Source: an uncultured Candidatus Sumerlaeota bacterium
Lineage (GTDB): Bacteria; CAYMEV01
Direction: 5' to 3'
NCBI GenBank assembly: GCA_964389675.1
Contig: CAYMEV010000017.1
Span: forward strand, 1-64,000
DNA: 64,000 nt
The notes beneath the pieces were generated by a model, which saw only the letters and a list, made by a program, of their open reading frames with translations, was not told where the DNA came from and did not search any database. The position numbers and the translations under genes are program-made. This document shows, piece after piece, positions 1 to 64,000 of this stretch (the stretch's first letter is position 1; every line of letters begins with the position of its first letter).

Positions 1-1
1 T

Positions 2-1126
2 TTCTGTGAACTCATCAATAGAAGTCAGGCCGACTGAGACAAGCACCGTATCACAGAGAAACGTCTTCTTTGTTGAAGGTATCGGATTAAATTCATCATC
101 AATTTCAGCAATTGTTATGCTCTCAACTTTATCGCTCCCGTTAACACTTACAACTGTATGCCTGGTATATATGGGTACACCGAGCCTTGCGAGTTTAGAA
201 CTGTGCACATAATACCCGCTGCATCTGCTTAAAGCCTCTACCAGGCCTACAACTGTCATGTCCGCCTGAATTGCATGATAGGCTGCAATAAGGCCCACAT
301 TTCCTCCGCCTATTACAAAAATTCTCTCTGACGTTCTGACAAGATCCCTGTTTACAAGTGTCTGAAATGCACCAGCTCCGTAAACACCTGGCAGGGTACA
401 GCCTGGAAATGCAATTGCCTTTTCTCTTGCACCGGCAGTATTAAGCAGCACCTTTGGCTTGATAAGCATATACTTATCATCTTTAGTGATCCCTACCTTT
501 TTATCTTCATATATCGCTATAGCATTAGAATTCAGGTAAACTTCAATTGATGGGTATTCCTCAATCTTTTTTGAAAGCATTCTGCCGATATCAATCCCTC
601 TTGTACCGGCAAAACAGTCTTCAATTGAACCGAAGAACTGATGAGTCTGCAGAACAAGCTTTCCCCCAAGCTTCTCTTTGTCATCCACTATCAGTACTCC
701 TATCTTGTTTTCCCCGAGTTCTATTGCAGCGCTTAACCCTGCGGGGCCGCCTCCTATTATCAGAACATCAACATCTTTCTCAATAATATCAGAAGTTTTG
801 ATCTCCCCTTTTTCAACGGGGAGGTTGCAGGGGTCATCTTCAAGCGATTCAACACGCATGCCTTCCCTGACAGGGGTTATGCATGCTTTCTGAGGCAGCC
901 CGTCCACAAGCACCAGACATTGTGCGCATTGACCATTGGCACAGAATATGCCCTGAGGGCTGTTATCCTTCTTATGCTTCCTGAATGTATGTATACCGTT
1001 TGCAAAAAGTGCTGATGAGATCATTTCATCCTTTTTTGCTTTCATTGGTATGCCATTGAAAGAAAAATCTATAAACTTGTCTTCACCTGTCTCTCTTAAA
1101 ATTGGATGATTTTTGACTCTATGCAT
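2..1126 (-). CDS. [2Fe-2S] + FAD/NAD(P)-dependent oxidoreductase (sarcosine oxidase alpha / dye-linked proline dehydrogenase alpha / HcnA-B-like), runs off the left edge
   Basis: Not in the ORF track. Manual translation from ATG 1126 (GGAGAG upstream): MHRVKNHPIL...GIFCANGQCAQC...KAC (2Fe-2S), VLIIGGGPAG (FAD Rossmann), second VIGGGNVG motif. Open to the window edge. Confidence 0.85.
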   Translation of the reverse strand, partial: MHRVKNHPILRETGEDKFIDFSFNGIPMKAKKDEMISSALFANGIHTFRKHKKDNSPQGIFCANGQCAQCLVLVDGLPQKACITPVREGMRVESLEDDPCNLPVEKGEIKTSDIIEKDVDVLIIGGGPAGLSAAIELGENKIGVLIVDDKEKLGGKLVLQTHQFFGSIEDCFAGTRGIDIGRMLSKKIEEYPSIEVYLNSNAIAIYEDKKVGITKDDKYMLIKPKVLLNTAGAREKAIAFPGCTLPGVYGAGAFQTLVNRDLVRTSERIFVIGGGNVGLIAAYHAIQADMTVVGLVEALSRCSGYYVHSSKLARLGVPIYTRHTVVSVNGSDKVESITIAEIDDEFNPIPSTKKTFLCDTVLVSVGLTSIDEFTE

Positions 1127-1279
1127 TTAACTCTCCGTAAGCTTAGAAATTAATCCTTCAAGTATTGCAGAATTTTCAAATTTTTCAAGATTAAATTTTA
1201 ATTAATCATGGGAATATTAAACCTGAAAATATATCAAAAAAATGCTTTTTATTTGGATTGATTTTGATATATTTAGAAT

Positions 1280-1993
1280 ATGAAAAAGAGCCTGCTGATA
1301 ATTTTATCCCTTCTACTTTCAGCATTGATATATGCATATGAATGGAATTATTCTGACCGGGATTTCAGCTATGAACTAATAGATTACGATCAGGGAGAGA
1401 TATTTATTCTGGAAATTTCTCCAGATAATTTCAACATAGAATTTAATTATAAAAAGGAAAGAATATATTTAGACCAGCTGAATGACAATTCTATCATCTT
1501 TGCAATAAACGGCAGCTATTTTTACACAGACGATGATAATTACGGCATACCTGTGGGATTATTAAAGACATCAAAAGGCATGTACGGCAGTATTAACCAT
1601 AAATATCCGTTCTTTTATATTCTTGGGGATAAAGCTGGCATAGTAAAATCTTCTCAATGGATACTTTCTGAGCTTGATTCTGATATCCTGGCTTTCCAGT
1701 CAGGGCCCATGCTGATATGGAATAATCTGAATATATCCATCTCAAACAAGAAAATTTCTGAGAGAAGCGCAATAGGGATAACGAGTGATGGTTCAATTGT
1801 TTTCTGCATTACAAAGAATGCTTTTCTTGAACTTAATGAACTGGCTTCTTTACTGAGGAAATACGGCTGTGTAAAAGCATTGAACCTTGATGGTGGAGGC
1901 TCCTCCCAGGCAATCTTCCGGCATAAGGATTTCTCATGGCAGTCCAGCGGTTATTACAGGGTCCCATTTTATATCACCGTAAAACCAGAATAA
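1280..1993 (+). CDS. Secreted phosphodiester glycosidase (NAGPA-like) family protein
   Basis: Signal peptide; INGSYF, GPML, RSAIG and ALNLDGGGS motifs. Confidence 0.8.
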   Translation: MKKSLLIILSLLLSALIYAYEWNYSDRDFSYELIDYDQGEIFILEISPDNFNIEFNYKKERIYLDQLNDNSIIFAINGSYFYTDDDNYGIPVGLLKTSKGMYGSINHKYPFFYILGDKAGIVKSSQWILSELDSDILAFQSGPMLIWNNLNISISNKKISERSAIGITSDGSIVFCITKNAFLELNELASLLRKYGCVKALNLDGGGSSQAIFRHKDFSWQSSGYYRVPFYITVKPE

Positions 1994-2033
1994 TATACTT
2001 TATATAATTAATTTTTTTTATATAATAATTTGC

Positions 2034-5000
2034 ATGATAACCCGGATATTTAAATATTTTAAAAATAATGCAGGCAGATTCTTTTCCCGTATAAAAGCAT
2101 ATCTGGTTTTATGGGTTATCCTGTCATTATTTTTATCTCTCATAACAATATTCATACTTTTTGAAGGTAATTTTGATTATTTTATCCCGGTAGCTTTATT
2201 TTTTCTGGCAGGTATTACTGCACTCTGCTATATGCATACAGCAAAAATATGGTCAGACCTGAAGCTTATGGAAAGGCTTATAAACCAGATTACGAACAGC
2301 AATGTCGATTTTAACCTTGAACTAAAGAAGTTTTCCATAAGATCATTAAGGGAGAGTATTTCATTCTTATCTGCTGCTTTCCAGAAGCTTATCCTGCAGA
2401 TCGAATTTACGAGGGAAGATATTCAAAACCTTTCAAAAAAGCTTTCCATAAGCACTGAAGAGATATACAGGAATACGCTGACTCAGAAAGAGACGACTTA
2501 TTATGTCATGCAGTCTTCGACAAAGATTGATGACCTGCTTGATAATATAAAGAGCCAGCTGGCCCTGATTGAGGAAAACACAAAAAATACCCAGGATACG
2601 TCAAAGATCATTGAATCCAATTCAGAAGGGATAAACCGTCTCGTTGAAGAACTGTCCGACATGATAGGCATAGCTGATAGTATCATGATGAATACTCAGA
2701 AATCACTGAAAGAAAATGAATATGCAGTTAATGAAATAAACAGCTTTATAGCCTATACCACCCAGTCTATTGAGGACCTTAGCGATATTGCCCAGGAAGT
2801 GGAACAGAAAGTCGCCTCAACAGTAAGATTTCAGAAGATGGTTTTGGAGGAGGTACAGAAAAGTGAGCATATTATCAATAACTATTCACAGAGCGTTGAT
2901 ACAATAAGAAACACGATACTGTCTACAAATGATACGATTGAAAACCTGAGCTCCGATTCTGACCAGATAAATCTTATTATTGAGGCTATAGAGGCCATAT
3001 CCAAACAGACAAACCTTCTGTCCTTAAATGCAGGGATAATCGCCACTACATCCAGGGAATCAGGGAAAAGCTTCAATGTAGTTGCTGATGAGATACGGCT
3101 TTTGAGTGAAAAGACAGAGCTTTCAACAAAGGAGATATCCCTTATTATAGAAAACATTAAATCTGATATATCTGACAGCAAAGGGAATATAAACAAAAGC
3201 ATCAATATTGTTAATTCTGCCGGAAAGCAAAGCATCGGTATACATGAATCGCTAAGGGAAATTATAGAGCTCTCTAAAAGCAGCATAGTCAATATTCAAT
3301 CCATACAGCATGCTACCATCTCTCAGCTTAAAAATTTTCAGTCAATGCTTCAAATCACAGAGGATATAACAAAGCAGTGTATTGACATTAAATACAAAAA
3401 TTCAGCATTGCAATCAGAATTTGATAATCTTTCCCATGTCACTGACAGGCTTTCTGAGATTGCAAACAGCATTAAAAACGAAATACAGGGCCAGTTATAT
3501 GAAGCCAAGGATATTATGAACCTTATTATAGAAATGAACAATCATATTGAAAATATTATTAATATCAGCTCTGACATCTCAAATCAGAGAGAGAGCATAG
3601 AAACAGCCTTCAAAGAAGTGGAGAGTTATTCAGTAAATGATCTTCACTCATTGAAGGACCTTGCGACAACATCCTTCAACATGCATTCAGAATACAACAG
3701 GCTGGAAACCCTGACGGATTTTTACAGGGGAATGAAGCCTCAGAGGGGAGGAGAGATCGTAATAAGCTACAGTATTGTAGATAATCCGGTTATTGACCCT
3801 GCTTTGCTTGTCAACACTGAAAAAATCATGGTTCTGGCAAATATCTATGAGCCTTTGCTTGAATATTCCTCAAGCTCAGAGATAAAACCCCTGCTGTGTG
3901 AGAGATTCAATATAAGTACAGATGGAAGCAAGATTACATTCTTCCTGAAAAAGAATGTGTACTTTCATGGCGGGGAGCATTTTACAGCCCGGGATGTAAA
4001 ATATACATTTGAAAGGCTTAAACAGGTATATTCGCAAAATTCAAGCAAGCTTTCACAGTTCCTGGGCCCGATAGAAGGCTATGAGGATTTTATAAGCGGG
4101 AATGAGGAAACATTAAGAGGGATCAGGGTCATAGATGACTATACCCTGGAGATAATCCTGTCAAAGCCACTTGTATACTATATTCAGGCCCTATGTCAGC
4201 TTGAGCTGTCAATTGTTCCCTATAAGGAATATTACAGCAGGATCACATACCCGAACGGGACAGGCCCTTTTAAGTTCAAAAAGCTGGCTGAGCTTGATTA
4301 CCTTCTGCTTGAAAAAAATGAAAATTACCATATTCCGGATATCCCATATGTTGATTATCTCAGGTTCCAGGACGGATTAAGGTATAAAGACCTCTTTTCA
4401 AAAGAGGTTCATATAATCCCTCATGTTGTTGTATCTATTACTGATTTTTCCGTATTTATAAAAAGCAGTTCAGGAGTAATAATTGAACCGATTGAAATAT
4501 ATTCAGTCAACCTTGTAATCCTGAATACAACAAGGCCTCCTTTCAACAATCCTTATACAAGGAAAGCCTTTATGCTTGCATTAAACAGAGAAAAACTTAT
4601 AAAGGACATCTTTGCCAACCATAATAAAAAGGCAGAATCCTTCATACCGCCGGGTATCCTCGGCCATGCTCCAAGAAAAGACCTTGCCAGGTTCGATCTT
4701 GATACAGCCAATGAGCTTATGAAAAAATCAGGCATTTCCCTTCCTTTTGAGTGCCCATTCTATATAAGGAAGGGTTTGCACCCGGAAGGATACAAACCAT
4801 CAGCCACAATGAGATTCCTGTTTGATACACTGGAGACTATAGGCATTAAAATCAATTTCCTTGAAGTTGACCTGGAGGAATATAAAAAACAAAGGCCCAA
4901 CCAGCCCTTCAATTACATTATATGGCATGCAGATTATCTGGATCCTGATAACTTTCTTTTTCCGATATTTCACTCAAAAAACATAGATTCTCTCGGCTCA

Positions 5001-5246
5001 AATTCAGGCTGGCATAATCAGAAGTTTGATGAGTTAATACAAAATGCACAGTATATTCATGATGTAGAGAAAAGAAAGCAGATTTACTATGAAGCTGAGG
5101 AGATACTCTTTAATGAAGTTCCAGCCATTCCAATATGCTACAACAAGCATTTCTTTGCGCACAGATATGAGCTTATATGTCCTATAAAGAGCGTCTTTCC
5201 ATATTTTGTACCCAAATATTCATGGTTTTTTCTGAAAGATGAATAA
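2034..5246 (+). CDS. Methyl-accepting chemotaxis-like protein fused to a C-terminal ABC family-5 (Opp/Dpp-like) solute-binding domain
   Basis: Two N-terminal hydrophobic helices, long coiled coil, MCP hairpin QTNLLSLNA...F.VVADEIR; then PQRGGE...IYEPL...FHGGE.FTARDVKYTF...GTGPF...W.ADY.DP, typical of SBP family 5. Confidence 0.85.
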   Translation: MITRIFKYFKNNAGRFFSRIKAYLVLWVILSLFLSLITIFILFEGNFDYFIPVALFFLAGITALCYMHTAKIWSDLKLMERLINQITNSNVDFNLELKKFSIRSLRESISFLSAAFQKLILQIEFTREDIQNLSKKLSISTEEIYRNTLTQKETTYYVMQSSTKIDDLLDNIKSQLALIEENTKNTQDTSKIIESNSEGINRLVEELSDMIGIADSIMMNTQKSLKENEYAVNEINSFIAYTTQSIEDLSDIAQEVEQKVASTVRFQKMVLEEVQKSEHIINNYSQSVDTIRNTILSTNDTIENLSSDSDQINLIIEAIEAISKQTNLLSLNAGIIATTSRESGKSFNVVADEIRLLSEKTELSTKEISLIIENIKSDISDSKGNINKSINIVNSAGKQSIGIHESLREIIELSKSSIVNIQSIQHATISQLKNFQSMLQITEDITKQCIDIKYKNSALQSEFDNLSHVTDRLSEIANSIKNEIQGQLYEAKDIMNLIIEMNNHIENIINISSDISNQRESIETAFKEVESYSVNDLHSLKDLATTSFNMHSEYNRLETLTDFYRGMKPQRGGEIVISYSIVDNPVIDPALLVNTEKIMVLANIYEPLLEYSSSSEIKPLLCERFNISTDGSKITFFLKKNVYFHGGEHFTARDVKYTFERLKQVYSQNSSKLSQFLGPIEGYEDFISGNEETLRGIRVIDDYTLEIILSKPLVYYIQALCQLELSIVPYKEYYSRITYPNGTGPFKFKKLAELDYLLLEKNENYHIPDIPYVDYLRFQDGLRYKDLFSKEVHIIPHVVVSITDFSVFIKSSSGVIIEPIEIYSVNLVILNTTRPPFNNPYTRKAFMLALNREKLIKDIFANHNKKAESFIPPGILGHAPRKDLARFDLDTANELMKKSGISLPFECPFYIRKGLHPEGYKPSATMRFLFDTLETIGIKINFLEVDLEEYKKQRPNQPFNYIIWHADYLDPDNFLFPIFHSKNIDSLGSNSGWHNQKFDELIQNAQYIHDVEKRKQIYYEAEEILFNEVPAIPICYNKHFFAHRYELICPIKSVFPYFVPKYSWFFLKDE

Positions 5247-6505
5247 TGTCGTTTATTAGCAAAAAAACCATCCTTATTCCGGGTAATTATCTTGTCAATA
5301 TAACCGGCCTGGTTTCAGTAATAAATTCCCCAGTTGTTCAAAGGCTTCGTTATGTAAAACAGCTTGGAAATTTATTCAGAATGTTTCCCGGAGCTGTTCA
5401 TACCAGGTTTGAACATTCATTGGGATGCCTTTTCTGGACATCAAAAATCATTGACCATCTGAGGCTTGATGACTATTCATCAAAGATTTTGCGGCTTTAT
5501 TCAGTTCTGCATGATATAGGGCACGGGCCTTTCAGCCATGAGATTGAACCCTTATTAAATGATAATCACAATAATATATTTTTCGACAGGATATCCTCCA
5601 TCAAAAATGAAATAGCCGAAACAGGTGTCGATTATAATGACCTCATTGCTTTTGCCAGAAAGCCTTCTCCACTGATAGACATAGTCAGGGACCGAAATAT
5701 TGGGTCTGACAAGCTGGATTATATGCTTAGGGACTCCCTGCATATCGGATTTATCGGCGCGCCTGATCCCGTTTCGCTGATAGAGAATACACTGATACAT
5801 GATAAACAGTATGCAATAGACGAGAAAGCAGTGGAGGATATCAAGAGATTCCAGATGTTTTATGCATACCTTCATAAAAACGGTTATCTTAATAAAACAT
5901 CCATTATGATAGAAAGAATGTTTTCCAGGTCAGTACAGGAACTGCTTGTTGAGGATCCTGAAATAGCGGATATCATGTGGAATTTGACTGACATCGATGC
6001 AGAAAGCCTTATTCTTAAATCAGACAATTCTGTCTCAAAATCCATATATAATCATCTTTATAACCGCAAGATTTATCTTTCATCAGTCATTCTGAGGCTC
6101 TCAGCATATACATACCAGGAACGTATTGCAAACAAGCCGATTGCAGTGTTCGGGCTGGAGGCCAGAGCAATAAACAGGCTTTTCAGCATATATTCAGATA
6201 TTTCCAGAAACAGGGCACTGGAGAATCAGCTTTCAGGAGTTTTAGGCATTCCTGAAGGCTCACTGCTTGTTGCATTTTCACCCCATTTAAAGAGGCTGCT
6301 TCCGAAAGATGTGAAACTCTACTGCCCTGATTCCTCTGAAATATTATCCCTGGAAAAATCCGATCCACAGCATTATGAAAAACTGAACAGCGAGTATTAC
6401 AGCTCTCTTTGCATAAGGGTGGGTTCAGCACCAAAATATAGGGAGCTCTTGTTCAGGAAGGCAGATCTTATTGCAGATAATATAATTAACCTGAATATAG
6501 ACTAG
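5246..6505 (+). CDS. HD-domain phosphohydrolase (YwfO/SAMHD1-like dNTP triphosphohydrolase family)
   Basis: [34 protein letters not shown] and DKLDY motifs; TAATG overlap with the upstream gene. Confidence 0.85.
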
Positions 6506-7470
6506 CCGGAAGTTTTTTTCAGAAGTTCAAGATCCGAGTCGACCATCATCTTTACCAGCTCCTCGAAACTTATTTCCGGAGACCATCCAAGCCTTTCCTT
6601 TGCCTTTTTTGGATTTCCAATAAGGTAATCGACCTCAGCAGGCCTGAAGAATCTTTTATCCACTTTTACATACTTTTGCCAGTCTAAACCAATGTGTTCG
6701 AAGGCTATCTCGACAAATTCCTTGACGCTGTGGCTTTCTCCCGTTGAGATAACATAATCATCCGGTTTTTCGTAATTCAGCATCAGGTGCATTGCTTTAA
6801 TATAATCCCCTGCATAGCCCCAATCCCTCTTGGCTTCAAGATTGCCAAGCGGGAGATCTTCTGCAAGTCCCATTTTTATCATAGCTGTGTGGTATGATAT
6901 TTTTCTGGTAACAAATTCAAGCCCCCTTCTTGGTGACTCATGATTGAACAGGATTCCTGAGCATCCAAATATACCGTAGCTTTCCCTGTAGTTTACTGTT
7001 ATGTAATGTCCATATGCCTTTGCAACCCCATAGGGGCTTCGAGGATAGAAGGGGGTATTCTCTGTCTGGGGTACTTCTCTTACTTTACCGTACATTTCGC
7101 TTGAAGAAGCCTGATAAAACCTTATTTTCGGGTTTACTATGCGGATAGCTTCAAGCATTCTTGTAACACCAACTGCAGTAAATTCAGCTGTAAGCACCGG
7201 CTGGTTCCAGGATGTAGGAACAAATGACATCGCTGCAAGATTATACACCTCGTCAGGATCTGCTTCCTCAATTGCATTTATAAGTGAGAGCTGATCAAGC
7301 AGGTCCCCCTGAAGGATATTCAGCTTTGACTTTATATGTTCAATCCTGTGAAATGTCTCAGTGCTGGCCCTTCTTACCATGCCAAAGACCTTATAACCCT
7401 TCTCAAGAAGGTATTCAGCCAGATATGAGCCGTCCTGTCCGGTAATTCCTGTGATTAATGCTGTGGGCAT
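6502..7470 (-). CDS. gmd: GDP-mannose 4,6-dehydratase
   Basis: [47 protein letters not shown]. Confidence 0.95.
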
Positions 7471-7478
7471 ATATCTAC

Positions 7479-7763
7479 CTATTCAGCTTTTTTTCTGGTT
7501 TTGGTCTTTTTTTCTGAAGGTTTTTCAAGTTTCTGCAAAAGGCTGTTAAGCCTGTTTATTCTCCTCTTGACCCTTCTTAATCTTTTTTTATAGTGTATAG
7601 GAGTAATAAGGATTTCCTTTTCTTCTCCGGTTTCAGGATTTTTTACCTTCTTTCTGGTTTCAGTATTCTCCTGCACCAGAATCTTAAGTTTTTTCTCCCT
7701 GTTCATATTCCTTCTTAACAATGCCTGTAAAACTCCTAAATCATGCTTCTGCTTCATTAGCAA
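7479..7763 (-). CDS. Small basic hypothetical protein
   Basis: Lys/Arg-rich 94 aa ORF; AGGAGG RBS and a TTGACA-like promoter upstream; abuts gmd. Confidence 0.6.
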
Positions 7764-7863
7764 CCAATCCTCCTAAGATTAAAGATTAAACTATTTATCA
7801 ATAAATCTGGTTTTCTGTCAATAAAAATTCATTTTTATCGATACTTCCACAAAATAAAAGCCT

Positions 7864-9357
7864 TTAGACGACTGGTATAGGATACTGGCTGTTAAAACAC
7901 GCAATGCAGAACTTTTTCTCATAATCCGGTATTTCAAGTGCTTCAAACATCTCTTCTACAGTAAGATACCTCAGGCTTGAGGCTTCTCTTTTACTTATTC
8001 TGTTTTTTATTGTGCTGTAGAACCTTTTCATATCCCCATTCCTGATCATCTCCTCAAATGAATTGGCAATAAGAGTGCTTTTATCCCTGGTTTCAACTCC
8101 ATAATGGCACCCGTAGGTATATGGAGGCGAAGGGATTCTCACATGGACCTCCTCTGCCCCCGCATTCCAGAGCTTGTCTACCACCCAGCCAGTGGTAAGG
8201 CCCCTCACTATTGAATCATCAACGACAACGACTCTCTTGCCGGCAATTATATCCTTCAGGAAATTATACTTCTTATGCGCTGATTTCTGCCTTTTAGAAA
8301 GGCTGCTTTCAATAAATGTACGCATTCCTCTCAGCCTGGGGTTTTCTATAATACCGATGCCCAGGGGAAAATCCCCCGCATTGCTGTAGCCTATGGCTCC
8401 AGGGATCCCTCCCTTTGGCACAGGGATTACGAGGTCAACATCAAAGCCATTCTGGATATCCTTTTTAGCAAGTGCTGCACCAAGTTTCTGCCTGCAGTTC
8501 TGGAAGCTCCTTCCTTCTTTTATAAAATGAGGCGCAATAGAGTCAGGCCTTGAAAAATATATATATTCAAAAACACAGAATGCCTTTTTCTCAGGTTTCA
8601 TATCATGGCAAATATCAAGGCCTTCCCTGGAAACCCTTAATATTGACCCGGGCGGTACTTCTCCCATTATTCCCTTCTCTTCATCGATATACAGCTCAGC
8701 GTCAATTGACTGCAGGGCACAGGTTTCAGAAGCAAAGCAGAAATGCCCGTCCTTTTTACCGATGTAAAAAGGCCTTATCCCCAGCGGGTCCCTGAAGGCA
8801 TATAGACTCTGCTCAAACTCAGTCATCAGCAAGGCTGAATAGCTCCCCTTTATCTCAATCATGGCTTCCTTGATGCTTTCAACCAGGTTCATCTTGCCTT
8901 CATAAATTTTTGAATGTATATATGCACATATTATCTCAGCATCGTTTTCAGAATATATCCTTACTTTATTGTCCAGCAGGATTTTTTCAAGTTCTCTGAT
9001 ATTGACGATGTCTCCATTACTTACCATTGCCATCTTGCCGGAAAGGCTCTGGGTATAATGAGGCTGAACATTCCTTTCTGAATCATCGCCCTGGGTAGGC
9101 CACCTTACATGTGCAATAAATGCATCACCTGCAAGATTATGGACTTCAGGCGTGTTCATCACTTCATCTACAAGGCCCTTGTCCTTCTTTATCCTGATTT
9201 TCCTGCCCTTCATTGCTGAGACCTCCCTGCAGCTGTCGTTAAACTGATAGGCAGCTATTCCTGTAGCATCCTGCCCTCTGTGCTGAAGGCTGCTTATACC
9301 CTCAATGGTGAGCAGCTTTCCGTCAGGATGACCAAATATACCAAATATACCGCACAT
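7864..9357 (-). CDS. purF: Amidophosphoribosyltransferase
   Basis: N-terminal MCGI, LQHRGQD, NG oxyanion motif, CVFEYIYFSRPDS, VVVDDSIVRG PRPP loop, C-terminal FCIACF. Confidence 0.93.
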   Translation of the reverse strand: MCGIFGIFGHPDGKLLTIEGISSLQHRGQDATGIAAYQFNDSCREVSAMKGRKIRIKKDKGLVDEVMNTPEVHNLAGDAFIAHVRWPTQGDDSERNVQPHYTQSLSGKMAMVSNGDIVNIRELEKILLDNKVRIYSENDAEIICAYIHSKIYEGKMNLVESIKEAMIEIKGSYSALLMTEFEQSLYAFRDPLGIRPFYIGKKDGHFCFASETCALQSIDAELYIDEEKGIMGEVPPGSILRVSREGLDICHDMKPEKKAFCVFEYIYFSRPDSIAPHFIKEGRSFQNCRQKLGAALAKKDIQNGFDVDLVIPVPKGGIPGAIGYSNAGDFPLGIGIIENPRLRGMRTFIESSLSKRQKSAHKKYNFLKDIIAGKRVVVVDDSIVRGLTTGWVVDKLWNAGAEEVHVRIPSPPYTYGCHYGVETRDKSTLIANSFEEMIRNGDMKRFYSTIKNRISKREASSLRYLTVEEMFEALEIPDYEKKFCIACFNSQYPIPVV

Positions 9358-9478
9358 AGCAAACTCCTAAAATATCATGAGTTTTATCAAGAAGAGGAAA
9401 AGATATCAAAAATAAGCAAAAAGTCAATAAATGTTTTATTGAGCCAGGAAAACCTGAGTTATAGATATATTCAGCAGT

Positions 9479-10243
9479 TTAAGCCGGGTATGAAGAAAGC
9501 CTTTTTATGAATACAATGCTTATTAGGCCAAATTCATCAGCTAATTTTTCAGCAAATCCATAGTCTGCAGCCAGATCCTCCACCTTATGGGTATCAGCAC
9601 CTATGGTGATCTTCAGGCCGCCTGCCTTCCTGTAAAGGCTGAGTAATTTCCTGCCAGGCATTGTATCTGTCAGTCCCCTTCTCAATGATGATGTATTAAT
9701 CTCAAGTGCAATGTCATTTTTAAGCATATTTTTAAAGATATCATTCATCTGATCTGCTGACCAGATGCTTTCCTGCAAATATCTCTTTGGATAATCAATA
9801 TGGGCCAAAGAGTCGAATCCTCCATATGTTACAGCTTTATAGACCTCCTCCCAGTATTTTTCATATAATATTTCCAGGGATGGCTTATTTCCAGATTTGC
9901 TCAGGCAACTCATATCTTTACCCCAGTAATGAACGCTTCCCAGAATAAAATCATATGGTTTTTTCCTAAGTTCATCAAACTCCCTTTTATAGATGTGAGG
10001 TTCTGAAAACTCTATACCGCATAAAATTCCAAGATCAGCCCCATATCTTTCCCTGATCTCATAAAATTTCTCAAAAAAGGCCTGAGAATTATAATAGCCA
10101 TAACCGGGATCTTTTCTGTTAAAATCCACATGATCAGTAAAGCAGACATATTGAAGCCCTTTTTCCAGAGCTTTCTTGCAGTAGTCCTCCATTTTTACAT
10201 CGGAATCTACTGAATAATTTGTATGGACATGAAGGTCTATCAT
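9479..10243 (-). CDS. PHP-family phosphatase (histidinol-phosphatase HisJ/HisK-like)
   Basis: DLHVHT, TDH, GIE, GSVH, AHID, EINTS and ADTH metal-ligand motifs. Confidence 0.85.
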   Translation of the reverse strand: MIDLHVHTNYSVDSDVKMEDYCKKALEKGLQYVCFTDHVDFNRKDPGYGYYNSQAFFEKFYEIRERYGADLGILCGIEFSEPHIYKREFDELRKKPYDFILGSVHYWGKDMSCLSKSGNKPSLEILYEKYWEEVYKAVTYGGFDSLAHIDYPKRYLQESIWSADQMNDIFKNMLKNDIALEINTSSLRRGLTDTMPGRKLLSLYRKAGGLKITIGADTHKVEDLAADYGFAEKLADEFGLISIVFIKRLSSYPA

Positions 10244-10335
10244 CTGCTTCCTCAGAAAACCTGGCGCTATAAATAAAAAAGAAGGAATGTTAAAAACAAC
10301 AGCATATAAATCGAAATGAAGATCTTTTTATCTCC

Positions 10336-10659
10336 TCATCTTTTGTTCTTTGTTTTGGGTTCAGGCATTTCCTTTTCTGTAATCCTTATTAATTCACTGA
10401 ACCACTCAGCATTTTCAAATCCATCCTCTATCAGAAAACTGCTTTTCGCTCCAGGATATGGAGGCGCTTCGACGGTCTCCCCAATATATATCCTGCCTCC
10501 CTCGGTTTTCTTGATAAATACCTGATTATCACATATCAGTGCAACAATTTTGTTATTACAGTAGATCGCATACTCCCCGAACATTTTTCTATGACGTATA
10601 GAACCTGCATTATGAATCTGACCAGCAATATATTCCACAAATTCTTTATCTGATGACAT
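10336..10659 (-). CDS. TfoX/Sxy N-terminal domain protein
   Basis: RKMFGEYAIY...ALICDNQVFIK.T, PPYPGAK. Confidence 0.85.
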   Translation of the reverse strand: MSSDKEFVEYIAGQIHNAGSIRHRKMFGEYAIYCNNKIVALICDNQVFIKKTEGGRIYIGETVEAPPYPGAKSSFLIEDGFENAEWFSELIRITEKEMPEPKTKNKR

Positions 10660-10683
10660 TGGACGACCCTTTAAATGAATTAT

Positions 10684-11250
10684 CTATTTTCTCAAACCAA
10701 GCATACCCATTTTAAGCTTTTTCTGGACAGGGTCCGGCCCTAGCCATATAGCATAGAGCGACTGTTTAAACTCATTTCCCTGTATCACTCCAAGATTCCT
10801 TGTTTCACCGCTTTCATCAAATTTTATGCTCGTACTAAGTCCCTCTCCAGGTACATAGCAGAGCCTTATCTCATCACGTTTATTAATTTCTATACTGTCA
10901 AAAAGGGAGATGAATTCACCGTCCTTATCAGTATGATAACCGGAAGCTTTGGCTTTCTCGAATCCCTTTTTGACAGCCTTTAGAAATCTTTCTCTCGTTA
11001 TCAGCCTCGAGGTAATATTCATAATAACAGCAGAAGGCCTGTCAGCCTCTATTATATCCTTTTCAGTCCCGCCTTTCAGTTCTGAGGTAATATAGAGTGA
11101 AGAAGTATACACTGATCCTATAATAGTCATGGTCCTTTTACCTGTACCAACCAGAACAAGGTCTTCTCCGCCAAGCTGAAAAGCATGATTTGAAAGGCAA
11201 AGGGCAGCACTGCATAGAAAAAATATGGAAATCAATAAAGCCTTTTTCAT
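10684..11250 (-). CDS. Secreted chalcone-isomerase-like fold protein
   Basis: Signal peptide; L.G.G.R...VY...LY pattern; C-terminal IWLGPDPVQKKLK.GMLG. Confidence 0.75.
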   Translation of the reverse strand: MKKALLISIFFLCSAALCLSNHAFQLGGEDLVLVGTGKRTMTIIGSVYTSSLYITSELKGGTEKDIIEADRPSAVIMNITSRLITRERFLKAVKKGFEKAKASGYHTDKDGEFISLFDSIEINKRDEIRLCYVPGEGLSTSIKFDESGETRNLGVIQGNEFKQSLYAIWLGPDPVQKKLKMGMLGLRK

Positions 11251-11479
11251 AATAAACTCCTCTTAAAATTTATAGATAAGATCTCATTATTTTCATGTAT
11301 TTTAGGCTTATGTCAACAGAAAGTTGGCCAGGATGATTTAAAGCCTGCTGAGCCATGCTTCTTGAAGCATTCAAAATCAAACTTAATATCATGTATTTCG
11401 TATTTAAAAAATGATGTATTTTTCAGCTTTCTTTCTGCTTTAAGCTTAATAATTTTAATAAAAACAAATTTCTGACTTT

Positions 11480-12583
11480 ATGGAGGGACCTGGAATGAAG
11501 AGTATTTTGTTTATGTGCCCATTTTTATATTTTCTTTTTTTATTAGTTTTTGCAGTATCATGCACACATGCATCTGAAAATTCCTATGGAGGTGAGAAGA
11601 CCATGTTTGACAGGGAGGGATTTAGTAATTACCTGAAATCACTGAAAGCTGATGATGAAAGTATTAAGAACACTATGGGCCTGGTAGATGAATACCTGTC
11701 ATTTGTTAATTCTGATGACAAAAACTATGACTTTGACGGTGTAGAAGCATTCTCAAAGAAAAGTATTGCAGGCAAGGATGATGCCCTTCAGAGAATAATT
11801 GCGCTGGCCAGGTTCTGCAAGTTTACAAACAGGACAAAGGGAATGATATACCTGATCACGCTTTCAAATACAATAGGAGTATTGGAGAGCATTCAGGAGA
11901 GGTCCAGGATAATTGCTGGAGATGAAATTACAGGCAGGATATTTTCTGGCATTAATCCGCCTCCACTGGGTTCATCCATTGAGGACTATCCTGATGTCAT
12001 CAAGAGCCTCCTTAAAAATATGAAAGAGAACCTTCCCCCCTGTAAATACAGGAAGATCCTTGCAGGCAACCACCACCAGCTTCCTGTAGAGTACTTTATA
12101 GAACATAAGGATAAATTTGAAAAACTTGGGTCCATTGACGAGTTTCTGAAATACAGGCATCAAAAGATAATTGAGGAAATGGAAAAATGTATGAACGAAA
12201 AAAGGCTCTGGTATGAACAGAACATTACTCCGGAGGTTATTGAATATATGAATGAGAACCAGGAGGTGAGTTCAGGAATTCGCCAGGGCAATAAGATATT
12301 CATTACAAAAATACCCTATATGGTTGATGAGTACCTTAAAACGGAAAATGAGGACATAAAACCCTATCTTGCCTGTCACTGCCCATTTGTAAGATCTTCT
12401 GTAAAAGAAGGAAAAAGCTCTGTCCCCGATGAATGGTGCTATTGCAGCGGAGGATTCCACAAGCTTATTTTTGATATCATATTTGGAGAGGAAGTAGAAG
12501 TTGAGCTGCTGGAAAGCATAATTTCCGGAGATCCCAGATGCAGGTTCTCAATTACAATTCCTGATAAATACACAGAAGAATAA
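11480..12583 (+). CDS. Cys-rich hypothetical protein (DUF6144/V4R-like C-terminus); start uncertain (alternative ATG at 11603)
   Basis: CHCP...WCYCS.G...VEL.ESI.SGD..C.F.I C-terminal pattern; GGAGGTG RBS before ATG 11603. Confidence 0.6.
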   Translation: MEGPGMKSILFMCPFLYFLFLLVFAVSCTHASENSYGGEKTMFDREGFSNYLKSLKADDESIKNTMGLVDEYLSFVNSDDKNYDFDGVEAFSKKSIAGKDDALQRIIALARFCKFTNRTKGMIYLITLSNTIGVLESIQERSRIIAGDEITGRIFSGINPPPLGSSIEDYPDVIKSLLKNMKENLPPCKYRKILAGNHHQLPVEYFIEHKDKFEKLGSIDEFLKYRHQKIIEEMEKCMNEKRLWYEQNITPEVIEYMNENQEVSSGIRQGNKIFITKIPYMVDEYLKTENEDIKPYLACHCPFVRSSVKEGKSSVPDEWCYCSGGFHKLIFDIIFGEEVEVELLESIISGDPRCRFSITIPDKYTEE

Positions 12584-12716
12584 ACATTTCTCCAGGATAC
12601 AGGATTTCACTTATAGCTGGGGATATATTACCTACGGAATTTTTTCTTGCTCTTTTTTCTTTTTGCCTTGATTCTATAGTTTTGAAACAGAACACTATTA
12701 CAGAGGAATATGAAAC

Positions 12717-13949
12717 TTGAAAAATATATTTAAGAATATATTATTTGCCTTAATTGCCTGCATCATTATTTTTCTATTTCTTGAAGGAATTTCATATATC
12801 GGGCTTCAGTTTATCAAAGACAATAAAACAGATTCTGAAAATAAAAAATTAATTGTAGAGGATGACTGGTATATCTACACTCCTGAGCTTGGATGGGAAT
12901 TTAAACCGAACTACAGCGGGCTTATAACAGGGAAAATGAGATCCTTTGACTCTGATGGAGGGCTGGAGTCAGACAGCATCCAGAGGCACGATAAAAGCAG
13001 GGAGAAAATACTATTTTTGGGAGATTCAATAACCTATGGGTACGGGATTGACACTGAATATACTTTTGTTGAGGTTATTGATAACATGATTCCTGATATA
13101 AATGCAATTAACCTGGGTGTGCCGGGCTATTCATCATACCAGGGCTACAAAATGCTTTTAAAGCATGGAATAAAGATGAAACCTGATATAATAGTCGTGG
13201 CATTCAATTATAATGACCGGAGATATGTCCTTTTTCCAGCTAATATTGACAGCGACAAGAAATTCCAGGCGATAGTCCGCCAGAATATGTATGACAGAAT
13301 AAACAGGTCTCTGAAGCGCTTTGCGCTCTATCGCCTCATGCACGCCATACTGTCAGGGTCATCAGAAAACACAGCATACAGGGAGATTGAATGGACAGGG
13401 AAAATTGACATGGACACCATATTTCCAAGAGTCTCAAAGGAAAGCTACCGGAAAAATCTTGAGAATATAGCCGATACTGCATCTGAAAACGGCATAAGGG
13501 TAATTTTTATGCTTCTATATGATAATCCTGAATTTGTTGATAAAATACGAAAAGGCCGTGAAATGCTCAGAAGTGCGAAATATGATGAAGCAGTTAATAT
13601 GCTTAAGCCTGAAGTCAGACCGGACAATAAGTTTTCAGCACTGGCAAGGGTATACCTTGCCCGGGCCCTGATAGGAAAGGGATTGAATGAAGAGGCCCAA
13701 AGCATCTACATTCTGGACGATGCCTACCATTCAGCCTCCGGGGGAACGCCAATATCACTGGATGATGAGTATAACAGTATTATGGAGGATGTTGCCAGAT
13801 CACGCAATATTCCGGTTTTTGACACCGCTGATATCTTAAAGCATAATGCAGGCCTTTATCTGGATTTCTGCCACTTCAACACAGAGGGCCACCGGCTGAT
13901 AGCCAGGGAGCTCTCCGTTCTCTTGGTAAAAGCGCTTCAAGGGGAATAA
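12717..13949 (+). CDS. Membrane-anchored SGNH/GDSL hydrolase with a TPR-like insertion
   Basis: N-terminal TM; LGDSITYG, NLGVPGYSS, YND and DFCH catalytic blocks. Confidence 0.85.
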   Translation: MKNIFKNILFALIACIIIFLFLEGISYIGLQFIKDNKTDSENKKLIVEDDWYIYTPELGWEFKPNYSGLITGKMRSFDSDGGLESDSIQRHDKSREKILFLGDSITYGYGIDTEYTFVEVIDNMIPDINAINLGVPGYSSYQGYKMLLKHGIKMKPDIIVVAFNYNDRRYVLFPANIDSDKKFQAIVRQNMYDRINRSLKRFALYRLMHAILSGSSENTAYREIEWTGKIDMDTIFPRVSKESYRKNLENIADTASENGIRVIFMLLYDNPEFVDKIRKGREMLRSAKYDEAVNMLKPEVRPDNKFSALARVYLARALIGKGLNEEAQSIYILDDAYHSASGGTPISLDDEYNSIMEDVARSRNIPVFDTADILKHNAGLYLDFCHFNTEGHRLIARELSVLLVKALQGE

Positions 13950-14202
13950 TATCCTTTATAATATCAGTTAATTTCTCTCAGTATTTAATAAAAGCATGTC
14001 AGGATTGAATTTTTATTTATGTTTGTCTGTATTCTCCTCTCTCCTTCTATTTATGGCTTTTTTAATAATGATGCAGATCCGGTATAATGATGCTCTCTAC
14101 CTGTCTGATATTTTCTGCTTGACTTTAGCAAAGGGATTTAGAATTATAGTAGAATTAATAAAAACATTGTTTTAATGAATATATAAGACAAAGGAGATTT
14201 TT

Positions 14203-15054
14203 ATGAATTTTACCAAATCTGCTGGATTTTTTGTTATCCTGAGCTTTTTCAGCATATTGGCCTTTGCTCAGGCTGTCAATGAACATCCTCTTATAAGGCC
14301 TTTTCCCGGATCAACTCTAAATGAAAAGATGTGTAAAAACATGGATTATAATGAATATTCCTTTCATGTTCTTGATACAAAGACAAATAAGAAAACCAAA
14401 GTCGATGTCAAAGGAAAATACTGGAAGCTTCTCTATACTCTCTATGCACCTGATGGTAAATGGGACAGGTCTCACAGTGTGCTTGAGTATAAGGAGAATT
14501 ACAAATCAGAAGCATTAAAGCATAATGGTCAGGTCAAATATGATAAAGGAAACGAACTGGTTTTTACAATTCCTGATGAAAAAGGAGGCACTACCTGGGC
14601 ACATCTCTTTATAACAAATGGCTGTCAGCAGAACCTCGTAATAGTGGAAGAAGCAGCTTTGGATACAAAACTGGAATTCGGGCCTGCAGAGATGAAATCA
14701 GCATTAGACAAAGACGGATACATAGAGCTTTATGATATACTGTTTGATAGTGATAAAGCTACCCTTAAGGTTGAATCATCCAAACAATTAATGGATGTTC
14801 TGCAGCTTTTGAAGGGCAACCCTGGCCTTAAGCTGGAAATACATGGGCATACTGATGATCAGGGCAATGATGACTACAATATGAGCCTTTCAAAGCAAAG
14901 AGCAGAGGCCATTGTATCTTTCTTGCTGCTTTTTGGGATCGACACCACCCGGCTGATACCAAAGGGGTACGGTGAATCAAAGCCGATTGCCACTAATTCA
15001 ACAGAAGAAGGAAGAGCAAAAAACCGCAGGGTAGAGCTGAAAAAAATAAGCTAG
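14203..15054 (+). CDS. OmpA-family peptidoglycan-binding protein
   Basis: Signal peptide; FDSDKA, GHTDDQG..YN..LS..RA, GYGESKP, NRRVE; AAGGAG RBS. Confidence 0.9.
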   Translation: MNFTKSAGFFVILSFFSILAFAQAVNEHPLIRPFPGSTLNEKMCKNMDYNEYSFHVLDTKTNKKTKVDVKGKYWKLLYTLYAPDGKWDRSHSVLEYKENYKSEALKHNGQVKYDKGNELVFTIPDEKGGTTWAHLFITNGCQQNLVIVEEAALDTKLEFGPAEMKSALDKDGYIELYDILFDSDKATLKVESSKQLMDVLQLLKGNPGLKLEIHGHTDDQGNDDYNMSLSKQRAEAIVSFLLLFGIDTTRLIPKGYGESKPIATNSTEEGRAKNRRVELKKIS

Positions 15055-15128
15055 TCCAGAAAAACAGCAATTACTGCATGAAGAAAGCAATCAGCCATAC
15101 AATTTGAGAATATGAGCTGAAAGGGTCA

Positions 15129-15157
15129 AGGGAAAATGGCATTGATTCATTTTCCCT
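15129..15157. terminator. Stem-loop between the convergent ompA-like gene and mvhA
   Basis: AGGGAAAATG-N9-CATTTTCCCT inverted repeat. Confidence 0.55.
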
Positions 15158-15162
15158 GATTT

Positions 15163-16620
15163 TCATATCTTTAAAAGCATGCTTTTATTATGGTCATATA
15201 TGTTTATCCGGGGAAGCCTGGATTCACCTATTGAATGAGAAGCGCATGCAAAACAGGGATCATAGGCCCTGAATGCCATCTCAACCATATTCATGACTGC
15301 AGGGTTTATATTACCTTTTGATATAAGGTTCATGGCAGCCCTTTTAACGCTCAGGGCAATTGGAGCATAATTGTTCGTTGTAGCCACAACAAGGTTCACC
15401 TTTTTTATCAGGCCATTATTATCAAGCTTATAATGGTGGAACAATGTGCCTCTTGCAGCTTCTACTATACCCACTCCTTCACCAGGTTTTCCCGGCATAT
15501 TCCTTATATCCGGCCCGGTAATGTCCGGGTCGTTTACGAGTTCAAGGCCCCTCTCTGTTACATACAGAAGTTCTATCAGCCTGGCCCAGTGAAATGCAAG
15601 TGTATGGTGGACCGGTTTTTTCCCAAAGAAGGAGTAGAACCTGTCATATTCCTTTGATGCTTCAACTGTCCTGATGCCTGAGCTTGTATTTAGCCTTGCA
15701 AGGGGGCCTACCCTGTAGAGTGAAGTGCCTTTACCGTCATTGAACCCTCTCCAGCCCATGCTCTTTATATAAGTAGGCTTAACATAGCTGTTCTGCAATG
15801 GTTTTTCTTCAATATTTTCAAGGTATTCCTGCGGTTCAAACTCAGCAATTTTTACACCTTCTATATCTGAAATCCTTACTTTTCCATCATAAAAATTCAG
15901 ATATCCATCTTCATCCACAAGGCCCATATCGTTTGTAGTCAGAAGAAATGCATCGCTCTTGATTAAATCGAGGTAATCTTTGTTTTGCAGTACTATATCA
16001 TTGAATAGTACAAGGCTTTTTAATGCAAACTGGAAACAGCTGTTGAGCATCATTTCAATTTCCTGCCTTTCCGCTTCCAGAAGTGATTTGGTAACACCCC
16101 CTGGCAGCCCGGCGACAGGATGAGTAGCCTTGCCCCCTATTATCTCCGTCAGTTTCTGGCCATAAGCCCTGTGCTTAATGACATCTTTTGCTATATCAAC
16201 ACCGGCCTTTTCTATCACTCCAAATATATTCCTCTTTTCAGGGGGTGCATCCGGCCCAACGACAAAATCGGGCCCGCCAAGGAAATAAAAATGCAGTATA
16301 TGGTCATAGATGATATAACCGCAATACATAAGCTCCCTGATCTTTTTTGCAGTTGATGTCGCCTCAACATTAAAAGCCATGTCAAGTGTCTTTACAGATG
16401 CCATGTGGTGAGCAACCGGACAGACCCCGCATATCCTGCTTGTTAGCTGAGGCATCAGCTCTGCCCTCCTGCCCTCGCAGAACCTTTCAAATCCCCTTAA
16501 TTCGGGTATAATCAGATAGGCATCCTGTACCTCATCTTTTTCATTCAGGAATATATCAATTCTTCCATGGCCCTCAAGCCTTGTAATAGGGTCAATCGTT
16601 ATCTTTTTCATTCTTTTCAT
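15163..16620 (-). CDS. mvhA: [NiFe] hydrogenase large subunit, Mvh-type (group 3)
   Basis: TRLEGHG, RGFE, RICGVC (L1) and RAYDPCFACASH (L2) plus a C-terminal extension. Start placed at ATG 16620 after GGAGGGAGGT, not 16671. Confidence 0.9.
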   Translation of the reverse strand: MKRMKKITIDPITRLEGHGRIDIFLNEKDEVQDAYLIIPELRGFERFCEGRRAELMPQLTSRICGVCPVAHHMASVKTLDMAFNVEATSTAKKIRELMYCGYIIYDHILHFYFLGGPDFVVGPDAPPEKRNIFGVIEKAGVDIAKDVIKHRAYGQKLTEIIGGKATHPVAGLPGGVTKSLLEAERQEIEMMLNSCFQFALKSLVLFNDIVLQNKDYLDLIKSDAFLLTTNDMGLVDEDGYLNFYDGKVRISDIEGVKIAEFEPQEYLENIEEKPLQNSYVKPTYIKSMGWRGFNDGKGTSLYRVGPLARLNTSSGIRTVEASKEYDRFYSFFGKKPVHHTLAFHWARLIELLYVTERGLELVNDPDITGPDIRNMPGKPGEGVGIVEAARGTLFHHYKLDNNGLIKKVNLVVATTNNYAPIALSVKRAAMNLISKGNINPAVMNMVEMAFRAYDPCFACASHSIGESRLPRINIYDHNKSMLLKI

Positions 16621-17587
16621 ACCTCCCTCCCAGAATAGAAGAAGCCAGGCTGTACATATAGAAGGTGCCAATAGGGTCTCTTATCTTGTCAATTATCTTG
16701 TTTACCTCTTCTTCTGACGCATTTTCTTCATTTTCAAGCATTAAAATTGATGTAAGTGCTGATATCATCTTGCTTCCCGCATCTTTAATATTAGGTGCAG
16801 GCCCCATGCACCCTGTGCAGGGGAAATTGCCGTTTATGCATCTTGAACCGCACCCTGCACGTGTTACAGGCCCCATGCAAATAAGACCCTGTTCAAGAAA
16901 GCATTTTTCCCTGTCAGGAGTGACATGAAGAAGGTCTGTGATTCCCGGCATCCTTTTTTCAGTAACCGGGTTTCTTTCGCATACATCACACAGAGTCTTA
17001 TCCGGCGCGAGGACTGAGCCTTTAGCAGGAAGCTTTCCTTCAAATATCGCATCAAAAGCCTCCACAATCAGTTCAGGCGGAGGAGGGCAACCAGGCAGGT
17101 AATAATCAACATCAACAACCTTATTAAGGGGCTTTACCCTGTTGTGGAATTTCGGAAGGGTTATCTCACCCTCATTGACCTTAGTTAATGTTTGCGGAAC
17201 AAGCTTATCAGGGTTTTTGGTGGAAGGGCTTGAAAGATAAATCCTGTCAAAGACCTCATCTCTTGATGCAAGGTTTGCCAGGCCCGGGATACAGCCTTCA
17301 TGGGCACAGCTTCCAAAAGCGATCATTATCTTTGTCTTCTTCCTGAATAAATGCGCTAATTCCTCCTGTTCATCAGTCCTTACAGAACCGTTGAATAAAA
17401 ATATATCAAAGTAGTTGTCAGGCTTCTTTCTAATATCTTCATATTTTGAGTCCATGGCTACAGGCCAGAATTCTATATCTACTTTTTTAATTACCTCAAG
17501 AACAGTTTCATTAATATCAAGAACAGCTATCTCGCAGCCTCCGCAAGATGCTGCCCAGTAAAAACCTGCTTTCAGCTTCTTATCCAT
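16592..17587 (-). CDS. mvhG: [NiFe] hydrogenase small subunit, Mvh-type
   Basis: ASCGGC, FGSCA, PGCPP, LCDVC, CFLEQG.ICMGP.T..GC..RC....PC.GC.GP. Confidence 0.9.
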   Translation of the reverse strand: MDKKLKAGFYWAASCGGCEIAVLDINETVLEVIKKVDIEFWPVAMDSKYEDIRKKPDNYFDIFLFNGSVRTDEQEELAHLFRKKTKIMIAFGSCAHEGCIPGLANLASRDEVFDRIYLSSPSTKNPDKLVPQTLTKVNEGEITLPKFHNRVKPLNKVVDVDYYLPGCPPPPELIVEAFDAIFEGKLPAKGSVLAPDKTLCDVCERNPVTEKRMPGITDLLHVTPDREKCFLEQGLICMGPVTRAGCGSRCINGNFPCTGCMGPAPNIKDAGSKMISALTSILMLENEENASEEEVNKIIDKIRDPIGTFYMYSLASSILGGRYEKNEKDND

Positions 17588-17599
17588 ATCATACTCCTT

Positions 17600-19267
17600 C
17601 TACACTATGAGGCCGGGATCTTTCGGCTTCCTCTGTTTTTCTTTAACTGACTTAGGTATATAATCAGGCAGGAGTATCGGGCTGATCTTGCTGACTGGTA
17701 CCTGCAGCTCAGCAACCTCTGTCTCATATTTATCAATATGAGAAAGTGTTAATTTGCCAATCCTGGCTTTTTTGGCATAATCTGAACTGTATATGCCGGC
17801 CCTTCTTCCAAATACATTAATATCCAGCTGGGAATTCCCCATAAGCCTGTTCCTTCCATGAACACCGCCTGATGCTTCTCCAGCCACATAAAGCCCGGGG
17901 ATATTTGTTTCACACCTGTCATTAATAGCAATACCGCCATTCTGATAATGAAGTGTGGGATATACAAGTATAGGCTCTTTTGTCATATCTATCCCGAACC
18001 TTTTGAACTGCCTGTGCATAGCGGGAAGATTCTTTTTGATTGTGCCTTCTCCGTTAATAGCCTCTATAATAGGCGTATCAAGCCATACACCCAGCCTTCC
18101 TGTTGGAGTCCTAATTCCAAGCGCTCTTTCCTGGCATTCCCTTATGAATGAAGCGGATTCGACATCCCTGGGTTCCAGGGGGAATACGAAAAGCTCGCCT
18201 TCTTTATTTACAGGCTGTCCTCCCATACCCCTAATCTTCTCAGTGCAGAGGAAACCCACTATCTGCTCCGGATATACTGCACCTGTAGGGTGGTACTGGA
18301 CAGAATCCATGTAAAGAAGCTTAGCCCCGGCCCTATATGCTATTACCAGGCCATCTGCAGTAGCACCATAATGGTTGGTTGTTGCAAAATCCTTTATATG
18401 AAGCCTCCCATAACCTCCTGTTGCAATTACTGTGCTTTTTGCCTTAATAATATGATAATCCTTGTTCTCAAGATGGTATATGACAGCACCTGCACATTTG
18501 CCTTCATCATCGAGAATAATCTCAACTGCAGGTGAATATTCGATCAGCTTTATCTTATCAGGCCTGTTTAAGACCTCATCCCGAAGAACGGAAATAATAG
18601 CCGCACCTGTATAATCCCTTGCAGAATGCATCCTTGGCCTGCATGTGCCTCCGCCGGGCTTTACTGTAAGGCTGCCTTCCTTGTCTTTGTCAAACATGAC
18701 CCCCATGTTTACAAGCCAGTCAATTACATCAGGGCCGTCCAGAACAAGTGCCTTTACAAGCTCGGGGATATTGTCAAAATGGCCCCCTCCTATAACATCA
18801 AGGTAATGCAGCATTGGAGAATCAAAGTCTTTTGTCGCTGCCTGTATACCCCCCTGAGCCATAACGGAGTTTGAATCCCCAAGCCTCAGCTTGGTAAGGA
18901 GAATAACATTGGCTCCGTTTTCAGCAGCCATTAATGAAGCTGCACATCCTGCACTTCCGCCTCCAATAACAAGGACATCTGTCTCATAATCCGGCTGGGC
19001 AAGATCGAATGCGGTTGAGGATATTCTTGAATAGCTTTCCAGGACATCCACCACTTTCGTGGTCAGCTTTTCATCCTTATTTACCCCGACTCTCAGTGTT
19101 TTTCTTGCATCATCCTGATAGTCCGGGTGAAATTTTGACAAGACTTCCTCTCTTTCTTCAGCAGACATGTCAGGGAAAATCTTTGCTCCCTCTCTCTGCA
19201 GTCTTATCCTCTTAGGCCTTGTCAGTTCAAGCTTTTTTATAGATTCTTTCATTGATTCTGGATACAT
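17600..19267 (-). CDS. Soluble fumarate reductase/succinate dehydrogenase/L-aspartate oxidase-family flavoprotein
   Basis: VIGGGSAG, SNSVMAQGG, ATGGYG, QYHPTG, EKIRG, PRD, HYQNGG, HGRNRLMGNS. Confidence 0.85.
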   Translation of the reverse strand: MYPESMKESIKKLELTRPKRIRLQREGAKIFPDMSAEEREEVLSKFHPDYQDDARKTLRVGVNKDEKLTTKVVDVLESYSRISSTAFDLAQPDYETDVLVIGGGSAGCAASLMAAENGANVILLTKLRLGDSNSVMAQGGIQAATKDFDSPMLHYLDVIGGGHFDNIPELVKALVLDGPDVIDWLVNMGVMFDKDKEGSLTVKPGGGTCRPRMHSARDYTGAAIISVLRDEVLNRPDKIKLIEYSPAVEIILDDEGKCAGAVIYHLENKDYHIIKAKSTVIATGGYGRLHIKDFATTNHYGATADGLVIAYRAGAKLLYMDSVQYHPTGAVYPEQIVGFLCTEKIRGMGGQPVNKEGELFVFPLEPRDVESASFIRECQERALGIRTPTGRLGVWLDTPIIEAINGEGTIKKNLPAMHRQFKRFGIDMTKEPILVYPTLHYQNGGIAINDRCETNIPGLYVAGEASGGVHGRNRLMGNSQLDINVFGRRAGIYSSDYAKKARIGKLTLSHIDKYETEVAELQVPVSKISPILLPDYIPKSVKEKQRKPKDPGLIV

Positions 19268-19276
19268 ATCTGCCTC

Positions 19277-19954
19277 CTATTTGAGTTTAATCTCACGTTT
19301 ATAGTATTTTTCACTAAGAGATTTCTTATCAAGAGCCATAAGCTCGTTAATCTCTTTGTCAAATTTCCCCTGCCTGATTTCCTCTAAACGTTTCTGCAGC
19401 TGCTTTGATCTCGGAGCAAGGTACCTTCCATATAGCCTCCTTGCCATTATAGCAGCATTATACTGCACAATCTCTGCAGGACATCTGAGAGCGCATAATC
19501 CACATCTTATACAGTCAAAGGACAGGTCCGCAGCAAGTGCTATATCTCCTCTTTCAAGTGCATTAACATAATCCATGACCTGAATATCCTGAGGACATGC
19601 TTTTGTACATGTATTACAGGACACACATCTGAATAATGACGGGTAATACTCCTCAAATGTCCCTACGGAAGGTTCCAGTTCATTAATATCGTATATTGCC
19701 TTTTCCGCAGGCACAAAGGGGATCTGTGCAATATACATACCGTTTTCAACTACTGTCTGGCATGCAAGGCCGGTATATATCCTGTAATCCTTCTCTTTCC
19801 TGTAAACTGTTGCACACGCACCGCAGAACCCTTCCCTGCACCCGACCCCCCTCTTGAAAACGAAGCCGGAATATTCCATAGCACCTACAATAGTTAAGCC
19901 CTCAGGAACATCATAGGTTTCTCCCATTATATGAACCTTAACCATTTTCAGCAT
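19277..19954 (-). CDS. FrdB/SdhB-like iron-sulfur protein ([2Fe-2S] + 2x[4Fe-4S])
   Basis: GCREGFCGAC...LAC; CVSCNTCTKAC and CIRCGLCALRC. Confidence 0.85.
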   Translation of the reverse strand: MLKMVKVHIMGETYDVPEGLTIVGAMEYSGFVFKRGVGCREGFCGACATVYRKEKDYRIYTGLACQTVVENGMYIAQIPFVPAEKAIYDINELEPSVGTFEEYYPSLFRCVSCNTCTKACPQDIQVMDYVNALERGDIALAADLSFDCIRCGLCALRCPAEIVQYNAAIMARRLYGRYLAPRSKQLQKRLEEIRQGKFDKEINELMALDKKSLSEKYYKREIKLK

Positions 19955-19960
19955 AATATG

Positions 19961-20380
19961 TTACCTCCTTGTTAAAGGTTTGGGAGCTGGTCCCAAATAT
20001 TTTATATTAGAAATAAATTCATTCATTGTTTTAGCAAATTTATTGCCCTCCGAAGCAGATATCCATTCAAGCCTTAGTCTTTCCTCCTCAAATCCAAGGG
20101 ATTTAATAATCTTCTTTAGAAGAGCTACCCTGCGCAGAGTCTTATAATTGCCATTCTGATAATGACAGTCGCCAGGGTGGCACCCGCCTATAAAAACACC
20201 GTCTGCCCCCTTTTCAAAGGCTCTCAGGATATGCTGAGGGTCTATTCTTGATGAACACATGACTCTGATTGATACGCCGTTGGGCCTGTATTCCATCCTT
20301 GAAGTACCTGCAAGGTCAGCACCGGCATAGGTGCACCATTTACATAAAAAACAGACAATTTTAGGCTCAAAGACTTTCAT
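19961..20380 (-). CDS. mvhD: Hydrogenase delta subunit ([2Fe-2S] Hdr adaptor)
   Basis: FLCKWCTYAGADLAG, RVMCS.R, GCHPGDCHY..GN, WISASE. Confidence 0.93.
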   Translation of the reverse strand: MKVFEPKIVCFLCKWCTYAGADLAGTSRMEYRPNGVSIRVMCSSRIDPQHILRAFEKGADGVFIGGCHPGDCHYQNGNYKTLRRVALLKKIIKSLGFEEERLRLEWISASEGNKFAKTMNEFISNIKYLGPAPKPLTRR

Positions 20381-20383
20381 ATA

Positions 20384-22339
20384 CTATACTCCTTTCAGTA
20401 TGGAATCTACCATATTGAATATCTGATTATCAGTAAGATTTCTCTGTTGGGATGCTCCTGTAGGGCAAGCTGCGATACAGCTCCCGCAGCCTTCACAAAG
20501 AACATCTTCCACTCTGGCTATCTTTTCCGTTGCATCGATAACTCTTGCGGAATAGGGACAGACAGAGACGCATATGCCGCATCCACAGCAGTAGTCCTCG
20601 ATAACCATTGCAATGTCAGGATCATGATGAAGGTATTCGGAACTAAGCATGGCCAGGGCTTTAGATGCTGCGGCAGAACCCTGTGCTACAGACTCGGGTA
20701 TGTCTTTCGGCCCTTGTCCTGTACCGCAAAGGAAAAAGCCCGCCTTCATGGTCTCAACCGGCTTAAGTTTCGGATGTGCTTCGCTGAGGAACCCAATGTG
20801 GTTGGTAGACAATTTAAGTTTCTTAATAAGCTCATGAGAGCCTTCAGAGGGCACCATAGACATAGCCAGGACAACCATATCTGCCTGTATTTCGACCTTC
20901 TGGCCAGTCAGAGTGTCAACACCCCAGATGGTCAGTTTATCCCCCTCCTGGAAAAGCTTTGCTACTTTACCCCTGATATAAGTTACTCTTTCATGCTCTA
21001 TTGTTTCCTGGATAAATTCCTCATACCCCTTGCCCCCTGATCTAATATCAATATAAAATATAACCGAATTACCGTGATGCACTTTATGCTTGTACAGCTT
21101 GGCATGCTTCGCGGTATACATACAGCATATCTTTGAACAGTGAGAATTATGCCTCTCCGGGTCCCTTGAACCTGAACACTGGATAAAAACTATATTCTCA
21201 GGAACCTTGCCGTCAGATGGCCTTCTGACCTCCCCTCCGGTTGGCCCGGTTGCTGACAGTATCCTTTCGAACATCAGTCCGTCGATAACGTCAGGATACT
21301 TCCCATAACCGTATTCTGCCATCTCCTCGACCGGATAAAGGTCATATCCTGTTGCAATAACAACAACCCCTACCTCTTCTTCGATCATGCTGTCATATAC
21401 ATCATAATCAATTGCCTTAGGTTCGCATACCTCCCTGCATTTTCCGCATGCTATGGGCGAAAGCCCCAGGCAGTTGTCAATATCAAGGGTAAATGTTGCA
21501 GGAATGGACTGAGCAAAGGGTATGTATATGGCTTTCCGGAATGCCAGGCCTCTGTCATACTCGCTGGGTACCCACACAGGGCATACTTCGCTGCAGTCTC
21601 CGCATATAGTGCATAGATCAGGGTTTACATAGGGTGCTTTTCTTTTTATTTTAACCTTAAAATTCCCGACTATACCTTCTATATCAGTAACTTCACTGTT
21701 ATTGTATATTGTTATATTAGGGTGTTTGGACACACTGACCATTTTTGGTGTCAGAATGCACTGAGAGCAGTCAAGGGTAGGAAATGTCTCAGATAATTGA
21801 GCCATATGGCCCCCTATTGACGGTGTTTTTTCGATTAAAATTACCTTTTGGCCTGCATCAGCAAGATCAAGGGCCGCCTGTATGCCAGCAACGCCGCCCC
21901 CTATCACACATGCCTTCCTGGTGACAGGCACCTTCACAGGTTCAAGGGATTCGTTAAGTTTTACCTTTTCAATAATGCTCTTTATTATCTTTACAGCTTT
22001 TTCTGTAGCCTCGTTAATGTCAGGATGAACCCATGAGCACTGTTCTCTAATATTTGCGATCTCAAGCTGATATGGGTTAAGGCCCCCCTCCTTGGCAGCA
22101 AGCCGAAATGTTGATTCATGAAGGGTAGGAGAACAGCATGCTACTACTACCTTATCCAGTTTATTCTCCTTGATTGATTTTGATATAAGGTTCTGTCCGG
22201 GGTCTGAACACATAAATACATAATCCTCTGCCATGGCGACCCCTTCATAACCACTTATCTTTTTTACTACCTCTTTGATATTTACTGTCTCTGCAATATT
22301 TACTCCGCAGTGACATACGAATACTCCTACTCTCTTCAT
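20384..22339 (-). CDS. hdrA: Heterodisulfide reductase subunit A
   Basis: RVGVFVCHCG.NIA, NIREQCSWVH, GGGVAG, KTPSIGG, TFPTLDC, QCSGSRD, CSKICCM, C-terminal ferredoxin motifs. Confidence 0.95.
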   Translation of the reverse strand: MKRVGVFVCHCGVNIAETVNIKEVVKKISGYEGVAMAEDYVFMCSDPGQNLISKSIKENKLDKVVVACCSPTLHESTFRLAAKEGGLNPYQLEIANIREQCSWVHPDINEATEKAVKIIKSIIEKVKLNESLEPVKVPVTRKACVIGGGVAGIQAALDLADAGQKVILIEKTPSIGGHMAQLSETFPTLDCSQCILTPKMVSVSKHPNITIYNNSEVTDIEGIVGNFKVKIKRKAPYVNPDLCTICGDCSEVCPVWVPSEYDRGLAFRKAIYIPFAQSIPATFTLDIDNCLGLSPIACGKCREVCEPKAIDYDVYDSMIEEEVGVVVIATGYDLYPVEEMAEYGYGKYPDVIDGLMFERILSATGPTGGEVRRPSDGKVPENIVFIQCSGSRDPERHNSHCSKICCMYTAKHAKLYKHKVHHGNSVIFYIDIRSGGKGYEEFIQETIEHERVTYIRGKVAKLFQEGDKLTIWGVDTLTGQKVEIQADMVVLAMSMVPSEGSHELIKKLKLSTNHIGFLSEAHPKLKPVETMKAGFFLCGTGQGPKDIPESVAQGSAAASKALAMLSSEYLHHDPDIAMVIEDYCCGCGICVSVCPYSARVIDATEKIARVEDVLCEGCGSCIAACPTGASQQRNLTDNQIFNMVDSILKGV

Positions 22340-23229
22340 ACCAATTCTCCTAGTATTTTCTTTTCTCTAAGAATGGGAAGTATATCAAAATAATGATATT
22401 TGTTCCAGCTGCTGAACCATCTGGTCTTTAGTGCGAGATAAAGAAGCTCAGTAAAATAGAATACAGGCATGCCCTCAAAATCAGTAAAAGCCTCCTGTGT
22501 CTCCCTCTGCATCTGATCAAGGTTATATGCACACAAAGGGCATGAGGTTATCAAAGCTTCACAGCCCGCTCTTTTTGCTGACATCAGTATTTTATAGGTT
22601 CTGTTCTGGACCATATCAGGTGATGATACCACCTGATATGAACCACAGCACTCAAGTTTATAGGGGAAATCCACAGGTTTGCAGCCAATGGCGTCAAGCA
22701 GCCTTTCAAGGATATCAGGATCTTCAAATCTGCTGTCAAGACTGTATTCCTTAGGCCTTACCAGCATACAGCCATAATATGATCCTACCTTGATTCCATT
22801 CAGCGGATTCTTAACAGCATCCTTCACCTTTTTATAACCTATGTATCTGTCAAGGACCTCCAATAAATGCAAAACCTCAACATTGCCCTGATACTGGTGA
22901 TCCTCCATATACATGAAATCATTAATCTTTTTCATGTTTTTTTCTGATGCTTTTATGAAGCTGTTAGCCCTTTTTAATGTATTATAGCACATGGAACACA
23001 TGGTAACCAGCTTGTCCGCACCCTCTGCCTCCACTCTGAGCAGATTCCTGAATGCTCCCATCTGAAGCATGAGATTATCCTGAGTCATAGAGTACACTGT
23101 GCCACAGCAATTCCATCTATCAAGCTCTTCAAGTTCTATTCCCAGTTCATTCATTGCTAGAATGGAGCTTTCTTCAAAATTGATTGCTGAATTTTTCTGG
23201 GCACATCCTGGATAATACTTTATTTTCAT
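22336..23229 (-). CDS. hdrB: Heterodisulfide reductase subunit B
   Basis: Two CCG domains: YYPGC...NCCG...CSMC and YYGC...ECCG...CPLC. Confidence 0.92.
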   Translation of the reverse strand: MKIKYYPGCAQKNSAINFEESSILAMNELGIELEELDRWNCCGTVYSMTQDNLMLQMGAFRNLLRVEAEGADKLVTMCSMCYNTLKRANSFIKASEKNMKKINDFMYMEDHQYQGNVEVLHLLEVLDRYIGYKKVKDAVKNPLNGIKVGSYYGCMLVRPKEYSLDSRFEDPDILERLLDAIGCKPVDFPYKLECCGSYQVVSSPDMVQNRTYKILMSAKRAGCEALITSCPLCAYNLDQMQRETQEAFTDFEGMPVFYFTELLYLALKTRWFSSWNKYHYFDILPILREKKILGELV

Positions 23230-23240
23230 AAATATTCTCC

Positions 23241-23678
23241 TTATAATCCTGCAAATTTTCTGAAAGCACTTACCATGGCAATTGATGGAAGCCTTTTCCT
23301 TACCTTTGGGTCCACATCCCTGACATTAAAAACTATTTCCCTGTTTCTCAGCTTAATTTCCCTGTATGCCTCCATTACAGATGCAACATCTATCCCTTTA
23401 GGGCATCTTGAACTGCATTGCAGGCAGGACGCGCAGACCCATATTGTATCACTTTCCAGTATGCTGGCAAAATCCCCGGTCTGAGACATCTTTATGACCA
23501 TTGTCGGTGTAATATCCATAAATTCAAGTACTGGGCATCCGGAAGAACAGTTACCGCACTGATAGCACTTAAATACATCCTGACCTGATATTTTTGCGAC
23601 AAGCTTGAACATAGTAGTGTCCTCAGCATTATGCTCCAGCTTCAAGAGGTCTTTCTTCTTATTGATTGTATCAGTCAT
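23241..23678 (-). CDS. hdrC: Heterodisulfide reductase subunit C
   Basis: CYQCGNCSSGCP; IWVCASCLQCSSRCP. Confidence 0.92.
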   Translation of the reverse strand: MTDTINKKKDLLKLEHNAEDTTMFKLVAKISGQDVFKCYQCGNCSSGCPVLEFMDITPTMVIKMSQTGDFASILESDTIWVCASCLQCSSRCPKGIDVASVMEAYREIKLRNREIVFNVRDVDPKVRKRLPSIAMVSAFRKFAGL

Positions 23679-24224
23679 CTATTTCTCCTTTTCCGGAAGA
23701 TAGTTAAAGCCCAAATAAAAGGCTTTTTTATTTAATTCCACAAACTTTGAAGGAACTGTTTTTTCAATTGCCTTCTCCACATTTTCCGAGCTGAGTATCC
23801 TGGTCTGGCCGATCATAAAGCCGATCATAACCATATTTGCCACAATTTTTTTCCCGATACTTTCTGCAAGTCTTGTTGAGGGTATCTTATACTGGTATAT
23901 ATTCTTATTCAGGGTAACAGGCACAACCAGGTCTTCATCATAGAATATCCTGCCATACTCGACCATATCCCTGCAATATTTATCATAGCCCTCCTGGCTC
24001 ATTGCAAGTAGTATATCCGGATTGTCGACAAGAGGATATTTAATCTCAGAATCGTGTATGGTTACCTGTGTAGAACACGCCCCGCCCCTTGCTTCCGGCC
24101 CATAACTCTGGATCATGGAAGCAAAATGTTTTTCAAATATTGTGGCAGATGTACCCAATACATAGCCTGACAGTATTACTCCCTGGCCCCCAAACCCTGA
24201 AATCTTAATCTTCCATTCTTTCAT
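23679..24224 (-). CDS. korC: 2-oxoacid:ferredoxin oxidoreductase gamma subunit
   Basis: SGFGGQGVIL, QSYGPEARGG, NMVMIG. Confidence 0.88.
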   Translation of the reverse strand: MKEWKIKISGFGGQGVILSGYVLGTSATIFEKHFASMIQSYGPEARGGACSTQVTIHDSEIKYPLVDNPDILLAMSQEGYDKYCRDMVEYGRIFYDEDLVVPVTLNKNIYQYKIPSTRLAESIGKKIVANMVMIGFMIGQTRILSSENVEKAIEKTVPSKFVELNKKAFYLGFNYLPEKEK

Positions 24225-25092
24225 TGCTTCCCTCCGTAGATTGTTTCCTTTTCATTGCTTCAGCATGCCTGACATCCTGATATGCCTGCTTTAGCCTGTC
24301 ATAATAGCTTAATCTTTCATTCCTGACAAAAACACCAACCTTCAAAGGATCATCATATCCTATATTACAGTCCTTCGGGTCTACATTATGCGCTATTACA
24401 GAACGGGCATGAAACCTTTCAAGAAGGTCAAGGCCGGTTCCTCCCATATTCTTTTTTGCATAGACGGTAGCACAGGGAGTAATTATCTCTACAAAGCTGA
24501 AGCCTCTCCATAGAAGAGCTTCACTGATCGTATCTATAAGCCTTCTGACATGAAGGGTAGTCCATCTTGCTACAAATGATGCACCTGAAGAGGCTGCCAG
24601 ATAGGACAGGTTAAAGGGTTCCTCATAATTTCCATAGGGAGCTGTTGTGCTGTAGGCAGTTAGAGGGGTAGTTGGAGCATTCTGTCCCCCTGTCATTCCA
24701 TATATAAAGTTATTTACACATATGACTGTCATGTTGATATTCCTTCTTGCTGCATGTATCAGGTGATTACCGCCTATTGCAAATAAATCGCCGTCCCCTG
24801 AAAACACCACAACCTTCAGGTTCCTGTTTGCCAGGGCGATACCTGTGGCAAAAGGTATGGCACGTCCATGGGTAGTATGAAATGAGTCAAGCTTTATATA
24901 GCCTGCTACACGTCCTGTACAGCCGATTCCTGAAACAACTGCAAATTTTTCAGGGGGTATCTGTGATTTTTCGATTGCTTTTGCAAAGGTTGTTACATTG
25001 ATTCCAAGACCGCATCCAGAACACCATATATGCGGCATCCTGTCCATCCTCAACAGTTTCTCTACTGGATGATTTTCTAAAAGGGTACTCAT
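24205..25092 (-). CDS. korB: 2-oxoacid:ferredoxin oxidoreductase beta subunit (TPP-binding)
   Basis: WCSGCG, SGIGC, HTTHGRA, GDGD...GGNH, NN.IYGMTGGQ. Confidence 0.9.
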   Translation of the reverse strand: MSTLLENHPVEKLLRMDRMPHIWCSGCGLGINVTTFAKAIEKSQIPPEKFAVVSGIGCTGRVAGYIKLDSFHTTHGRAIPFATGIALANRNLKVVVFSGDGDLFAIGGNHLIHAARRNINMTVICVNNFIYGMTGGQNAPTTPLTAYSTTAPYGNYEEPFNLSYLAASSGASFVARWTTLHVRRLIDTISEALLWRGFSFVEIITPCATVYAKKNMGGTGLDLLERFHARSVIAHNVDPKDCNIGYDDPLKVGVFVRNERLSYYDRLKQAYQDVRHAEAMKRKQSTEGSNERMED

Positions 25093-26252
25093 TTTGCAAC
25101 CTCCAAAATAGCATTAACTATATCATTTATTTTATGGAATCCTCCACCTGGATGTGTCAGCGATTTTACCCTGCAGCATCCTGAATACCTTTCGACCTCT
25201 CTGACCATCTGTCCCATATTAAGTTCAGCAACCACAAAACCTTTTACTCTCCCTGCAAGCTCTTTTATCTTGTCATCACAGAAGGGCCATGCTGTAATCA
25301 GCCTGAGCAGGCCTACCTTTACACCTTTTTTCTTTGCCAGCTCTATGCCCGGGACTACTGTCCTTGCAGTAATACCATATGAGACAACAACAACATCGCA
25401 GTCATCCAGGTCAATCTCCTCAAGAAGTATTATATCATCCTTATTCTTCTGTATCTTGTCTATTATCCTGGTAACATTCTCAATATGAGCTTTTTCAGTC
25501 ATATCAGGATAACCTTTTTCATTATGCGTAAGCCCTGTAGAATGAATGGCATAACCGTCACCAGCCTTTGCAAAATCAGGGACAAGACTCTTCCCGGACT
25601 TATAGGGCAGGTATTTGTCATGAGTCTTTTTTGTATAGGTTCTATCGATAATCTTTATTTCTTCAGCAGGAGGTATAATAACCCTCTCCGTCATATGGCC
25701 CACAATAGCATCAGTAAGGATTATGACAGGCAGCCTGTATTTTTCAGCATAATTGAAGGCTGTTATTGTAAGATCGAAAAATTCCTGAGGTGATTTCGGA
25801 CAAAGGCCAATTACCCCGACATCCCCGTGAGTACCCCATTTTGCCTGCATCATGTCAGATTGTCCCCAGTGTGTCGGGAGCCCGGTTGATGGTGAACCCC
25901 TCTGAACATTGACCACTACACATGGAGCTTCCATCATATACCCCAGGCCGAGATTCTCATTCATTAGAGAAAACCCGGGCCCGGAAGTTGCTGTCATACT
26001 CTTGACTCCTGTCCATGAAGCACCCAGAATGGCGGCCATTGACCCTATCTCATCCTCCATCTGGATAAAAGCCCCATCCTCAAATATCGGCAGCCTGTAG
26101 GACAGCCTTTCCGCTATCTCTGATGCAGGAGTGATCGGATACCCTGCAAAGAATCTGCAGCCAGCAATCAAGGCAGCTTCTGCGCAGGCAATATCACCCT
26201 GCATGAAGTATATTCCTCTTAAGTACCTATCATTATCTTTAAGCAATGTCAT
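25089..26252 (-). CDS. korA: 2-oxoacid:ferredoxin oxidoreductase alpha subunit (2-oxoglutarate-type)
   Basis: GYPITPASE, QMEDEIG, TATSGPGFSLM, QRGSPSTGLPT, ELNMGQ. Confidence 0.9.
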   Translation of the reverse strand: MTLLKDNDRYLRGIYFMQGDIACAEAALIAGCRFFAGYPITPASEIAERLSYRLPIFEDGAFIQMEDEIGSMAAILGASWTGVKSMTATSGPGFSLMNENLGLGYMMEAPCVVVNVQRGSPSTGLPTHWGQSDMMQAKWGTHGDVGVIGLCPKSPQEFFDLTITAFNYAEKYRLPVIILTDAIVGHMTERVIIPPAEEIKIIDRTYTKKTHDKYLPYKSGKSLVPDFAKAGDGYAIHSTGLTHNEKGYPDMTEKAHIENVTRIIDKIQKNKDDIILLEEIDLDDCDVVVVSYGITARTVVPGIELAKKKGVKVGLLRLITAWPFCDDKIKELAGRVKGFVVAELNMGQMVREVERYSGCCRVKSLTHPGGGFHKINDIVNAILEVAK

Positions 26253-26512
26253 TTTTCCTCCTTTTTAACAATATAGATTGCATAATCCGGGCAGATGAGC
26301 TCACACAAACCGCACCCGACACAAAGCTCCCTGTTCTTTACATACGGAGGATGATGTCCTTTTTCATTGAATTTTTCTGATACATCCAATACATCTCGCG
26401 GGCAGTAGTTAATGCAGAAATTGCAGCCCTTGCATTTATCCTCAATTATCACTATTTCACATTCCTGTACAGCTTGAGGCTTTTTTCCGAAAGGGGATTT
26501 ATAAATCTTCAT
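26249..26512 (-). CDS. korD: 2-oxoacid:ferredoxin oxidoreductase delta subunit (2x[4Fe-4S])
   Basis: CKGCNFCINYCP; CVGCGLCELICPDYAI; GGGAGGA RBS. Confidence 0.88.
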   Translation of the reverse strand: MKIYKSPFGKKPQAVQECEIVIIEDKCKGCNFCINYCPRDVLDVSEKFNEKGHHPPYVKNRELCVGCGLCELICPDYAIYIVKKEEK

Positions 26513-26635
26513 ATACTTTATCCTCCCTCAATAATTATTTGCAAAATTTGTATCCGAAATTTAATGATTGCTTTTGGAATTTGATTCTGAAAGAGATATG
26601 ACCGCCTGGAAGAAATCCGCTTTTATGACTCTTTG

Positions 26636-26653
26636 TCTTGATAAAAATCAAGA
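26636..26653. promoter_or_regulatory. FNR/CRP-family-like operator palindrome upstream of the kor-hdr-mvh operon
   Basis: TCTTGAT-AAAA-ATCAAGA contains the exact TTGAT-N4-ATCAA consensus. Confidence 0.5.
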
Positions 26654-26753
26654 TATATTGTATTCCTTATTTTGGTATTAATAACAGTTGGCACCTAGTA
26701 TAATCATTATTTAAAATCAATCAAATATAAAATTGCCAAAAAATTAAAAATTT

Positions 26754-27812
26754 TTAATTACTGTTATAAATCTCTTGTACAAGTGTAACAATTTTGTTGT
26801 TATCAATCCTCTCTGTGCATAATCCATCCAGTTTACAGCCCCTGAAGGTCGAATTAGCATAGCATGGACTGCATTCTGTTTCACCCCGGGCTATATATAT
26901 ATTCCTTAGATCATGGGGAAGCAGGGATTTTTCATCTGAAGGTCCGAACAATGCTACTGTGGGTTTTTCCAGTGCTACGGCTATATGGAGAGGCAGGCTG
27001 TCAGTGGTTATAACGACAGAGCTTTTCTTTATAAAAAGGACAAGGTCATGAATATCTGTAAGCCCGGCAATAATCCTGGTATTAAAAGAGGTTTCAAGGA
27101 AAGCTTTCTCATCAGCCAAAAGGGTGTCATCATATTTATCACCGCCAATTATTACATTATCAAACCCCTTTTCATAAAGAGCCTTGACAATCTTTATTGT
27201 TTTATCCTTTTTCAGTCGTTTGTATATGTTCCTTTCCCTTATATTTATCCCTCCGCCCGGGAAAAATGAAATATATCCCCCGCTTTTCAAAAAATCCAGG
27301 TTTATATTATGAAATTTATCATACAGATTTTCATCAATAAATGGCCTGGAATACAGGCTTTTTATCCCATCAAGCTCTGAAACAGAATTGTAAACCTTAA
27401 GTATATACTTTCCACGCGGGATCCACTCTGATGACTTAATATTAAGGAGATTTAAAAGCCACCCTGTTATCCTGTTTTTTCCTCTCAGGCAAAATGTTTC
27501 TCCGGAAAGAAGATAGGTGAATAGTATGGTCAAAATACTGGGAGAGTAGACATAAGCCTTATCAAACGACCTGAGGCCGAATCTTCGGATAAAAGATAAA
27601 AATGAACATAGCAGGTTAATATATCCTATTTTATCTTTCCTTAATTCAAGATAATGCAGGCTGTGCCCCGTCCCAGATAAAACCGGAATGCATTTTCCTG
27701 AGGTCAGGCACCATTTTTCAGCTTCCTCACAAGATTTTATCACTGAGCACATAGAAGCTGTGGTCAGAAGGACATCTCCAATGCTGTGCGTCTTTACAAA
27801 AAGGATTTTCAT
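26754..27812 (-). CDS. Glycosyltransferase family 9 (LPS heptosyltransferase-like)
   Basis: HSIGDVLLTT; TDSLPLHIAVAL.KPTVALFGP; C-terminal CSPC...C. Confidence 0.88.
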   Translation of the reverse strand: MKILFVKTHSIGDVLLTTASMCSVIKSCEEAEKWCLTSGKCIPVLSGTGHSLHYLELRKDKIGYINLLCSFLSFIRRFGLRSFDKAYVYSPSILTILFTYLLSGETFCLRGKNRITGWLLNLLNIKSSEWIPRGKYILKVYNSVSELDGIKSLYSRPFIDENLYDKFHNINLDFLKSGGYISFFPGGGINIRERNIYKRLKKDKTIKIVKALYEKGFDNVIIGGDKYDDTLLADEKAFLETSFNTRIIAGLTDIHDLVLFIKKSSVVITTDSLPLHIAVALEKPTVALFGPSDEKSLLPHDLRNIYIARGETECSPCYANSTFRGCKLDGLCTERIDNNKIVTLVQEIYNSN

Positions 27813-27820
27813 GCAAACTG

Positions 27821-29722
27821 CTACTGGATATAACCAAGGGATTTCATTTGTTCAATTGCTTTATCCTGCTTGGCATTATCAATATCTTCCAGGGCCTGGC
27901 TGGAGAATTTACCATAGGACTGTATTTTCCTGTAGGTGATTTTCTCAAGGACTTCCCCGCTGAATGCATCAAAAAGGATCCTCCCGTTAAAATCTTCAGC
28001 ATGGGGGAATCCAAGGAGATAGAGAATTGTAGGGGCAATATCATATATGGATGCTTCCTTTACAGTATTTCCGGGGTTTATCATTACTGGATTATACATG
28101 AACATAACACCCTCCGGCTTTCCGTACAGGTGGTCCCCTGACTTTATAAAGCTTCCTGTAGGAAGCATACCGTGATCAGATGCAATAACGAGCACTGTAT
28201 TTTCATCTGTATAATTCTCCATAACATAGCCTATATAATCGTCTACTTTCTGATATGACCGGAAAATAACATCCCTGAAAATATCCATTTCTTCCCTGTC
28301 GATCTCAGGAAAATATTCCGGCTGAAAATAATGCCAGTACTGATGGGCAAGAACATCCGTCTGCTGGTAATAAAGGAACATGAAATCATAATCTGAATCT
28401 TTCCATAGTGATTTTGAAACACAGAAAAAGGTCTCATCCTGAGCTGAAATCCACCTCAGAAGCTCCAGATTCTTCTGCATAAGCCTTGTTTTATTCAGAT
28501 TTAGAAAATCTTTTTCAGAGATATTGAGATAATATGCTATATCAGCGAAGGAAAGGCTATCAGGATCTATCCTGCATTCTCTGATCTTCGGGTCAATATC
28601 AGGGGGGTACACGTCCGGCAGAGTATGGTCGGACTCCAGAAAGAGATCCTCAATTGAATAGGTATACTGGGGGGAAACCATATTACCATTAATAGCATAT
28701 ACAGGATATGTTACCCAGCCGCCGAGCACTGATGACCTTTTCCCTTTCTCTGACAGAATGTCCCATATTGCCTTGCATTTTCTGTGAGTTGAGTTATATA
28801 TAAGTATCCTGTTGATATCCAGCCTTTCATAGAGCTTTACAATATAATGGATCATACTCATTTTAGGAAATTTGACCTTACCGTTGACTGGAGGGAAAAA
28901 TGGCATCTTATACATTGAAAAATCCACTATACCATGTTCCTCAGGGAGCATGGAGGTATAGATGCTGTTCCAGATTACTGGAGATTTTGCAGGTTCAATA
29001 GTGCTCAGCGAATATGAAGAGCCATGTTCATGCAGAAACCTTAGATTCGGGAGCATATCGTCCTCAAACATCCTGTCAAGAACTGTAAAGCTCAGGGCAT
29101 CTGCCGCTATGAATATTACCCTGTTTGGCGTAGCTGATACTTCATATTCTTCAGCAAATGATTCTCTGACCTTATCAGAAGAAGAATCTGCCCCGCTGTA
29201 TATTATATAAAATCCGGCAGAGGCAAAAAGGAACAGGGCCAGTATCTTCGGGATAAGGGATAGATGGCTCAGCAGCTTTTCAGAAAGAATCAGCAGAAGA
29301 ATGATCAGAAATGATAGTATTATGATACAGAATACAGAGGCAATAATAAACCAGGGGCTAAAAATATCTACTATATTACCTCTTCCAATTCTTATATAGT
29401 TGATAATCAGAAAACCTGCATTGGCAAGAATTATAAAAAAGGAGAAGATATAATCATAGTATTCCCTGTATACCCTGATGCGAAAGACAGAAAAAACCAG
29501 AACAGCTGTTATGCTTAACAGCAGGTTCAGCACAAAGCTGTTTATAAAACAGAACAGGAAGAGATACAGCCTTGTGGCAAGATCGTTAATAGCAGGATTC
29601 ATATCGATAATGAAATAGATATTAATTATTCCCGTCAGGAACCCCCATAAAAGAGAAACCCTTAATATGGATGCCGGCAGGCTTGTTTCCTTTTTATTCA
29701 GTTCCCTGTATATGCTTTTCAT
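27821..29722 (-). CDS. Membrane-anchored alkaline phosphatase superfamily protein (type I phosphodiesterase/nucleotide pyrophosphatase)
   Basis: ~5 N-terminal TM helices; ADAL, SPVIWNS...PEEHGI, D.L.H, SDHG, DIAPTIL, C-terminal SLGYI. Confidence 0.8.
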   Translation of the reverse strand: MKSIYRELNKKETSLPASILRVSLLWGFLTGIINIYFIIDMNPAINDLATRLYLFLFCFINSFVLNLLLSITAVLVFSVFRIRVYREYYDYIFSFFIILANAGFLIINYIRIGRGNIVDIFSPWFIIASVFCIIILSFLIILLLILSEKLLSHLSLIPKILALFLFASAGFYIIYSGADSSSDKVRESFAEEYEVSATPNRVIFIAADALSFTVLDRMFEDDMLPNLRFLHEHGSSYSLSTIEPAKSPVIWNSIYTSMLPEEHGIVDFSMYKMPFFPPVNGKVKFPKMSMIHYIVKLYERLDINRILIYNSTHRKCKAIWDILSEKGKRSSVLGGWVTYPVYAINGNMVSPQYTYSIEDLFLESDHTLPDVYPPDIDPKIRECRIDPDSLSFADIAYYLNISEKDFLNLNKTRLMQKNLELLRWISAQDETFFCVSKSLWKDSDYDFMFLYYQQTDVLAHQYWHYFQPEYFPEIDREEMDIFRDVIFRSYQKVDDYIGYVMENYTDENTVLVIASDHGMLPTGSFIKSGDHLYGKPEGVMFMYNPVMINPGNTVKEASIYDIAPTILYLLGFPHAEDFNGRILFDAFSGEVLEKITYRKIQSYGKFSSQALEDIDNAKQDKAIEQMKSLGYIQ

Positions 29723-29724
29723 TT

Positions 29725-31524
29725 TTAATTTATATACCCAAGGCTTTTCAGCATATTTTCATTTTCCCTCAGCTCTTCTTCTTCAATCTTAATCCTTTTG
29801 ACAAATGCATTCCTCTCTAAAGCCCGGTAGGATTCTATATGCCTTATTTGCCTATTTACTTTGAAAATATCATGGGGAGTACCCGCAAAATCGTCAGATA
29901 CCGGAAGGCCAAAATAGAAGAGCAGGGTAGGCGTAATATCATAAACAGATAGATTGCCCGGGCATTTATCCCTGTCTATATCTTTTCCGTATGCCATAAA
30001 TACTCCATCAGGCGCATTTTCATGAATTCCCTGAAGATAAGGCTTAAGAGGGTCAGAAATGCTTCCGATAAAACCCTTCGACTCAAATCCATGGTCGGAA
30101 AGAATAAACACTGTGCAGTCCTCACCATAATTCTTTAAATAATCTTCAATCTCTTTTTCTATAAAGCCCAGGTATTTTCCCAGGTATGTTGAACCTGGAT
30201 TATTTCCCTTATTTATTTTATTGAAAAAATCATCAAAAAAAAGATGTGAACTTCCGTCAAGGCCATGAATATAAATGATATCTACATTAGATTCAGGCTT
30301 CAGTAAAGACCTGATTTTATCAGCCATCTTCATTATCTTGAAATCACTTACAAAGAATCTCTCTGCCAGTTCTGCAGAGTATCTGTCCCTGCCTGCCAGA
30401 ATATCACGGAATTGCCTGCTGAACATCTCATGAGCTGCAGGCTCCGTATTCTTTAAAAACTCGGTAATATCACTTTTAATTTCCGGAGGATATATGCTCT
30501 CAAAAGCTAAACTGTCAAAATTGGTTATAAACTCAGTTTCAGAGATAACTGCACCATTAACAATGCTTGGAGGCAATGTAACAGGGTAATTTATCACTGA
30601 TAAACTGAATCCGGCACTTGACATTATATCCCAGATCCTTGGAACCCTGACATCATAGCTCATATTTGGATAAAAAGCTGCAATTCCGGCTTTTGAAAGC
30701 AGATAAAAATACTTGGACATGCCCATGAATTTTGGAAATATGGAGAAGCCGCCTGATTTTGCACCAAAAAACCTGTATCTTCCAAAACCAATAATACCGT
30801 GATTAAGGGGTGTTTCCCCGGATGCAACCGTTGTCCATATTACCGGAGAATGGGTTGGGAAAATTGTCTGAAGCCTTTTATAGATGCCTTTATCCCTGGC
30901 ATTGCAAAAAAATCCATTGTTTTTCTCATCAGTATATTCATCAAGTATATTGGAGGATAAGCCATCAATGCAGAAAATAACAGTCTTATGCGTCAAATAG
31001 GATGATAATGGCGTTTTTATCTCATCATAATCAGAAATTGCAGGCTGAATTGAAAGGAAACAAAAAAGGAAAATAAAAGGGATGAGCATCACGGTTACAA
31101 TACTTATAGGATGTTCAGGTCCGTGATATTTAGAATAATACAGGTAATAGACCAGAAAAAGCTGATTTATGATCAGGATCCCTGCAATCAGGTAATAAGC
31201 CGGCTTAAAAAAGCCTGAATAGATAAAAATATTGTATACAGACAGGACAAGGACCATAAGGGTGAATAAGCCTGCAAAAAGAAGGTTGAGATAAAATACC
31301 TCCTTTCTGGCAGGTCCAGGACCCCCACCTGAAGTAAATCTCTTAATAAAGGCAAAGAAACAGAACAGAATGAAAACGGGCATGATCAGGAAAAAAAGCA
31401 AATACATCCTGTCATTAAGAGAGGGATTGACAGGCAGATTCAATACGATTACAATAAGCAGTACCGGGTTTATTGCAATTATTGAAAACAAAAGATTAGT
31501 AATAAAAAAACTGAAAATCTTCAT
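29725..31524 (-). CDS. Membrane-anchored alkaline phosphatase superfamily protein, paralog of the neighbouring gene
   Basis: ~5 TM helices; IDGL, SPVIWTT...P..HGI, DG.SH, SDHG, DITPTLL, C-terminal SLGYI. Confidence 0.8.
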   Translation of the reverse strand: MKIFSFFITNLLFSIIAINPVLLIVIVLNLPVNPSLNDRMYLLFFLIMPVFILFCFFAFIKRFTSGGGPGPARKEVFYLNLLFAGLFTLMVLVLSVYNIFIYSGFFKPAYYLIAGILIINQLFLVYYLYYSKYHGPEHPISIVTVMLIPFIFLFCFLSIQPAISDYDEIKTPLSSYLTHKTVIFCIDGLSSNILDEYTDEKNNGFFCNARDKGIYKRLQTIFPTHSPVIWTTVASGETPLNHGIIGFGRYRFFGAKSGGFSIFPKFMGMSKYFYLLSKAGIAAFYPNMSYDVRVPRIWDIMSSAGFSLSVINYPVTLPPSIVNGAVISETEFITNFDSLAFESIYPPEIKSDITEFLKNTEPAAHEMFSRQFRDILAGRDRYSAELAERFFVSDFKIMKMADKIRSLLKPESNVDIIYIHGLDGSSHLFFDDFFNKINKGNNPGSTYLGKYLGFIEKEIEDYLKNYGEDCTVFILSDHGFESKGFIGSISDPLKPYLQGIHENAPDGVFMAYGKDIDRDKCPGNLSVYDITPTLLFYFGLPVSDDFAGTPHDIFKVNRQIRHIESYRALERNAFVKRIKIEEEELRENENMLKSLGYIN

Positions 31525-31712
31525 CTCAACTTCTTATACTGTGCTAATATGATTATTACAGCAATATGAATATAAGTTCAATATCTTTTTATACCTGATA
31601 TTAATATGCTTTGTTTTAAAAAATGAAAAATGAAATTATCTGCTTATTATATAACTTGACTAGTTTCCTTAACTGCTGTTAAATTTCTCCTTCATGAAGG
31701 GAAAATTATGCA

Positions 31713-33293
31713 ATGCATGGAAATATCTTAGAACTGGAGCTTGAATATATTCAAAGCCTTTTGCCGGCAGATATAAAAGGGGTTTATTCCTCTGGCAAAA
31801 ATGAAATTTCGATACTGATTAAAGGGGAAAACTATAAAGGATATCTATCCATAAGACTTGACCCATCTTTTCCGAACATCCATGCCAGCGGACCCTGTGG
31901 GGGCAGGTTTATTGAAAACAGCAATATAAACAGGCTTCACAGGTTTATTCTTGGGCATAATATAACAGGAATAACCTCAGTACCTGATGAGAGGTATTTT
32001 TACATCAATCTGAAAAAAGAAAGACCACTGAAGCTTTTCATATCCCTTATACCGCAAAAGCTTAATGCTTTGCTGCTTGATGAATCAGGGATTATTGTCT
32101 GGGCAAACAGATATAAGGCCATGGATGTGGATAATGTCCCTATACTTGAAGGAATTGTGTTTTTGAAAAATGATTTTCTTTCAAAAAAGGAAAACAAAAA
32201 AGAAAGATGCAGGGCCAGCGATCTGCCTTTATGCTACAGTAATATACTGAGCCATGAACAGCAGAAAAGGCTGCTGGATTTTTTCCGCAGCCAGGACCAT
32301 GCTGCTGGCCGAAAGGAAATTATATTCTATCTCTATTTTGGCCCATTCAGGCTTGCAGGCGAGATAAGGCCAGTCATACTACCCTTTCAGATACCTGATC
32401 AGGAGTACCTTTATAGTGGTAATCTAAACAGCATCCTGCAGGAATCACAATCCCTGATATTAAAGTATGTCAATGCCAAAAAGCATCTCAGGGAAAAGCT
32501 GAAAAGGCTGAAAAAAGATATTCACAGGCTTGACAGGAAAAGAGCTCTAATCGAACAGGAATACAGGACAGCCCGGAATCACAGAAAGTTCACACTTTTC
32601 GGGGAACTGATAAAAGCAAACCTTAAATGCATAAAGCCAAGCCAGAAAAGGGCAGTATTAAAGGGTTTTGACGGCAGGCAATATGAAATCCCGCTGGATG
32701 AAAAGCTCTCAGCGGTCGACAACATGAATAATTATTTTCAATATGCAAAAAGAATGAAGAGAGGAATTGACATTAAGAAGGAAAACCTTGATATTACAGA
32801 AAAAGAGATAAACATGCTGAGCAGTGAGCTTAACAGATTAGAAATGATAGATTCATACCAGGGCCTTGAGAATTTCAGAAAAAATGAGGCAAAACTGCCT
32901 TCAGAAGATAAGAAACCAGGGAATCAAAAGAGGCCTAAATATCCAAATATCAGGGAATATACAACCCCTGAAGGGTATACAATACTCGTTGCAAACAATT
33001 CACGTGCAAATGACGAGCTGACATTGAGAATTGCAAAACCCAATGATATGTGGCTGCATACGCAGAATATACCTGGGAGCCATGTTATTATAAAGAACCC
33101 TGACAAAGGCAGGTCCATCCCTCTTGAGGTACTGCTGCAGGCGGCAAGGCTTGCTGTAAAAAACTCCAGGGCGAAAAATTCCTCAAAGGTTCCTGTAGAC
33201 TATACACAGAAAAAGTACGTAAAAAAACCAAAAAGATCTGCGCCCGGATTCGTAATATACACAAATCAGAAGACCCTTATAATTGAATCCTGA
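31713..33293 (+). CDS. rqcH: NFACT/FbpA-family ribosome quality control protein (RqcH-like)
   Basis: N-terminal NFACT-N-like ER motif; coiled coil with GELI.AN and IPLD...N...YF; NFACT-R domain ND.LT...D.WLH....GSHV, VDYT..KYV.KP....PG.V.Y. Confidence 0.85.
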   Translation: MHGNILELELEYIQSLLPADIKGVYSSGKNEISILIKGENYKGYLSIRLDPSFPNIHASGPCGGRFIENSNINRLHRFILGHNITGITSVPDERYFYINLKKERPLKLFISLIPQKLNALLLDESGIIVWANRYKAMDVDNVPILEGIVFLKNDFLSKKENKKERCRASDLPLCYSNILSHEQQKRLLDFFRSQDHAAGRKEIIFYLYFGPFRLAGEIRPVILPFQIPDQEYLYSGNLNSILQESQSLILKYVNAKKHLREKLKRLKKDIHRLDRKRALIEQEYRTARNHRKFTLFGELIKANLKCIKPSQKRAVLKGFDGRQYEIPLDEKLSAVDNMNNYFQYAKRMKRGIDIKKENLDITEKEINMLSSELNRLEMIDSYQGLENFRKNEAKLPSEDKKPGNQKRPKYPNIREYTTPEGYTILVANNSRANDELTLRIAKPNDMWLHTQNIPGSHVIIKNPDKGRSIPLEVLLQAARLAVKNSRAKNSSKVPVDYTQKKYVKKPKRSAPGFVIYTNQKTLIIES

Positions 33294-33500
33294 TATTAAT
33301 ATGTCAGCCAATTAAATGGCGGACAGGCACATAGATGTGTTATATGCCCCGAATATCCATGCTCTTTTAATTTATGGGCTCATTTGCTCCATTCTGCTCT
33401 ATATAACGGGGTCAGGTAGATGCTTTCGACAGCTTTTTGAATTTTATTTTTTTATTTTCATAATATTTTGTTTTTATAATAATATTGTTTTAAAATAATC

Positions 33501-36500
33501 ATGATATCGGAATTTATTCCCGGAGATATGGATCCTATGTCAGACAGGCATGGCCTGATACCAGAATTTATTGCAGACAAATATAAACAGGGTAAATTTA
33601 AGGGACTTTTCTATTGTTATACAATGTTCATCGATATCTCCGGTTTTACAGCAATGACCCAAAGCCTTATGCAGTCCGGAAAAGAAGGGGCAGAGGTACT
33701 TTCATCCATTATCAACAGCCTTTTTACGCCTGCAATAGAGACCATCTACAGATATGAAGGTTTTATATCTTCCTTTGCCGGAGATGCATTTACTTCCATC
33801 TTTATCAGGAATAAGCCAGAATATGCACTTAAAGCAGCCTTTGAAATCAAGAAGCAGTTTATCAGAAATGGCAGTATTGTTACAAAACTGGGAGAATTCA
33901 GATTAGAAGCAAAGATAGGCCTCTCATGCGGAAAAGCGGAGTACAGCATAATTGACCCTGGCATTCAGCATACCTATTATTTCAGGGGAGAAGCTATTGA
34001 TGGATGCGCAGAATCTGAGCATAAGGCCCGGAGATCGGAAATAATTGCTGATAAAAGGTTTATAGGCAGGATCTCAGCTGAGATTGAAAAGAGAGCGCTT
34101 TCTGCCAATTATTTTGAGATTTATCCTTCAGATATAGATATCTCTCATAGGAAGTCAAATAATCGATTGCTGAATATGCCTTCCATAGAAAAGAAATTTG
34201 TAAACAGCAGTCTGCTTGATATTAAGTATAAAGGGGAATTCAGGGAGATAACATCGGTTTTTATCAGCTTCTCTGATGAAAAGACCTTCGAGGATGGTAT
34301 CATGCAGGTAATAAGGAATGCCCATAAGTATGGCGGATATTTCAATCGTGTGGACTTCGGGGATAAGGGCGGTACCATGCTGATAATATTTGGAGCGCCA
34401 TCCGGGATAGAGAAGCTCTACACAAGGACAGCCGATTTTGCCCTTTGCCTTAAAGATATTCATGGATTCCGGTTCAGGGCTGGTATTTCAACAGGAATAG
34501 CATTTGCAGGCTATATAGGTTCTGACAGGAGAAGTGAGTATACTGCAATAGGGAATGTAGTCAATATATCCGCCCGCCTGATGATGAAGGCCGGCTGGTA
34601 TGAAATCCTTGCATGCCAGGATATCAGAAACAGGCTGTACCATCATTACAACTTTTCAGCGGGTGGGTTAAGGAAAATAAAGGGTTTTAGGGCTCCCGCA
34701 AGGATTTATGCCCTGGAATCAAGGAAGGGCTACAACAGGAGAATAACATATAAGAGCGGCTATATACAGAGAACAGACGAAACAGAGAAATTAAAAAATC
34801 TAATCAGCCCTATTTTCAATGGCAGAAGTGCTGGACTGGTTTATGTTAACGGGCCTGCAGGCATAGGTAAATCCCGCTTTATTGATGAGTTCATGATCAG
34901 CAATGATAAATGCGCTTTTTTTTACATGCCCTGTGATGAGATACTCAGAAAATCATTTAATCCCTTCATACATTTCTTAAGGCAATATTTCAGACAGTCA
35001 GAGTCCAAAACAAAATTTCAGAATGCAGAAAGGTTTTCTGAATTGTACAGGAGGATGCTTTCAGAGATAAACGATGAATACTATAAAAAGGAGCTTGCAC
35101 GCACTGAACCATTTATTGCAGGGCTGACCGGGCTCAGCCTGGATGATGCCATATTCAGCGATATGGATCCGAAGATCGTTTATGAAAACACCATTTTTGC
35201 ATTAAAGGACTTCTTTTTAGCTCAATGCCTTAAGAAACCCTCTGTACTGGTAATTGACGATGGACATTCAATAGACACAGACAGCCTTAACCTGCTGAAT
35301 ACAATCCTGAGAAATATGGAAAGTTCCGCCATGGCTGTAATAATGCTCTGCCGTCTCAGGGATGATGGAAGCAGCTATGATTTTTTCAGTGACAGCCCCG
35401 GTAATTCATTAGAGCTTAAGCCCTTCGGAAAAAAGAACATGGACAGGCTTCTTGAGGATCTGCTTGGAACTGGCGATCTGCCTGCTCTAACAAAGGAATT
35501 TATTTGGGAAAAGAGCGCCGGTAATCCGTTCTTCATAGAACAGATCACTCTTTACATGTCAGAAAATAATCTATTCGACAGTAAATTTAATATTGCCGGT
35601 ACTGAATATGCAGTACCTTCAGAAATAGGCCAGATATTAACCGCAAGGATTGACAGATTATCCACAAAGCTTAAAGAAGCTGTTAAGGCCGCTTCTGTAC
35701 TGGGCAGGGAATTTGCGGTAAAAGTGCTGAGAAGCCTTCTATTTAAGATAAAAATCTCTGATAATGATGCTGACTTTGAGAAGCAGATTAAGGCAGGTGA
35801 AAAAGAACAGATCTGGGAAAACATCTCGGAATTGATCTGCATATTCAGGCATGCCCTTATAAGGGATACTGCATATGCCATGCAGCTTAAGGAAAGGCTC
35901 AGGCAGATACACAATATGGCTGGAAATGCTATTGAGGAGATCTATTCTGATAATCTTGAAGCAAACTATGAGGAACTGGCAGAGCATTTCGACAGGGCAG
36001 AGAACATTGATAAAGCTGTTTGCTACCTGGAAAAAGCAGGCAGAAAAGCAATGCAGCACTACAAGAATGAAAAGGCGCTGAATTATTTTGACAGGCTTAT
36101 ACACTATCTCTGGCTTGAAAAAAACAGGGAAAAAGTAATACAAATCATGCTTTTGCAGTCAAACCTCCATTATTTGACGGGCAGATGGGATAAGGCTTTG
36201 AATACCGGAAAGAGCAGCCTTAAGCTTGCTGATAAATTAGGTAAAGGCATAATATCAGTTAACTGCATGCTCAATCTGGCAGGCCATTATATTGCAATGC
36301 ATAAGCTTAAAGAGGCTGAAAATATAGCAAAAAAGTCCCTATCACTTTCAGAAAAGACTGGTTATCAAGAAGGAATAATAAAAGCCCTGTATGAAATAGG
36401 CCGACTGAGCATTGCAAAAGGTGATTATGACAAGGCAAAAGAGCTTTTATTGAAATTTCACTCCAAAAGCTTAATGAAGGGAAATGCAAAGGATATCTGT

Positions 36501-37454
36501 TCATCTCTCGGGAATATCGGGACAATTTATTTTTTTAAGGGTGATTATTTGAAAGCCCTGGAGTTTTTTAAAAAAGCCCTGGCGATTTCAGAGAAAGATG
36601 ATGATATTCATGGGATAAGCAAGGCTGAAGGCAGCATAGGGGTTATATATTTCAACCTGGGCCAGTATCAAAAAGCAATGGCATGTTTTAAGAGGCAATA
36701 TAATATATGCATCAGGACAGGTAATCGTGAGGATTTAAGTCAGGCTGTGGGAAATATGGGCATGGTTAAATATACCATGGGAGATTATGTCAATGCATTT
36801 GAAAATTATGAAAAACAACTGCAAATATGCCTGGAAATAGGCGACAAAGCAGGTACTGCAAAAGTATACGGGAACATGGCCAATATATACAATGAACAGG
36901 CTGAATATGATAAAGCGCTGGAATTTTATGAAAAACAGCTTTCAATTTGCCAAAAGCTGGGAGACAGAAAGGGTATAAGCACTGTTTATGGAAATATGGG
37001 CGTAGCATACGGAGAGATGGGGAAATATGACGAGGCTATAGATTATTTTGATAAGGCAATAATAATCGCAAAAAGCCTGGGGATCAAAAGTAATCTATGC
37101 TCTTATCTGCACCAGAAGGCAGATCTGTTATATGCAAGGAATGATAAAGAGCAGGCAGGCATACTGAATAATGAAGCATTGAAGATTGCAGTTGAAATTA
37201 ACAAGCATTCCATAATTTTCTATGCGACTTTGCTGCAAAGCAAACTGGAAAAGCATCCTGAGCTTTTATTAAAAATGCTTAAGAATGGAGACTATTCACC
37301 TGAACTTAAGGCAATTGCAAATTATGAACTCTGGAAAATTACAGGAAAACCTGAATACAGGCAAATAGCATCAGATATTATCACTGTCCTGGCTAATAAA
37401 CTAAAAAAAACTGAATTGAAGAACATTATGGATGAGATTAACAAGCAATCCTGA
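33501..37454 (+). CDS. Tandem class III adenylate/guanylate cyclase + P-loop (STAND-like) ATPase + TPR protein
   Basis: FIDISGFT/FAGDA (C1); GDKG and YTAIGNVVNISARLM (C2); GPAGIGKS Walker A; LVIDD Walker B; GNPFF; many TPRs. Start may be slightly downstream. Confidence 0.88.
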   Translation: MISEFIPGDMDPMSDRHGLIPEFIADKYKQGKFKGLFYCYTMFIDISGFTAMTQSLMQSGKEGAEVLSSIINSLFTPAIETIYRYEGFISSFAGDAFTSIFIRNKPEYALKAAFEIKKQFIRNGSIVTKLGEFRLEAKIGLSCGKAEYSIIDPGIQHTYYFRGEAIDGCAESEHKARRSEIIADKRFIGRISAEIEKRALSANYFEIYPSDIDISHRKSNNRLLNMPSIEKKFVNSSLLDIKYKGEFREITSVFISFSDEKTFEDGIMQVIRNAHKYGGYFNRVDFGDKGGTMLIIFGAPSGIEKLYTRTADFALCLKDIHGFRFRAGISTGIAFAGYIGSDRRSEYTAIGNVVNISARLMMKAGWYEILACQDIRNRLYHHYNFSAGGLRKIKGFRAPARIYALESRKGYNRRITYKSGYIQRTDETEKLKNLISPIFNGRSAGLVYVNGPAGIGKSRFIDEFMISNDKCAFFYMPCDEILRKSFNPFIHFLRQYFRQSESKTKFQNAERFSELYRRMLSEINDEYYKKELARTEPFIAGLTGLSLDDAIFSDMDPKIVYENTIFALKDFFLAQCLKKPSVLVIDDGHSIDTDSLNLLNTILRNMESSAMAVIMLCRLRDDGSSYDFFSDSPGNSLELKPFGKKNMDRLLEDLLGTGDLPALTKEFIWEKSAGNPFFIEQITLYMSENNLFDSKFNIAGTEYAVPSEIGQILTARIDRLSTKLKEAVKAASVLGREFAVKVLRSLLFKIKISDNDADFEKQIKAGEKEQIWENISELICIFRHALIRDTAYAMQLKERLRQIHNMAGNAIEEIYSDNLEANYEELAEHFDRAENIDKAVCYLEKAGRKAMQHYKNEKALNYFDRLIHYLWLEKNREKVIQIMLLQSNLHYLTGRWDKALNTGKSSLKLADKLGKGIISVNCMLNLAGHYIAMHKLKEAENIAKKSLSLSEKTGYQEGIIKALYEIGRLSIAKGDYDKAKELLLKFHSKSLMKGNAKDICSSLGNIGTIYFFKGDYLKALEFFKKALAISEKDDDIHGISKAEGSIGVIYFNLGQYQKAMACFKRQYNICIRTGNREDLSQAVGNMGMVKYTMGDYVNAFENYEKQLQICLEIGDKAGTAKVYGNMANIYNEQAEYDKALEFYEKQLSICQKLGDRKGISTVYGNMGVAYGEMGKYDEAIDYFDKAIIIAKSLGIKSNLCSYLHQKADLLYARNDKEQAGILNNEALKIAVEINKHSIIFYATLLQSKLEKHPELLLKMLKNGDYSPELKAIANYELWKITGKPEYRQIASDIITVLANKLKKTELKNIMDEINKQS

Positions 37455-37552
37455 TAATATGTAAAAACCAATGGCCCCTTTTAATACCCTATGAAAATAC
37501 CTGCCGCAGGTTCTCCTGAGGTTCAACCTGAAGCCATGGAGCATGAATTTTC

Positions 37553-38578
37553 TCAGATATCCATGTTTTCAATCAACCTGACCGTTTTTTCAAGGTCATC
37601 CCAGTTCTGTGCCATTGAAGTTACAATCCTTACAGAATCGCTGGTCAGGGAACTTACAAATATTGAGTGCTTTTTTAATAATGCCTCAAATGCTTTTCTG
37701 GCCTTGACACTCCTGAACCTGCACAGGACAATATTGGTTCCTCCCCATACCGGTTCCAGTTTATCAAATACCCTCAGTGCATTATATATCATTTCAGCCT
37801 TCCTGTGATCATCCTGGAACATCGATTTATACCTGTTAAGGTAATAATGAGCAATATAGCTTATGTATCCTATCTGCCTCATACCTCCTCCAAGCATTTT
37901 GCGGAATACTTTTGCTTTTTTTATAAACTCCCCTGAACCAATCAGCATACTTCCTGCAGGAGAGGACAGCCCCTTTGAAAAGCATATTGAAAGGGAATCA
38001 CAATATTTTGCAATTTCAGAGGGCTCTTTTTCCAGATATACGCATGCATTGAGGAATCTCGCCCCGTCAATATGAAGCGGGAGTCTGTATTTTTTGCAGA
38101 TATTCCTTATTTCGCTGATCCTTTTTATCGGATAGACTGTCCCCCCACCCCTGTTATGAGTGTTTTCGATCCATATCAGTACTGTCCTGGGCATATAATA
38201 TATATCATCCCTGATTTTGCTTTCTATGCTCTCAGGTTCAAGGATACCGTCCTTATCATCGGCAAAACACGGCGTAATACCGGCTATTCTTGATATTCCT
38301 CCCGATTCATAGTGAATCGGATGGCTGTTTTTATCAAGGATTACCTCTCCTCCGTTGTTTGAGTAGATCATGAGTGCAATAAGGTTTGCCATTGTCCCGG
38401 TAGGAACGAACAGGCTGTCCTCTTTGCCGAACATTTCTGATACATTTTCCTGAAGCCTGTTTGTCTCATTATCCTCACCATATACATCATCACCGATATC
38501 AGCCCTGTACAGCTCCTTGACCAGGTTTTCATCCGGAACTGTAATTGTGTCACTCCTGAAATCAATTAATCTATTCAT
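37553..38578 (-). CDS. ltaE: Low-specificity L-threonine aldolase
   Basis: DFRSDT.T, GDDVYGED, GTMAN, ENTHN.GG, HIDGAR..NA, CFSKGL (PLP Lys), GGGMRQ. Confidence 0.9.
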   Translation of the reverse strand: MNRLIDFRSDTITVPDENLVKELYRADIGDDVYGEDNETNRLQENVSEMFGKEDSLFVPTGTMANLIALMIYSNNGGEVILDKNSHPIHYESGGISRIAGITPCFADDKDGILEPESIESKIRDDIYYMPRTVLIWIENTHNRGGGTVYPIKRISEIRNICKKYRLPLHIDGARFLNACVYLEKEPSEIAKYCDSLSICFSKGLSSPAGSMLIGSGEFIKKAKVFRKMLGGGMRQIGYISYIAHYYLNRYKSMFQDDHRKAEMIYNALRVFDKLEPVWGGTNIVLCRFRSVKARKAFEALLKKHSIFVSSLTSDSVRIVTSMAQNWDDLEKTVRLIENMDI

Positions 38579-38602
38579 ACCTCTAATCCTCTTGTTATTA
38601 TA

Positions 38603-39766
38603 TTATTTCATAATAAAGACCTGGTTTTTACCCAATGATTTTGCCTTGTACATCATATTGTCAGCATCAGCAAAAAGGCTTCTTAAACTTTTGGATATTG
38701 ACGGGAAGGATGATATCCCTAATGATGCTGTGATTTTTGCAGAAATATTATAATCATTGAGGAATACAGCCTCCTCTATATCCTTCCTTATCTTTTCAGC
38801 GACTTCTCTTGCTTCAGCAATCTCTGCCCTTTTAAGCAATATTACAAATTCATCACCTCCATACCTGAAGGATTTGTATTTACCAGCAGACAGCCTTATG
38901 ATATTTGACACTTCCCGTATCGCATTACTGCCCATCTTATGTCCATATTTATCATTAATGGACTTAAAACCGTCAAGGTCAAGAAATATAAGCGAAACAG
39001 GAGCATCTTTCGACCAGCTTGACCCATCAAGCTCCTCAAGTATGGATTCAAGATACCTTGAGTTGTAAAGCCCTGTGAGAACATCCGTTATAGACAGTAT
39101 CTCATTTCTCTTTATCAGGTGCTGATGCTCTATCACAAGGGAGATCATGTCAGCCATGCTCTGGATGACACGCAGTGTATTGTCAAACAGCTCGACCGAT
39201 GACCTGTTTGCCTTCAGCACGCATATCCCGAATATCTCTTCATTTGTGATCAGCGGTACAAATATAAGCGTTATCTCAGTTTTGCCATTTTTATCATTTT
39301 CGATCAGGGGCATAACATAATAGGTCCTGACCGGTTTATTAAATACCGGCTTCTGCATCATGATTAGATCAATGAAACGGTTTTGCTCTTCCCCGCTTAT
39401 TCCTCTCGCAAGCACCTTTTTAAGCTGTGCCTTTTCTTTATTATAGAAGAATATTGCACTTCCTGTACAAAAGCTTATTTTCAGAAATGAGCGGCATAAA
39501 TACCTTAATATCTCAAGAATGCTGCTGGATTGATTTGCCTTGATGCTCATGCTCCTGTAGAGATTCAGCACCTCAATTATGCTGTAGAGCTCCAGGACCC
39601 TCTTCCTTGATAGCTCGGAATACTTTAGAATCTCATCCTTTTTCTGTATTATACCAGACAGTGCCCCTGAGATTCTCTCCCCTTCAGATGGATTATTATT
39701 TATGAATTCAGCTGATTCTTCGATCAGCTTTATAAGCTCTTTGATATTCTCATGCAGGAGGCTCAT
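38603..39766 (-). CDS. GAF-GGDEF diguanylate cyclase
   Basis: TDVLTGLYN, DLDGFKSIND.YGH, RYGGDEF; upstream GAF-like segment. Confidence 0.9.
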   Translation of the reverse strand: MSLLHENIKELIKLIEESAEFINNNPSEGERISGALSGIIQKKDEILKYSELSRKRVLELYSIIEVLNLYRSMSIKANQSSSILEILRYLCRSFLKISFCTGSAIFFYNKEKAQLKKVLARGISGEEQNRFIDLIMMQKPVFNKPVRTYYVMPLIENDKNGKTEITLIFVPLITNEEIFGICVLKANRSSVELFDNTLRVIQSMADMISLVIEHQHLIKRNEILSITDVLTGLYNSRYLESILEELDGSSWSKDAPVSLIFLDLDGFKSINDKYGHKMGSNAIREVSNIIRLSAGKYKSFRYGGDEFVILLKRAEIAEAREVAEKIRKDIEEAVFLNDYNISAKITASLGISSFPSISKSLRSLFADADNMMYKAKSLGKNQVFIMK

Positions 39767-41946
39767 TTGCTTCGGACTGTATTAATCCTCTCATCAAGAA
39801 TATCAGAAATTATAACCTTAAAATTCTTTTCATTATTCTTCTTAAGGTAGTTATCAAGCTGAGTATATATCTTCAGGCTCTCTGGATAATTCCCTTTGAG
39901 CTCTTCAAGCATACCTGCAAACAGATTATAATGAACAGCATTGTTTTTAATCTTTTTTACCTGAAGATCATACCAGCCCACTCTCTCTGTAATTCCAATT
40001 TTAATGTCAATCTGCATTGCAAAAAACAAAAGCGTATTAGGATCTCTAATCTGCAGGGTGTCAATATTCTCATACAATTCAGAAGCCTTTTTATATTCGC
40101 CTTTATTATATAATTCGTATAAGTTGCTGCAGAGCGTGTCCACTACTATTTTATCCTTATCCTGCAGGCCAAAGTGATTTATTACCCTGTTAAACCATTC
40201 TTCTTCATTAAAGTATACCAGCAGAAAATAATTAATTAGAATTAATTCTCTTTTCTGCATAAATGGCATGATATTATCAAGAAAAGCTACATAACCCTCG
40301 TAATCCTCTTCAAAATAGTATTTCATCAGTACCGGCTGTCCGAAATAATAGACAAAGTCATAGGAATATTCTGAAAAAGCCTTCTTAAGATCTCCCTTCG
40401 ATAAAATCAGGTTCTGCCATCTTTCAGTAAGGTCCATGGCATCATAGATAAAGCCATTTCTTAGAAGATAGAGTATATACGAGCTGAGGCTTCTATAATC
40501 AATTAATTCCAGCGACTGATAACTGAAAAGCAGATATGCTGTGCTTAATGATATCAGTTTATCAATATTGACTGCATTTTCATCAACAAATCGTCTGAAA
40601 TAGCTGTTTGTAAACTCAATTGCATCATTGTGCCTGTAGTCCATTTCATATAATGTAAGAAGGTTCATATAGGAAAAATAAAAGTCCTTGTCAATATCCA
40701 AAGCCTTTTTATATTCATCTTCAGCAAGCTCATAATTTCCCATGACCCTGTAAAGATCTCCAAGGCTGTCATGGGGGTTTGGAGAATCCGGCATAAGTAT
40801 GGCATACTGGTTCAGGTACTTGAGTGCGTTTTCATAATCCTCAATCTCGCTGAATTTATAACCCAGAAGATTATATGCATTTTCATAAAAGGGATCCTGA
40901 TGTATTATATCCTTAAGGTATTCAATCTGGTCCTTAATATCCATAGTCCACATATACAGGTTTGTATAAAGCAGATAGGAGATTTCCGCCTCCTTTATTT
41001 CCCTGTTCAGTTCATCAATCTTGGATGCAAGCTTAAGTGCTTCATCCCGGTAGATCTTCTTGTCAAGAATTACAAATTCAAGCAGAAGCTGGTTAATCCG
41101 GTTAAAATAAAGCTTATTCTCTATTGCGCTGCTTATATTCTCTTCCCGGGCCTTGCCGACGGAGAGCGCAATAAGCATTATATATGCCGAACCGAATTTA
41201 TTATCAAGTTCAACAGCCTTTTTTAGCTCATCATAGGCTTTATCATTCTTGAAATTGCTGATATAATACTGCCCCTGAAGATAATGATTATATGCCTCAG
41301 GGTTGTCTGTATCTACTTTGATCTCTGAACTCTGGGAGGTGGTATCACCGGATCCGCCTATTTTATCATCAGCAAAGATCTCATCAGTCAATGAATTCAT
41401 TATATCAAATAGCTTGCTGAACATACCCCTCTGCACAGACTCTGAAAGTATAAACCCGTCGTCCACTCTCCTCAATGTGGCAGATATAATTATTTCATCC
41501 TGAAAGGTCCTGAAATTCCCGGTAATCAGGTATTTTACATTGAGCTCTTTGGCTATCCTTAACACAGAAGCTATAGAAAGAGACTCTGGATTGGTAATAT
41601 TCTTCAACCTGAGTTTTGACCACAGGGTTGAAGTATCAACAAACTCAACCTGGCCTGCTTTGGAAATATTTATTATATAGTCAATAAGCCCCTCTTTAAG
41701 GTAATTGAAATTTTCATTTTCAGAGAGATTTGAGAAAAAATACACCATGACTACATTACTGTCCTCAGAATAGGAAATATTCTGACTTATTTCCTCTATC
41801 ACAACCCCCCTGTCAGATCTTCCTGCGGATTCCCTATCATAGTCTCCGAGGGTTATATCTATTGAATTTTCTGCTTTTTTCCCGCATGAAACAATAAAAC
41901 CGGCCAAAAAAAGAAGCAATATAATGATTAATCCTTTTCTAGCCAT
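39763..41946 (-). CDS. TPR lipoprotein with an N-terminal TolB-N/FlgO-like domain
   Basis: Lipobox FIVSC; FSNLS.....YL..GL...I segment; NPEAY..YLQG; TPR PNPHDSLGDLY. Confidence 0.7.
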   Translation of the reverse strand: MARKGLIIILLLFLAGFIVSCGKKAENSIDITLGDYDRESAGRSDRGVVIEEISQNISYSEDSNVVMVYFFSNLSENENFNYLKEGLIDYIINISKAGQVEFVDTSTLWSKLRLKNITNPESLSIASVLRIAKELNVKYLITGNFRTFQDEIIISATLRRVDDGFILSESVQRGMFSKLFDIMNSLTDEIFADDKIGGSGDTTSQSSEIKVDTDNPEAYNHYLQGQYYISNFKNDKAYDELKKAVELDNKFGSAYIMLIALSVGKAREENISSAIENKLYFNRINQLLLEFVILDKKIYRDEALKLASKIDELNREIKEAEISYLLYTNLYMWTMDIKDQIEYLKDIIHQDPFYENAYNLLGYKFSEIEDYENALKYLNQYAILMPDSPNPHDSLGDLYRVMGNYELAEDEYKKALDIDKDFYFSYMNLLTLYEMDYRHNDAIEFTNSYFRRFVDENAVNIDKLISLSTAYLLFSYQSLELIDYRSLSSYILYLLRNGFIYDAMDLTERWQNLILSKGDLKKAFSEYSYDFVYYFGQPVLMKYYFEEDYEGYVAFLDNIMPFMQKRELILINYFLLVYFNEEEWFNRVINHFGLQDKDKIVVDTLCSNLYELYNKGEYKKASELYENIDTLQIRDPNTLLFFAMQIDIKIGITERVGWYDLQVKKIKNNAVHYNLFAGMLEELKGNYPESLKIYTQLDNYLKKNNEKNFKVIISDILDERINTVRSK

Positions 41947-42335
41947 AAAAATTCCCTTCCTGTTTCAGAGATAAAAATTCTTATAATATTCTATTCAATT
42001 GTATATACGAGTATGTTATATCAATTGTTCATATTTTATGCCATGAGCATCGCCTGCAAAAAATATATTAGATTACTGCTTATAATAAAGATACAGTACG
42101 CTATGCTGGTTCATTCTCCAGGGCTGTTCTCCCGGGGATCAGGAATTATGAAGATTTGATTTATCCCCTGCTTTTTTGTAATCATGGAAAAATATTTTGC
42201 ATAATAGGCCTATTCATCATAATATGTTATACTCTCAAATTTTTAAGCTGACAATATTGAAATTTTACCGTAAATATTCTATTGAACATAAATATCATCG
42301 GAAACATTAAATATTTAGATAAAAGGAGTAAAAAA

Positions 42336-43439
42336 ATGATAGATTACAGGCTGAGAAACCTTGCGAATATCGCAGTGGAGTATTCCTCGAGGGTAAAAAA
42401 GGGTGACCTTGTCCTAATAAGGGGAAATGCAAATGCAAAGGATCTTATTATTGAGCTTTACAGGCAGGTTATTGAAAAGGGTGCACACCCGCTTACACAG
42501 GTTACATTTGATGATATGTCAAAGATATTCTTTGACCTGGCTTCAAAAATGCAGCTTGAGTATGTAAGTCCCTATGAAACTATAAATCATGATAAAATAG
42601 ATGTTTCATTTGGAATATGGGGAGGAGGCAACACAAAAACACTGTTCAATGCTGATAAAAAAAAGCAGGCTGCCTTTTTTTCGGCAAGAAAGCACCTGCA
42701 GAAGAGGAACCACATGATGCCTGAAGATGGCGGTATAAGGTGGGTTGTTGTACCTTATCCATCAGCTCACGGGGCTCAGGATGCAAACATGTCAAATACT
42801 GAATATGAGGAATTTGTTTTCAGCTGCTGTATGGCTGACCATGAAAATCCGCTAAAGTCCTGGAATAACCTTAGAAAAGAGCAGGCCAGCATTGTCAAAA
42901 AGCTCCAGGTTTTCAAGGACTTTCATGTAAAAGGCCCAAATGTTGACCTTAAATTCCACACACGAGGCAGAAACTGGGTCAGCTGTGACGGCATGGTAAA
43001 CCTTCCGGATGGAGAGATATACACCTGTCCTTTTGAAGACAGCCTTGAAGGCTTTATAAGCTTTACATACCCGGGCCTTTATGCCGGACAGGAAGTCGAG
43101 GGAATCAGGCTTGAGTTTAAAAACGGCAAAGTTTCAGATTTCTCTTCAAGGACAAAAAAGGATTTTCTGGAAGAGATGATCATGCTTGATAATGGTTCAA
43201 ACATGGTAGGGGAGCTTGCTTTTGGCACCAATTATTTCATTGACAGGTATTCCAGGAATATACTTTTTGATGAAAAGATAGGCGGTACTATGCATATAGC
43301 CCTTGGCAACAGCGCCATTGGCACGAACGGCAAGGTCAGCTCTGCAATCCACTGGGATCTGATTACTGGTACCGATAAGGATACAGAATTGACAGGTGAC
43401 GGCAAAGTAGTATACAAAGACGGAAAATTTCTCCTATAG
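42336..43439 (+). CDS. Aminopeptidase, peptidase M29 (AmpS/AmpT) family
   Basis: NLPDGEIYT.P, GELAFG.N, NILFDEKIGGT.HIALG, SAIHWD; ATG 42336 follows AAGGAG. Confidence 0.9.
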   Translation: MIDYRLRNLANIAVEYSSRVKKGDLVLIRGNANAKDLIIELYRQVIEKGAHPLTQVTFDDMSKIFFDLASKMQLEYVSPYETINHDKIDVSFGIWGGGNTKTLFNADKKKQAAFFSARKHLQKRNHMMPEDGGIRWVVVPYPSAHGAQDANMSNTEYEEFVFSCCMADHENPLKSWNNLRKEQASIVKKLQVFKDFHVKGPNVDLKFHTRGRNWVSCDGMVNLPDGEIYTCPFEDSLEGFISFTYPGLYAGQEVEGIRLEFKNGKVSDFSSRTKKDFLEEMIMLDNGSNMVGELAFGTNYFIDRYSRNILFDEKIGGTMHIALGNSAIGTNGKVSSAIHWDLITGTDKDTELTGDGKVVYKDGKFLL

Positions 43440-43449
43440 CAATTACCGT

Positions 43450-45327
43450 ATGGATATTGTCGAGCCTTATATTATCGGAACTGCAGGACATATAGACCAT
43501 GGAAAGACCAGGCTGGTAAAGGCTCTTACAGACATTGATACCGACAGGCTTAGAGATGAAATTGAAAGGGGAATGAGCATTGAGCTGGGCTTTGCCTGGC
43601 TTGAAATTAACCTTTCCGGCAATACTCACAGGGTAGGAATAGTTGATGTTCCAGGTCATGACAGGTTCATCAGTACCATGGTCTTTGGAGCTGGTTTTAT
43701 AGATTTTGCAATTCTCGTCATAGACAGCCTCCAGGGCATACAGGCCCAGACAGTTGAACACTACAATGTTATAAAACTTCTGGGGATCACCAATGGGATA
43801 GTGGTACTGACAAAGATTGACAGATCCCCTGATGATCTTATCCTGCAGAGGATAGAAGAGGCACAGGAACTCGTCAAGGACAGCCTGTTTTACAATAGAA
43901 TAATGCTTGCTGATTCATTGAGCGGTAAAGGCATTGATGAACTGAAGAAAACCATATACAGGGAAATAATTAAACTCAGCCCTCGAAGGGATCCTTACCC
44001 TATAAGGCTTGACATTGACAGGGTATTCTCTTTAAGAGGGCATGGCCTAATAGGATGCGGGACCTGCTGTTCAGGGACGATAAAAAAAAATCAGGATTTA
44101 ATAGTGCTTAATAATGGTAAAAGAGCTGTAGTAAAGAACATACAGGTACATAATCATGACCGTGAATATGTTATAGCCGGACAGAGGACAGCATTGAACC
44201 TGAAGGGGATCTCAATGGCTGATCTGAGGAAAGGATATACGCTGTCCTTAAAGGGGCAGATAGCCAGCACCAGCATAATATATGCCGAAATAAAGCTGCT
44301 GTACAGCAATTTTGCCAGCAATAAAACTGCAAGGATAAGGTTTTTATATAAAACAAGGGAAATACAGGCTACACTGAGCATTTCAGGAATCAGGCCCGAC
44401 ATGGCAAGAATACGGCTTGATAAACCAGCCTTTGTGTGCAGGAATGACAGGTTTATTATCAGAGAGTTTTCTGGTTCAAAAATCCTCGGAGGAGGCAGGA
44501 TCATATTCTTTTCAGACAGGTCATTCTCTGTCCAAAATGCTGATTTTGCATCATTTCTGGCCAGGCTGTCAGATCAAAATACACAGACCGCTCTGGTACA
44601 TTTTATTGGGTATAGGCCTTTCTATCACAGTATTTTTGATATTATGCAGATCTTTTGTCTTGATCATAAATCATTAATCAAAACAGTAGATGATTCAAAG
44701 GATCTTGTATTATATGAACAAACCTACCTGATGCATAATGATAATCTGCTTTCTGTCTTAAATAAAATAAGGAATTTATCAGCTGCCAGAAGTGGCAGAG
44801 GTATCTGTCCTGATGACATTACAAGCCTTGGAAGGGACATTGGATTTGGAAAAAGCTTTATCAGGATGGCAACAAGATACCTGGCAAAAGCCGGGCTGAT
44901 AATTGTAAAAAAGGATTCCATATTCCCTGCAGATGTGTATCCTGAATCCGGTCTGAACATCAGGCTTTTATATGAGATAATTGATTATGCAGAAAATCAG
45001 GACAGGATACTGGATATTGAGGATGTATTTGGCAGATTCAGCATAGAGGGCAAAATGCGGCAGGATATATTGGACCTGCTCTCACAGGATAACAGGGTGC
45101 TGGTAATATCTGGGCTGTTTATGCTGTCCGCCAGGAAATTCAGGGAGATAGAAATATCTCTGATAGATTACCTGAATAAAAATAAATCCATAAAAATTAC
45201 AGAATTTAAGCATATTATAAATGCTTCAAGAAAATATGCGCTTCCATTGCTTGAGTATTTTGACAGCATTAATATAACCTACAGGATCAGGGATTTGAGA
45301 TACCTGGATTCAAGAATCTTAAAATAA
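43450..45327 (+). CDS. selB: Selenocysteine-specific translation elongation factor
   Basis: GTAGHIDHGKT, DTDRL.DE.ERG.SIELGF, DVPGH, TKID; C-terminal winged helix SRKYALPLLEYFD...T.R..D.R. Confidence 0.9.
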   Translation: MDIVEPYIIGTAGHIDHGKTRLVKALTDIDTDRLRDEIERGMSIELGFAWLEINLSGNTHRVGIVDVPGHDRFISTMVFGAGFIDFAILVIDSLQGIQAQTVEHYNVIKLLGITNGIVVLTKIDRSPDDLILQRIEEAQELVKDSLFYNRIMLADSLSGKGIDELKKTIYREIIKLSPRRDPYPIRLDIDRVFSLRGHGLIGCGTCCSGTIKKNQDLIVLNNGKRAVVKNIQVHNHDREYVIAGQRTALNLKGISMADLRKGYTLSLKGQIASTSIIYAEIKLLYSNFASNKTARIRFLYKTREIQATLSISGIRPDMARIRLDKPAFVCRNDRFIIREFSGSKILGGGRIIFFSDRSFSVQNADFASFLARLSDQNTQTALVHFIGYRPFYHSIFDIMQIFCLDHKSLIKTVDDSKDLVLYEQTYLMHNDNLLSVLNKIRNLSAARSGRGICPDDITSLGRDIGFGKSFIRMATRYLAKAGLIIVKKDSIFPADVYPESGLNIRLLYEIIDYAENQDRILDIEDVFGRFSIEGKMRQDILDLLSQDNRVLVISGLFMLSARKFREIEISLIDYLNKNKSIKITEFKHIINASRKYALPLLEYFDSINITYRIRDLRYLDSRILK

Positions 45328-45339
45328 AATTATAAAAAA

Positions 45340-45360
45340 CTTGACATAAACAGACTAAAG
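45340..45360. promoter_or_regulatory. HAIR-like (HspR operator) inverted repeat overlapping the dnaK -35 box
   Basis: CTTGACA-N7-ACTAAAG versus consensus CTTGAGT-N7-ACTCAAG; hspR lies in the same operon. Confidence 0.7.
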
Positions 45361-45369
45361 TATTATTAT
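45341..45369 (+). promoter_or_regulatory. Sigma70-type promoter of the dnaK operon
   Basis: TTGACA-17 bp-TATTAT. Confidence 0.7.
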
Positions 45370-45418
45370 AATAGGGTAGTAAAATATTACTCATTTATTT
45401 TAATAGGAGGTAAACGAT

Positions 45419-47329
45419 ATGTCAAAGATTATTGGAATTGACTTGGGTACTACAAACTCTGCTGTTGCTATAGTAGAAGGAGGAGAACCTGCGATAATTA
45501 CAAATGCTGAGGGAAGTAGAACCACTCCTTCGGTTGTCGGATTTACAAAGGATGGGAACAGGCTTGCCGGGACAATTGCAAAAAGGCAGGCAATTACAAA
45601 TCCTGAAAATACAATTTATTCCATAAAGAGATTTATGGGAAGAAGATATGACGAGGTATCACAGGAAATTGAAATGGTCAACTACAAGGTTTCCAGTGGC
45701 AAGAATGGTGATGTAAGGATAATGATCAAGGACAAGGACTACTCACCACCAGAAATATCAGCGATGATACTGCAGAAGCTAAAGGAATCAGCTGAAGCCT
45801 ATCTGGGCCAGAAAGTGACTGAAGCTGTAATAACTGTCCCGGCATATTTTAATGATTCACAGAGGCAGGCAACTAAGGATGCAGGGAAGATTGCCGGCTT
45901 AAATGTCAAAAGGATCATAAATGAACCTACAGCAGCCGCCTTATCATATGGCATGAACAAGGATAAGGATGAACTGATTGCAGTCTATGATTTTGGTGGC
46001 GGAACATTTGATATTTCAATACTTGAAGTCGGCGAAGGGGTAATTGAAGTCAAGGCAACAAACGGTGATACACACCTTGGAGGCGACAATATTGATAAAA
46101 GAATCATAGACTGGCTTGTGACCGAATTCAAAAAGGACCAGGGAATAGACCTTTCAAAGGATCTTATGGCTCTGCAAAGGCTCAAGGAGGCAGCTGAGAA
46201 GGCAAAAATAGAATTATCACAGGTCCTTGAGACAGACATCAACCTCCCGTTCGTCACAGCTGACCAGACAGGCCCGAAGCACCTTCAGATAAAACTTACG
46301 AGATCAAAGCTTGAGCAGATGATCGAGGACCTTGTGGACAAAACCCTGGAACCATGCAGGCAGGCCATGAAGGATGCAGGAGTCTCAACTTCCGACATCA
46401 ACCATGTATTGCTTGTAGGAGGATCTACAAGGATTCCGATGGTTCAGAAAAAGGTCAAGGAGCTGTTTGGAAAAGAACCTAATAAAACAGTGAACCCTGA
46501 CGAGGTTGTGGCTCTTGGGGCTGCTGTACAGGGTGCAATCCTGGGCGGGGATGTTAAAGATGTGCTTCTTCTTGATGTAACCCCCTTATCACTTGGAATT
46601 GAAACACTCGGCGGCGTATTTACCAAGCTTATAGAAAGGAATACCACCATCCCCACAAGGAAAAAAGAAATCTTCTCAACTGCAGCAGACAACCAGACAA
46701 GCGTTGAGATACACGTTCTCCAGGGGGAGAGGCAGATGGCTGCAGACAACAGGACACTGGGCAAGTTCCATCTAATCGGGATTCCTGCAGCACCTCGAGG
46801 CATTCCGCAGATAGAGGTAACATTTGATATTGATGCAAACGGCATTCTCAATGTTTCTGCAAAAGACCTCGGAACAGGAAAGGAACAGAAAATTACCATT
46901 ACATCTTCCTCTGGATTGTCAAAGGAGGATGTTGATAAAATGGTCCATGATGCTGAGGCCCACTCCAAAGAGGATGAGGAAAAGAAAAAGCTCATAGAAA
47001 TAAAGAACCAGGCTGATACCCTTTCATATACAACAGAAAAAACTCTTAATGAAAACAGGGATAAGCTGGATCAGAATGAAGCACGAGAAATTGAGCTTGC
47101 AATAAATGATCTGAGGGATGCCATAAAGGGGGATTCATATGATATTATTAAAAACAAGATGGATGATCTGACAAAGAAAGCGCATAAGATTGCAGAGATA
47201 ATGTATAAACAGGCTCAGGCTGAACAGCAGGGAGCTGCCGGTGAAGGCACAGAAGGCGCAGGACAGCAGTCAGGCTCTCAGAAGCCGGATGATGATGTTA
47301 TTGACGCAGACTATGAAGATGTAAAATAA
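45419..47329 (+). CDS. dnaK: Chaperone DnaK
   Basis: [54 protein letters not shown]. Confidence 0.98.
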
Positions 47330-47337
47330 TGAGAAAC

Positions 47338-47367
47338 CAGGTGCAGGGGGTTTTCCTCCTGTACCTG
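47338..47367 (+). other. Intergenic stem-loop after dnaK without a U-tract (mRNA stabilisation or partial termination)
   Basis: CAGGTGCAGG...CCTGTACCTG inverted repeat. Confidence 0.5.
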
Positions 47368-47386
47368 AAATAAAAGGAGATGATTC

Positions 47387-47818
47387 ATGGCTGACTGGAA
47401 AAACCTTTCCAAACTATTGAGTCTGCATGATAGAATATCCTGGCTCTTCAGCCAGGAAAACCTGGATGCAATGTCAAAACTTAACAGCATCGAAAACACC
47501 ATTTCTACACCGGTAGATATAGCTGAAACTCCGGACCAGATATACATATATATGGAAGTACCCGGCATTGAGATTGAAAATGTAAGTGTATATTACAAAG
47601 AAGGGCAGATCATAATTAAGGGCTCAAAGGACTCGCCTCAATTATCAGATGATCAAAAGGCCATACGTATTGAAAGATTCTTCGGGAATATAGAAAGGCG
47701 TTTTTCAATCAAGCAGCCTGTGGATGAAAACAGCATTAAAGCTTCGCTGAATGACGGCATTCTGACAATAACCATGGACAAGAAGACAACAAAAAGAAGT
47801 ATTGAGATAACGGGATAA
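47387..47818 (+). CDS. Hsp20/alpha-crystallin small heat shock protein
   Basis: PVDI.ET, EVPG, ER.FG...R, A...DGILTI. Confidence 0.9.
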   Translation: MADWKNLSKLLSLHDRISWLFSQENLDAMSKLNSIENTISTPVDIAETPDQIYIYMEVPGIEIENVSVYYKEGQIIIKGSKDSPQLSDDQKAIRIERFFGNIERRFSIKQPVDENSIKASLNDGILTITMDKKTTKRSIEITG

Positions 47819-47830
47819 AGGGGTCATATA

Positions 47831-48964
47831 ATGGCAAAAGATTATTATAAAATCCTGGGTATTTCAAAAGGTGCTTCAGATTCTGATATTAAAAAGGCCT
47901 ATAAAAAGCTTGCGAGAAAATATCACCCGGACCTTAACCCTAATGACAAAGCTGCTGAAGAAAAATTCAAGGACATTTCCGAAGCATATGCTGTTCTCGG
48001 AGATAAAGAGAAAAGGAAGATGTATGACCAGATGGGTCCCGATGCATTCGGAAAATATGGCCAGGGCGGCTACTCATATCAGGGACCGTTCTCAGGCAAA
48101 GGAGGCAGCAGCATATTTGAGGACATCGGCTTTGATTTTAATTTGAATGACCTGTTCAGTAATATATACAATAAAGGGGGAAAACAGAAAGCTTATTCCA
48201 AAAGAGAAGAGCCCTTGAAAGGGCAGGACATACAATATACAGTTGAAATATCATTTCTTGACGCTTTGAAAGGCCTTTCTACAACAATATCATATGAAAG
48301 GCTCGTTAAATGCAGTGCCTGCAACGGCACAGGCCATGACAAAAGGTCCAAGCCTGTTAAATGCCCTGATTGTAATGGCACCGGCAAAATTACCATTGGC
48401 CCGGGTTTCCTTAATATACCTCAGAAATGCAGCCGGTGCGGCGGCACGGGGCAGATCCATACAGCTTCCTGCAGTGCATGCAGGGGCAGGCAGTTTATAC
48501 CTTCAAAAGAAAAGATAAGCGTGAAAATACCCCCGGGTGTTGACAACGGCTCCAAGATAAGAGTCGAGGGCAAAGGCAATGCCGGCAGGAACGGAGGCCC
48601 TGACGGTGACCTTTATATAATTACCAGAGTACCTGCGCACCCGTACTTTGAAAGAAAAGGAAATAATATTTATACTGAGGTCCCTATAACGATAAAAGAA
48701 GCTGTCCTTGGTGCAAAGATTGAAATACCCACTGTGGACGGCGTGACCATGCTCAGGATACCTCCAAACACAAACAGCGGACAGGTGCTTCGCCTCAGGA
48801 ACAAGGGAGTTCCCGATCAGAAGGGAGTTCAAAGGGGGGATCATTTTGTAAAGCTGAAGATCGTAGTGCCTGAATCGGTTGATCTGGATTCCCAGAATCT
48901 CATAAGGCAGTTTGAAAGCAGGAATCCCTACCATCCCAGAAAAGAAATATTAAAATATAGCTGA
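47831..48964 (+). CDS. dnaJ: Chaperone DnaJ
   Basis: J domain with HPD, G/F region, four CxxCxG repeats. Confidence 0.95.
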   Translation: MAKDYYKILGISKGASDSDIKKAYKKLARKYHPDLNPNDKAAEEKFKDISEAYAVLGDKEKRKMYDQMGPDAFGKYGQGGYSYQGPFSGKGGSSIFEDIGFDFNLNDLFSNIYNKGGKQKAYSKREEPLKGQDIQYTVEISFLDALKGLSTTISYERLVKCSACNGTGHDKRSKPVKCPDCNGTGKITIGPGFLNIPQKCSRCGGTGQIHTASCSACRGRQFIPSKEKISVKIPPGVDNGSKIRVEGKGNAGRNGGPDGDLYIITRVPAHPYFERKGNNIYTEVPITIKEAVLGAKIEIPTVDGVTMLRIPPNTNSGQVLRLRNKGVPDQKGVQRGDHFVKLKIVVPESVDLDSQNLIRQFESRNPYHPRKEILKYS

Positions 48965-48975
48965 TATGGAGGAAT

Positions 48976-49395
48976 TTGATGGCTAAAAGAGGTTTATACT
49001 CAATCTCAGTTGTTTCAAGCCTGCTTGATATTCATCCTCAAACCATCAGGTTATATGAGAGAAAGGGGCTTATCAAGCCAACCCGCACTGAAGGGAATAC
49101 ACGGCTTTTCAGTGATGAGGACCTTGAAAAGATCAAGATGATCCTCAGGCTTTCAAACGACCTTGGTGTTAATCTGGCAGGAATTGAGGTAATTTTCAAT
49201 ATGAGGGAAAAGATTGTGCAGATGGAGCACGAAATGATCAGGCTTTTAAAAAAGATTACAGAGGACTACCAGAAAACACTTCAGGAAAAGGATGTCGAAA
49301 ATGCACTGGTGCCGCTCTCAGAAGCACAGATGAAAATAAGAAGGTTTGCAGAGATTGATATGTTCAATAAAATTGACCAGGACAACAGTGAATAA
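48976..49395 (+). CDS. hspR: MerR-family heat-shock repressor HspR
   Basis: YSISVV...IHPQTIRLYER.GL..P.RT.GNTRL.S, LGVNLAG. Confidence 0.9.
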   Translation: MMAKRGLYSISVVSSLLDIHPQTIRLYERKGLIKPTRTEGNTRLFSDEDLEKIKMILRLSNDLGVNLAGIEVIFNMREKIVQMEHEMIRLLKKITEDYQKTLQEKDVENALVPLSEAQMKIRRFAEIDMFNKIDQDNSE

Positions 49396-49441
49396 AAATT
49401 AAACAGGGAATCAATTAACACTGTTAAAGATAAAAAAGGAG

Positions 49442-50935
49442 GTGGCAAGAATGAAAAAATATATTAACGGTATCATCATTAGTTCACTTATTATGCTTGT
49501 AATGATTGCATCATTCATTCTGGGGAGTGCCTGCAAAACTCAGGATGCCAGAAGGCCATACAATTTATCAAATATCACAGACCGCCAGGAAGAGGCAGTT
49601 TTACCAATTGATCAGGAATCATACGATAATCCTTTTGTCGATCTGGCTCAGAAGCTTAACCCTGTCGTAGTAAATATCAATACTTCCAAGACAGTTCAGA
49701 GAAGGTCACCCTTCCAGAATGACCCATTCTTTGATGATTTTTTCAGCCGGTTTTTCGGAAACGAATACGGTTACCAGAGAGAATTCCAGGCGCAAAGCCT
49801 CGGATCTGGCTTTATAATCTCAGAAGACGGCTATATCCTCACAAATAACCACGTCATTAAAGATGCGGACGAGATTGATGTCATACTCTATGACGGAACC
49901 AAATACTCGGCTGAAATAATCGGAAGGGATCCGGATACTGATGTGGGATTAATAAGGATCGATGCGGATGGCCTGCCTTTTGCAGACCTGGGAAACTCGG
50001 ATGAAACCAGGGTTGGTGAATGGGTAATGGCTATTGGAAATCCTTTTGGCCTTTCCAATACAGTGACAAAGGGGATTGTCAGTGCAAAAGAAAGAAGCCT
50101 TGGCAACAGCCAGTATGACAATTATCTCCAGACAGATGCATCGATCAATCCAGGGAACAGCGGCGGACCACTGATAAATCTCAAGGGAGAGGTAATAGGC
50201 ATTAATTCAGCTATTATTGCAAATGCATACGGGCTTGGATTTGCCGTCCCTATAAATACTGCCAAATCCCTCCTGCCACAGCTTATGCAGGGAGATGTGA
50301 GGAAAGGCTGGATTGGTATTTCTATTCAGGATCTTGATGATGATCTTATTAAGGCACTGGATCTGGAATCCAGGGAAGGAGTGCTGGTTTCTGATGTAAC
50401 AGAAGACAGTCCTGCTGAAAAAGCCGGAATTCAGCCTGCAGATGTAATCATTGAAATAGACGGGGAAAAAATGAAAAACTCCACACAGCTGGCAACTGCC
50501 ATTGCACTGAAGGGACCTGATGCTGAGATTAAGGTAAAATTACTGCGTGATGGAAAAGAATACAGTATGAATGTCAAGCTTGGGGACAGGGAGGATTATA
50601 TATCTTCAGGTTCTTCATCACCAGGGCAGAAGGACAGGAAGGAGTTCAAGGACCTTGGGCTTACTCTTATGCCAATCAATGATCAGCTGAGAAACCGATT
50701 CTCCATACCAGAACAGATAACCAGCGGGCTTGTCATTATTAATATCGACAACTCCAGGAGCTACAGGCTCAGCAGAGTCCTTAGCGTGGGGGATGTAATA
50801 ATTGAGGTTAATCAGTCAGGTATCAGGACATTAAAGGATTTTGAAACTCAGCTGGACAGGATAAAAGAAGGGAAAATAATTTTACTTAGAATTGTCAGGC
50901 AAAACCAGCTGTTGTATGTAACAATTACAAAATAA
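49442..50935 (+). CDS. degP: DegP/HtrA serine protease with two PDZ domains
   Basis: GSGFII, TNNHV, TD, QTDASINPGNSGGPL; two PDZ domains. Confidence 0.92.
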   Translation: MARMKKYINGIIISSLIMLVMIASFILGSACKTQDARRPYNLSNITDRQEEAVLPIDQESYDNPFVDLAQKLNPVVVNINTSKTVQRRSPFQNDPFFDDFFSRFFGNEYGYQREFQAQSLGSGFIISEDGYILTNNHVIKDADEIDVILYDGTKYSAEIIGRDPDTDVGLIRIDADGLPFADLGNSDETRVGEWVMAIGNPFGLSNTVTKGIVSAKERSLGNSQYDNYLQTDASINPGNSGGPLINLKGEVIGINSAIIANAYGLGFAVPINTAKSLLPQLMQGDVRKGWIGISIQDLDDDLIKALDLESREGVLVSDVTEDSPAEKAGIQPADVIIEIDGEKMKNSTQLATAIALKGPDAEIKVKLLRDGKEYSMNVKLGDREDYISSGSSSPGQKDRKEFKDLGLTLMPINDQLRNRFSIPEQITSGLVIINIDNSRSYRLSRVLSVGDVIIEVNQSGIRTLKDFETQLDRIKEGKIILLRIVRQNQLLYVTITK

Positions 50936-50951
50936 CAGCCGACAGTGGTAC

Positions 50952-50994
50952 AGGAAAAGGGAATAAATATATATTTATTCCCTTTTCCTTTTTT
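50952..50994 (+). terminator. Intrinsic terminator of the heat-shock operon (perfect 38-bp palindrome + T-run)
   Basis: AGGAAAAGGGAATAAATAT/ATATTTATTCCCTTTTCCT followed by Ts. Confidence 0.75.
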
Positions 50995-51057
50995 ATAATA
51001 TATAGATTATACTATGTTTGAACATTTACATCATAATAATTAGAATTAGGGTTATAT

Positions 51058-52734
51058 ATGATAATATTGCCTGAAAAATATACAGATGCTGAAAAGGAGA
51101 TCTTCCAAAGGGCCTTTTCAGTCTTTAAAGCGCTTAGCCTTGAAGAAATGCCTGAGAGGATGAAGGAGCTGTCTGAAAGCCTAAGCAGCCCCTTTACGAT
51201 CCTGGTCGCAGGAGAGTACAACAGCGGAAAATCATCATTTATTAATTCACTTTTAGGTTCAGATATACTTGATATAGGAGTGACGCCAACCACCAGCAAA
51301 ATAAATATAATTACAAACAGAAACAGGCAGTCTGACAGCAGTATAGAGTTTATACATGCTGAAACTGATCTGACAGGCCAGATGGATATTGTGGATACCC
51401 CCGGAACAAACAGCATAATCAGGGAACATCAGGAAATAGCCGAGTCATATATAAAGCTTGCTGATTTTATAATCTTTCTTACATCTACAGAAAGGCCCCT
51501 TTCTGAGTCAGAAATAAGCTTTCTCAAAATGATAAGGGGCAAATGGGATCGAAAACTTATCTTCTGCATTAATAAGATAGATCTTGTAAACAGCGAAGAA
51601 CTCGAAACCATACATCAGTATGTCAATGACAATCTCATAAAGATACTTGATATAAAGCCTGAGATCTTCCTTATTTCCTCCAGATATGAAAAAAAGGGAA
51701 TAAAAAATGTGCTTGATTATCTGCTAGAAAGGCTAAGCTCTAACAAGAAGATAGCATTAAAGCTAACATCTCCTCTAAGAAGCCTGATCAGCATAATTCT
51801 GGATAATCATAAAATAATCTCTAATCAGCTGGAATATATAAATACAGATCTTTTTTACATTGATAAACTTGACTCATTCATAAATGTGACAAAAAAGGAC
51901 ATGCTTGAAAACATTTCCAGGTATAAGGATAATATTGATGATATATTCGCCAGCTTTATCCAGAGGATGATTCTGTTTATCAACCAGACAATCAATCTTG
52001 GCTTTATCTTCAAGCAGGTTTTTCGAAGGAAACATATAAGGCTTGAACTTGAAAGATTTCTCAATGAGAAGGACAATCCATTAAGCCAGATTTCCATGGA
52101 AATCGACAAGATAAGCCACTTCACATCTGTAACCTGCAAAGCTTTATATAACCAGTCCATAGATTATATTACCAGCAATATAGCAAAAAAAAGCTCTGAT
52201 ATGGACCTCTTGCTTAAGAGAGAGTATATTGACAGAGAAAAGGAGCTTTATTTCACTGCACTCGAAAACAGCAAAATATACAGGGAAATTGATGTTGAGC
52301 GTGAAAGCACCGAGCTGAAAAACAATATAAGCCAGAGTTTCAAGGGATTTCTTGCTATGCAGGGCCTAGCTGTCGGGACTGGGATTACGCTTGTAGGGAT
52401 ACTTGAAGGAGCTTTAATCGATATCACCGGCATATTGCTTACAATTACCCTGGCTGGATATGGTTTTATTTTATTCCCCTATAAAAGGAAAAAAATGAGA
52501 AGGGAATTCCAGGCAAAAGCCCTTGAACTGAAGGAAAATCTCTGGGGTATTCTCCAAAGGGAGATGTCGCATCATATTCTTGAGGTGGAAAACAATATAA
52601 AATCCATATTCTCATCACATAAAACATTCCTCCTTGAAGAAAAGCAGAATCTTTCTGAATCCGGCAGTGAGCTTGAAAGGCTTCTTCGGGACAGCAAAGA
52701 ACTGAATTATAAAATAGAAAAGGAATTCAGATAG
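51058..52734 (+). CDS. Bacterial dynamin-like GTPase with a C-terminal hydrophobic hairpin
   Basis: GEYNSGKSS (G1), PTT (G2), DTPG (G3), NKID (G4); helical stalk and two hydrophobic segments. Confidence 0.85.
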   Translation: MIILPEKYTDAEKEIFQRAFSVFKALSLEEMPERMKELSESLSSPFTILVAGEYNSGKSSFINSLLGSDILDIGVTPTTSKINIITNRNRQSDSSIEFIHAETDLTGQMDIVDTPGTNSIIREHQEIAESYIKLADFIIFLTSTERPLSESEISFLKMIRGKWDRKLIFCINKIDLVNSEELETIHQYVNDNLIKILDIKPEIFLISSRYEKKGIKNVLDYLLERLSSNKKIALKLTSPLRSLISIILDNHKIISNQLEYINTDLFYIDKLDSFINVTKKDMLENISRYKDNIDDIFASFIQRMILFINQTINLGFIFKQVFRRKHIRLELERFLNEKDNPLSQISMEIDKISHFTSVTCKALYNQSIDYITSNIAKKSSDMDLLLKREYIDREKELYFTALENSKIYREIDVERESTELKNNISQSFKGFLAMQGLAVGTGITLVGILEGALIDITGILLTITLAGYGFILFPYKRKKMRREFQAKALELKENLWGILQREMSHHILEVENNIKSIFSSHKTFLLEEKQNLSESGSELERLLRDSKELNYKIEKEFR

Positions 52735-52740
52735 GATAGC

Positions 52741-53331
52741 TTGAGTACTGTATTTTTTTTCCTGGGATTTTATCTTTTAGGCTCTATCCCCTCAGGTGTG
52801 CTGTTCTCCAGATTAAAAGGCAAAAACATAAGAAAGCTTGGAAGCGGAAATACAGGTGCAGCAAATGTTGCCAGGAATCTCGGGTTCCTCTGGGGATTTC
52901 TTACTTTTGTCTGTGATTTCTTAAAAAGCTATCTGCCTTTAAGCATCTATACTGCCTATATGCCTTTTGACCGGAATGTATACTTCTTTGCGATATTTGC
53001 CGTAATTGGACATTGCTTTTCTGTTTTTCTCAGGTTCAGGGGAGGCAAGGGCGTTTCTGTATCTATCGGAATTCTTGCATTTTTTTCATGGTATTATGCT
53101 CTAATCTATATTGCTTTATTTATTCTCATTGCCATAATATTTAAGATTTCATCGATTGCATCACTTGGATCATTTTTTTCTGTTTTGGGTTTAATTTATT
53201 TCCTGCCAGTCAGTACATATGATATTTCCCTTAACATTTTCTTATTTTTTGTTATCATATTTATTATTCTCCTGATAATGCACAGGGAAAATATCAAGAG
53301 GATTATAAGAAGAAATGAAATGCATTTTTAA
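52741..53331 (+). CDS. plsY: Glycerol-3-phosphate acyltransferase PlsY
   Basis: YLLGSIP, IR..GSGNTGA.N..R, D..K, GH, F.GGKGV, HRENI.R. Confidence 0.92.
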   Translation: MSTVFFFLGFYLLGSIPSGVLFSRLKGKNIRKLGSGNTGAANVARNLGFLWGFLTFVCDFLKSYLPLSIYTAYMPFDRNVYFFAIFAVIGHCFSVFLRFRGGKGVSVSIGILAFFSWYYALIYIALFILIAIIFKISSIASLGSFFSVLGLIYFLPVSTYDISLNIFLFFVIIFIILLIMHRENIKRIIRRNEMHF

Positions 53332-54337
53332 GAATATTTCAATTCTCGGGGATGGAAGCTGGGGCACAGCTCTTTCAAATCTATTTGCCGATAACGGGCT
53401 TGATGTCCTTCTCTGGTGTCATGACAAAAGGGCTTATGAGAGTATTATCAGCTATCGGGAAAACAGGGTATTCCTCAAGGGGATCAGGGTATCCGGTCGA
53501 GTAACCCCTACTCTCAGCCTAAAAGAAGCATTTGATTCATCAAATCTTGTTTTGTTCGTTATACCCAGCAAATTTTTGAGGGATGTTCTGTCCACATCAG
53601 GCCAGCTAATAACATCAAATCACTACATTATTTCTGCAATAAAGGGCATTGAAAATGAGACCCTCAAGCTTCCTGGTCAGATAATACAGGATTTCCTCCC
53701 ACCAAAATACACCAAGTATGCAGGATTTCTATCAGGGCCAACTTTTGCCCTTGAGGTTGCAAAGAGACAGCCAACGACCTGTGTAATCGCATCAAAGGAT
53801 ATGGAATTCTCCAGGATTATTCAGAAGATTCTGTCAAATGATTATTTCCGTTGCTACACAAATGAAGACACCATAGGGGTTCAGATCGGAGGAGCAATAA
53901 AGAACATTATTGCCATTGCATCCGGAATACTTGACGGACTGGGCCTTGGAACCAACAGCCAGGCTGCCCTGATTACAAGGGGGCTGGCAGAAATAGCCAG
54001 GCTTGGTGAAAAGCTGGGTGCAGACAGAAATACCCTTTTTGGGATCAGCGGACTGGGAGACCTTGTACTGACTGCTACGGGGAAACTGAGCCGTAACAGG
54101 TCTGTCGGGTACCAGCTTGGAAAGGGGAAAAAACTCAGGGAAATAATATCGTCGACCGAAAGCATTGCAGAGGGGATAAGCACAACCAAATCTGTTTATA
54201 AGCTTGCAAAGGGGCTTGGAATTGAAATGCCGATATGCTTTGAAGTCTATAATATCCTTTACAGAAACAAGGCCATTAAAGATGCTATAAAAAGCGTCAT
54301 GACAAGAAGCCTCAAGGATGAAATAAAAAGTTACTGA
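53315..54337 (+). CDS. gpsA: NAD(P)H-dependent glycerol-3-phosphate dehydrogenase
   Basis: G.GSWGTAL, KGIE, LSGP.FA.EV, GA.KN.IAIA, G.GDL..T....SRN. Confidence 0.95.
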   Translation: MKCIFKNISILGDGSWGTALSNLFADNGLDVLLWCHDKRAYESIISYRENRVFLKGIRVSGRVTPTLSLKEAFDSSNLVLFVIPSKFLRDVLSTSGQLITSNHYIISAIKGIENETLKLPGQIIQDFLPPKYTKYAGFLSGPTFALEVAKRQPTTCVIASKDMEFSRIIQKILSNDYFRCYTNEDTIGVQIGGAIKNIIAIASGILDGLGLGTNSQAALITRGLAEIARLGEKLGADRNTLFGISGLGDLVLTATGKLSRNRSVGYQLGKGKKLREIISSTESIAEGISTTKSVYKLAKGLGIEMPICFEVYNILYRNKAIKDAIKSVMTRSLKDEIKSY

Positions 54338-54358
54338 TCATCGGGCCTTTATGATAAT

Positions 54359-55570
54359 TTATGAAAAGATTATTGAAAAATCCCCTATCTGGATCTCATC
54401 AAATCTTTCCAGCTCTTTCTCAAGATATTCCTGATTGTTGATAAGAATCATTTTTTCCCCGTTTGAACGTATATAATAGCTCATCCCCTCCAGATATATT
54501 GTCGCATATCTTAATGGAACATCAAATGACTCTGTCTGCACGGGGACGTCGCAGTCATTGCTTGAACCGATTATCATAGGCTCACCGGTTATAATAAGGG
54601 TTCTTGTCTTGACCCCCTTCTCTGTGATAACGATCTTCCCTCTTAAGACTGCCTGTGAGGTAATTAGTTTCTCCATGTCCTCAGAAGGTTTTTTCTCAGT
54701 TTTGCCTTCATCAGCCACTTTTTCTGATTTCTTTCTGTTCCTGGATCCTGCGTGCAGAGTCTCCAGGCTGAATATACTTATTGATGACGAGGATTCGCCA
54801 ATGTCCGGGTTATCAACATCTTCAACCCTCTTTTCAGAAGGAAGGATTATCTTCTTTTTATAAAGCTCTGTAAGGATCTTTAATGTTTCATATTCATTGA
54901 GGTATTTCGCCTCCTTGCATATATCCAGGACTGAACGGTTCCCGTTGACCTTTCCGAGGATCTTCCATTCAACATCTGTCAGGTCCAGCTTTTGGCTGTT
55001 GGGGTCAATATCCGGGTTTACCTGCAGTATTATATCCTCTTTGGGTGAATCTTTGTGTATCTCCTCCCATTCATCGCTCATCCTGACTCCTTCCATCACA
55101 AGGGTCTGCGGATCAATATTGACAATTATAGCATGTTCCGGCAACCGGCCAAAATTAGAAAACTGAAATATGCCGTTTTTCCACCTGAAGAGTGAGTAAA
55201 TAAGCTGAGAGATATTATCCTCGGCAGCTCCTTTTAATACGCGCTCATTCAGCAAATCCTTCTCCACCAGTATATCCCATGGGGATTTGTATTTGTCCGG
55301 GTTCTGCTTCATGATCCTGTATCCCTTGTTGAGCATTTCACTTGATATAAAGTTGTTTTCAACCATGTATTTTGCAAGGCTGTCCCTGTAGTCACTGGAA
55401 ATGGCAAATACAATTATGCCCTGGTGCATGAAAATCTGCCTCTTCTCTTCCTGGTTTTCAATGGTCAGGACGCCTGTCTTTCTTCCCAGATGCAAAAGCA
55501 TAAGTATATCATATATGTTGAAATAGTCGAGGTTGCCTGATAGTGAAACTATGGCTCTTTTATCCTGCAT
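54359..55570 (-). CDS. DUF4388 (PatA-N-like) domain protein with a C-terminal FHA-like domain
   Basis: LSGNL..F...DIL..L...KTG.L; F.W..G.F.F; LVMEG.R..DEW; C-terminal IG....CD...L...D.IQIG. Confidence 0.75.
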   Translation of the reverse strand: MQDKRAIVSLSGNLDYFNIYDILMLLHLGRKTGVLTIENQEEKRQIFMHQGIIVFAISSDYRDSLAKYMVENNFISSEMLNKGYRIMKQNPDKYKSPWDILVEKDLLNERVLKGAAEDNISQLIYSLFRWKNGIFQFSNFGRLPEHAIIVNIDPQTLVMEGVRMSDEWEEIHKDSPKEDIILQVNPDIDPNSQKLDLTDVEWKILGKVNGNRSVLDICKEAKYLNEYETLKILTELYKKKIILPSEKRVEDVDNPDIGESSSSISIFSLETLHAGSRNRKKSEKVADEGKTEKKPSEDMEKLITSQAVLRGKIVITEKGVKTRTLIITGEPMIIGSSNDCDVPVQTESFDVPLRYATIYLEGMSYYIRSNGEKMILINNQEYLEKELERFDEIQIGDFSIIFS

Positions 55571-55615
55571 AATGAATATTTATAATACCTCAGCTGCTTT
55601 AGGTCAATTAAATAA

Positions 55616-56257
55616 TTAAAAGCATTTTCTGTAGACCACCAGGCACCTTTGCAGTCCTGTACCTGGAATTCTGTAATCATACCTTTTATGAAACATAAAT
55701 GAACCGTACTTCTCTTTTATTTCAGCATCAACATTGGGGCCTTTCATAAAATATGCCATAGACCCATTATTAAGCAGACTTTCCGCCCTGGAAAGCGTTT
55801 TTTCAATTTTCTCAACTGCCCTGGTTATAATTGAGGCACATTCTATCTTTGAGCCATTATTGACACTGTGAGGATATACCTCAATATTCTCGAGTCCGAC
55901 CTCTTTTATTGCTATATTAAGAAAATCTATCCTCTTTGACCTTTTTTCAGCAAGTATAATACTCTTTTCAGGAAAGATTATTTTAAGAATTATGCCCGGA
56001 AAACCGGCACCGGAACCTATATCAAGCAAAGGGGCCCTGAAATTGATAAATCTTCCAATATAACAGCAGTCAATATAGTGTTTTTTAACGATGTTCTCGA
56101 AGTTAACAGTCCTTATAAGGTCATATTCAGAATTATATTTCCTTATAAGCCCATGGAAAAGGTAAAGTTTGCCAAGCCGGGCCTCCGGCAGGAAGATATC
56201 TGATCTTTTCAGCAGGCCATCAAGGTGTTTTTTTGTGTAAAGACTTTTCTCACCCAT
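55616..56257 (-). CDS. rsmG: 16S rRNA m7G527 methyltransferase
   Basis: KHYID, LLDIGSGAGFPGI.L, K...FL, TRA, MKG. Start placed at ATG 56257, overlapping the upstream stop. Confidence 0.88.
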   Translation of the reverse strand: MGEKSLYTKKHLDGLLKRSDIFLPEARLGKLYLFHGLIRKYNSEYDLIRTVNFENIVKKHYIDCCYIGRFINFRAPLLDIGSGAGFPGIILKIIFPEKSIILAEKRSKRIDFLNIAIKEVGLENIEVYPHSVNNGSKIECASIITRAVEKIEKTLSRAESLLNNGSMAYFMKGPNVDAEIKEKYGSFMFHKRYDYRIPGTGLQRCLVVYRKCF

Positions 56258-56870
56258 CTTTTCTGCAAATATCCAGCAAAGCATCAATATCCTGTTTACC
56301 AAGCTTTTTCACTTCCGGCTCATTTCTCAGCATGTATACAGCTTTTGCCAGATGCTCAGCAGATTCTACCCTGCTGAATGCCTTTACAATATCATCTCCT
56401 ACAGCGGTAAGTCCATTATTTGCCATAATTAAAACATCCGATTTCTTAACGGCCGCAGCTGCTGCATCAGCAAGCTCAACCGATGAAGGCAGATAATAAT
56501 CTATCCTGGCAGGAATCCCTATATTTATTATTGCTTCAGCAAAGAGTGCAAATTCAGAGAGGTCTAATGGCAAGACCCCTATTAATGAAGAATAGAAACA
56601 GTGAGCATGTACTATAGAAGATATATCATCTCTGGCATTATAAATTTCAATATGCATTCTGAATTCCGAGGACGGGGGTATATTATTGATAATATTGCCC
56701 TCCCTGTCAATAATGGATATATCCTCAGGCCTTAACTGTGCCTTGAACATACCCCTGGGCGTTATATAGATAAGGTTATCGCTTAAAATGCTGATATTAC
56801 CGGACATTGACAGGTTAAGTCCATTTTCATAAAGAAGCTTTGCATACTTGACTATCTTGGCTTTTATCAT
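56250..56870 (-). CDS. Class II aldolase/adducin family protein (FucA-like)
   Basis: GNIS, ITP, PSSE..MH..IY, IVHAH. Confidence 0.85.
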   Translation of the reverse strand: MIKAKIVKYAKLLYENGLNLSMSGNISILSDNLIYITPRGMFKAQLRPEDISIIDREGNIINNIPPSSEFRMHIEIYNARDDISSIVHAHCFYSSLIGVLPLDLSEFALFAEAIINIGIPARIDYYLPSSVELADAAAAAVKKSDVLIMANNGLTAVGDDIVKAFSRVESAEHLAKAVYMLRNEPEVKKLGKQDIDALLDICRKDG

Positions 56871-56973
56871 CTGATATATTATCCTTTCATATTTAATTTC
56901 TTATAAACCCAGCAATAAAATATCTTAAGAACTCTCTAAATATCCTGAAGAATTATACTGATGATTTATTAAG

Positions 56974-57002
56974 TTGTAAATTGAAAACATTTATTCTATA
57001 AT
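56974..57002 (+). promoter_or_regulatory. Sigma70-type promoter directly ahead of the kinase start codon
   Basis: TTGTAA-17 bp-TATAAT; ATG follows 7 nt later. Confidence 0.5.
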
Positions 57003-57009
57003 AATTGCC

Positions 57010-60000
57010 ATGATAGGCATAATAATACAGGACCGCTATGAGATTTTAGAAAAAGTTGGAGTCGGCGGCATGGGAGCCGTTTACAAGGCAAAAGACCTGC
57101 CGACAGGCGAAATCTTTGCTCTGAAAATGATTTACAAACCCCAGGATGTAGAACTTAAGCGCTTTAACAGGGAATTTTTCGTAATGTCAAATATATATCA
57201 TCCTAATATAGTCCAGGTCGTTAATCATGGCCAGCATAGCGATTACCACTTTATTATAATGGAATTCATCGAGGGGGACAGTCTAAAGAAGTATTTTACC
57301 ATGCAGAAGGAAGCCCTAATGCAGAGCCACGAAAACTATTATGAATCCTACCTTGAATCGGTGCTTCACATATTCATGCAGATATCCTCCTCATTAAGCT
57401 ATATACACTCACTGGATATTATTCACAGGGACCTGAAACCAACAAACATAATAATCACACCAAACAATATCTCCAAACTTATGGACTTCGGCCTGTCAAA
57501 AAGAGTAGGAATCTCCTCAGGAGAGTTTACATTAGGTGGTGCAATCACCGGCACTGTATCATATATGTCCCCTGAACAGAGCTCTGGAACAAAAATCGAT
57601 ATAAGGTCTGATTTTTATTCCTTTGGTGTGATTCTTTTTGAAGTCCTGACAGACCAGAAACCTTTTACAAGCGATAATCCCATTGAAATCCTTATGAAAC
57701 ACATTAATGAAAAGCCGCCGGCACCATCCAGCATTGAACCAAAAATACCAGAGGATCTGGACCGGATAATATTCAAGCTTCTGGAAAAAGACCCTATTGA
57801 CAGGTATCAGTCTGCAGATGATATCCTGGAGGACCTCCTGAAAATAGGAATATTGAAGCCAACCATATTTCTTGAATCAGAAGCTGCAAAGGAAAAGATA
57901 CAGACCAGGCTTTTCGAGCCTGCATTTATTGGAAGGGCAGATGAGCTAAAAAAGTTCAAGGAGTTAACCTCCGAGGATAACAGATTTAAATCCTTTGTTC
58001 TGTTTATTGAAGGAATGCCTGGTATTGGCAAGCTCAGGCTGATGTCAGAATATGAGAATATAGCTAAAAGGCTTGGCTATCTCTGTCTTTCAGGCAGGTA
58101 TTTTCCTGAGCATAAGGGATCTTTCCAGGCATTTGAGGATATATTTGAAAATATTATATATTTCATGGAAAAGGGAAATATCAAGATAGGAGAGAACAAA
58201 ATAGAGGAGATCTATTCTTTCTTTTCCAGATTCATTCCCAACATGAAGCTCATGGGTGATGATTTTATTACAGGCGTTATTGGAAGCATGTTTCATAATC
58301 TTCCGCAGGATATGGATATAAATATCCAGTTCAAGAAGCTGTTCGATATCCTTTGCTTCATATCCCAGAATAACCCGGTAATATTCTTCCTTTCCAACTA
58401 TGAATATGCAAACACCTTTAATAAAAAACTGCTTCATTATCTTATAACAAACACAGTAAAAAAATACGATACTATACCTATATCCTTTGTAATAAGCTAT
58501 AATGACAGGCTTTTAAAGCTTACGAACCTTTTTGATCAGGATGAACTGGATACATCTCAGGATTATTTTGCCAGGCAGAATCTTAAAGGCCTTTCCTTAG
58601 AAGACACACAAGGCTTTGTTTCTCAAATGATAGGTGTATCAAAGGTTCCGGACATTTTTGTAAGCAGAATATATGAAGATACTGCCGGGTGCCCTCTTCA
58701 TATATCTGAATCGATGAAATTCCTTACCGAGCAGAGCATACTTTATAAGCGCAGGAATAAATGGCTTATCAATGTCGAGAGCAGGGACCTGCCCCTGGAA
58801 GACCTTGCGAGCAAGAAAGCTCTGAACATACCAATAAATGTTGATGAGATTTATAAAAAGAGGATAGTGCAGCTTGAGCCCGTTGCAAAGGATATACTAA
58901 CCCTGATGTCCTTCTTTGTTGACAGGATCGAGCTTGATGTGCTGCTTATTATATCATCCTATACCAGGGATGAGACCCTGTCCGGAATAGATATGCTTCT
59001 TAAACGAAACCTTCTCATTGAAGACCGTGAGGGCAAGCACTTTTATCTTAATCCCTTAAAGCTAAAAAATATTATTCTATCGTCTGTACCCCCTGATGAA
59101 AGGTCAGGATTATATCTTAAGATTGCACAAACCTACGAAGACATGTACAAAGATAATCTCAGCCCTATATATACACAGCTTGCATATCTTTATGAAAAGG
59201 CCGGAGAGTATAACAAGGCATTCTATTTCTTTATCAAGGCCGGGGAAAACGCCAAGGATCTTTATTTTTACGAGCAGGCGATAGATCTGATATCCAAGGC
59301 TATTGACATAGCGAAGAGCCAGGAAGGTGAGGATTTTTTTGATATTGGTCTGATCAGGTCCTATGTTGCAAATGGAGAAATTGAAGAAACAAGGGGCAAT
59401 ACAAAAAATGCAAAAACATATTATGAGAAGGCCTATGGGATTGCCAAAAAGAAGAACAGGATATTAGACAAGGCAAAGATCCTGCAGCACCTCGGATGGC
59501 TCTATTACCAGACAGGGAAGAATGATATTGCTAAAAAATTCTTTGTTAAAAGCAGGGAATTGTTCACCCTCAAGGATGACAAGGTCGGGATAGCATCATC
59601 CATGAACAGGATAGCCCTTACAGAGCTTAAAAACGGAAGGCTGAAAGATGCCCTGAGAATTTTTCTGGAAGCTCTTATATATGAAAAAGAGGTTAATAAT
59701 AAGATCTGGATTGCCAAGAACCTGAACAATATAGGGCATATATACACCAGGCTTGGCAACTACAAGCTTTCAATAAAGTATCTGGCTGAAGCAATGAGAA
59801 TACTGGAGAATATAAACAATAAGATAGATCTTTTCAGATGCCTTTCCAATCTTGCACTCAGCTACTTTTACCTTGGAAAGATAAACGATTCACTGCAGGC
59901 CAACGAGAGGAGCCTGCTTGTTGCAAGGCAGATTGACTATAAACAGGGTATAGGGCAGGGTCTCAACAATACTTCAGTAATACTGAGGCACATGGGTATT

Positions 60001-60744
60001 TATGACAGAAGCCTGGATAATATAGATTCATCCATTGAATTAAGGCAGAATATAAAGGACAAAAGGGGAACCGCCATAGGCTTTCTAAACAAGGGGCTGC
60101 TTCTCTTCGATATCGGGAATATGGAAGAGGCAGAGCAGTATATTAGAAAAGCAATGGAATTCGATGATGATTTTGGCCTCAAAGACACTTTTATAGATGG
60201 CTATTACTATCTTGCTAAAATATCCCATCATCAGGAAAAAATGATAGATGCATCTGATTATCTTCAAAAATCACTTGAATTGGCCCGCAGGGACAAGGAT
60301 TATTACAGATTCATAGAATCTGCTGTTTTTCTGAGTTATATTGAAGAAAACGAGAAAAGCAACGAGGATCTGATAATAAACCTGCTTAATCTGAAGAAAA
60401 AGGCCCTTAAATTTGGTTTCAATCTGCTGATAGCAAGGATTAACAGCAGGATTGCTGAACTGATGCTTAAAAACAATAACTATGATGATGCCCTGCACTA
60501 TATAGAAGCTGCAATCCCGATTTTTGAAGAGATCCAGTGCAGGCCATTCCTGGTAGAGATATTTACCCTTGCAGGCGAGTTTCTGACAAAGACCGGACAG
60601 AACGAAAAGGCCTCAAACTTCTTTCAGAAAGCTCTGCAATATGCTGAAGAGATACAGTCCGGGGTCCCTTTGCAGTATGTGTCGAATTTTATTGTCAAAA
60701 AAGAGATAACCTATCTTTACAAAATACTATCAGAGCTTTATTAG
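57010..60744 (+). CDS. Hanks-type Ser/Thr kinase + P-loop (STAND-like) domain + TPR protein
   Basis: GVGGMGAVY, ALK, HRDLKPTN, DFG, YMSPEQ; FIGR..E, GMPGIGK; G.PL; many TPRs. Confidence 0.9.
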   Translation: MIGIIIQDRYEILEKVGVGGMGAVYKAKDLPTGEIFALKMIYKPQDVELKRFNREFFVMSNIYHPNIVQVVNHGQHSDYHFIIMEFIEGDSLKKYFTMQKEALMQSHENYYESYLESVLHIFMQISSSLSYIHSLDIIHRDLKPTNIIITPNNISKLMDFGLSKRVGISSGEFTLGGAITGTVSYMSPEQSSGTKIDIRSDFYSFGVILFEVLTDQKPFTSDNPIEILMKHINEKPPAPSSIEPKIPEDLDRIIFKLLEKDPIDRYQSADDILEDLLKIGILKPTIFLESEAAKEKIQTRLFEPAFIGRADELKKFKELTSEDNRFKSFVLFIEGMPGIGKLRLMSEYENIAKRLGYLCLSGRYFPEHKGSFQAFEDIFENIIYFMEKGNIKIGENKIEEIYSFFSRFIPNMKLMGDDFITGVIGSMFHNLPQDMDINIQFKKLFDILCFISQNNPVIFFLSNYEYANTFNKKLLHYLITNTVKKYDTIPISFVISYNDRLLKLTNLFDQDELDTSQDYFARQNLKGLSLEDTQGFVSQMIGVSKVPDIFVSRIYEDTAGCPLHISESMKFLTEQSILYKRRNKWLINVESRDLPLEDLASKKALNIPINVDEIYKKRIVQLEPVAKDILTLMSFFVDRIELDVLLIISSYTRDETLSGIDMLLKRNLLIEDREGKHFYLNPLKLKNIILSSVPPDERSGLYLKIAQTYEDMYKDNLSPIYTQLAYLYEKAGEYNKAFYFFIKAGENAKDLYFYEQAIDLISKAIDIAKSQEGEDFFDIGLIRSYVANGEIEETRGNTKNAKTYYEKAYGIAKKKNRILDKAKILQHLGWLYYQTGKNDIAKKFFVKSRELFTLKDDKVGIASSMNRIALTELKNGRLKDALRIFLEALIYEKEVNNKIWIAKNLNNIGHIYTRLGNYKLSIKYLAEAMRILENINNKIDLFRCLSNLALSYFYLGKINDSLQANERSLLVARQIDYKQGIGQGLNNTSVILRHMGIYDRSLDNIDSSIELRQNIKDKRGTAIGFLNKGLLLFDIGNMEEAEQYIRKAMEFDDDFGLKDTFIDGYYYLAKISHHQEKMIDASDYLQKSLELARRDKDYYRFIESAVFLSYIEENEKSNEDLIINLLNLKKKALKFGFNLLIARINSRIAELMLKNNNYDDALHYIEAAIPIFEEIQCRPFLVEIFTLAGEFLTKTGQNEKASNFFQKALQYAEEIQSGVPLQYVSNFIVKKEITYLYKILSELY

Positions 60745-60752
60745 GCTTTTGT

Positions 60753-61055
60753 CTAACTTAAAACCTTATCAAGCATATCCAGAGTATCTGATGAAAACTT
60801 CAGCGTGAAGGCAATAAGCTCATAATCCGCTTTAGTCCTGCTGTCCTTTTCACCTTTAATCCTGCTTGTAAGATAACTGCTGAAAGCATTGAGCTCTTTT
60901 ATGATTGCAGGGATCTTACCTGACTTTATGGAGCTGTTTATTACAGGATATAGTGCTTCAAGATCAAAAAAGAGTTCATCTTTAGGATCCTGGGAGGGGC
61001 TTTGAAACCTTGAAACATTAAAAGATTTCAGATCTTCATCCATATGCATCCTCAC
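60753..61055 (-). CDS. Hypothetical protein
   Basis: 100 aa ORF filling the gap; possible GAGG RBS before an internal Met. Confidence 0.5.
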   Translation of the reverse strand: MRMHMDEDLKSFNVSRFQSPSQDPKDELFFDLEALYPVINSSIKSGKIPAIIKELNAFSSYLTSRIKGEKDSRTKADYELIAFTLKFSSDTLDMLDKVLS

Positions 61056-61124
61056 AAAAAACTTTTTATTTATTTTCTGATATAATATTATATATTAAAA
61101 AGCATATAAAGAAAATACTTTTGT

Positions 61125-63167
61125 TTGGTGGAAAAGATGGAAAGCAGTTCAAAAAGCATCAAGAAGATAAGCATAACAAAGCGCCCTTATCTGGTTATAA
61201 GAACCTCTGGCCAGGAAAAGCAGATTATACTTGAAAAAAGCAAATATACCCTGGGAAGGGAAAACGCTGACATAATTATTGATAAAAAGAGTGTATCAAG
61301 GAAGCATGCCGAGCTTTCTGAAAACTGGGGAGGGTATGTACTTATTGACAGGAAAAGCAATAATGGTACATTTGTGAATAATAAGCAGATAACCAGCGAC
61401 CATCAGCTCAGGGATAATGACAAAATCAGACTTGGGCAGATCAATGACCCTGATCCAGTGGTCATGATATTCTATAATCCGCTATCTGCAGATTTTGGCA
61501 GTAACGGGGAAAATACAGCCAAAGAGGGATCTTCTGAAATTTCCCCTGAGTCTGAAAAGAACCTTAAAAGCCCTAAAGCCTTAAAGGAAATAAAGGATAT
61601 CAATGCCCCGATAAAACAGAGATCATTCCTGCCTGCAAATCCGCTGTATAGAATTGTAATGATTGCAGGAATCCTGTTTCTTGCCATAGGCCTGTACTTT
61701 ATCATAAAGACACTCATCATCCCTGATGCATTCAATATGAAAATCTCTGTAATAAATCCAAAAGCCCAGCATCCAGGAGGAAACATAAAGATCATGGGCA
61801 ATAATTTCTTCCCTGATAAATCAAAATATACTATTAAATTTTCCGGTTCAGAGGGCATAATACTAAATGTAACTCAAAAGGAGATATTTGCACAGATACC
61901 CAAAAAAACCGACCCTGGAGAAGTTGTCCCTGAATTATTCTATGAAGGGCATTTATTAAAAACACCTGAAATCACTGTACTTGAAAATCCTACGATCATA
62001 TCTGTCGAACCGGATATTCTATACTGCGGAGAAGAATTAACAATAAGGGGAAAAAGCTTTTCCTCCCAGATGGATGAGAATTCTGTATGCATAGGCGATA
62101 AAGATGCCAGGATGGTTTCAGCATCCCATAAGGAAATCAGCGCTGTGCTGCCTGAGTTTGAGGACATTAAACCAGGAGAAGAGATGAATGCTGTTCTCTT
62201 TGTAAAGAGCAATCTCCTGACATCAAACAGCATTGATATTAAGATCAGGAAAAGGCCTGTCATATATATCAGTCATGATTTCTTTCCTGAGAATATCAAA
62301 GACCGCTATATCCTGATAAGAAACCAGTACATAGGTCTTTTCGCCCTGGACAGCAAAGGTAAGTTCAGCACAAGAGAGGATAGAACAGGCAGCATCTGCG
62401 ATAATCTGAACAGCTTTTTCAGCCAGGAAAACAGGAATATAGACATAGGCTATATGAATGACAGCATTAATCTGATAACAGACAATATCATCGTATACAG
62501 CATACGTATAAACAGTGAAGACATTCAGCTTTACAAGGAACTTAACCCTGATGCCATGCTTGACTCTGTAAAGCTTGCAAAATGGATTGCCGCTGTACTG
62601 AAGGATTACATAAATGTCACAGTCCATAATAAGCCCCCAGAATATACGGTTTTATCTTCATACGGCGGGAGGGTCCTCGATTACATATATGATAACTTCA
62701 ATAAAAGATCCGGTGATTTCAAGGGTATTACTGAAAATTACATAAGCTCTCTCAAACCTGATTACCTTAAATACCTCAAGGAAATTGGAATAAAGATCCC
62801 TGAAAACTATTGCGATATATCAGGGAGTTATACTGGCAGGGCAGCTGATAATTTGATAAGCAGGCCCATCAGCACAGGCTATATCTCAATAGTACTTAAT
62901 ATTCAGCCTGCAGGCAATAAAATCATTATATCCCACAAGATGTCCCTTGAAAAGACTGAAGATTCCGGTGTTTTTTCCCAGGAGGCCACAAGGAACATAG
63001 GGACATTCAGGATCCATGACCTTGATGTTTTTGAACCATATGTCTCTTTTTCAATAAACCTGGAAGGCTCTTCTGTAAGGTTTAACGGTACAATCATGGA
63101 TAATGGCATACAGGGCACTTTTGCAAGATCAAACAAGCAGACAGGAAAATTTGTTGTAAAAAAATAA
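61125..63167 (+). CDS. Bitopic membrane protein: N-terminal FHA, one TM, IPT/TIG-like repeats
   Basis: LGR...D......VSRKHA...D..S.NGTFVN; TM IVMIAGILFLAIGLYFII; P.I..V.P....GEELTI.G..F repeats. Confidence 0.8.
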   Translation: MVEKMESSSKSIKKISITKRPYLVIRTSGQEKQIILEKSKYTLGRENADIIIDKKSVSRKHAELSENWGGYVLIDRKSNNGTFVNNKQITSDHQLRDNDKIRLGQINDPDPVVMIFYNPLSADFGSNGENTAKEGSSEISPESEKNLKSPKALKEIKDINAPIKQRSFLPANPLYRIVMIAGILFLAIGLYFIIKTLIIPDAFNMKISVINPKAQHPGGNIKIMGNNFFPDKSKYTIKFSGSEGIILNVTQKEIFAQIPKKTDPGEVVPELFYEGHLLKTPEITVLENPTIISVEPDILYCGEELTIRGKSFSSQMDENSVCIGDKDARMVSASHKEISAVLPEFEDIKPGEEMNAVLFVKSNLLTSNSIDIKIRKRPVIYISHDFFPENIKDRYILIRNQYIGLFALDSKGKFSTREDRTGSICDNLNSFFSQENRNIDIGYMNDSINLITDNIIVYSIRINSEDIQLYKELNPDAMLDSVKLAKWIAAVLKDYINVTVHNKPPEYTVLSSYGGRVLDYIYDNFNKRSGDFKGITENYISSLKPDYLKYLKEIGIKIPENYCDISGSYTGRAADNLISRPISTGYISIVLNIQPAGNKIIISHKMSLEKTEDSGVFSQEATRNIGTFRIHDLDVFEPYVSFSINLEGSSVRFNGTIMDNGIQGTFARSNKQTGKFVVKK

Positions 63168-63195
63168 TTGACAAATATTTCTATTTGATAAGAAT
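63168..63195 (+). promoter_or_regulatory. Probable promoter of the riboswitch/btuB-like transcript
   Basis: TTGACA followed by TGATAAGAAT at a suitable spacing. Confidence 0.5.
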
Positions 63196-63204
63196 AGAAA
63201 ATAT

Positions 63205-63335
63205 AAAAAAGGGAAGACGGTGCAAATCCGTCACGGCCCCGCCGCTGTAAGCGAGGACGAAAGCTGCATAAAGCCACTGGGTCAAGCCCGGGAAGGCGCA
63301 GTAATTAGGATGATCCGCAAGTCAGAATACCTTCT
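63205..63335 (+). ncRNA. Cobalamin riboswitch
   Basis: AGGGAA-GACGGTGCAAATCCGTC-ACGGCCCCGCCGCTGTAA...GCCACTGG...CCGGGAAGGC...AAGTCAGAATACC (B12 box), upstream of a TonB-dependent receptor. Confidence 0.92.
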
Positions 63336-63380
63336 GTCAAATACTTCTTCGAGGGAGGAAGCTGATAATGGATATCATAT

Positions 63381-63413
63381 CCCGACTTTCACCCTGGGAG
63401 GCCGGGTTTTTTT
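63381..63413 (+). terminator. Riboswitch expression-platform terminator
   Basis: CCCGACTTTC-loop-GGAGGCCGGG-TTTTTTT. Confidence 0.7.
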
Positions 63414-63520
63414 ATTTTTAAAGACAATTAAAAAAACCTGGGAAGTCGGGTTTTTTTATTAAAGACAATTAAAAAAACCTGGGAGGCCATGTTTTTTTGT
63501 TTTAGATAAAAATTAATAAA
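63393..63520 (+). repeat. Three imperfect tandem copies of a 41-44 bp unit
   Basis: CCTGGGA(g/a)G(c/t)C..GTTTTTTT..TT.AAAGACAATTAAAAAAA; units start at 63393, 63437 and 63478. Confidence 0.85.
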
Positions 63521-63532
63521 GGAGTTTTTCCA

Positions 63533-64000
63533 ATGAGAAGAGTCTTAATAATCATTCTCGGGGTGATTACAGCGGTATCTTTTATTCAGGCTGAAACTGT
63601 CTATTATGATGAGGTAATAATTACATCCTCGCACATCTCAGTTCCTCTTGATAATATTTCTCCATCAGCCATAGTAATAACCAGGGAAGATATAGAAAAG
63701 AGCTGTGTAAAGGACCTGTCCAGCCTGCTCAATCTTTATTCAGGCCTTTATCTTGTAAGGAACGGCATGGATGGCCAGGCTTCATCCATGTTTATAAGAG
63801 GTGCAAGGCCGTCACACACAGCGGTCCTCTACAATGGCGTGCTTATCAATGATCCTTCTACAGTTGACGGCAGTTTTGACTTCAACAATATATCGATAGG
63901 TGAGATAGAAAGGATTGAGATAATTAAGGATTCACAGGGATCTGTCCATGGCACAAATGCAATGGGCGGAGTTATAAACATTATTTCCAGGGAATCTTCC
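63533..64000 (+). CDS. btuB: TonB-dependent receptor (BtuB-like), truncated by the window end
   Basis: Not in the ORF track. Manual translation: signal peptide, DEVIITS TonB box, VITREDIE, FIRG, VLYNGV.IND, IERIEII, GTNAMGGVINII plug motifs; AAGGAG RBS; B12 riboswitch upstream. Confidence 0.85.
   Translation, partial: MRRVLIIILGVITAVSFIQAETVYYDEVIITSSHISVPLDNISPSAIVITREDIEKSCVKDLSSLLNLYSGLYLVRNGMDGQASSMFIRGARPSHTAVLYNGVLINDPSTVDGSFDFNNISIGEIERIEIIKDSQGSVHGTNAMGGVINIISRESS

Follow-up and report, generated by a model that had tools for sequence, protein, structure and literature searches.

An H2 version of the system has been described in Ca. Celaenobacter, for which the sections of Williams et al. 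2021 (PMC8542988) that treat the locus describe TFR, OGOR, Mvh (group 3c) and Hdr in one cluster and give it, by genomic inference, an H2-driven autotrophic rTCA role. Tubeworm symbionts carry an NADH version, also presented as genomic inference in the relevant parts of PMC6315080 and PMC11636981, and co-expression of the Hdr-Flx/kor cluster is reported in the latter. For the flx-hdr/kor/tfr version, Suppl. Note 3 of Rubin-Blum et al. 2019 (PMC6315080) proposes both a thiol shuttle and a direct bifurcating complex; the thiol-shuttle model is stated in PMC8542988 too. A related 'succinate operon' is described in part of a study of the cultured succinate producer P. thermosuccinogenes (PMC7282089). 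The design joining H2, Hdr, fumarate reductase and Kor has thus been published before, on the basis of genomic inference. The first-pass annotation of the operon studied here knew of no characterised system with this gene set and counted an earlier description among the grounds for refuting its idea; PMC8542988 contains such a description. The operon would share with Ca. Celaenobacter its donor, H2 via Mvh; for the tubeworm symbionts the proposed donor is NADH.

Organization of the twelve-gene operon

We analysed a window of 64,000 nucleotides from an uncultured Candidatus Sumerlaeota bacterium. The ORF list, Pfam and NCBIfam place 12 consecutive minus-strand ORFs at 15163-26512, in the order korDABC-hdrCBA-mvhD-FeS-flavoprotein-mvhG-mvhA. 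The features are:

26513..26753, minus strand: upstream intergenic region before korD, 241 bp, AT-rich; likely promoter and ribosome-binding site
26249-26512, minus strand: korD, delta subunit, 87 aa; 2x[4Fe-4S], Fer4_7/Fer4 (Pfam)
25089-26252, minus strand: korA, 2-oxoacid:acceptor oxidoreductase alpha subunit, 387 aa; POR_N (236 bits) and PFOR_II
24205-25092, minus strand: korB, TPP-binding beta subunit, 295 aa; TPP_enzyme_C
23679-24224, minus strand: korC, gamma subunit, 181 aa; POR (120 bits)
23241-23678, minus strand: hdrC, 145 aa; 2x[4Fe-4S], Fer4_8/Fer4_17, two CxxCxxCxxxCP motifs
22336-23229, minus strand: hdrB, 297 aa; CCG x2 (Pfam), both Cys motifs complete
20384-22339, minus strand: hdrA, FAD/FeS subunit, presumed bifurcating, 651 aa; 5odc_A match
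19961-20380, minus strand: mvhD, [2Fe-2S] adaptor, 139 aa; FlpD (183 bits, full length)
19277-19954, minus strand: FeS subunit of the predicted soluble fumarate reductase, SdhB-like, 225 aa; Fer2 and Fer4, [2Fe-2S] and 2x[4Fe-4S]
17600-19267, minus strand: flavoprotein subunit of the predicted soluble fumarate reductase, 555 aa; FAD_binding_2 (250 bits, residues 97-479)
16592-17587, minus strand: mvhG, [NiFe] hydrogenase small subunit, 331 aa; Oxidored_q6
15163-16611, minus strand: mvhA, [NiFe] hydrogenase large subunit (ORF listed from 16671; likely start 16611); NiFeSe_Hases
15129..15157, no strand: inverted repeat (11-pair hairpin) separating mvhA from the convergent OmpA-family gene

From korD to mvhG the junctions measure -4, -4, -20, 0 (korC-hdrC), 11, -4, 3, 6, 9 and 12 bp in gene order. 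The mvhG/mvhA overlap is 80 bp with the listed TTG start of mvhA and about 20 bp if translation of mvhA begins at the Met in position 21 (base 16611), the residue from which the VhuA profile aligns. Domain content, spacing and gene coordinates thus agree with the initial description of 12 same-strand genes that overlap or lie at most 12 bp apart, with the Frd-like pair between mvhD and mvhG. Upstream of korD lies a promoter-like TTGATT-16-TATACT at 26724-26697, a consensus match only, with GGAGG 8 nt ahead of the ATG. Past mvhA, a convergent OmpA-family gene bounds the cluster downstream, and the hairpin between them is a possible terminator, by consensus match only; the minus strand shows no clear T-run there.

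Every Hdr, Mvh, Tfr and OGOR equivalog model scores below its curated cut-off, and the generic 2-oxoacid alpha model alone passes (NCBIfam; korA against NF006412, 538 bits, cut-off 411). Over its full length HdrA matches its bifurcating counterpart in the solved Mvh-Hdr complex (5odc_A, 702 bits), and it scores 808 bits against the HdrA2 model (under 1100). HdrC reaches 61 bits with the HdrC model TIGR03290, under the cut-off, and MvhG 194 bits with VhuG (under 450). MvhA carries the metal-ligand motifs RICGVC and DPCFAC and aligns from residue 21 with VhuA (395 bits), scoring 361 bits against 5odc_F and 364 against 7t2r_D. In HdrB, C9, C41, C42, C78, C81 and C154 are invariant and C194, C195, C230 and C233 at least 90% conserved (n=34 sequences); it matches 7bkb_B at 141.6 bits and scores nearly equally with the MFR SdhE model (149 bits) and the HdrB model (164 bits). 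A disulfide substrate of HdrB is possible, since both of its CCG motifs are complete.

The Kor subunits fall short of the 2-oxoglutarate cut-offs. Individually, korD has 64 bits against OGOR_delta (NCBIfam cut-off 125), korA 361 against the 2-oxoglutarate synthase alpha model NF007206 (579), korB 242 against NF007207 (364) and korC 185 against NF006323 (235). Contig C12 holds another korDABC set, whose scores on the 2-oxoglutarate models are higher (KorB 333 vs 242 bits, KorA 417.6 vs 361), so the window Kor may prefer another 2-oxoacid.

The FeS/flavoprotein pair and its predicted docking on HdrB

Judged by sequence, the pair belongs to the fumarate reductase superfamily (FrdA/SdhA/NadB), lacks a membrane anchor and has predicted fumarate activity. 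The closest PDB match of the flavoprotein is M. smegmatis Sdh1 SdhA (235 bits), and the top Foldseek match of its AF2 model, which is of moderate quality (pLDDT 71.8), is E. coli FrdA (TM 0.63); it lies under the cut-off for every named family (NCBIfam). Residues H326, T342, E343, R346, R367, R376, H440 and R474 are invariant (n=38 sequences), and a His, Thr/Glu/Arg, Arg, His and Arg among them align with substrate-site positions of SdhA chains. N133 occupies the position of the covalent-FAD His, and an N-terminal extension (residues 1-95) is conserved. The genome encodes a separate bona fide NadB (TIGR00551, 533 bits, cut-off 452.75), and tblastn found no other Frd/Sdh flavoprotein in it.

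In the FeS subunit, Cys 39/44/47/65, 110/113/116/120 and 148/151/154/158 are all invariant (n=35 sequences), and the C-terminal half is weakly HdrC-like (29 bits vs 8rvv_C). We rejected the pair as a true TfrAB, the enzyme named at first pass, because the FeS subunit, unlike TfrB, has no thiol-oxidising CCG half: Pfam and NCBIfam detect no CCG domain in it, and its match to the 488-position TfrB model covers positions 19-109 only, the N-terminal 2Fe-2S part.

A structure prediction of the FeS subunit with Hdr proteins, as suggested in the first-pass annotation, gave a score of 0.86 for HdrB + HdrC + FeS, while the best of 3 controls scored 0.00. In the calibration, 58 of 80 solved complexes attained this mark, as did 2 of 110 mismatched pairs; our three-chain job, run with its own alignments, differs from that calibration. 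At least 96% of contacts are shared between the runs, with partner pLDDT of at least 82. In the model, FeS residues 108-118 and 159-160 (around Cys110/113/158) face HdrB 8-9 and 38-43 (around Cys9/41/42), and the HdrC C-terminal tail (119-145) contacts the FeS subunit. The FeS subunit is thus predicted to dock on the first CCG cluster of HdrB, a placement that favours direct wiring over a thiol shuttle. The favourable score may owe something to HdrB-HdrC structures already solved, and it speaks for likeness, not for binding in the cell.

Conservation of the locus and genomic context

A synteny search, also proposed at first pass, covered 80 related loci from several phyla. Of the 72 loci that extend 700 bp or more upstream, 71 have the FeS gene ahead of the flavoprotein gene, and the 58 loci with at least 4 kb contain hdrA in 52, mvhD in 49 and hdrB in 46 cases. 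With at least 9 kb upstream, hdrA, hdrB and korA occur together in 30 of 45 loci and kor is missing from 15, about a third. The identical gene order recurs in loci labelled Cloacimonadota and the core is found in most of the 80, so the arrangement is real and conserved, and chance juxtaposition is excluded. Kor appears to be an accessory to the core and not an obligatory part of it, since it is missing from Delongbacteria, Neomarinimicrobiota and Spirochaete-type loci. The electron donor module varies: 14 of 61 informative loci have mvhA, and an NAD(P)H-type Fer4_22 + FAD/NAD pair replaces it in 28 of 80. Related loci also contain sucCD (16/80), fumarase (17/80) and malic enzyme (9/80); loci in which sucCD and fumarase stand beside the pair carry the labels of at least five phyla.

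The genome is 93.8% complete. Contig C22 carries sucCD, an MDH-like gene and the genes of a two-subunit fumarase; it also encodes, away from the operon, a second, HdrD-like CCG protein (395 aa, Fer4_8 + 2 CCG). Among the functions first suggested for a genome search, sucCD and fumarase were thus recovered, and ComA (CoM synthesis) was not found at this completeness, the control being detected in M. jannaschii; DsrC was not found either. Methylmalonyl-CoA mutase, malic enzyme and Rnf/Nqr-type genes are present, while neither a Citrate_synt nor an ATP-citrate-lyase domain was found in the 93.8% complete genome. This gene content, with sucCD and fumarase and without Citrate_synt, is more in keeping with fermentation or syntrophy than with autotrophy.

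Electron flow and competing explanations

We propose, with a probability of about 0.55, that the 12 genes encode one cytoplasmic redox machine in which a Mvh-type [NiFe] hydrogenase, HdrABC-MvhD and an anchor-less fumarate reductase bifurcate electrons from H2 to fumarate and to ferredoxin/Kor. H2 would be oxidised at MvhA, and MvhG and MvhD would relay the electrons to the FAD of HdrA, where the pair would be split. The high-potential electron would travel through HdrC and HdrB, its CCG clusters serving as a wire, to the FeS subunit and the non-covalent FAD of the flavoprotein, reducing fumarate to succinate. The low-potential electron would go to ferredoxin, or directly to KorD, and reduced ferredoxin would push the four-subunit 2-oxoacid:ferredoxin oxidoreductase from succinyl-CoA and CO2 to 2-oxoglutarate. 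Bifurcation, the route of the electrons, the use of 2-oxoglutarate by Kor and the direction of flow in the cell are inferred.

Flavin-based bifurcating complexes can in principle work in both directions, and the same machine might run backwards by electron confurcation, electrons from succinate and from ferredoxin reduced by Kor (with 2-oxoglutarate) merging at HdrA to release H2. Succinate could then be oxidised at low H2 in syntrophic propionate or glutamate oxidation, and the genome content described above suits it, as would a 1:1 stoichiometry of Kor-derived ferredoxin to succinate. Cloacimonadota relatives are, in the pertinent part of one preprint, discussed as syntrophic propionate oxidisers with a 'missing' succinate dehydrogenase step (bioRxiv 10.1101/2025.11.11.687785). 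However, about -500 mV and +30 mV average to about -235 mV (our own estimate from textbook potentials), so that H2 could be released only if its level were very low or the fumarate/succinate ratio strongly shifted. To our knowledge, the Hdr-linked Mvh hydrogenases characterised so far, in methanogens, take up H2, and the related operon of P. thermosuccinogenes belongs to a succinate-producing pathway. We regard this reversal as unlikely. The sequence alone fixes neither direction, H2 uptake or H2 release.

Without direct contact, HdrABC-MvhADG could instead reduce a soluble or protein disulfide as a diffusible carrier, as happens in methanogens or sulfate reducers, and the fumarate reductase would reoxidise the carrier's thiols. 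The complete CCG motifs of HdrB would allow this thiol shuttle, it is among the models in PMC6315080 Suppl. Note 3 and PMC8542988, and the HdrD-like protein could provide a thiol-oxidising site. That gene is distant from the operon, however, the FeS subunit lacks the CCG half, which weakens this variant, and the absence of ComA and DsrC from the genes found in the 93.8% complete genome, together with the predicted docking on HdrB, makes such a shuttle quite improbable. There is also a slim chance that the genes are loosely co-located with no joint mechanism, Kor working alone with free ferredoxin, possibly on another 2-oxoacid, or the flavoprotein acting on a substrate other than fumarate or succinate. 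The sub-threshold scores of the Kor subunits and the flavoprotein, the higher-scoring second Kor set and the kor-less loci would fit this. The tight or overlapping junctions speak against it, as do the invariant dicarboxylate-site residues alongside a separate NadB and the sucCD and fumarase neighbours across phyla. Moreover, in Aminicenantes-type loci kor is inserted between hdrB and hdrA, and this different interleaving argues for selection on linkage.

A bifurcating module ending on fumarate, with ferredoxin passing to Kor, as proposed at first pass, is thus the best-supported reading, through synteny, dicarboxylate-site residues and predicted FeS-HdrB docking; its thiol-shuttle variant fares less well. 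With no Citrate_synt domain found at 93.8% completeness, a full reverse TCA cycle is unsupported by the gene content, and the autotrophic role in an H2-driven rTCA cycle given to the Ca. Celaenobacter system is not simply transferable. The genes point to a reductive branch only: MDH-like enzyme, fumarase, this reductase, sucCD and KOR. Per 2 H2, the bifurcating machine would reduce one fumarate and yield one reduced ferredoxin, an output that would fit the reductive TCA branch, which needs the two in a 1:1 ratio.

The operon and its Hdr/Mvh and Kor modules

We examined the organization of the putative operon using an ORF listing, with gene identities assigned by Pfam and NCBIfam. The first-pass annotation had read twelve genes here in the order korDABC-hdrCBA-mvhD-FeS-flavoprotein-mvhG-mvhA, and both content and order proved correct, with twelve ORFs following one another on the minus strand from 26512 down to 15163.

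Genes of the operon (window 26512 down to 15163), in order
korD, minus strand: 2x[4Fe-4S]
korA, minus strand: POR_N and PFOR_II; generic 2-oxoacid:acceptor alpha model NF006412 at 538 bits, above its cut-off of 411
korB, minus strand: TPP_enzyme_C
korC, minus strand: POR
hdrC, minus strand: two CxxCxxCxxxCP motifs in the translation
hdrB, minus strand: two CCG domains
hdrA, minus strand: identified by Pfam and NCBIfam; full-length alignment with 5odc_A
mvhD, minus strand: FlpD, 183 bits
FeS subunit (225 aa), minus strand: Fer2 and 2x4Fe-4S
flavoprotein (555 aa), minus strand: FAD_binding_2
mvhG, then mvhA, minus strand: identified by Pfam and NCBIfam

The junction gaps are, in order, -4, -4, -20, 0, 11, -4, 3, 6, 9 and 12 bp. 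Since the VhuA profile begins at residue 21 of the listed mvhA ORF, the mvhA start is probably located there (base 16611), and with this start mvhA and mvhG overlap by about 20 bp. Ahead of korD are 241 bp of AT-rich intergenic DNA that include a ribosome-binding site (GGAGG); beyond mvhA come an inverted repeat and a convergently oriented gene of the OmpA family. A promoter/terminator scan returned 49 promoter-like sites (32.9 +/- 5.7 expected) and 13 terminator-like sites (11.9 expected), values that are uninformative on internal transcription signals. The G+C content of the operon (0.41-0.45 across window 16001-26000) is a few points above that of the flanking DNA (0.36-0.40).

All six Mvh-Hdr subunits (hdrC, hdrB, hdrA, mvhD, mvhG and mvhA) are encoded in this single strand-consistent cluster. 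Residues 3-648 of HdrA align at 702 bits with residues 5-650 of 5odc_A, the chain of the solved methanogen complex that corresponds to bifurcating HdrA; HdrB matches solved HdrB chains at 123-142 bits and contains two complete CCG motifs; and MvhA, which carries the nickel-iron ligand motifs RICGVC and DPCFAC, scores 361 bits against MvhA 5odc_F and 364 bits against the NiFe large subunit 7t2r_D. The top NCBIfam match of MvhA, whose gene lies beside mvhD and mvhG in the cluster, is VhuA at 395 bits, below the cut-off of 800, and every score against the methanogen equivalog models for Hdr/Mvh in NCBIfam likewise falls below its cut-off. The cluster resembles methanogen MvhADG-HdrABC (5ODC and later entries) in having all six subunits, with HdrA, HdrB and MvhA aligning over their full length, but differs in its bacterial host and in the SdhB-like and SdhA-like subunits inserted between mvhD and mvhG. 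The hdr and mvh genes of the operon encode Cys rather than Sec and are readable without an in-frame TGA. Elsewhere in the window (43450-45327, plus strand), a gene for the selenocysteine-specific elongation factor SelB lies directly upstream of a dnaK-hsp20-dnaJ-merR-type heat-shock cluster (45419-49395).

The first-pass annotation had also raised the question of CoM biosynthesis. ComA (PF02679), which acts in CoM synthesis, was not found in the genome, which is 93.8% complete, and the same search rang in the M. jannaschii control; DsrC was not found in the genome either. Together with the sub-threshold equivalog scores, these results make CoM-S-S-CoB an unlikely natural high-potential acceptor, and the operon most likely encodes an Mvh/Hdr-type machine whose terminal acceptor is fumarate rather than CoM-S-S-CoB.

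The four Kor subunits carry POR_N/PFOR_II, TPP_enzyme_C, POR and Fer4 domains (Pfam), and their scores lie below the 2-oxoglutarate equivalog cut-offs (KorA 361 against 579, KorB 242 against 364, KorD 64 against 125). A second korDABC, located at C12:91817-94641 on another contig (locus L085), outscores the operon Kor on the 2-oxoglutarate:ferredoxin oxidoreductase models and may be the housekeeping enzyme (OGOR). For the operon Kor, linkage to sucCD and fumarase in relatives points only indirectly to 2-oxoglutarate as the substrate.

The fumarate-reductase-like pair and its predicted contact with HdrB

We interrogated the flavoprotein and FeS sequences in order to define what kind of reductase they form. 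The best solved relatives of the flavoprotein are succinate dehydrogenase/fumarate reductase flavoproteins and L-aspartate oxidase (7d6v_A, 235 bits), with 53 distinct PDB sequences matching at E<=1e-20. An AlphaFold2 model (pLDDT 71.8, pTM 0.77), for which the first Foldseek match is E. coli FrdA (TM 0.63), confirms the superfamily only. Alignments contain the HPTG His, TE..R.GG, the Arg opposite SdhA R-D, the H-Y..GG His and the NRL Arg. In an alignment of 38 sequences (37 of the 79 homologous ORFs were used), H326, T342, E343, R346, R367, R376, H440 and R474 are invariant; these are the presumed substrate-site residues of the family. Also invariant in the 38 sequences is Asn133, which occupies the position of the His of the SdhA H-T-V motif, the residue to which FAD is covalently bound (8-alpha-histidyl FAD) in the membrane enzymes. 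This substitution, together with the lack of an anchor gene in the cluster, distinguishes the pair from membrane-bound quinol:fumarate and succinate:quinone reductases. All 79 homologues share an N-terminal extension of about 95 residues (total lengths are mostly 555-557 aa), which is modelled as helices 4-25 and 36-46 followed by a low-confidence stretch, 53-78.

The flavoprotein is not the L-aspartate oxidase of the genome, NadB: it scores 288 bits on TIGR00551 against a cut-off of 452.75, and the true NadB is encoded on contig C7 (533 bits). Apart from NadB, tblastn found no other member of the flavoprotein family in the genome.

The FeS subunit contains a 2Fe-2S motif (CX4CX2C...C) and two full 4Fe-4S motifs, all invariant among the 34 of 70 homologues used. 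The pair was also compared with thiol:fumarate reductase (TfrAB), which the first-pass annotation had cited from methanogens. Pfam finds no CCG domain, the thiol-oxidising half, in FeS, which scores 40.7 bits on the TfrB model NF004898 (cut-off 385) over positions 19-109 only. The 488 positions of this model are covered piecewise by three proteins: FeS (19-109), HdrC (110-240) and HdrB (262-471). The best NCBIfam match of the flavoprotein is TfrA NF004900, at 336 bits over profile positions 6-426 of 546, also short of its cut-off (718); the NadB of the same genome scores 415 bits on this model, above the flavoprotein. Because FeS is without CCG and the TfrB model is split over three proteins, the pair falls outside thiol:fumarate reductases as these are defined. 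It shares with Methanothermobacter TfrAB the character of a soluble fumarate reductase without a membrane anchor, whereas the flavoprotein stops roughly 120 positions short of the end of the TfrA model and has 95 extra N-terminal residues.

A structural model of the pair with the Hdr subunits, suggested by the first-pass annotation, was run as HdrB + HdrC + FeS and returned a score of 0.86, compared with 0.00 for the best of three controls. In the calibration, 58 of 80 solved complexes attained this mark, as did 2 of 110 mismatched pairs; the three-chain job is unlike that calibration, and each chain was supplied as an alignment of our own. The prediction runs share at least 96% of contacts, with a partner pLDDT of at least 82. 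On the FeS side the predicted interface comprises residues 96-118, 127-137 and 159-160, around Cys110, Cys113 and Cys158; on the HdrB side it comprises 8-9, 12-13, 38-43, 54-61 and 105-108, around Cys9, Cys41 and Cys42; and it also takes in the HdrC C-terminal tail (119-145). Solved HdrB-HdrC complexes exist, and FeS bears a weak likeness to HdrC in its C-terminal half, so part of this confidence may come from structures known to the predictor. The model nevertheless supports a predicted binding of FeS to HdrB/HdrC.

Conservation in relatives and genome context

Scanning one genome per species, we found 534 stretches that encode relatives of the flavoprotein and kept the best 80 loci, which are 63-92% identical to it. 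By label, these best 80 of 534 include 'Eubacteriales/Clostridia' (22), Aminicenantes (19), Cloacimonadota (16) and unlabelled (13) loci, with smaller numbers of Delongbacteria (4), Neomarinimicrobiota (2), Spirochaetes (2), Bacteroidales (1) and Armatimonadota (1). FeS lies directly upstream of the flavoprotein in 71 of the 72 loci within this best 80 that have at least 700 bp upstream. The first-pass annotation had proposed a synteny search for the 12-gene order. The linkage of the pair to Hdr recurs widely: in those of the best 80 with at least 4 kb upstream (n=58), hdrA accompanies the pair in 52, mvhD in 49 and hdrB in 46. With at least 9 kb upstream (45 of the best 80), hdrA is found in 42, hdrB in 40, korA in 30 and all three together in 30. 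Other neighbours among the best 80 of 534 are mvhA (14 of 61 informative loci), a Fer4_22 protein with an FAD/NAD-binding protein (28/80), sucCD (16/80), fumarase (17/80) and malic enzyme (9/80). The recurrent fumarase and succinyl-CoA synthetase neighbours support fumarate/succinate as the probable substrate of the pair.

Three layouts occur among the loci. Type I, the layout of the window, is kor-hdrCBA-mvhD-FeS-flavoprotein-mvhGA; hycI usually comes next, and sucCD-fumAB often does. It is found in Cloacimonadota-labelled loci. Type II, in Aminicenantes-type loci, is hdr(C)B-korDABC-hdrA-mvhD-[Fer4_22][FAD/NAD]-FeS-flavoprotein and has no hydrogenase. Type III, under Delongbacteria, Neomarinimicrobiota and Spirochaete labels, consists of an hdrA::mvhD fusion and hdrC-hdrB-FeS-flavoprotein flanked by sucCD, fumAB and malic enzyme, with no kor. 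From these layouts, the constant core is Hdr plus the soluble reductase, and the donor module and Kor are interchangeable additions. Three Cloacimonadota-labelled loci (L004, L006 and L008) carry tandem HdrA genes, namely a 776-797-aa hdrA::mvhD fusion followed by separate hdrA and mvhD; loci L017, L032 and L034 have an additional mvhD between the flavoprotein and mvhG.

The nearest relatives of the operon carry Cloacimonadota labels, at about 70% identity. In a quick tree of 38 of the 80 flavoproteins, with the NadB of the same genome as a very long outgroup and used only to place this branch, the window and locus L005 make up a separate branch, next to rows of Cloacimonadota, Delongbacteria and Neomarinimicrobiota and outside the Cloacimonadota-labelled rows. 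The genome (3.57 Mb, 58 contigs, 93.8% complete), in which the window is C17:1-64000, belongs to a GTDB phylum of two genomes only, itself and a congener whose flavoprotein is 92% identical.

Succinyl-CoA synthetase and fumarase, which the first-pass annotation had proposed to look for, are both present: contig C22 carries sucCD and a two-subunit fumarase along with a malate/lactate-dehydrogenase-family gene, and malic enzyme is on C25. Methylmalonyl-CoA mutase and two Rnf/Nqr-type loci are also encoded, hdrABC/mvhD occur as a single set, and the hycI protease gene is on C11 rather than in the operon. Citrate synthase and ATP citrate lyase would each be expected to contain a Citrate_synt domain. 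This domain (PF00285) was not found in the 93.8% complete genome, with a control that rang in 13 of 14, so a complete reverse TCA cycle is not supported; we relied on it because the ATP citrate lyase search (PF16114), also blank, is weightless with its control at 0 of 14 genomes. The aconitase family is represented by two LeuC-sized genes and Iso_dh by one, with one of each adjacent on C4, a set indistinguishable from leucine biosynthesis. Judged by its gene content, the reductive branch oxaloacetate -> malate -> fumarate -> succinate -> succinyl-CoA -> 2-oxoglutarate is encoded.

Several further loci were noted. A second cytoplasmic [NiFe] hydrogenase (C1:168577-172516, L084) is of the sulfhydrogenase type, group-3b-like and NAD(P)-linked, and its ShyB/HydB, HydG, ShyD and HydA-like matches all score under the equivalog thresholds. 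Homology links its beta and gamma subunits (30% and 38% identity) to the Fer4_22 and FAD/NAD proteins that take the place of MvhAG in Aminicenantes-type loci. An HdrD-like protein of 395 aa with Fer4_8 and two CCG domains adjoins NAD kinase on the minus strand of C22 (42972-44159; L092:4972-6159); it is the sole other CCG protein found, which rules out that the genome has none outside the operon. In the window itself, 33501-37454 (plus strand) encodes a 1317-aa protein resembling STAND/MalT-type signalling proteins, in which an AAA_16 ATPase domain and numerous TPR repeats accompany a weak match to adenylate/guanylate cyclase.

Published counterparts, proposed mechanism and meaning

The first-pass annotation knew of no characterised system with this gene set; the arrangement is in fact already published for Ca. 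Celaenobacter, in which TFR and OGOR cluster with fumarate hydratase, succinyl-CoA synthetase, group 3c Mvh and Hdr; the study (Williams et al. 2021, PMC8542988) infers autotrophy by an H2-driven rTCA cycle and notes an ATP citrate lyase encoded at another site in the genome. The gene set and core order are the same: L004, from the antarcticus MAG of that study, reads korABC-hdrCB-hdrA/mvhD-FeS-flavoprotein-mvhGA, and its flavoprotein is 71% identical to that of the window. The Ca. Celaenobacter loci differ in having an extra hdrA::mvhD fusion and hycI after mvhA, both missing from the window's operon, whose genome belongs to a different GTDB phylum and yielded no Citrate_synt domain.

The bifurcation hypothesis is likewise in print. 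In tubeworm symbionts and Thioflavicoccus mobilis, korABCD and tfrAB are described as interspersed with flxABCD-hdrABC, and either a thiol shuttle or a complex bifurcating directly to OGOR and fumarate reductase was proposed (Rubin-Blum et al. 2019, PMC6315080); the flx-hdr/kor cluster is reported as co-expressed, tfrAB excepted in differential expression (Mitchell et al. 2024, PMC11636981). Going by these published descriptions, the window shares with the symbionts a design in which an Hdr module is interspersed with the genes of a four-subunit Kor and of a soluble fumarate reductase of the AB type, but the symbiont donor is NADH via Flx, whereas that of the window would be H2 via MvhAG; the Aminicenantes-type position of kor between hdrA and hdrBC also matches what these papers describe. 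The 'succinate operon' of Pseudoclostridium thermosuccinogenes, a cultured succinate producer, combines fumarate hydratase, Flx-Hdr and fumarate reductase, with a proposed coupling of succinate formation to ferredoxin reduction (Koendjbiharie et al. 2020, PMC7282089); by its available description, the donor there is NADH and Kor is not mentioned. A 2026 survey, in its accessible text, restates the same idea and cites the purified five-subunit NADH-dependent fumarate reductase of Hydrogenobacter thermophilus, FrdABCDE (PMC13147460). Among Cloacimonadota, the accessible parts of two 2025 reports describe, in marine members, a methylmalonyl-CoA-pathway cluster with [NiFe] hydrogenase and Hdr on its downstream side (preprint, 10.1101/2025.11.11.687785) and MvhADG-HdrABC in 'Clade B' (survey, PMC12590816). 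A limited search of partly available literature found no report of a purified Hdr-linked soluble fumarate reductase.

We favor an integrated bifurcating mechanism for the operon, to which we give a probability of roughly 55%. Electrons would pass from the HdrA FAD through HdrC and HdrB to FeS, and from there to the flavoprotein FAD and fumarate. The first-pass annotation had proposed H2-driven bifurcation with the high-potential branch ending on fumarate and ferredoxin feeding Kor; its bifurcating reading stands as the most likely, but its thiol-shuttle variant is less favored, because a FeS without the CCG half and predicted to dock on HdrB argues for a continuous wire. A shuttle has a precedent in the proposals for the symbionts, and we regard it as improbable here. 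Slimmer still is the chance of mere co-location, a reading to be set beside the recurrent linkage of the pair to Hdr in the relatives. The same machine could also run in the reversed, confurcating sense, which we consider unlikely. Plausible roles of the system are to supply 2-oxoglutarate, to conserve energy with Rnf by using fumarate reduction as an electron sink, to take part in a succinate/propionate pathway, or to run backwards under syntrophy; the direction is not fixed by sequence.

An extension of the bifurcating mechanism, which we offer tentatively and would not bet on, is that Mvh, Hdr and Frd, and possibly Kor, form one physical assembly in which the non-cubane clusters of HdrB would act as a wire rather than a disulfide-reducing site. 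Both bifurcation outputs would then go to two reductive-TCA-branch enzymes without free thiol or ferredoxin carriers. In this organism, whose genome yielded no citrate synthase domain, the assembly would serve a quinone-free 'fumarate respiration' (with Rnf) and 2-oxoglutarate supply, not autotrophy. If true, this would be a bacterial counterpart of the methanogen Hdr-hydrogenase-formylmethanofuran dehydrogenase super-assembly.

With arrangement and hypothesis already in print, the addition made by the window is limited. What is new is a further lineage, in a two-genome GTDB phylum, with an H2-driven, Kor-linked version; a 'TfrB' clearly without its thiol-oxidising half; a predicted FeS-HdrB docking that would favor direct wiring; and a genome context that points to the reductive branch or to succinate/propionate metabolism, not to the full rTCA cycle. 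The idea has so far been published from genomes, and it is biochemistry that would bring the real advance. Fumarate reduction or succinate oxidation is carried out by many anaerobes that have neither quinones nor a fumarate reductase in the membrane, and the reverse TCA branch requires very low-potential ferredoxin. An Hdr complex that pays for ferredoxin reduction by fumarate reduction would, if true, account for both, and would represent a new class of flavin-based electron bifurcation in which a carbon substrate is the high-potential acceptor.
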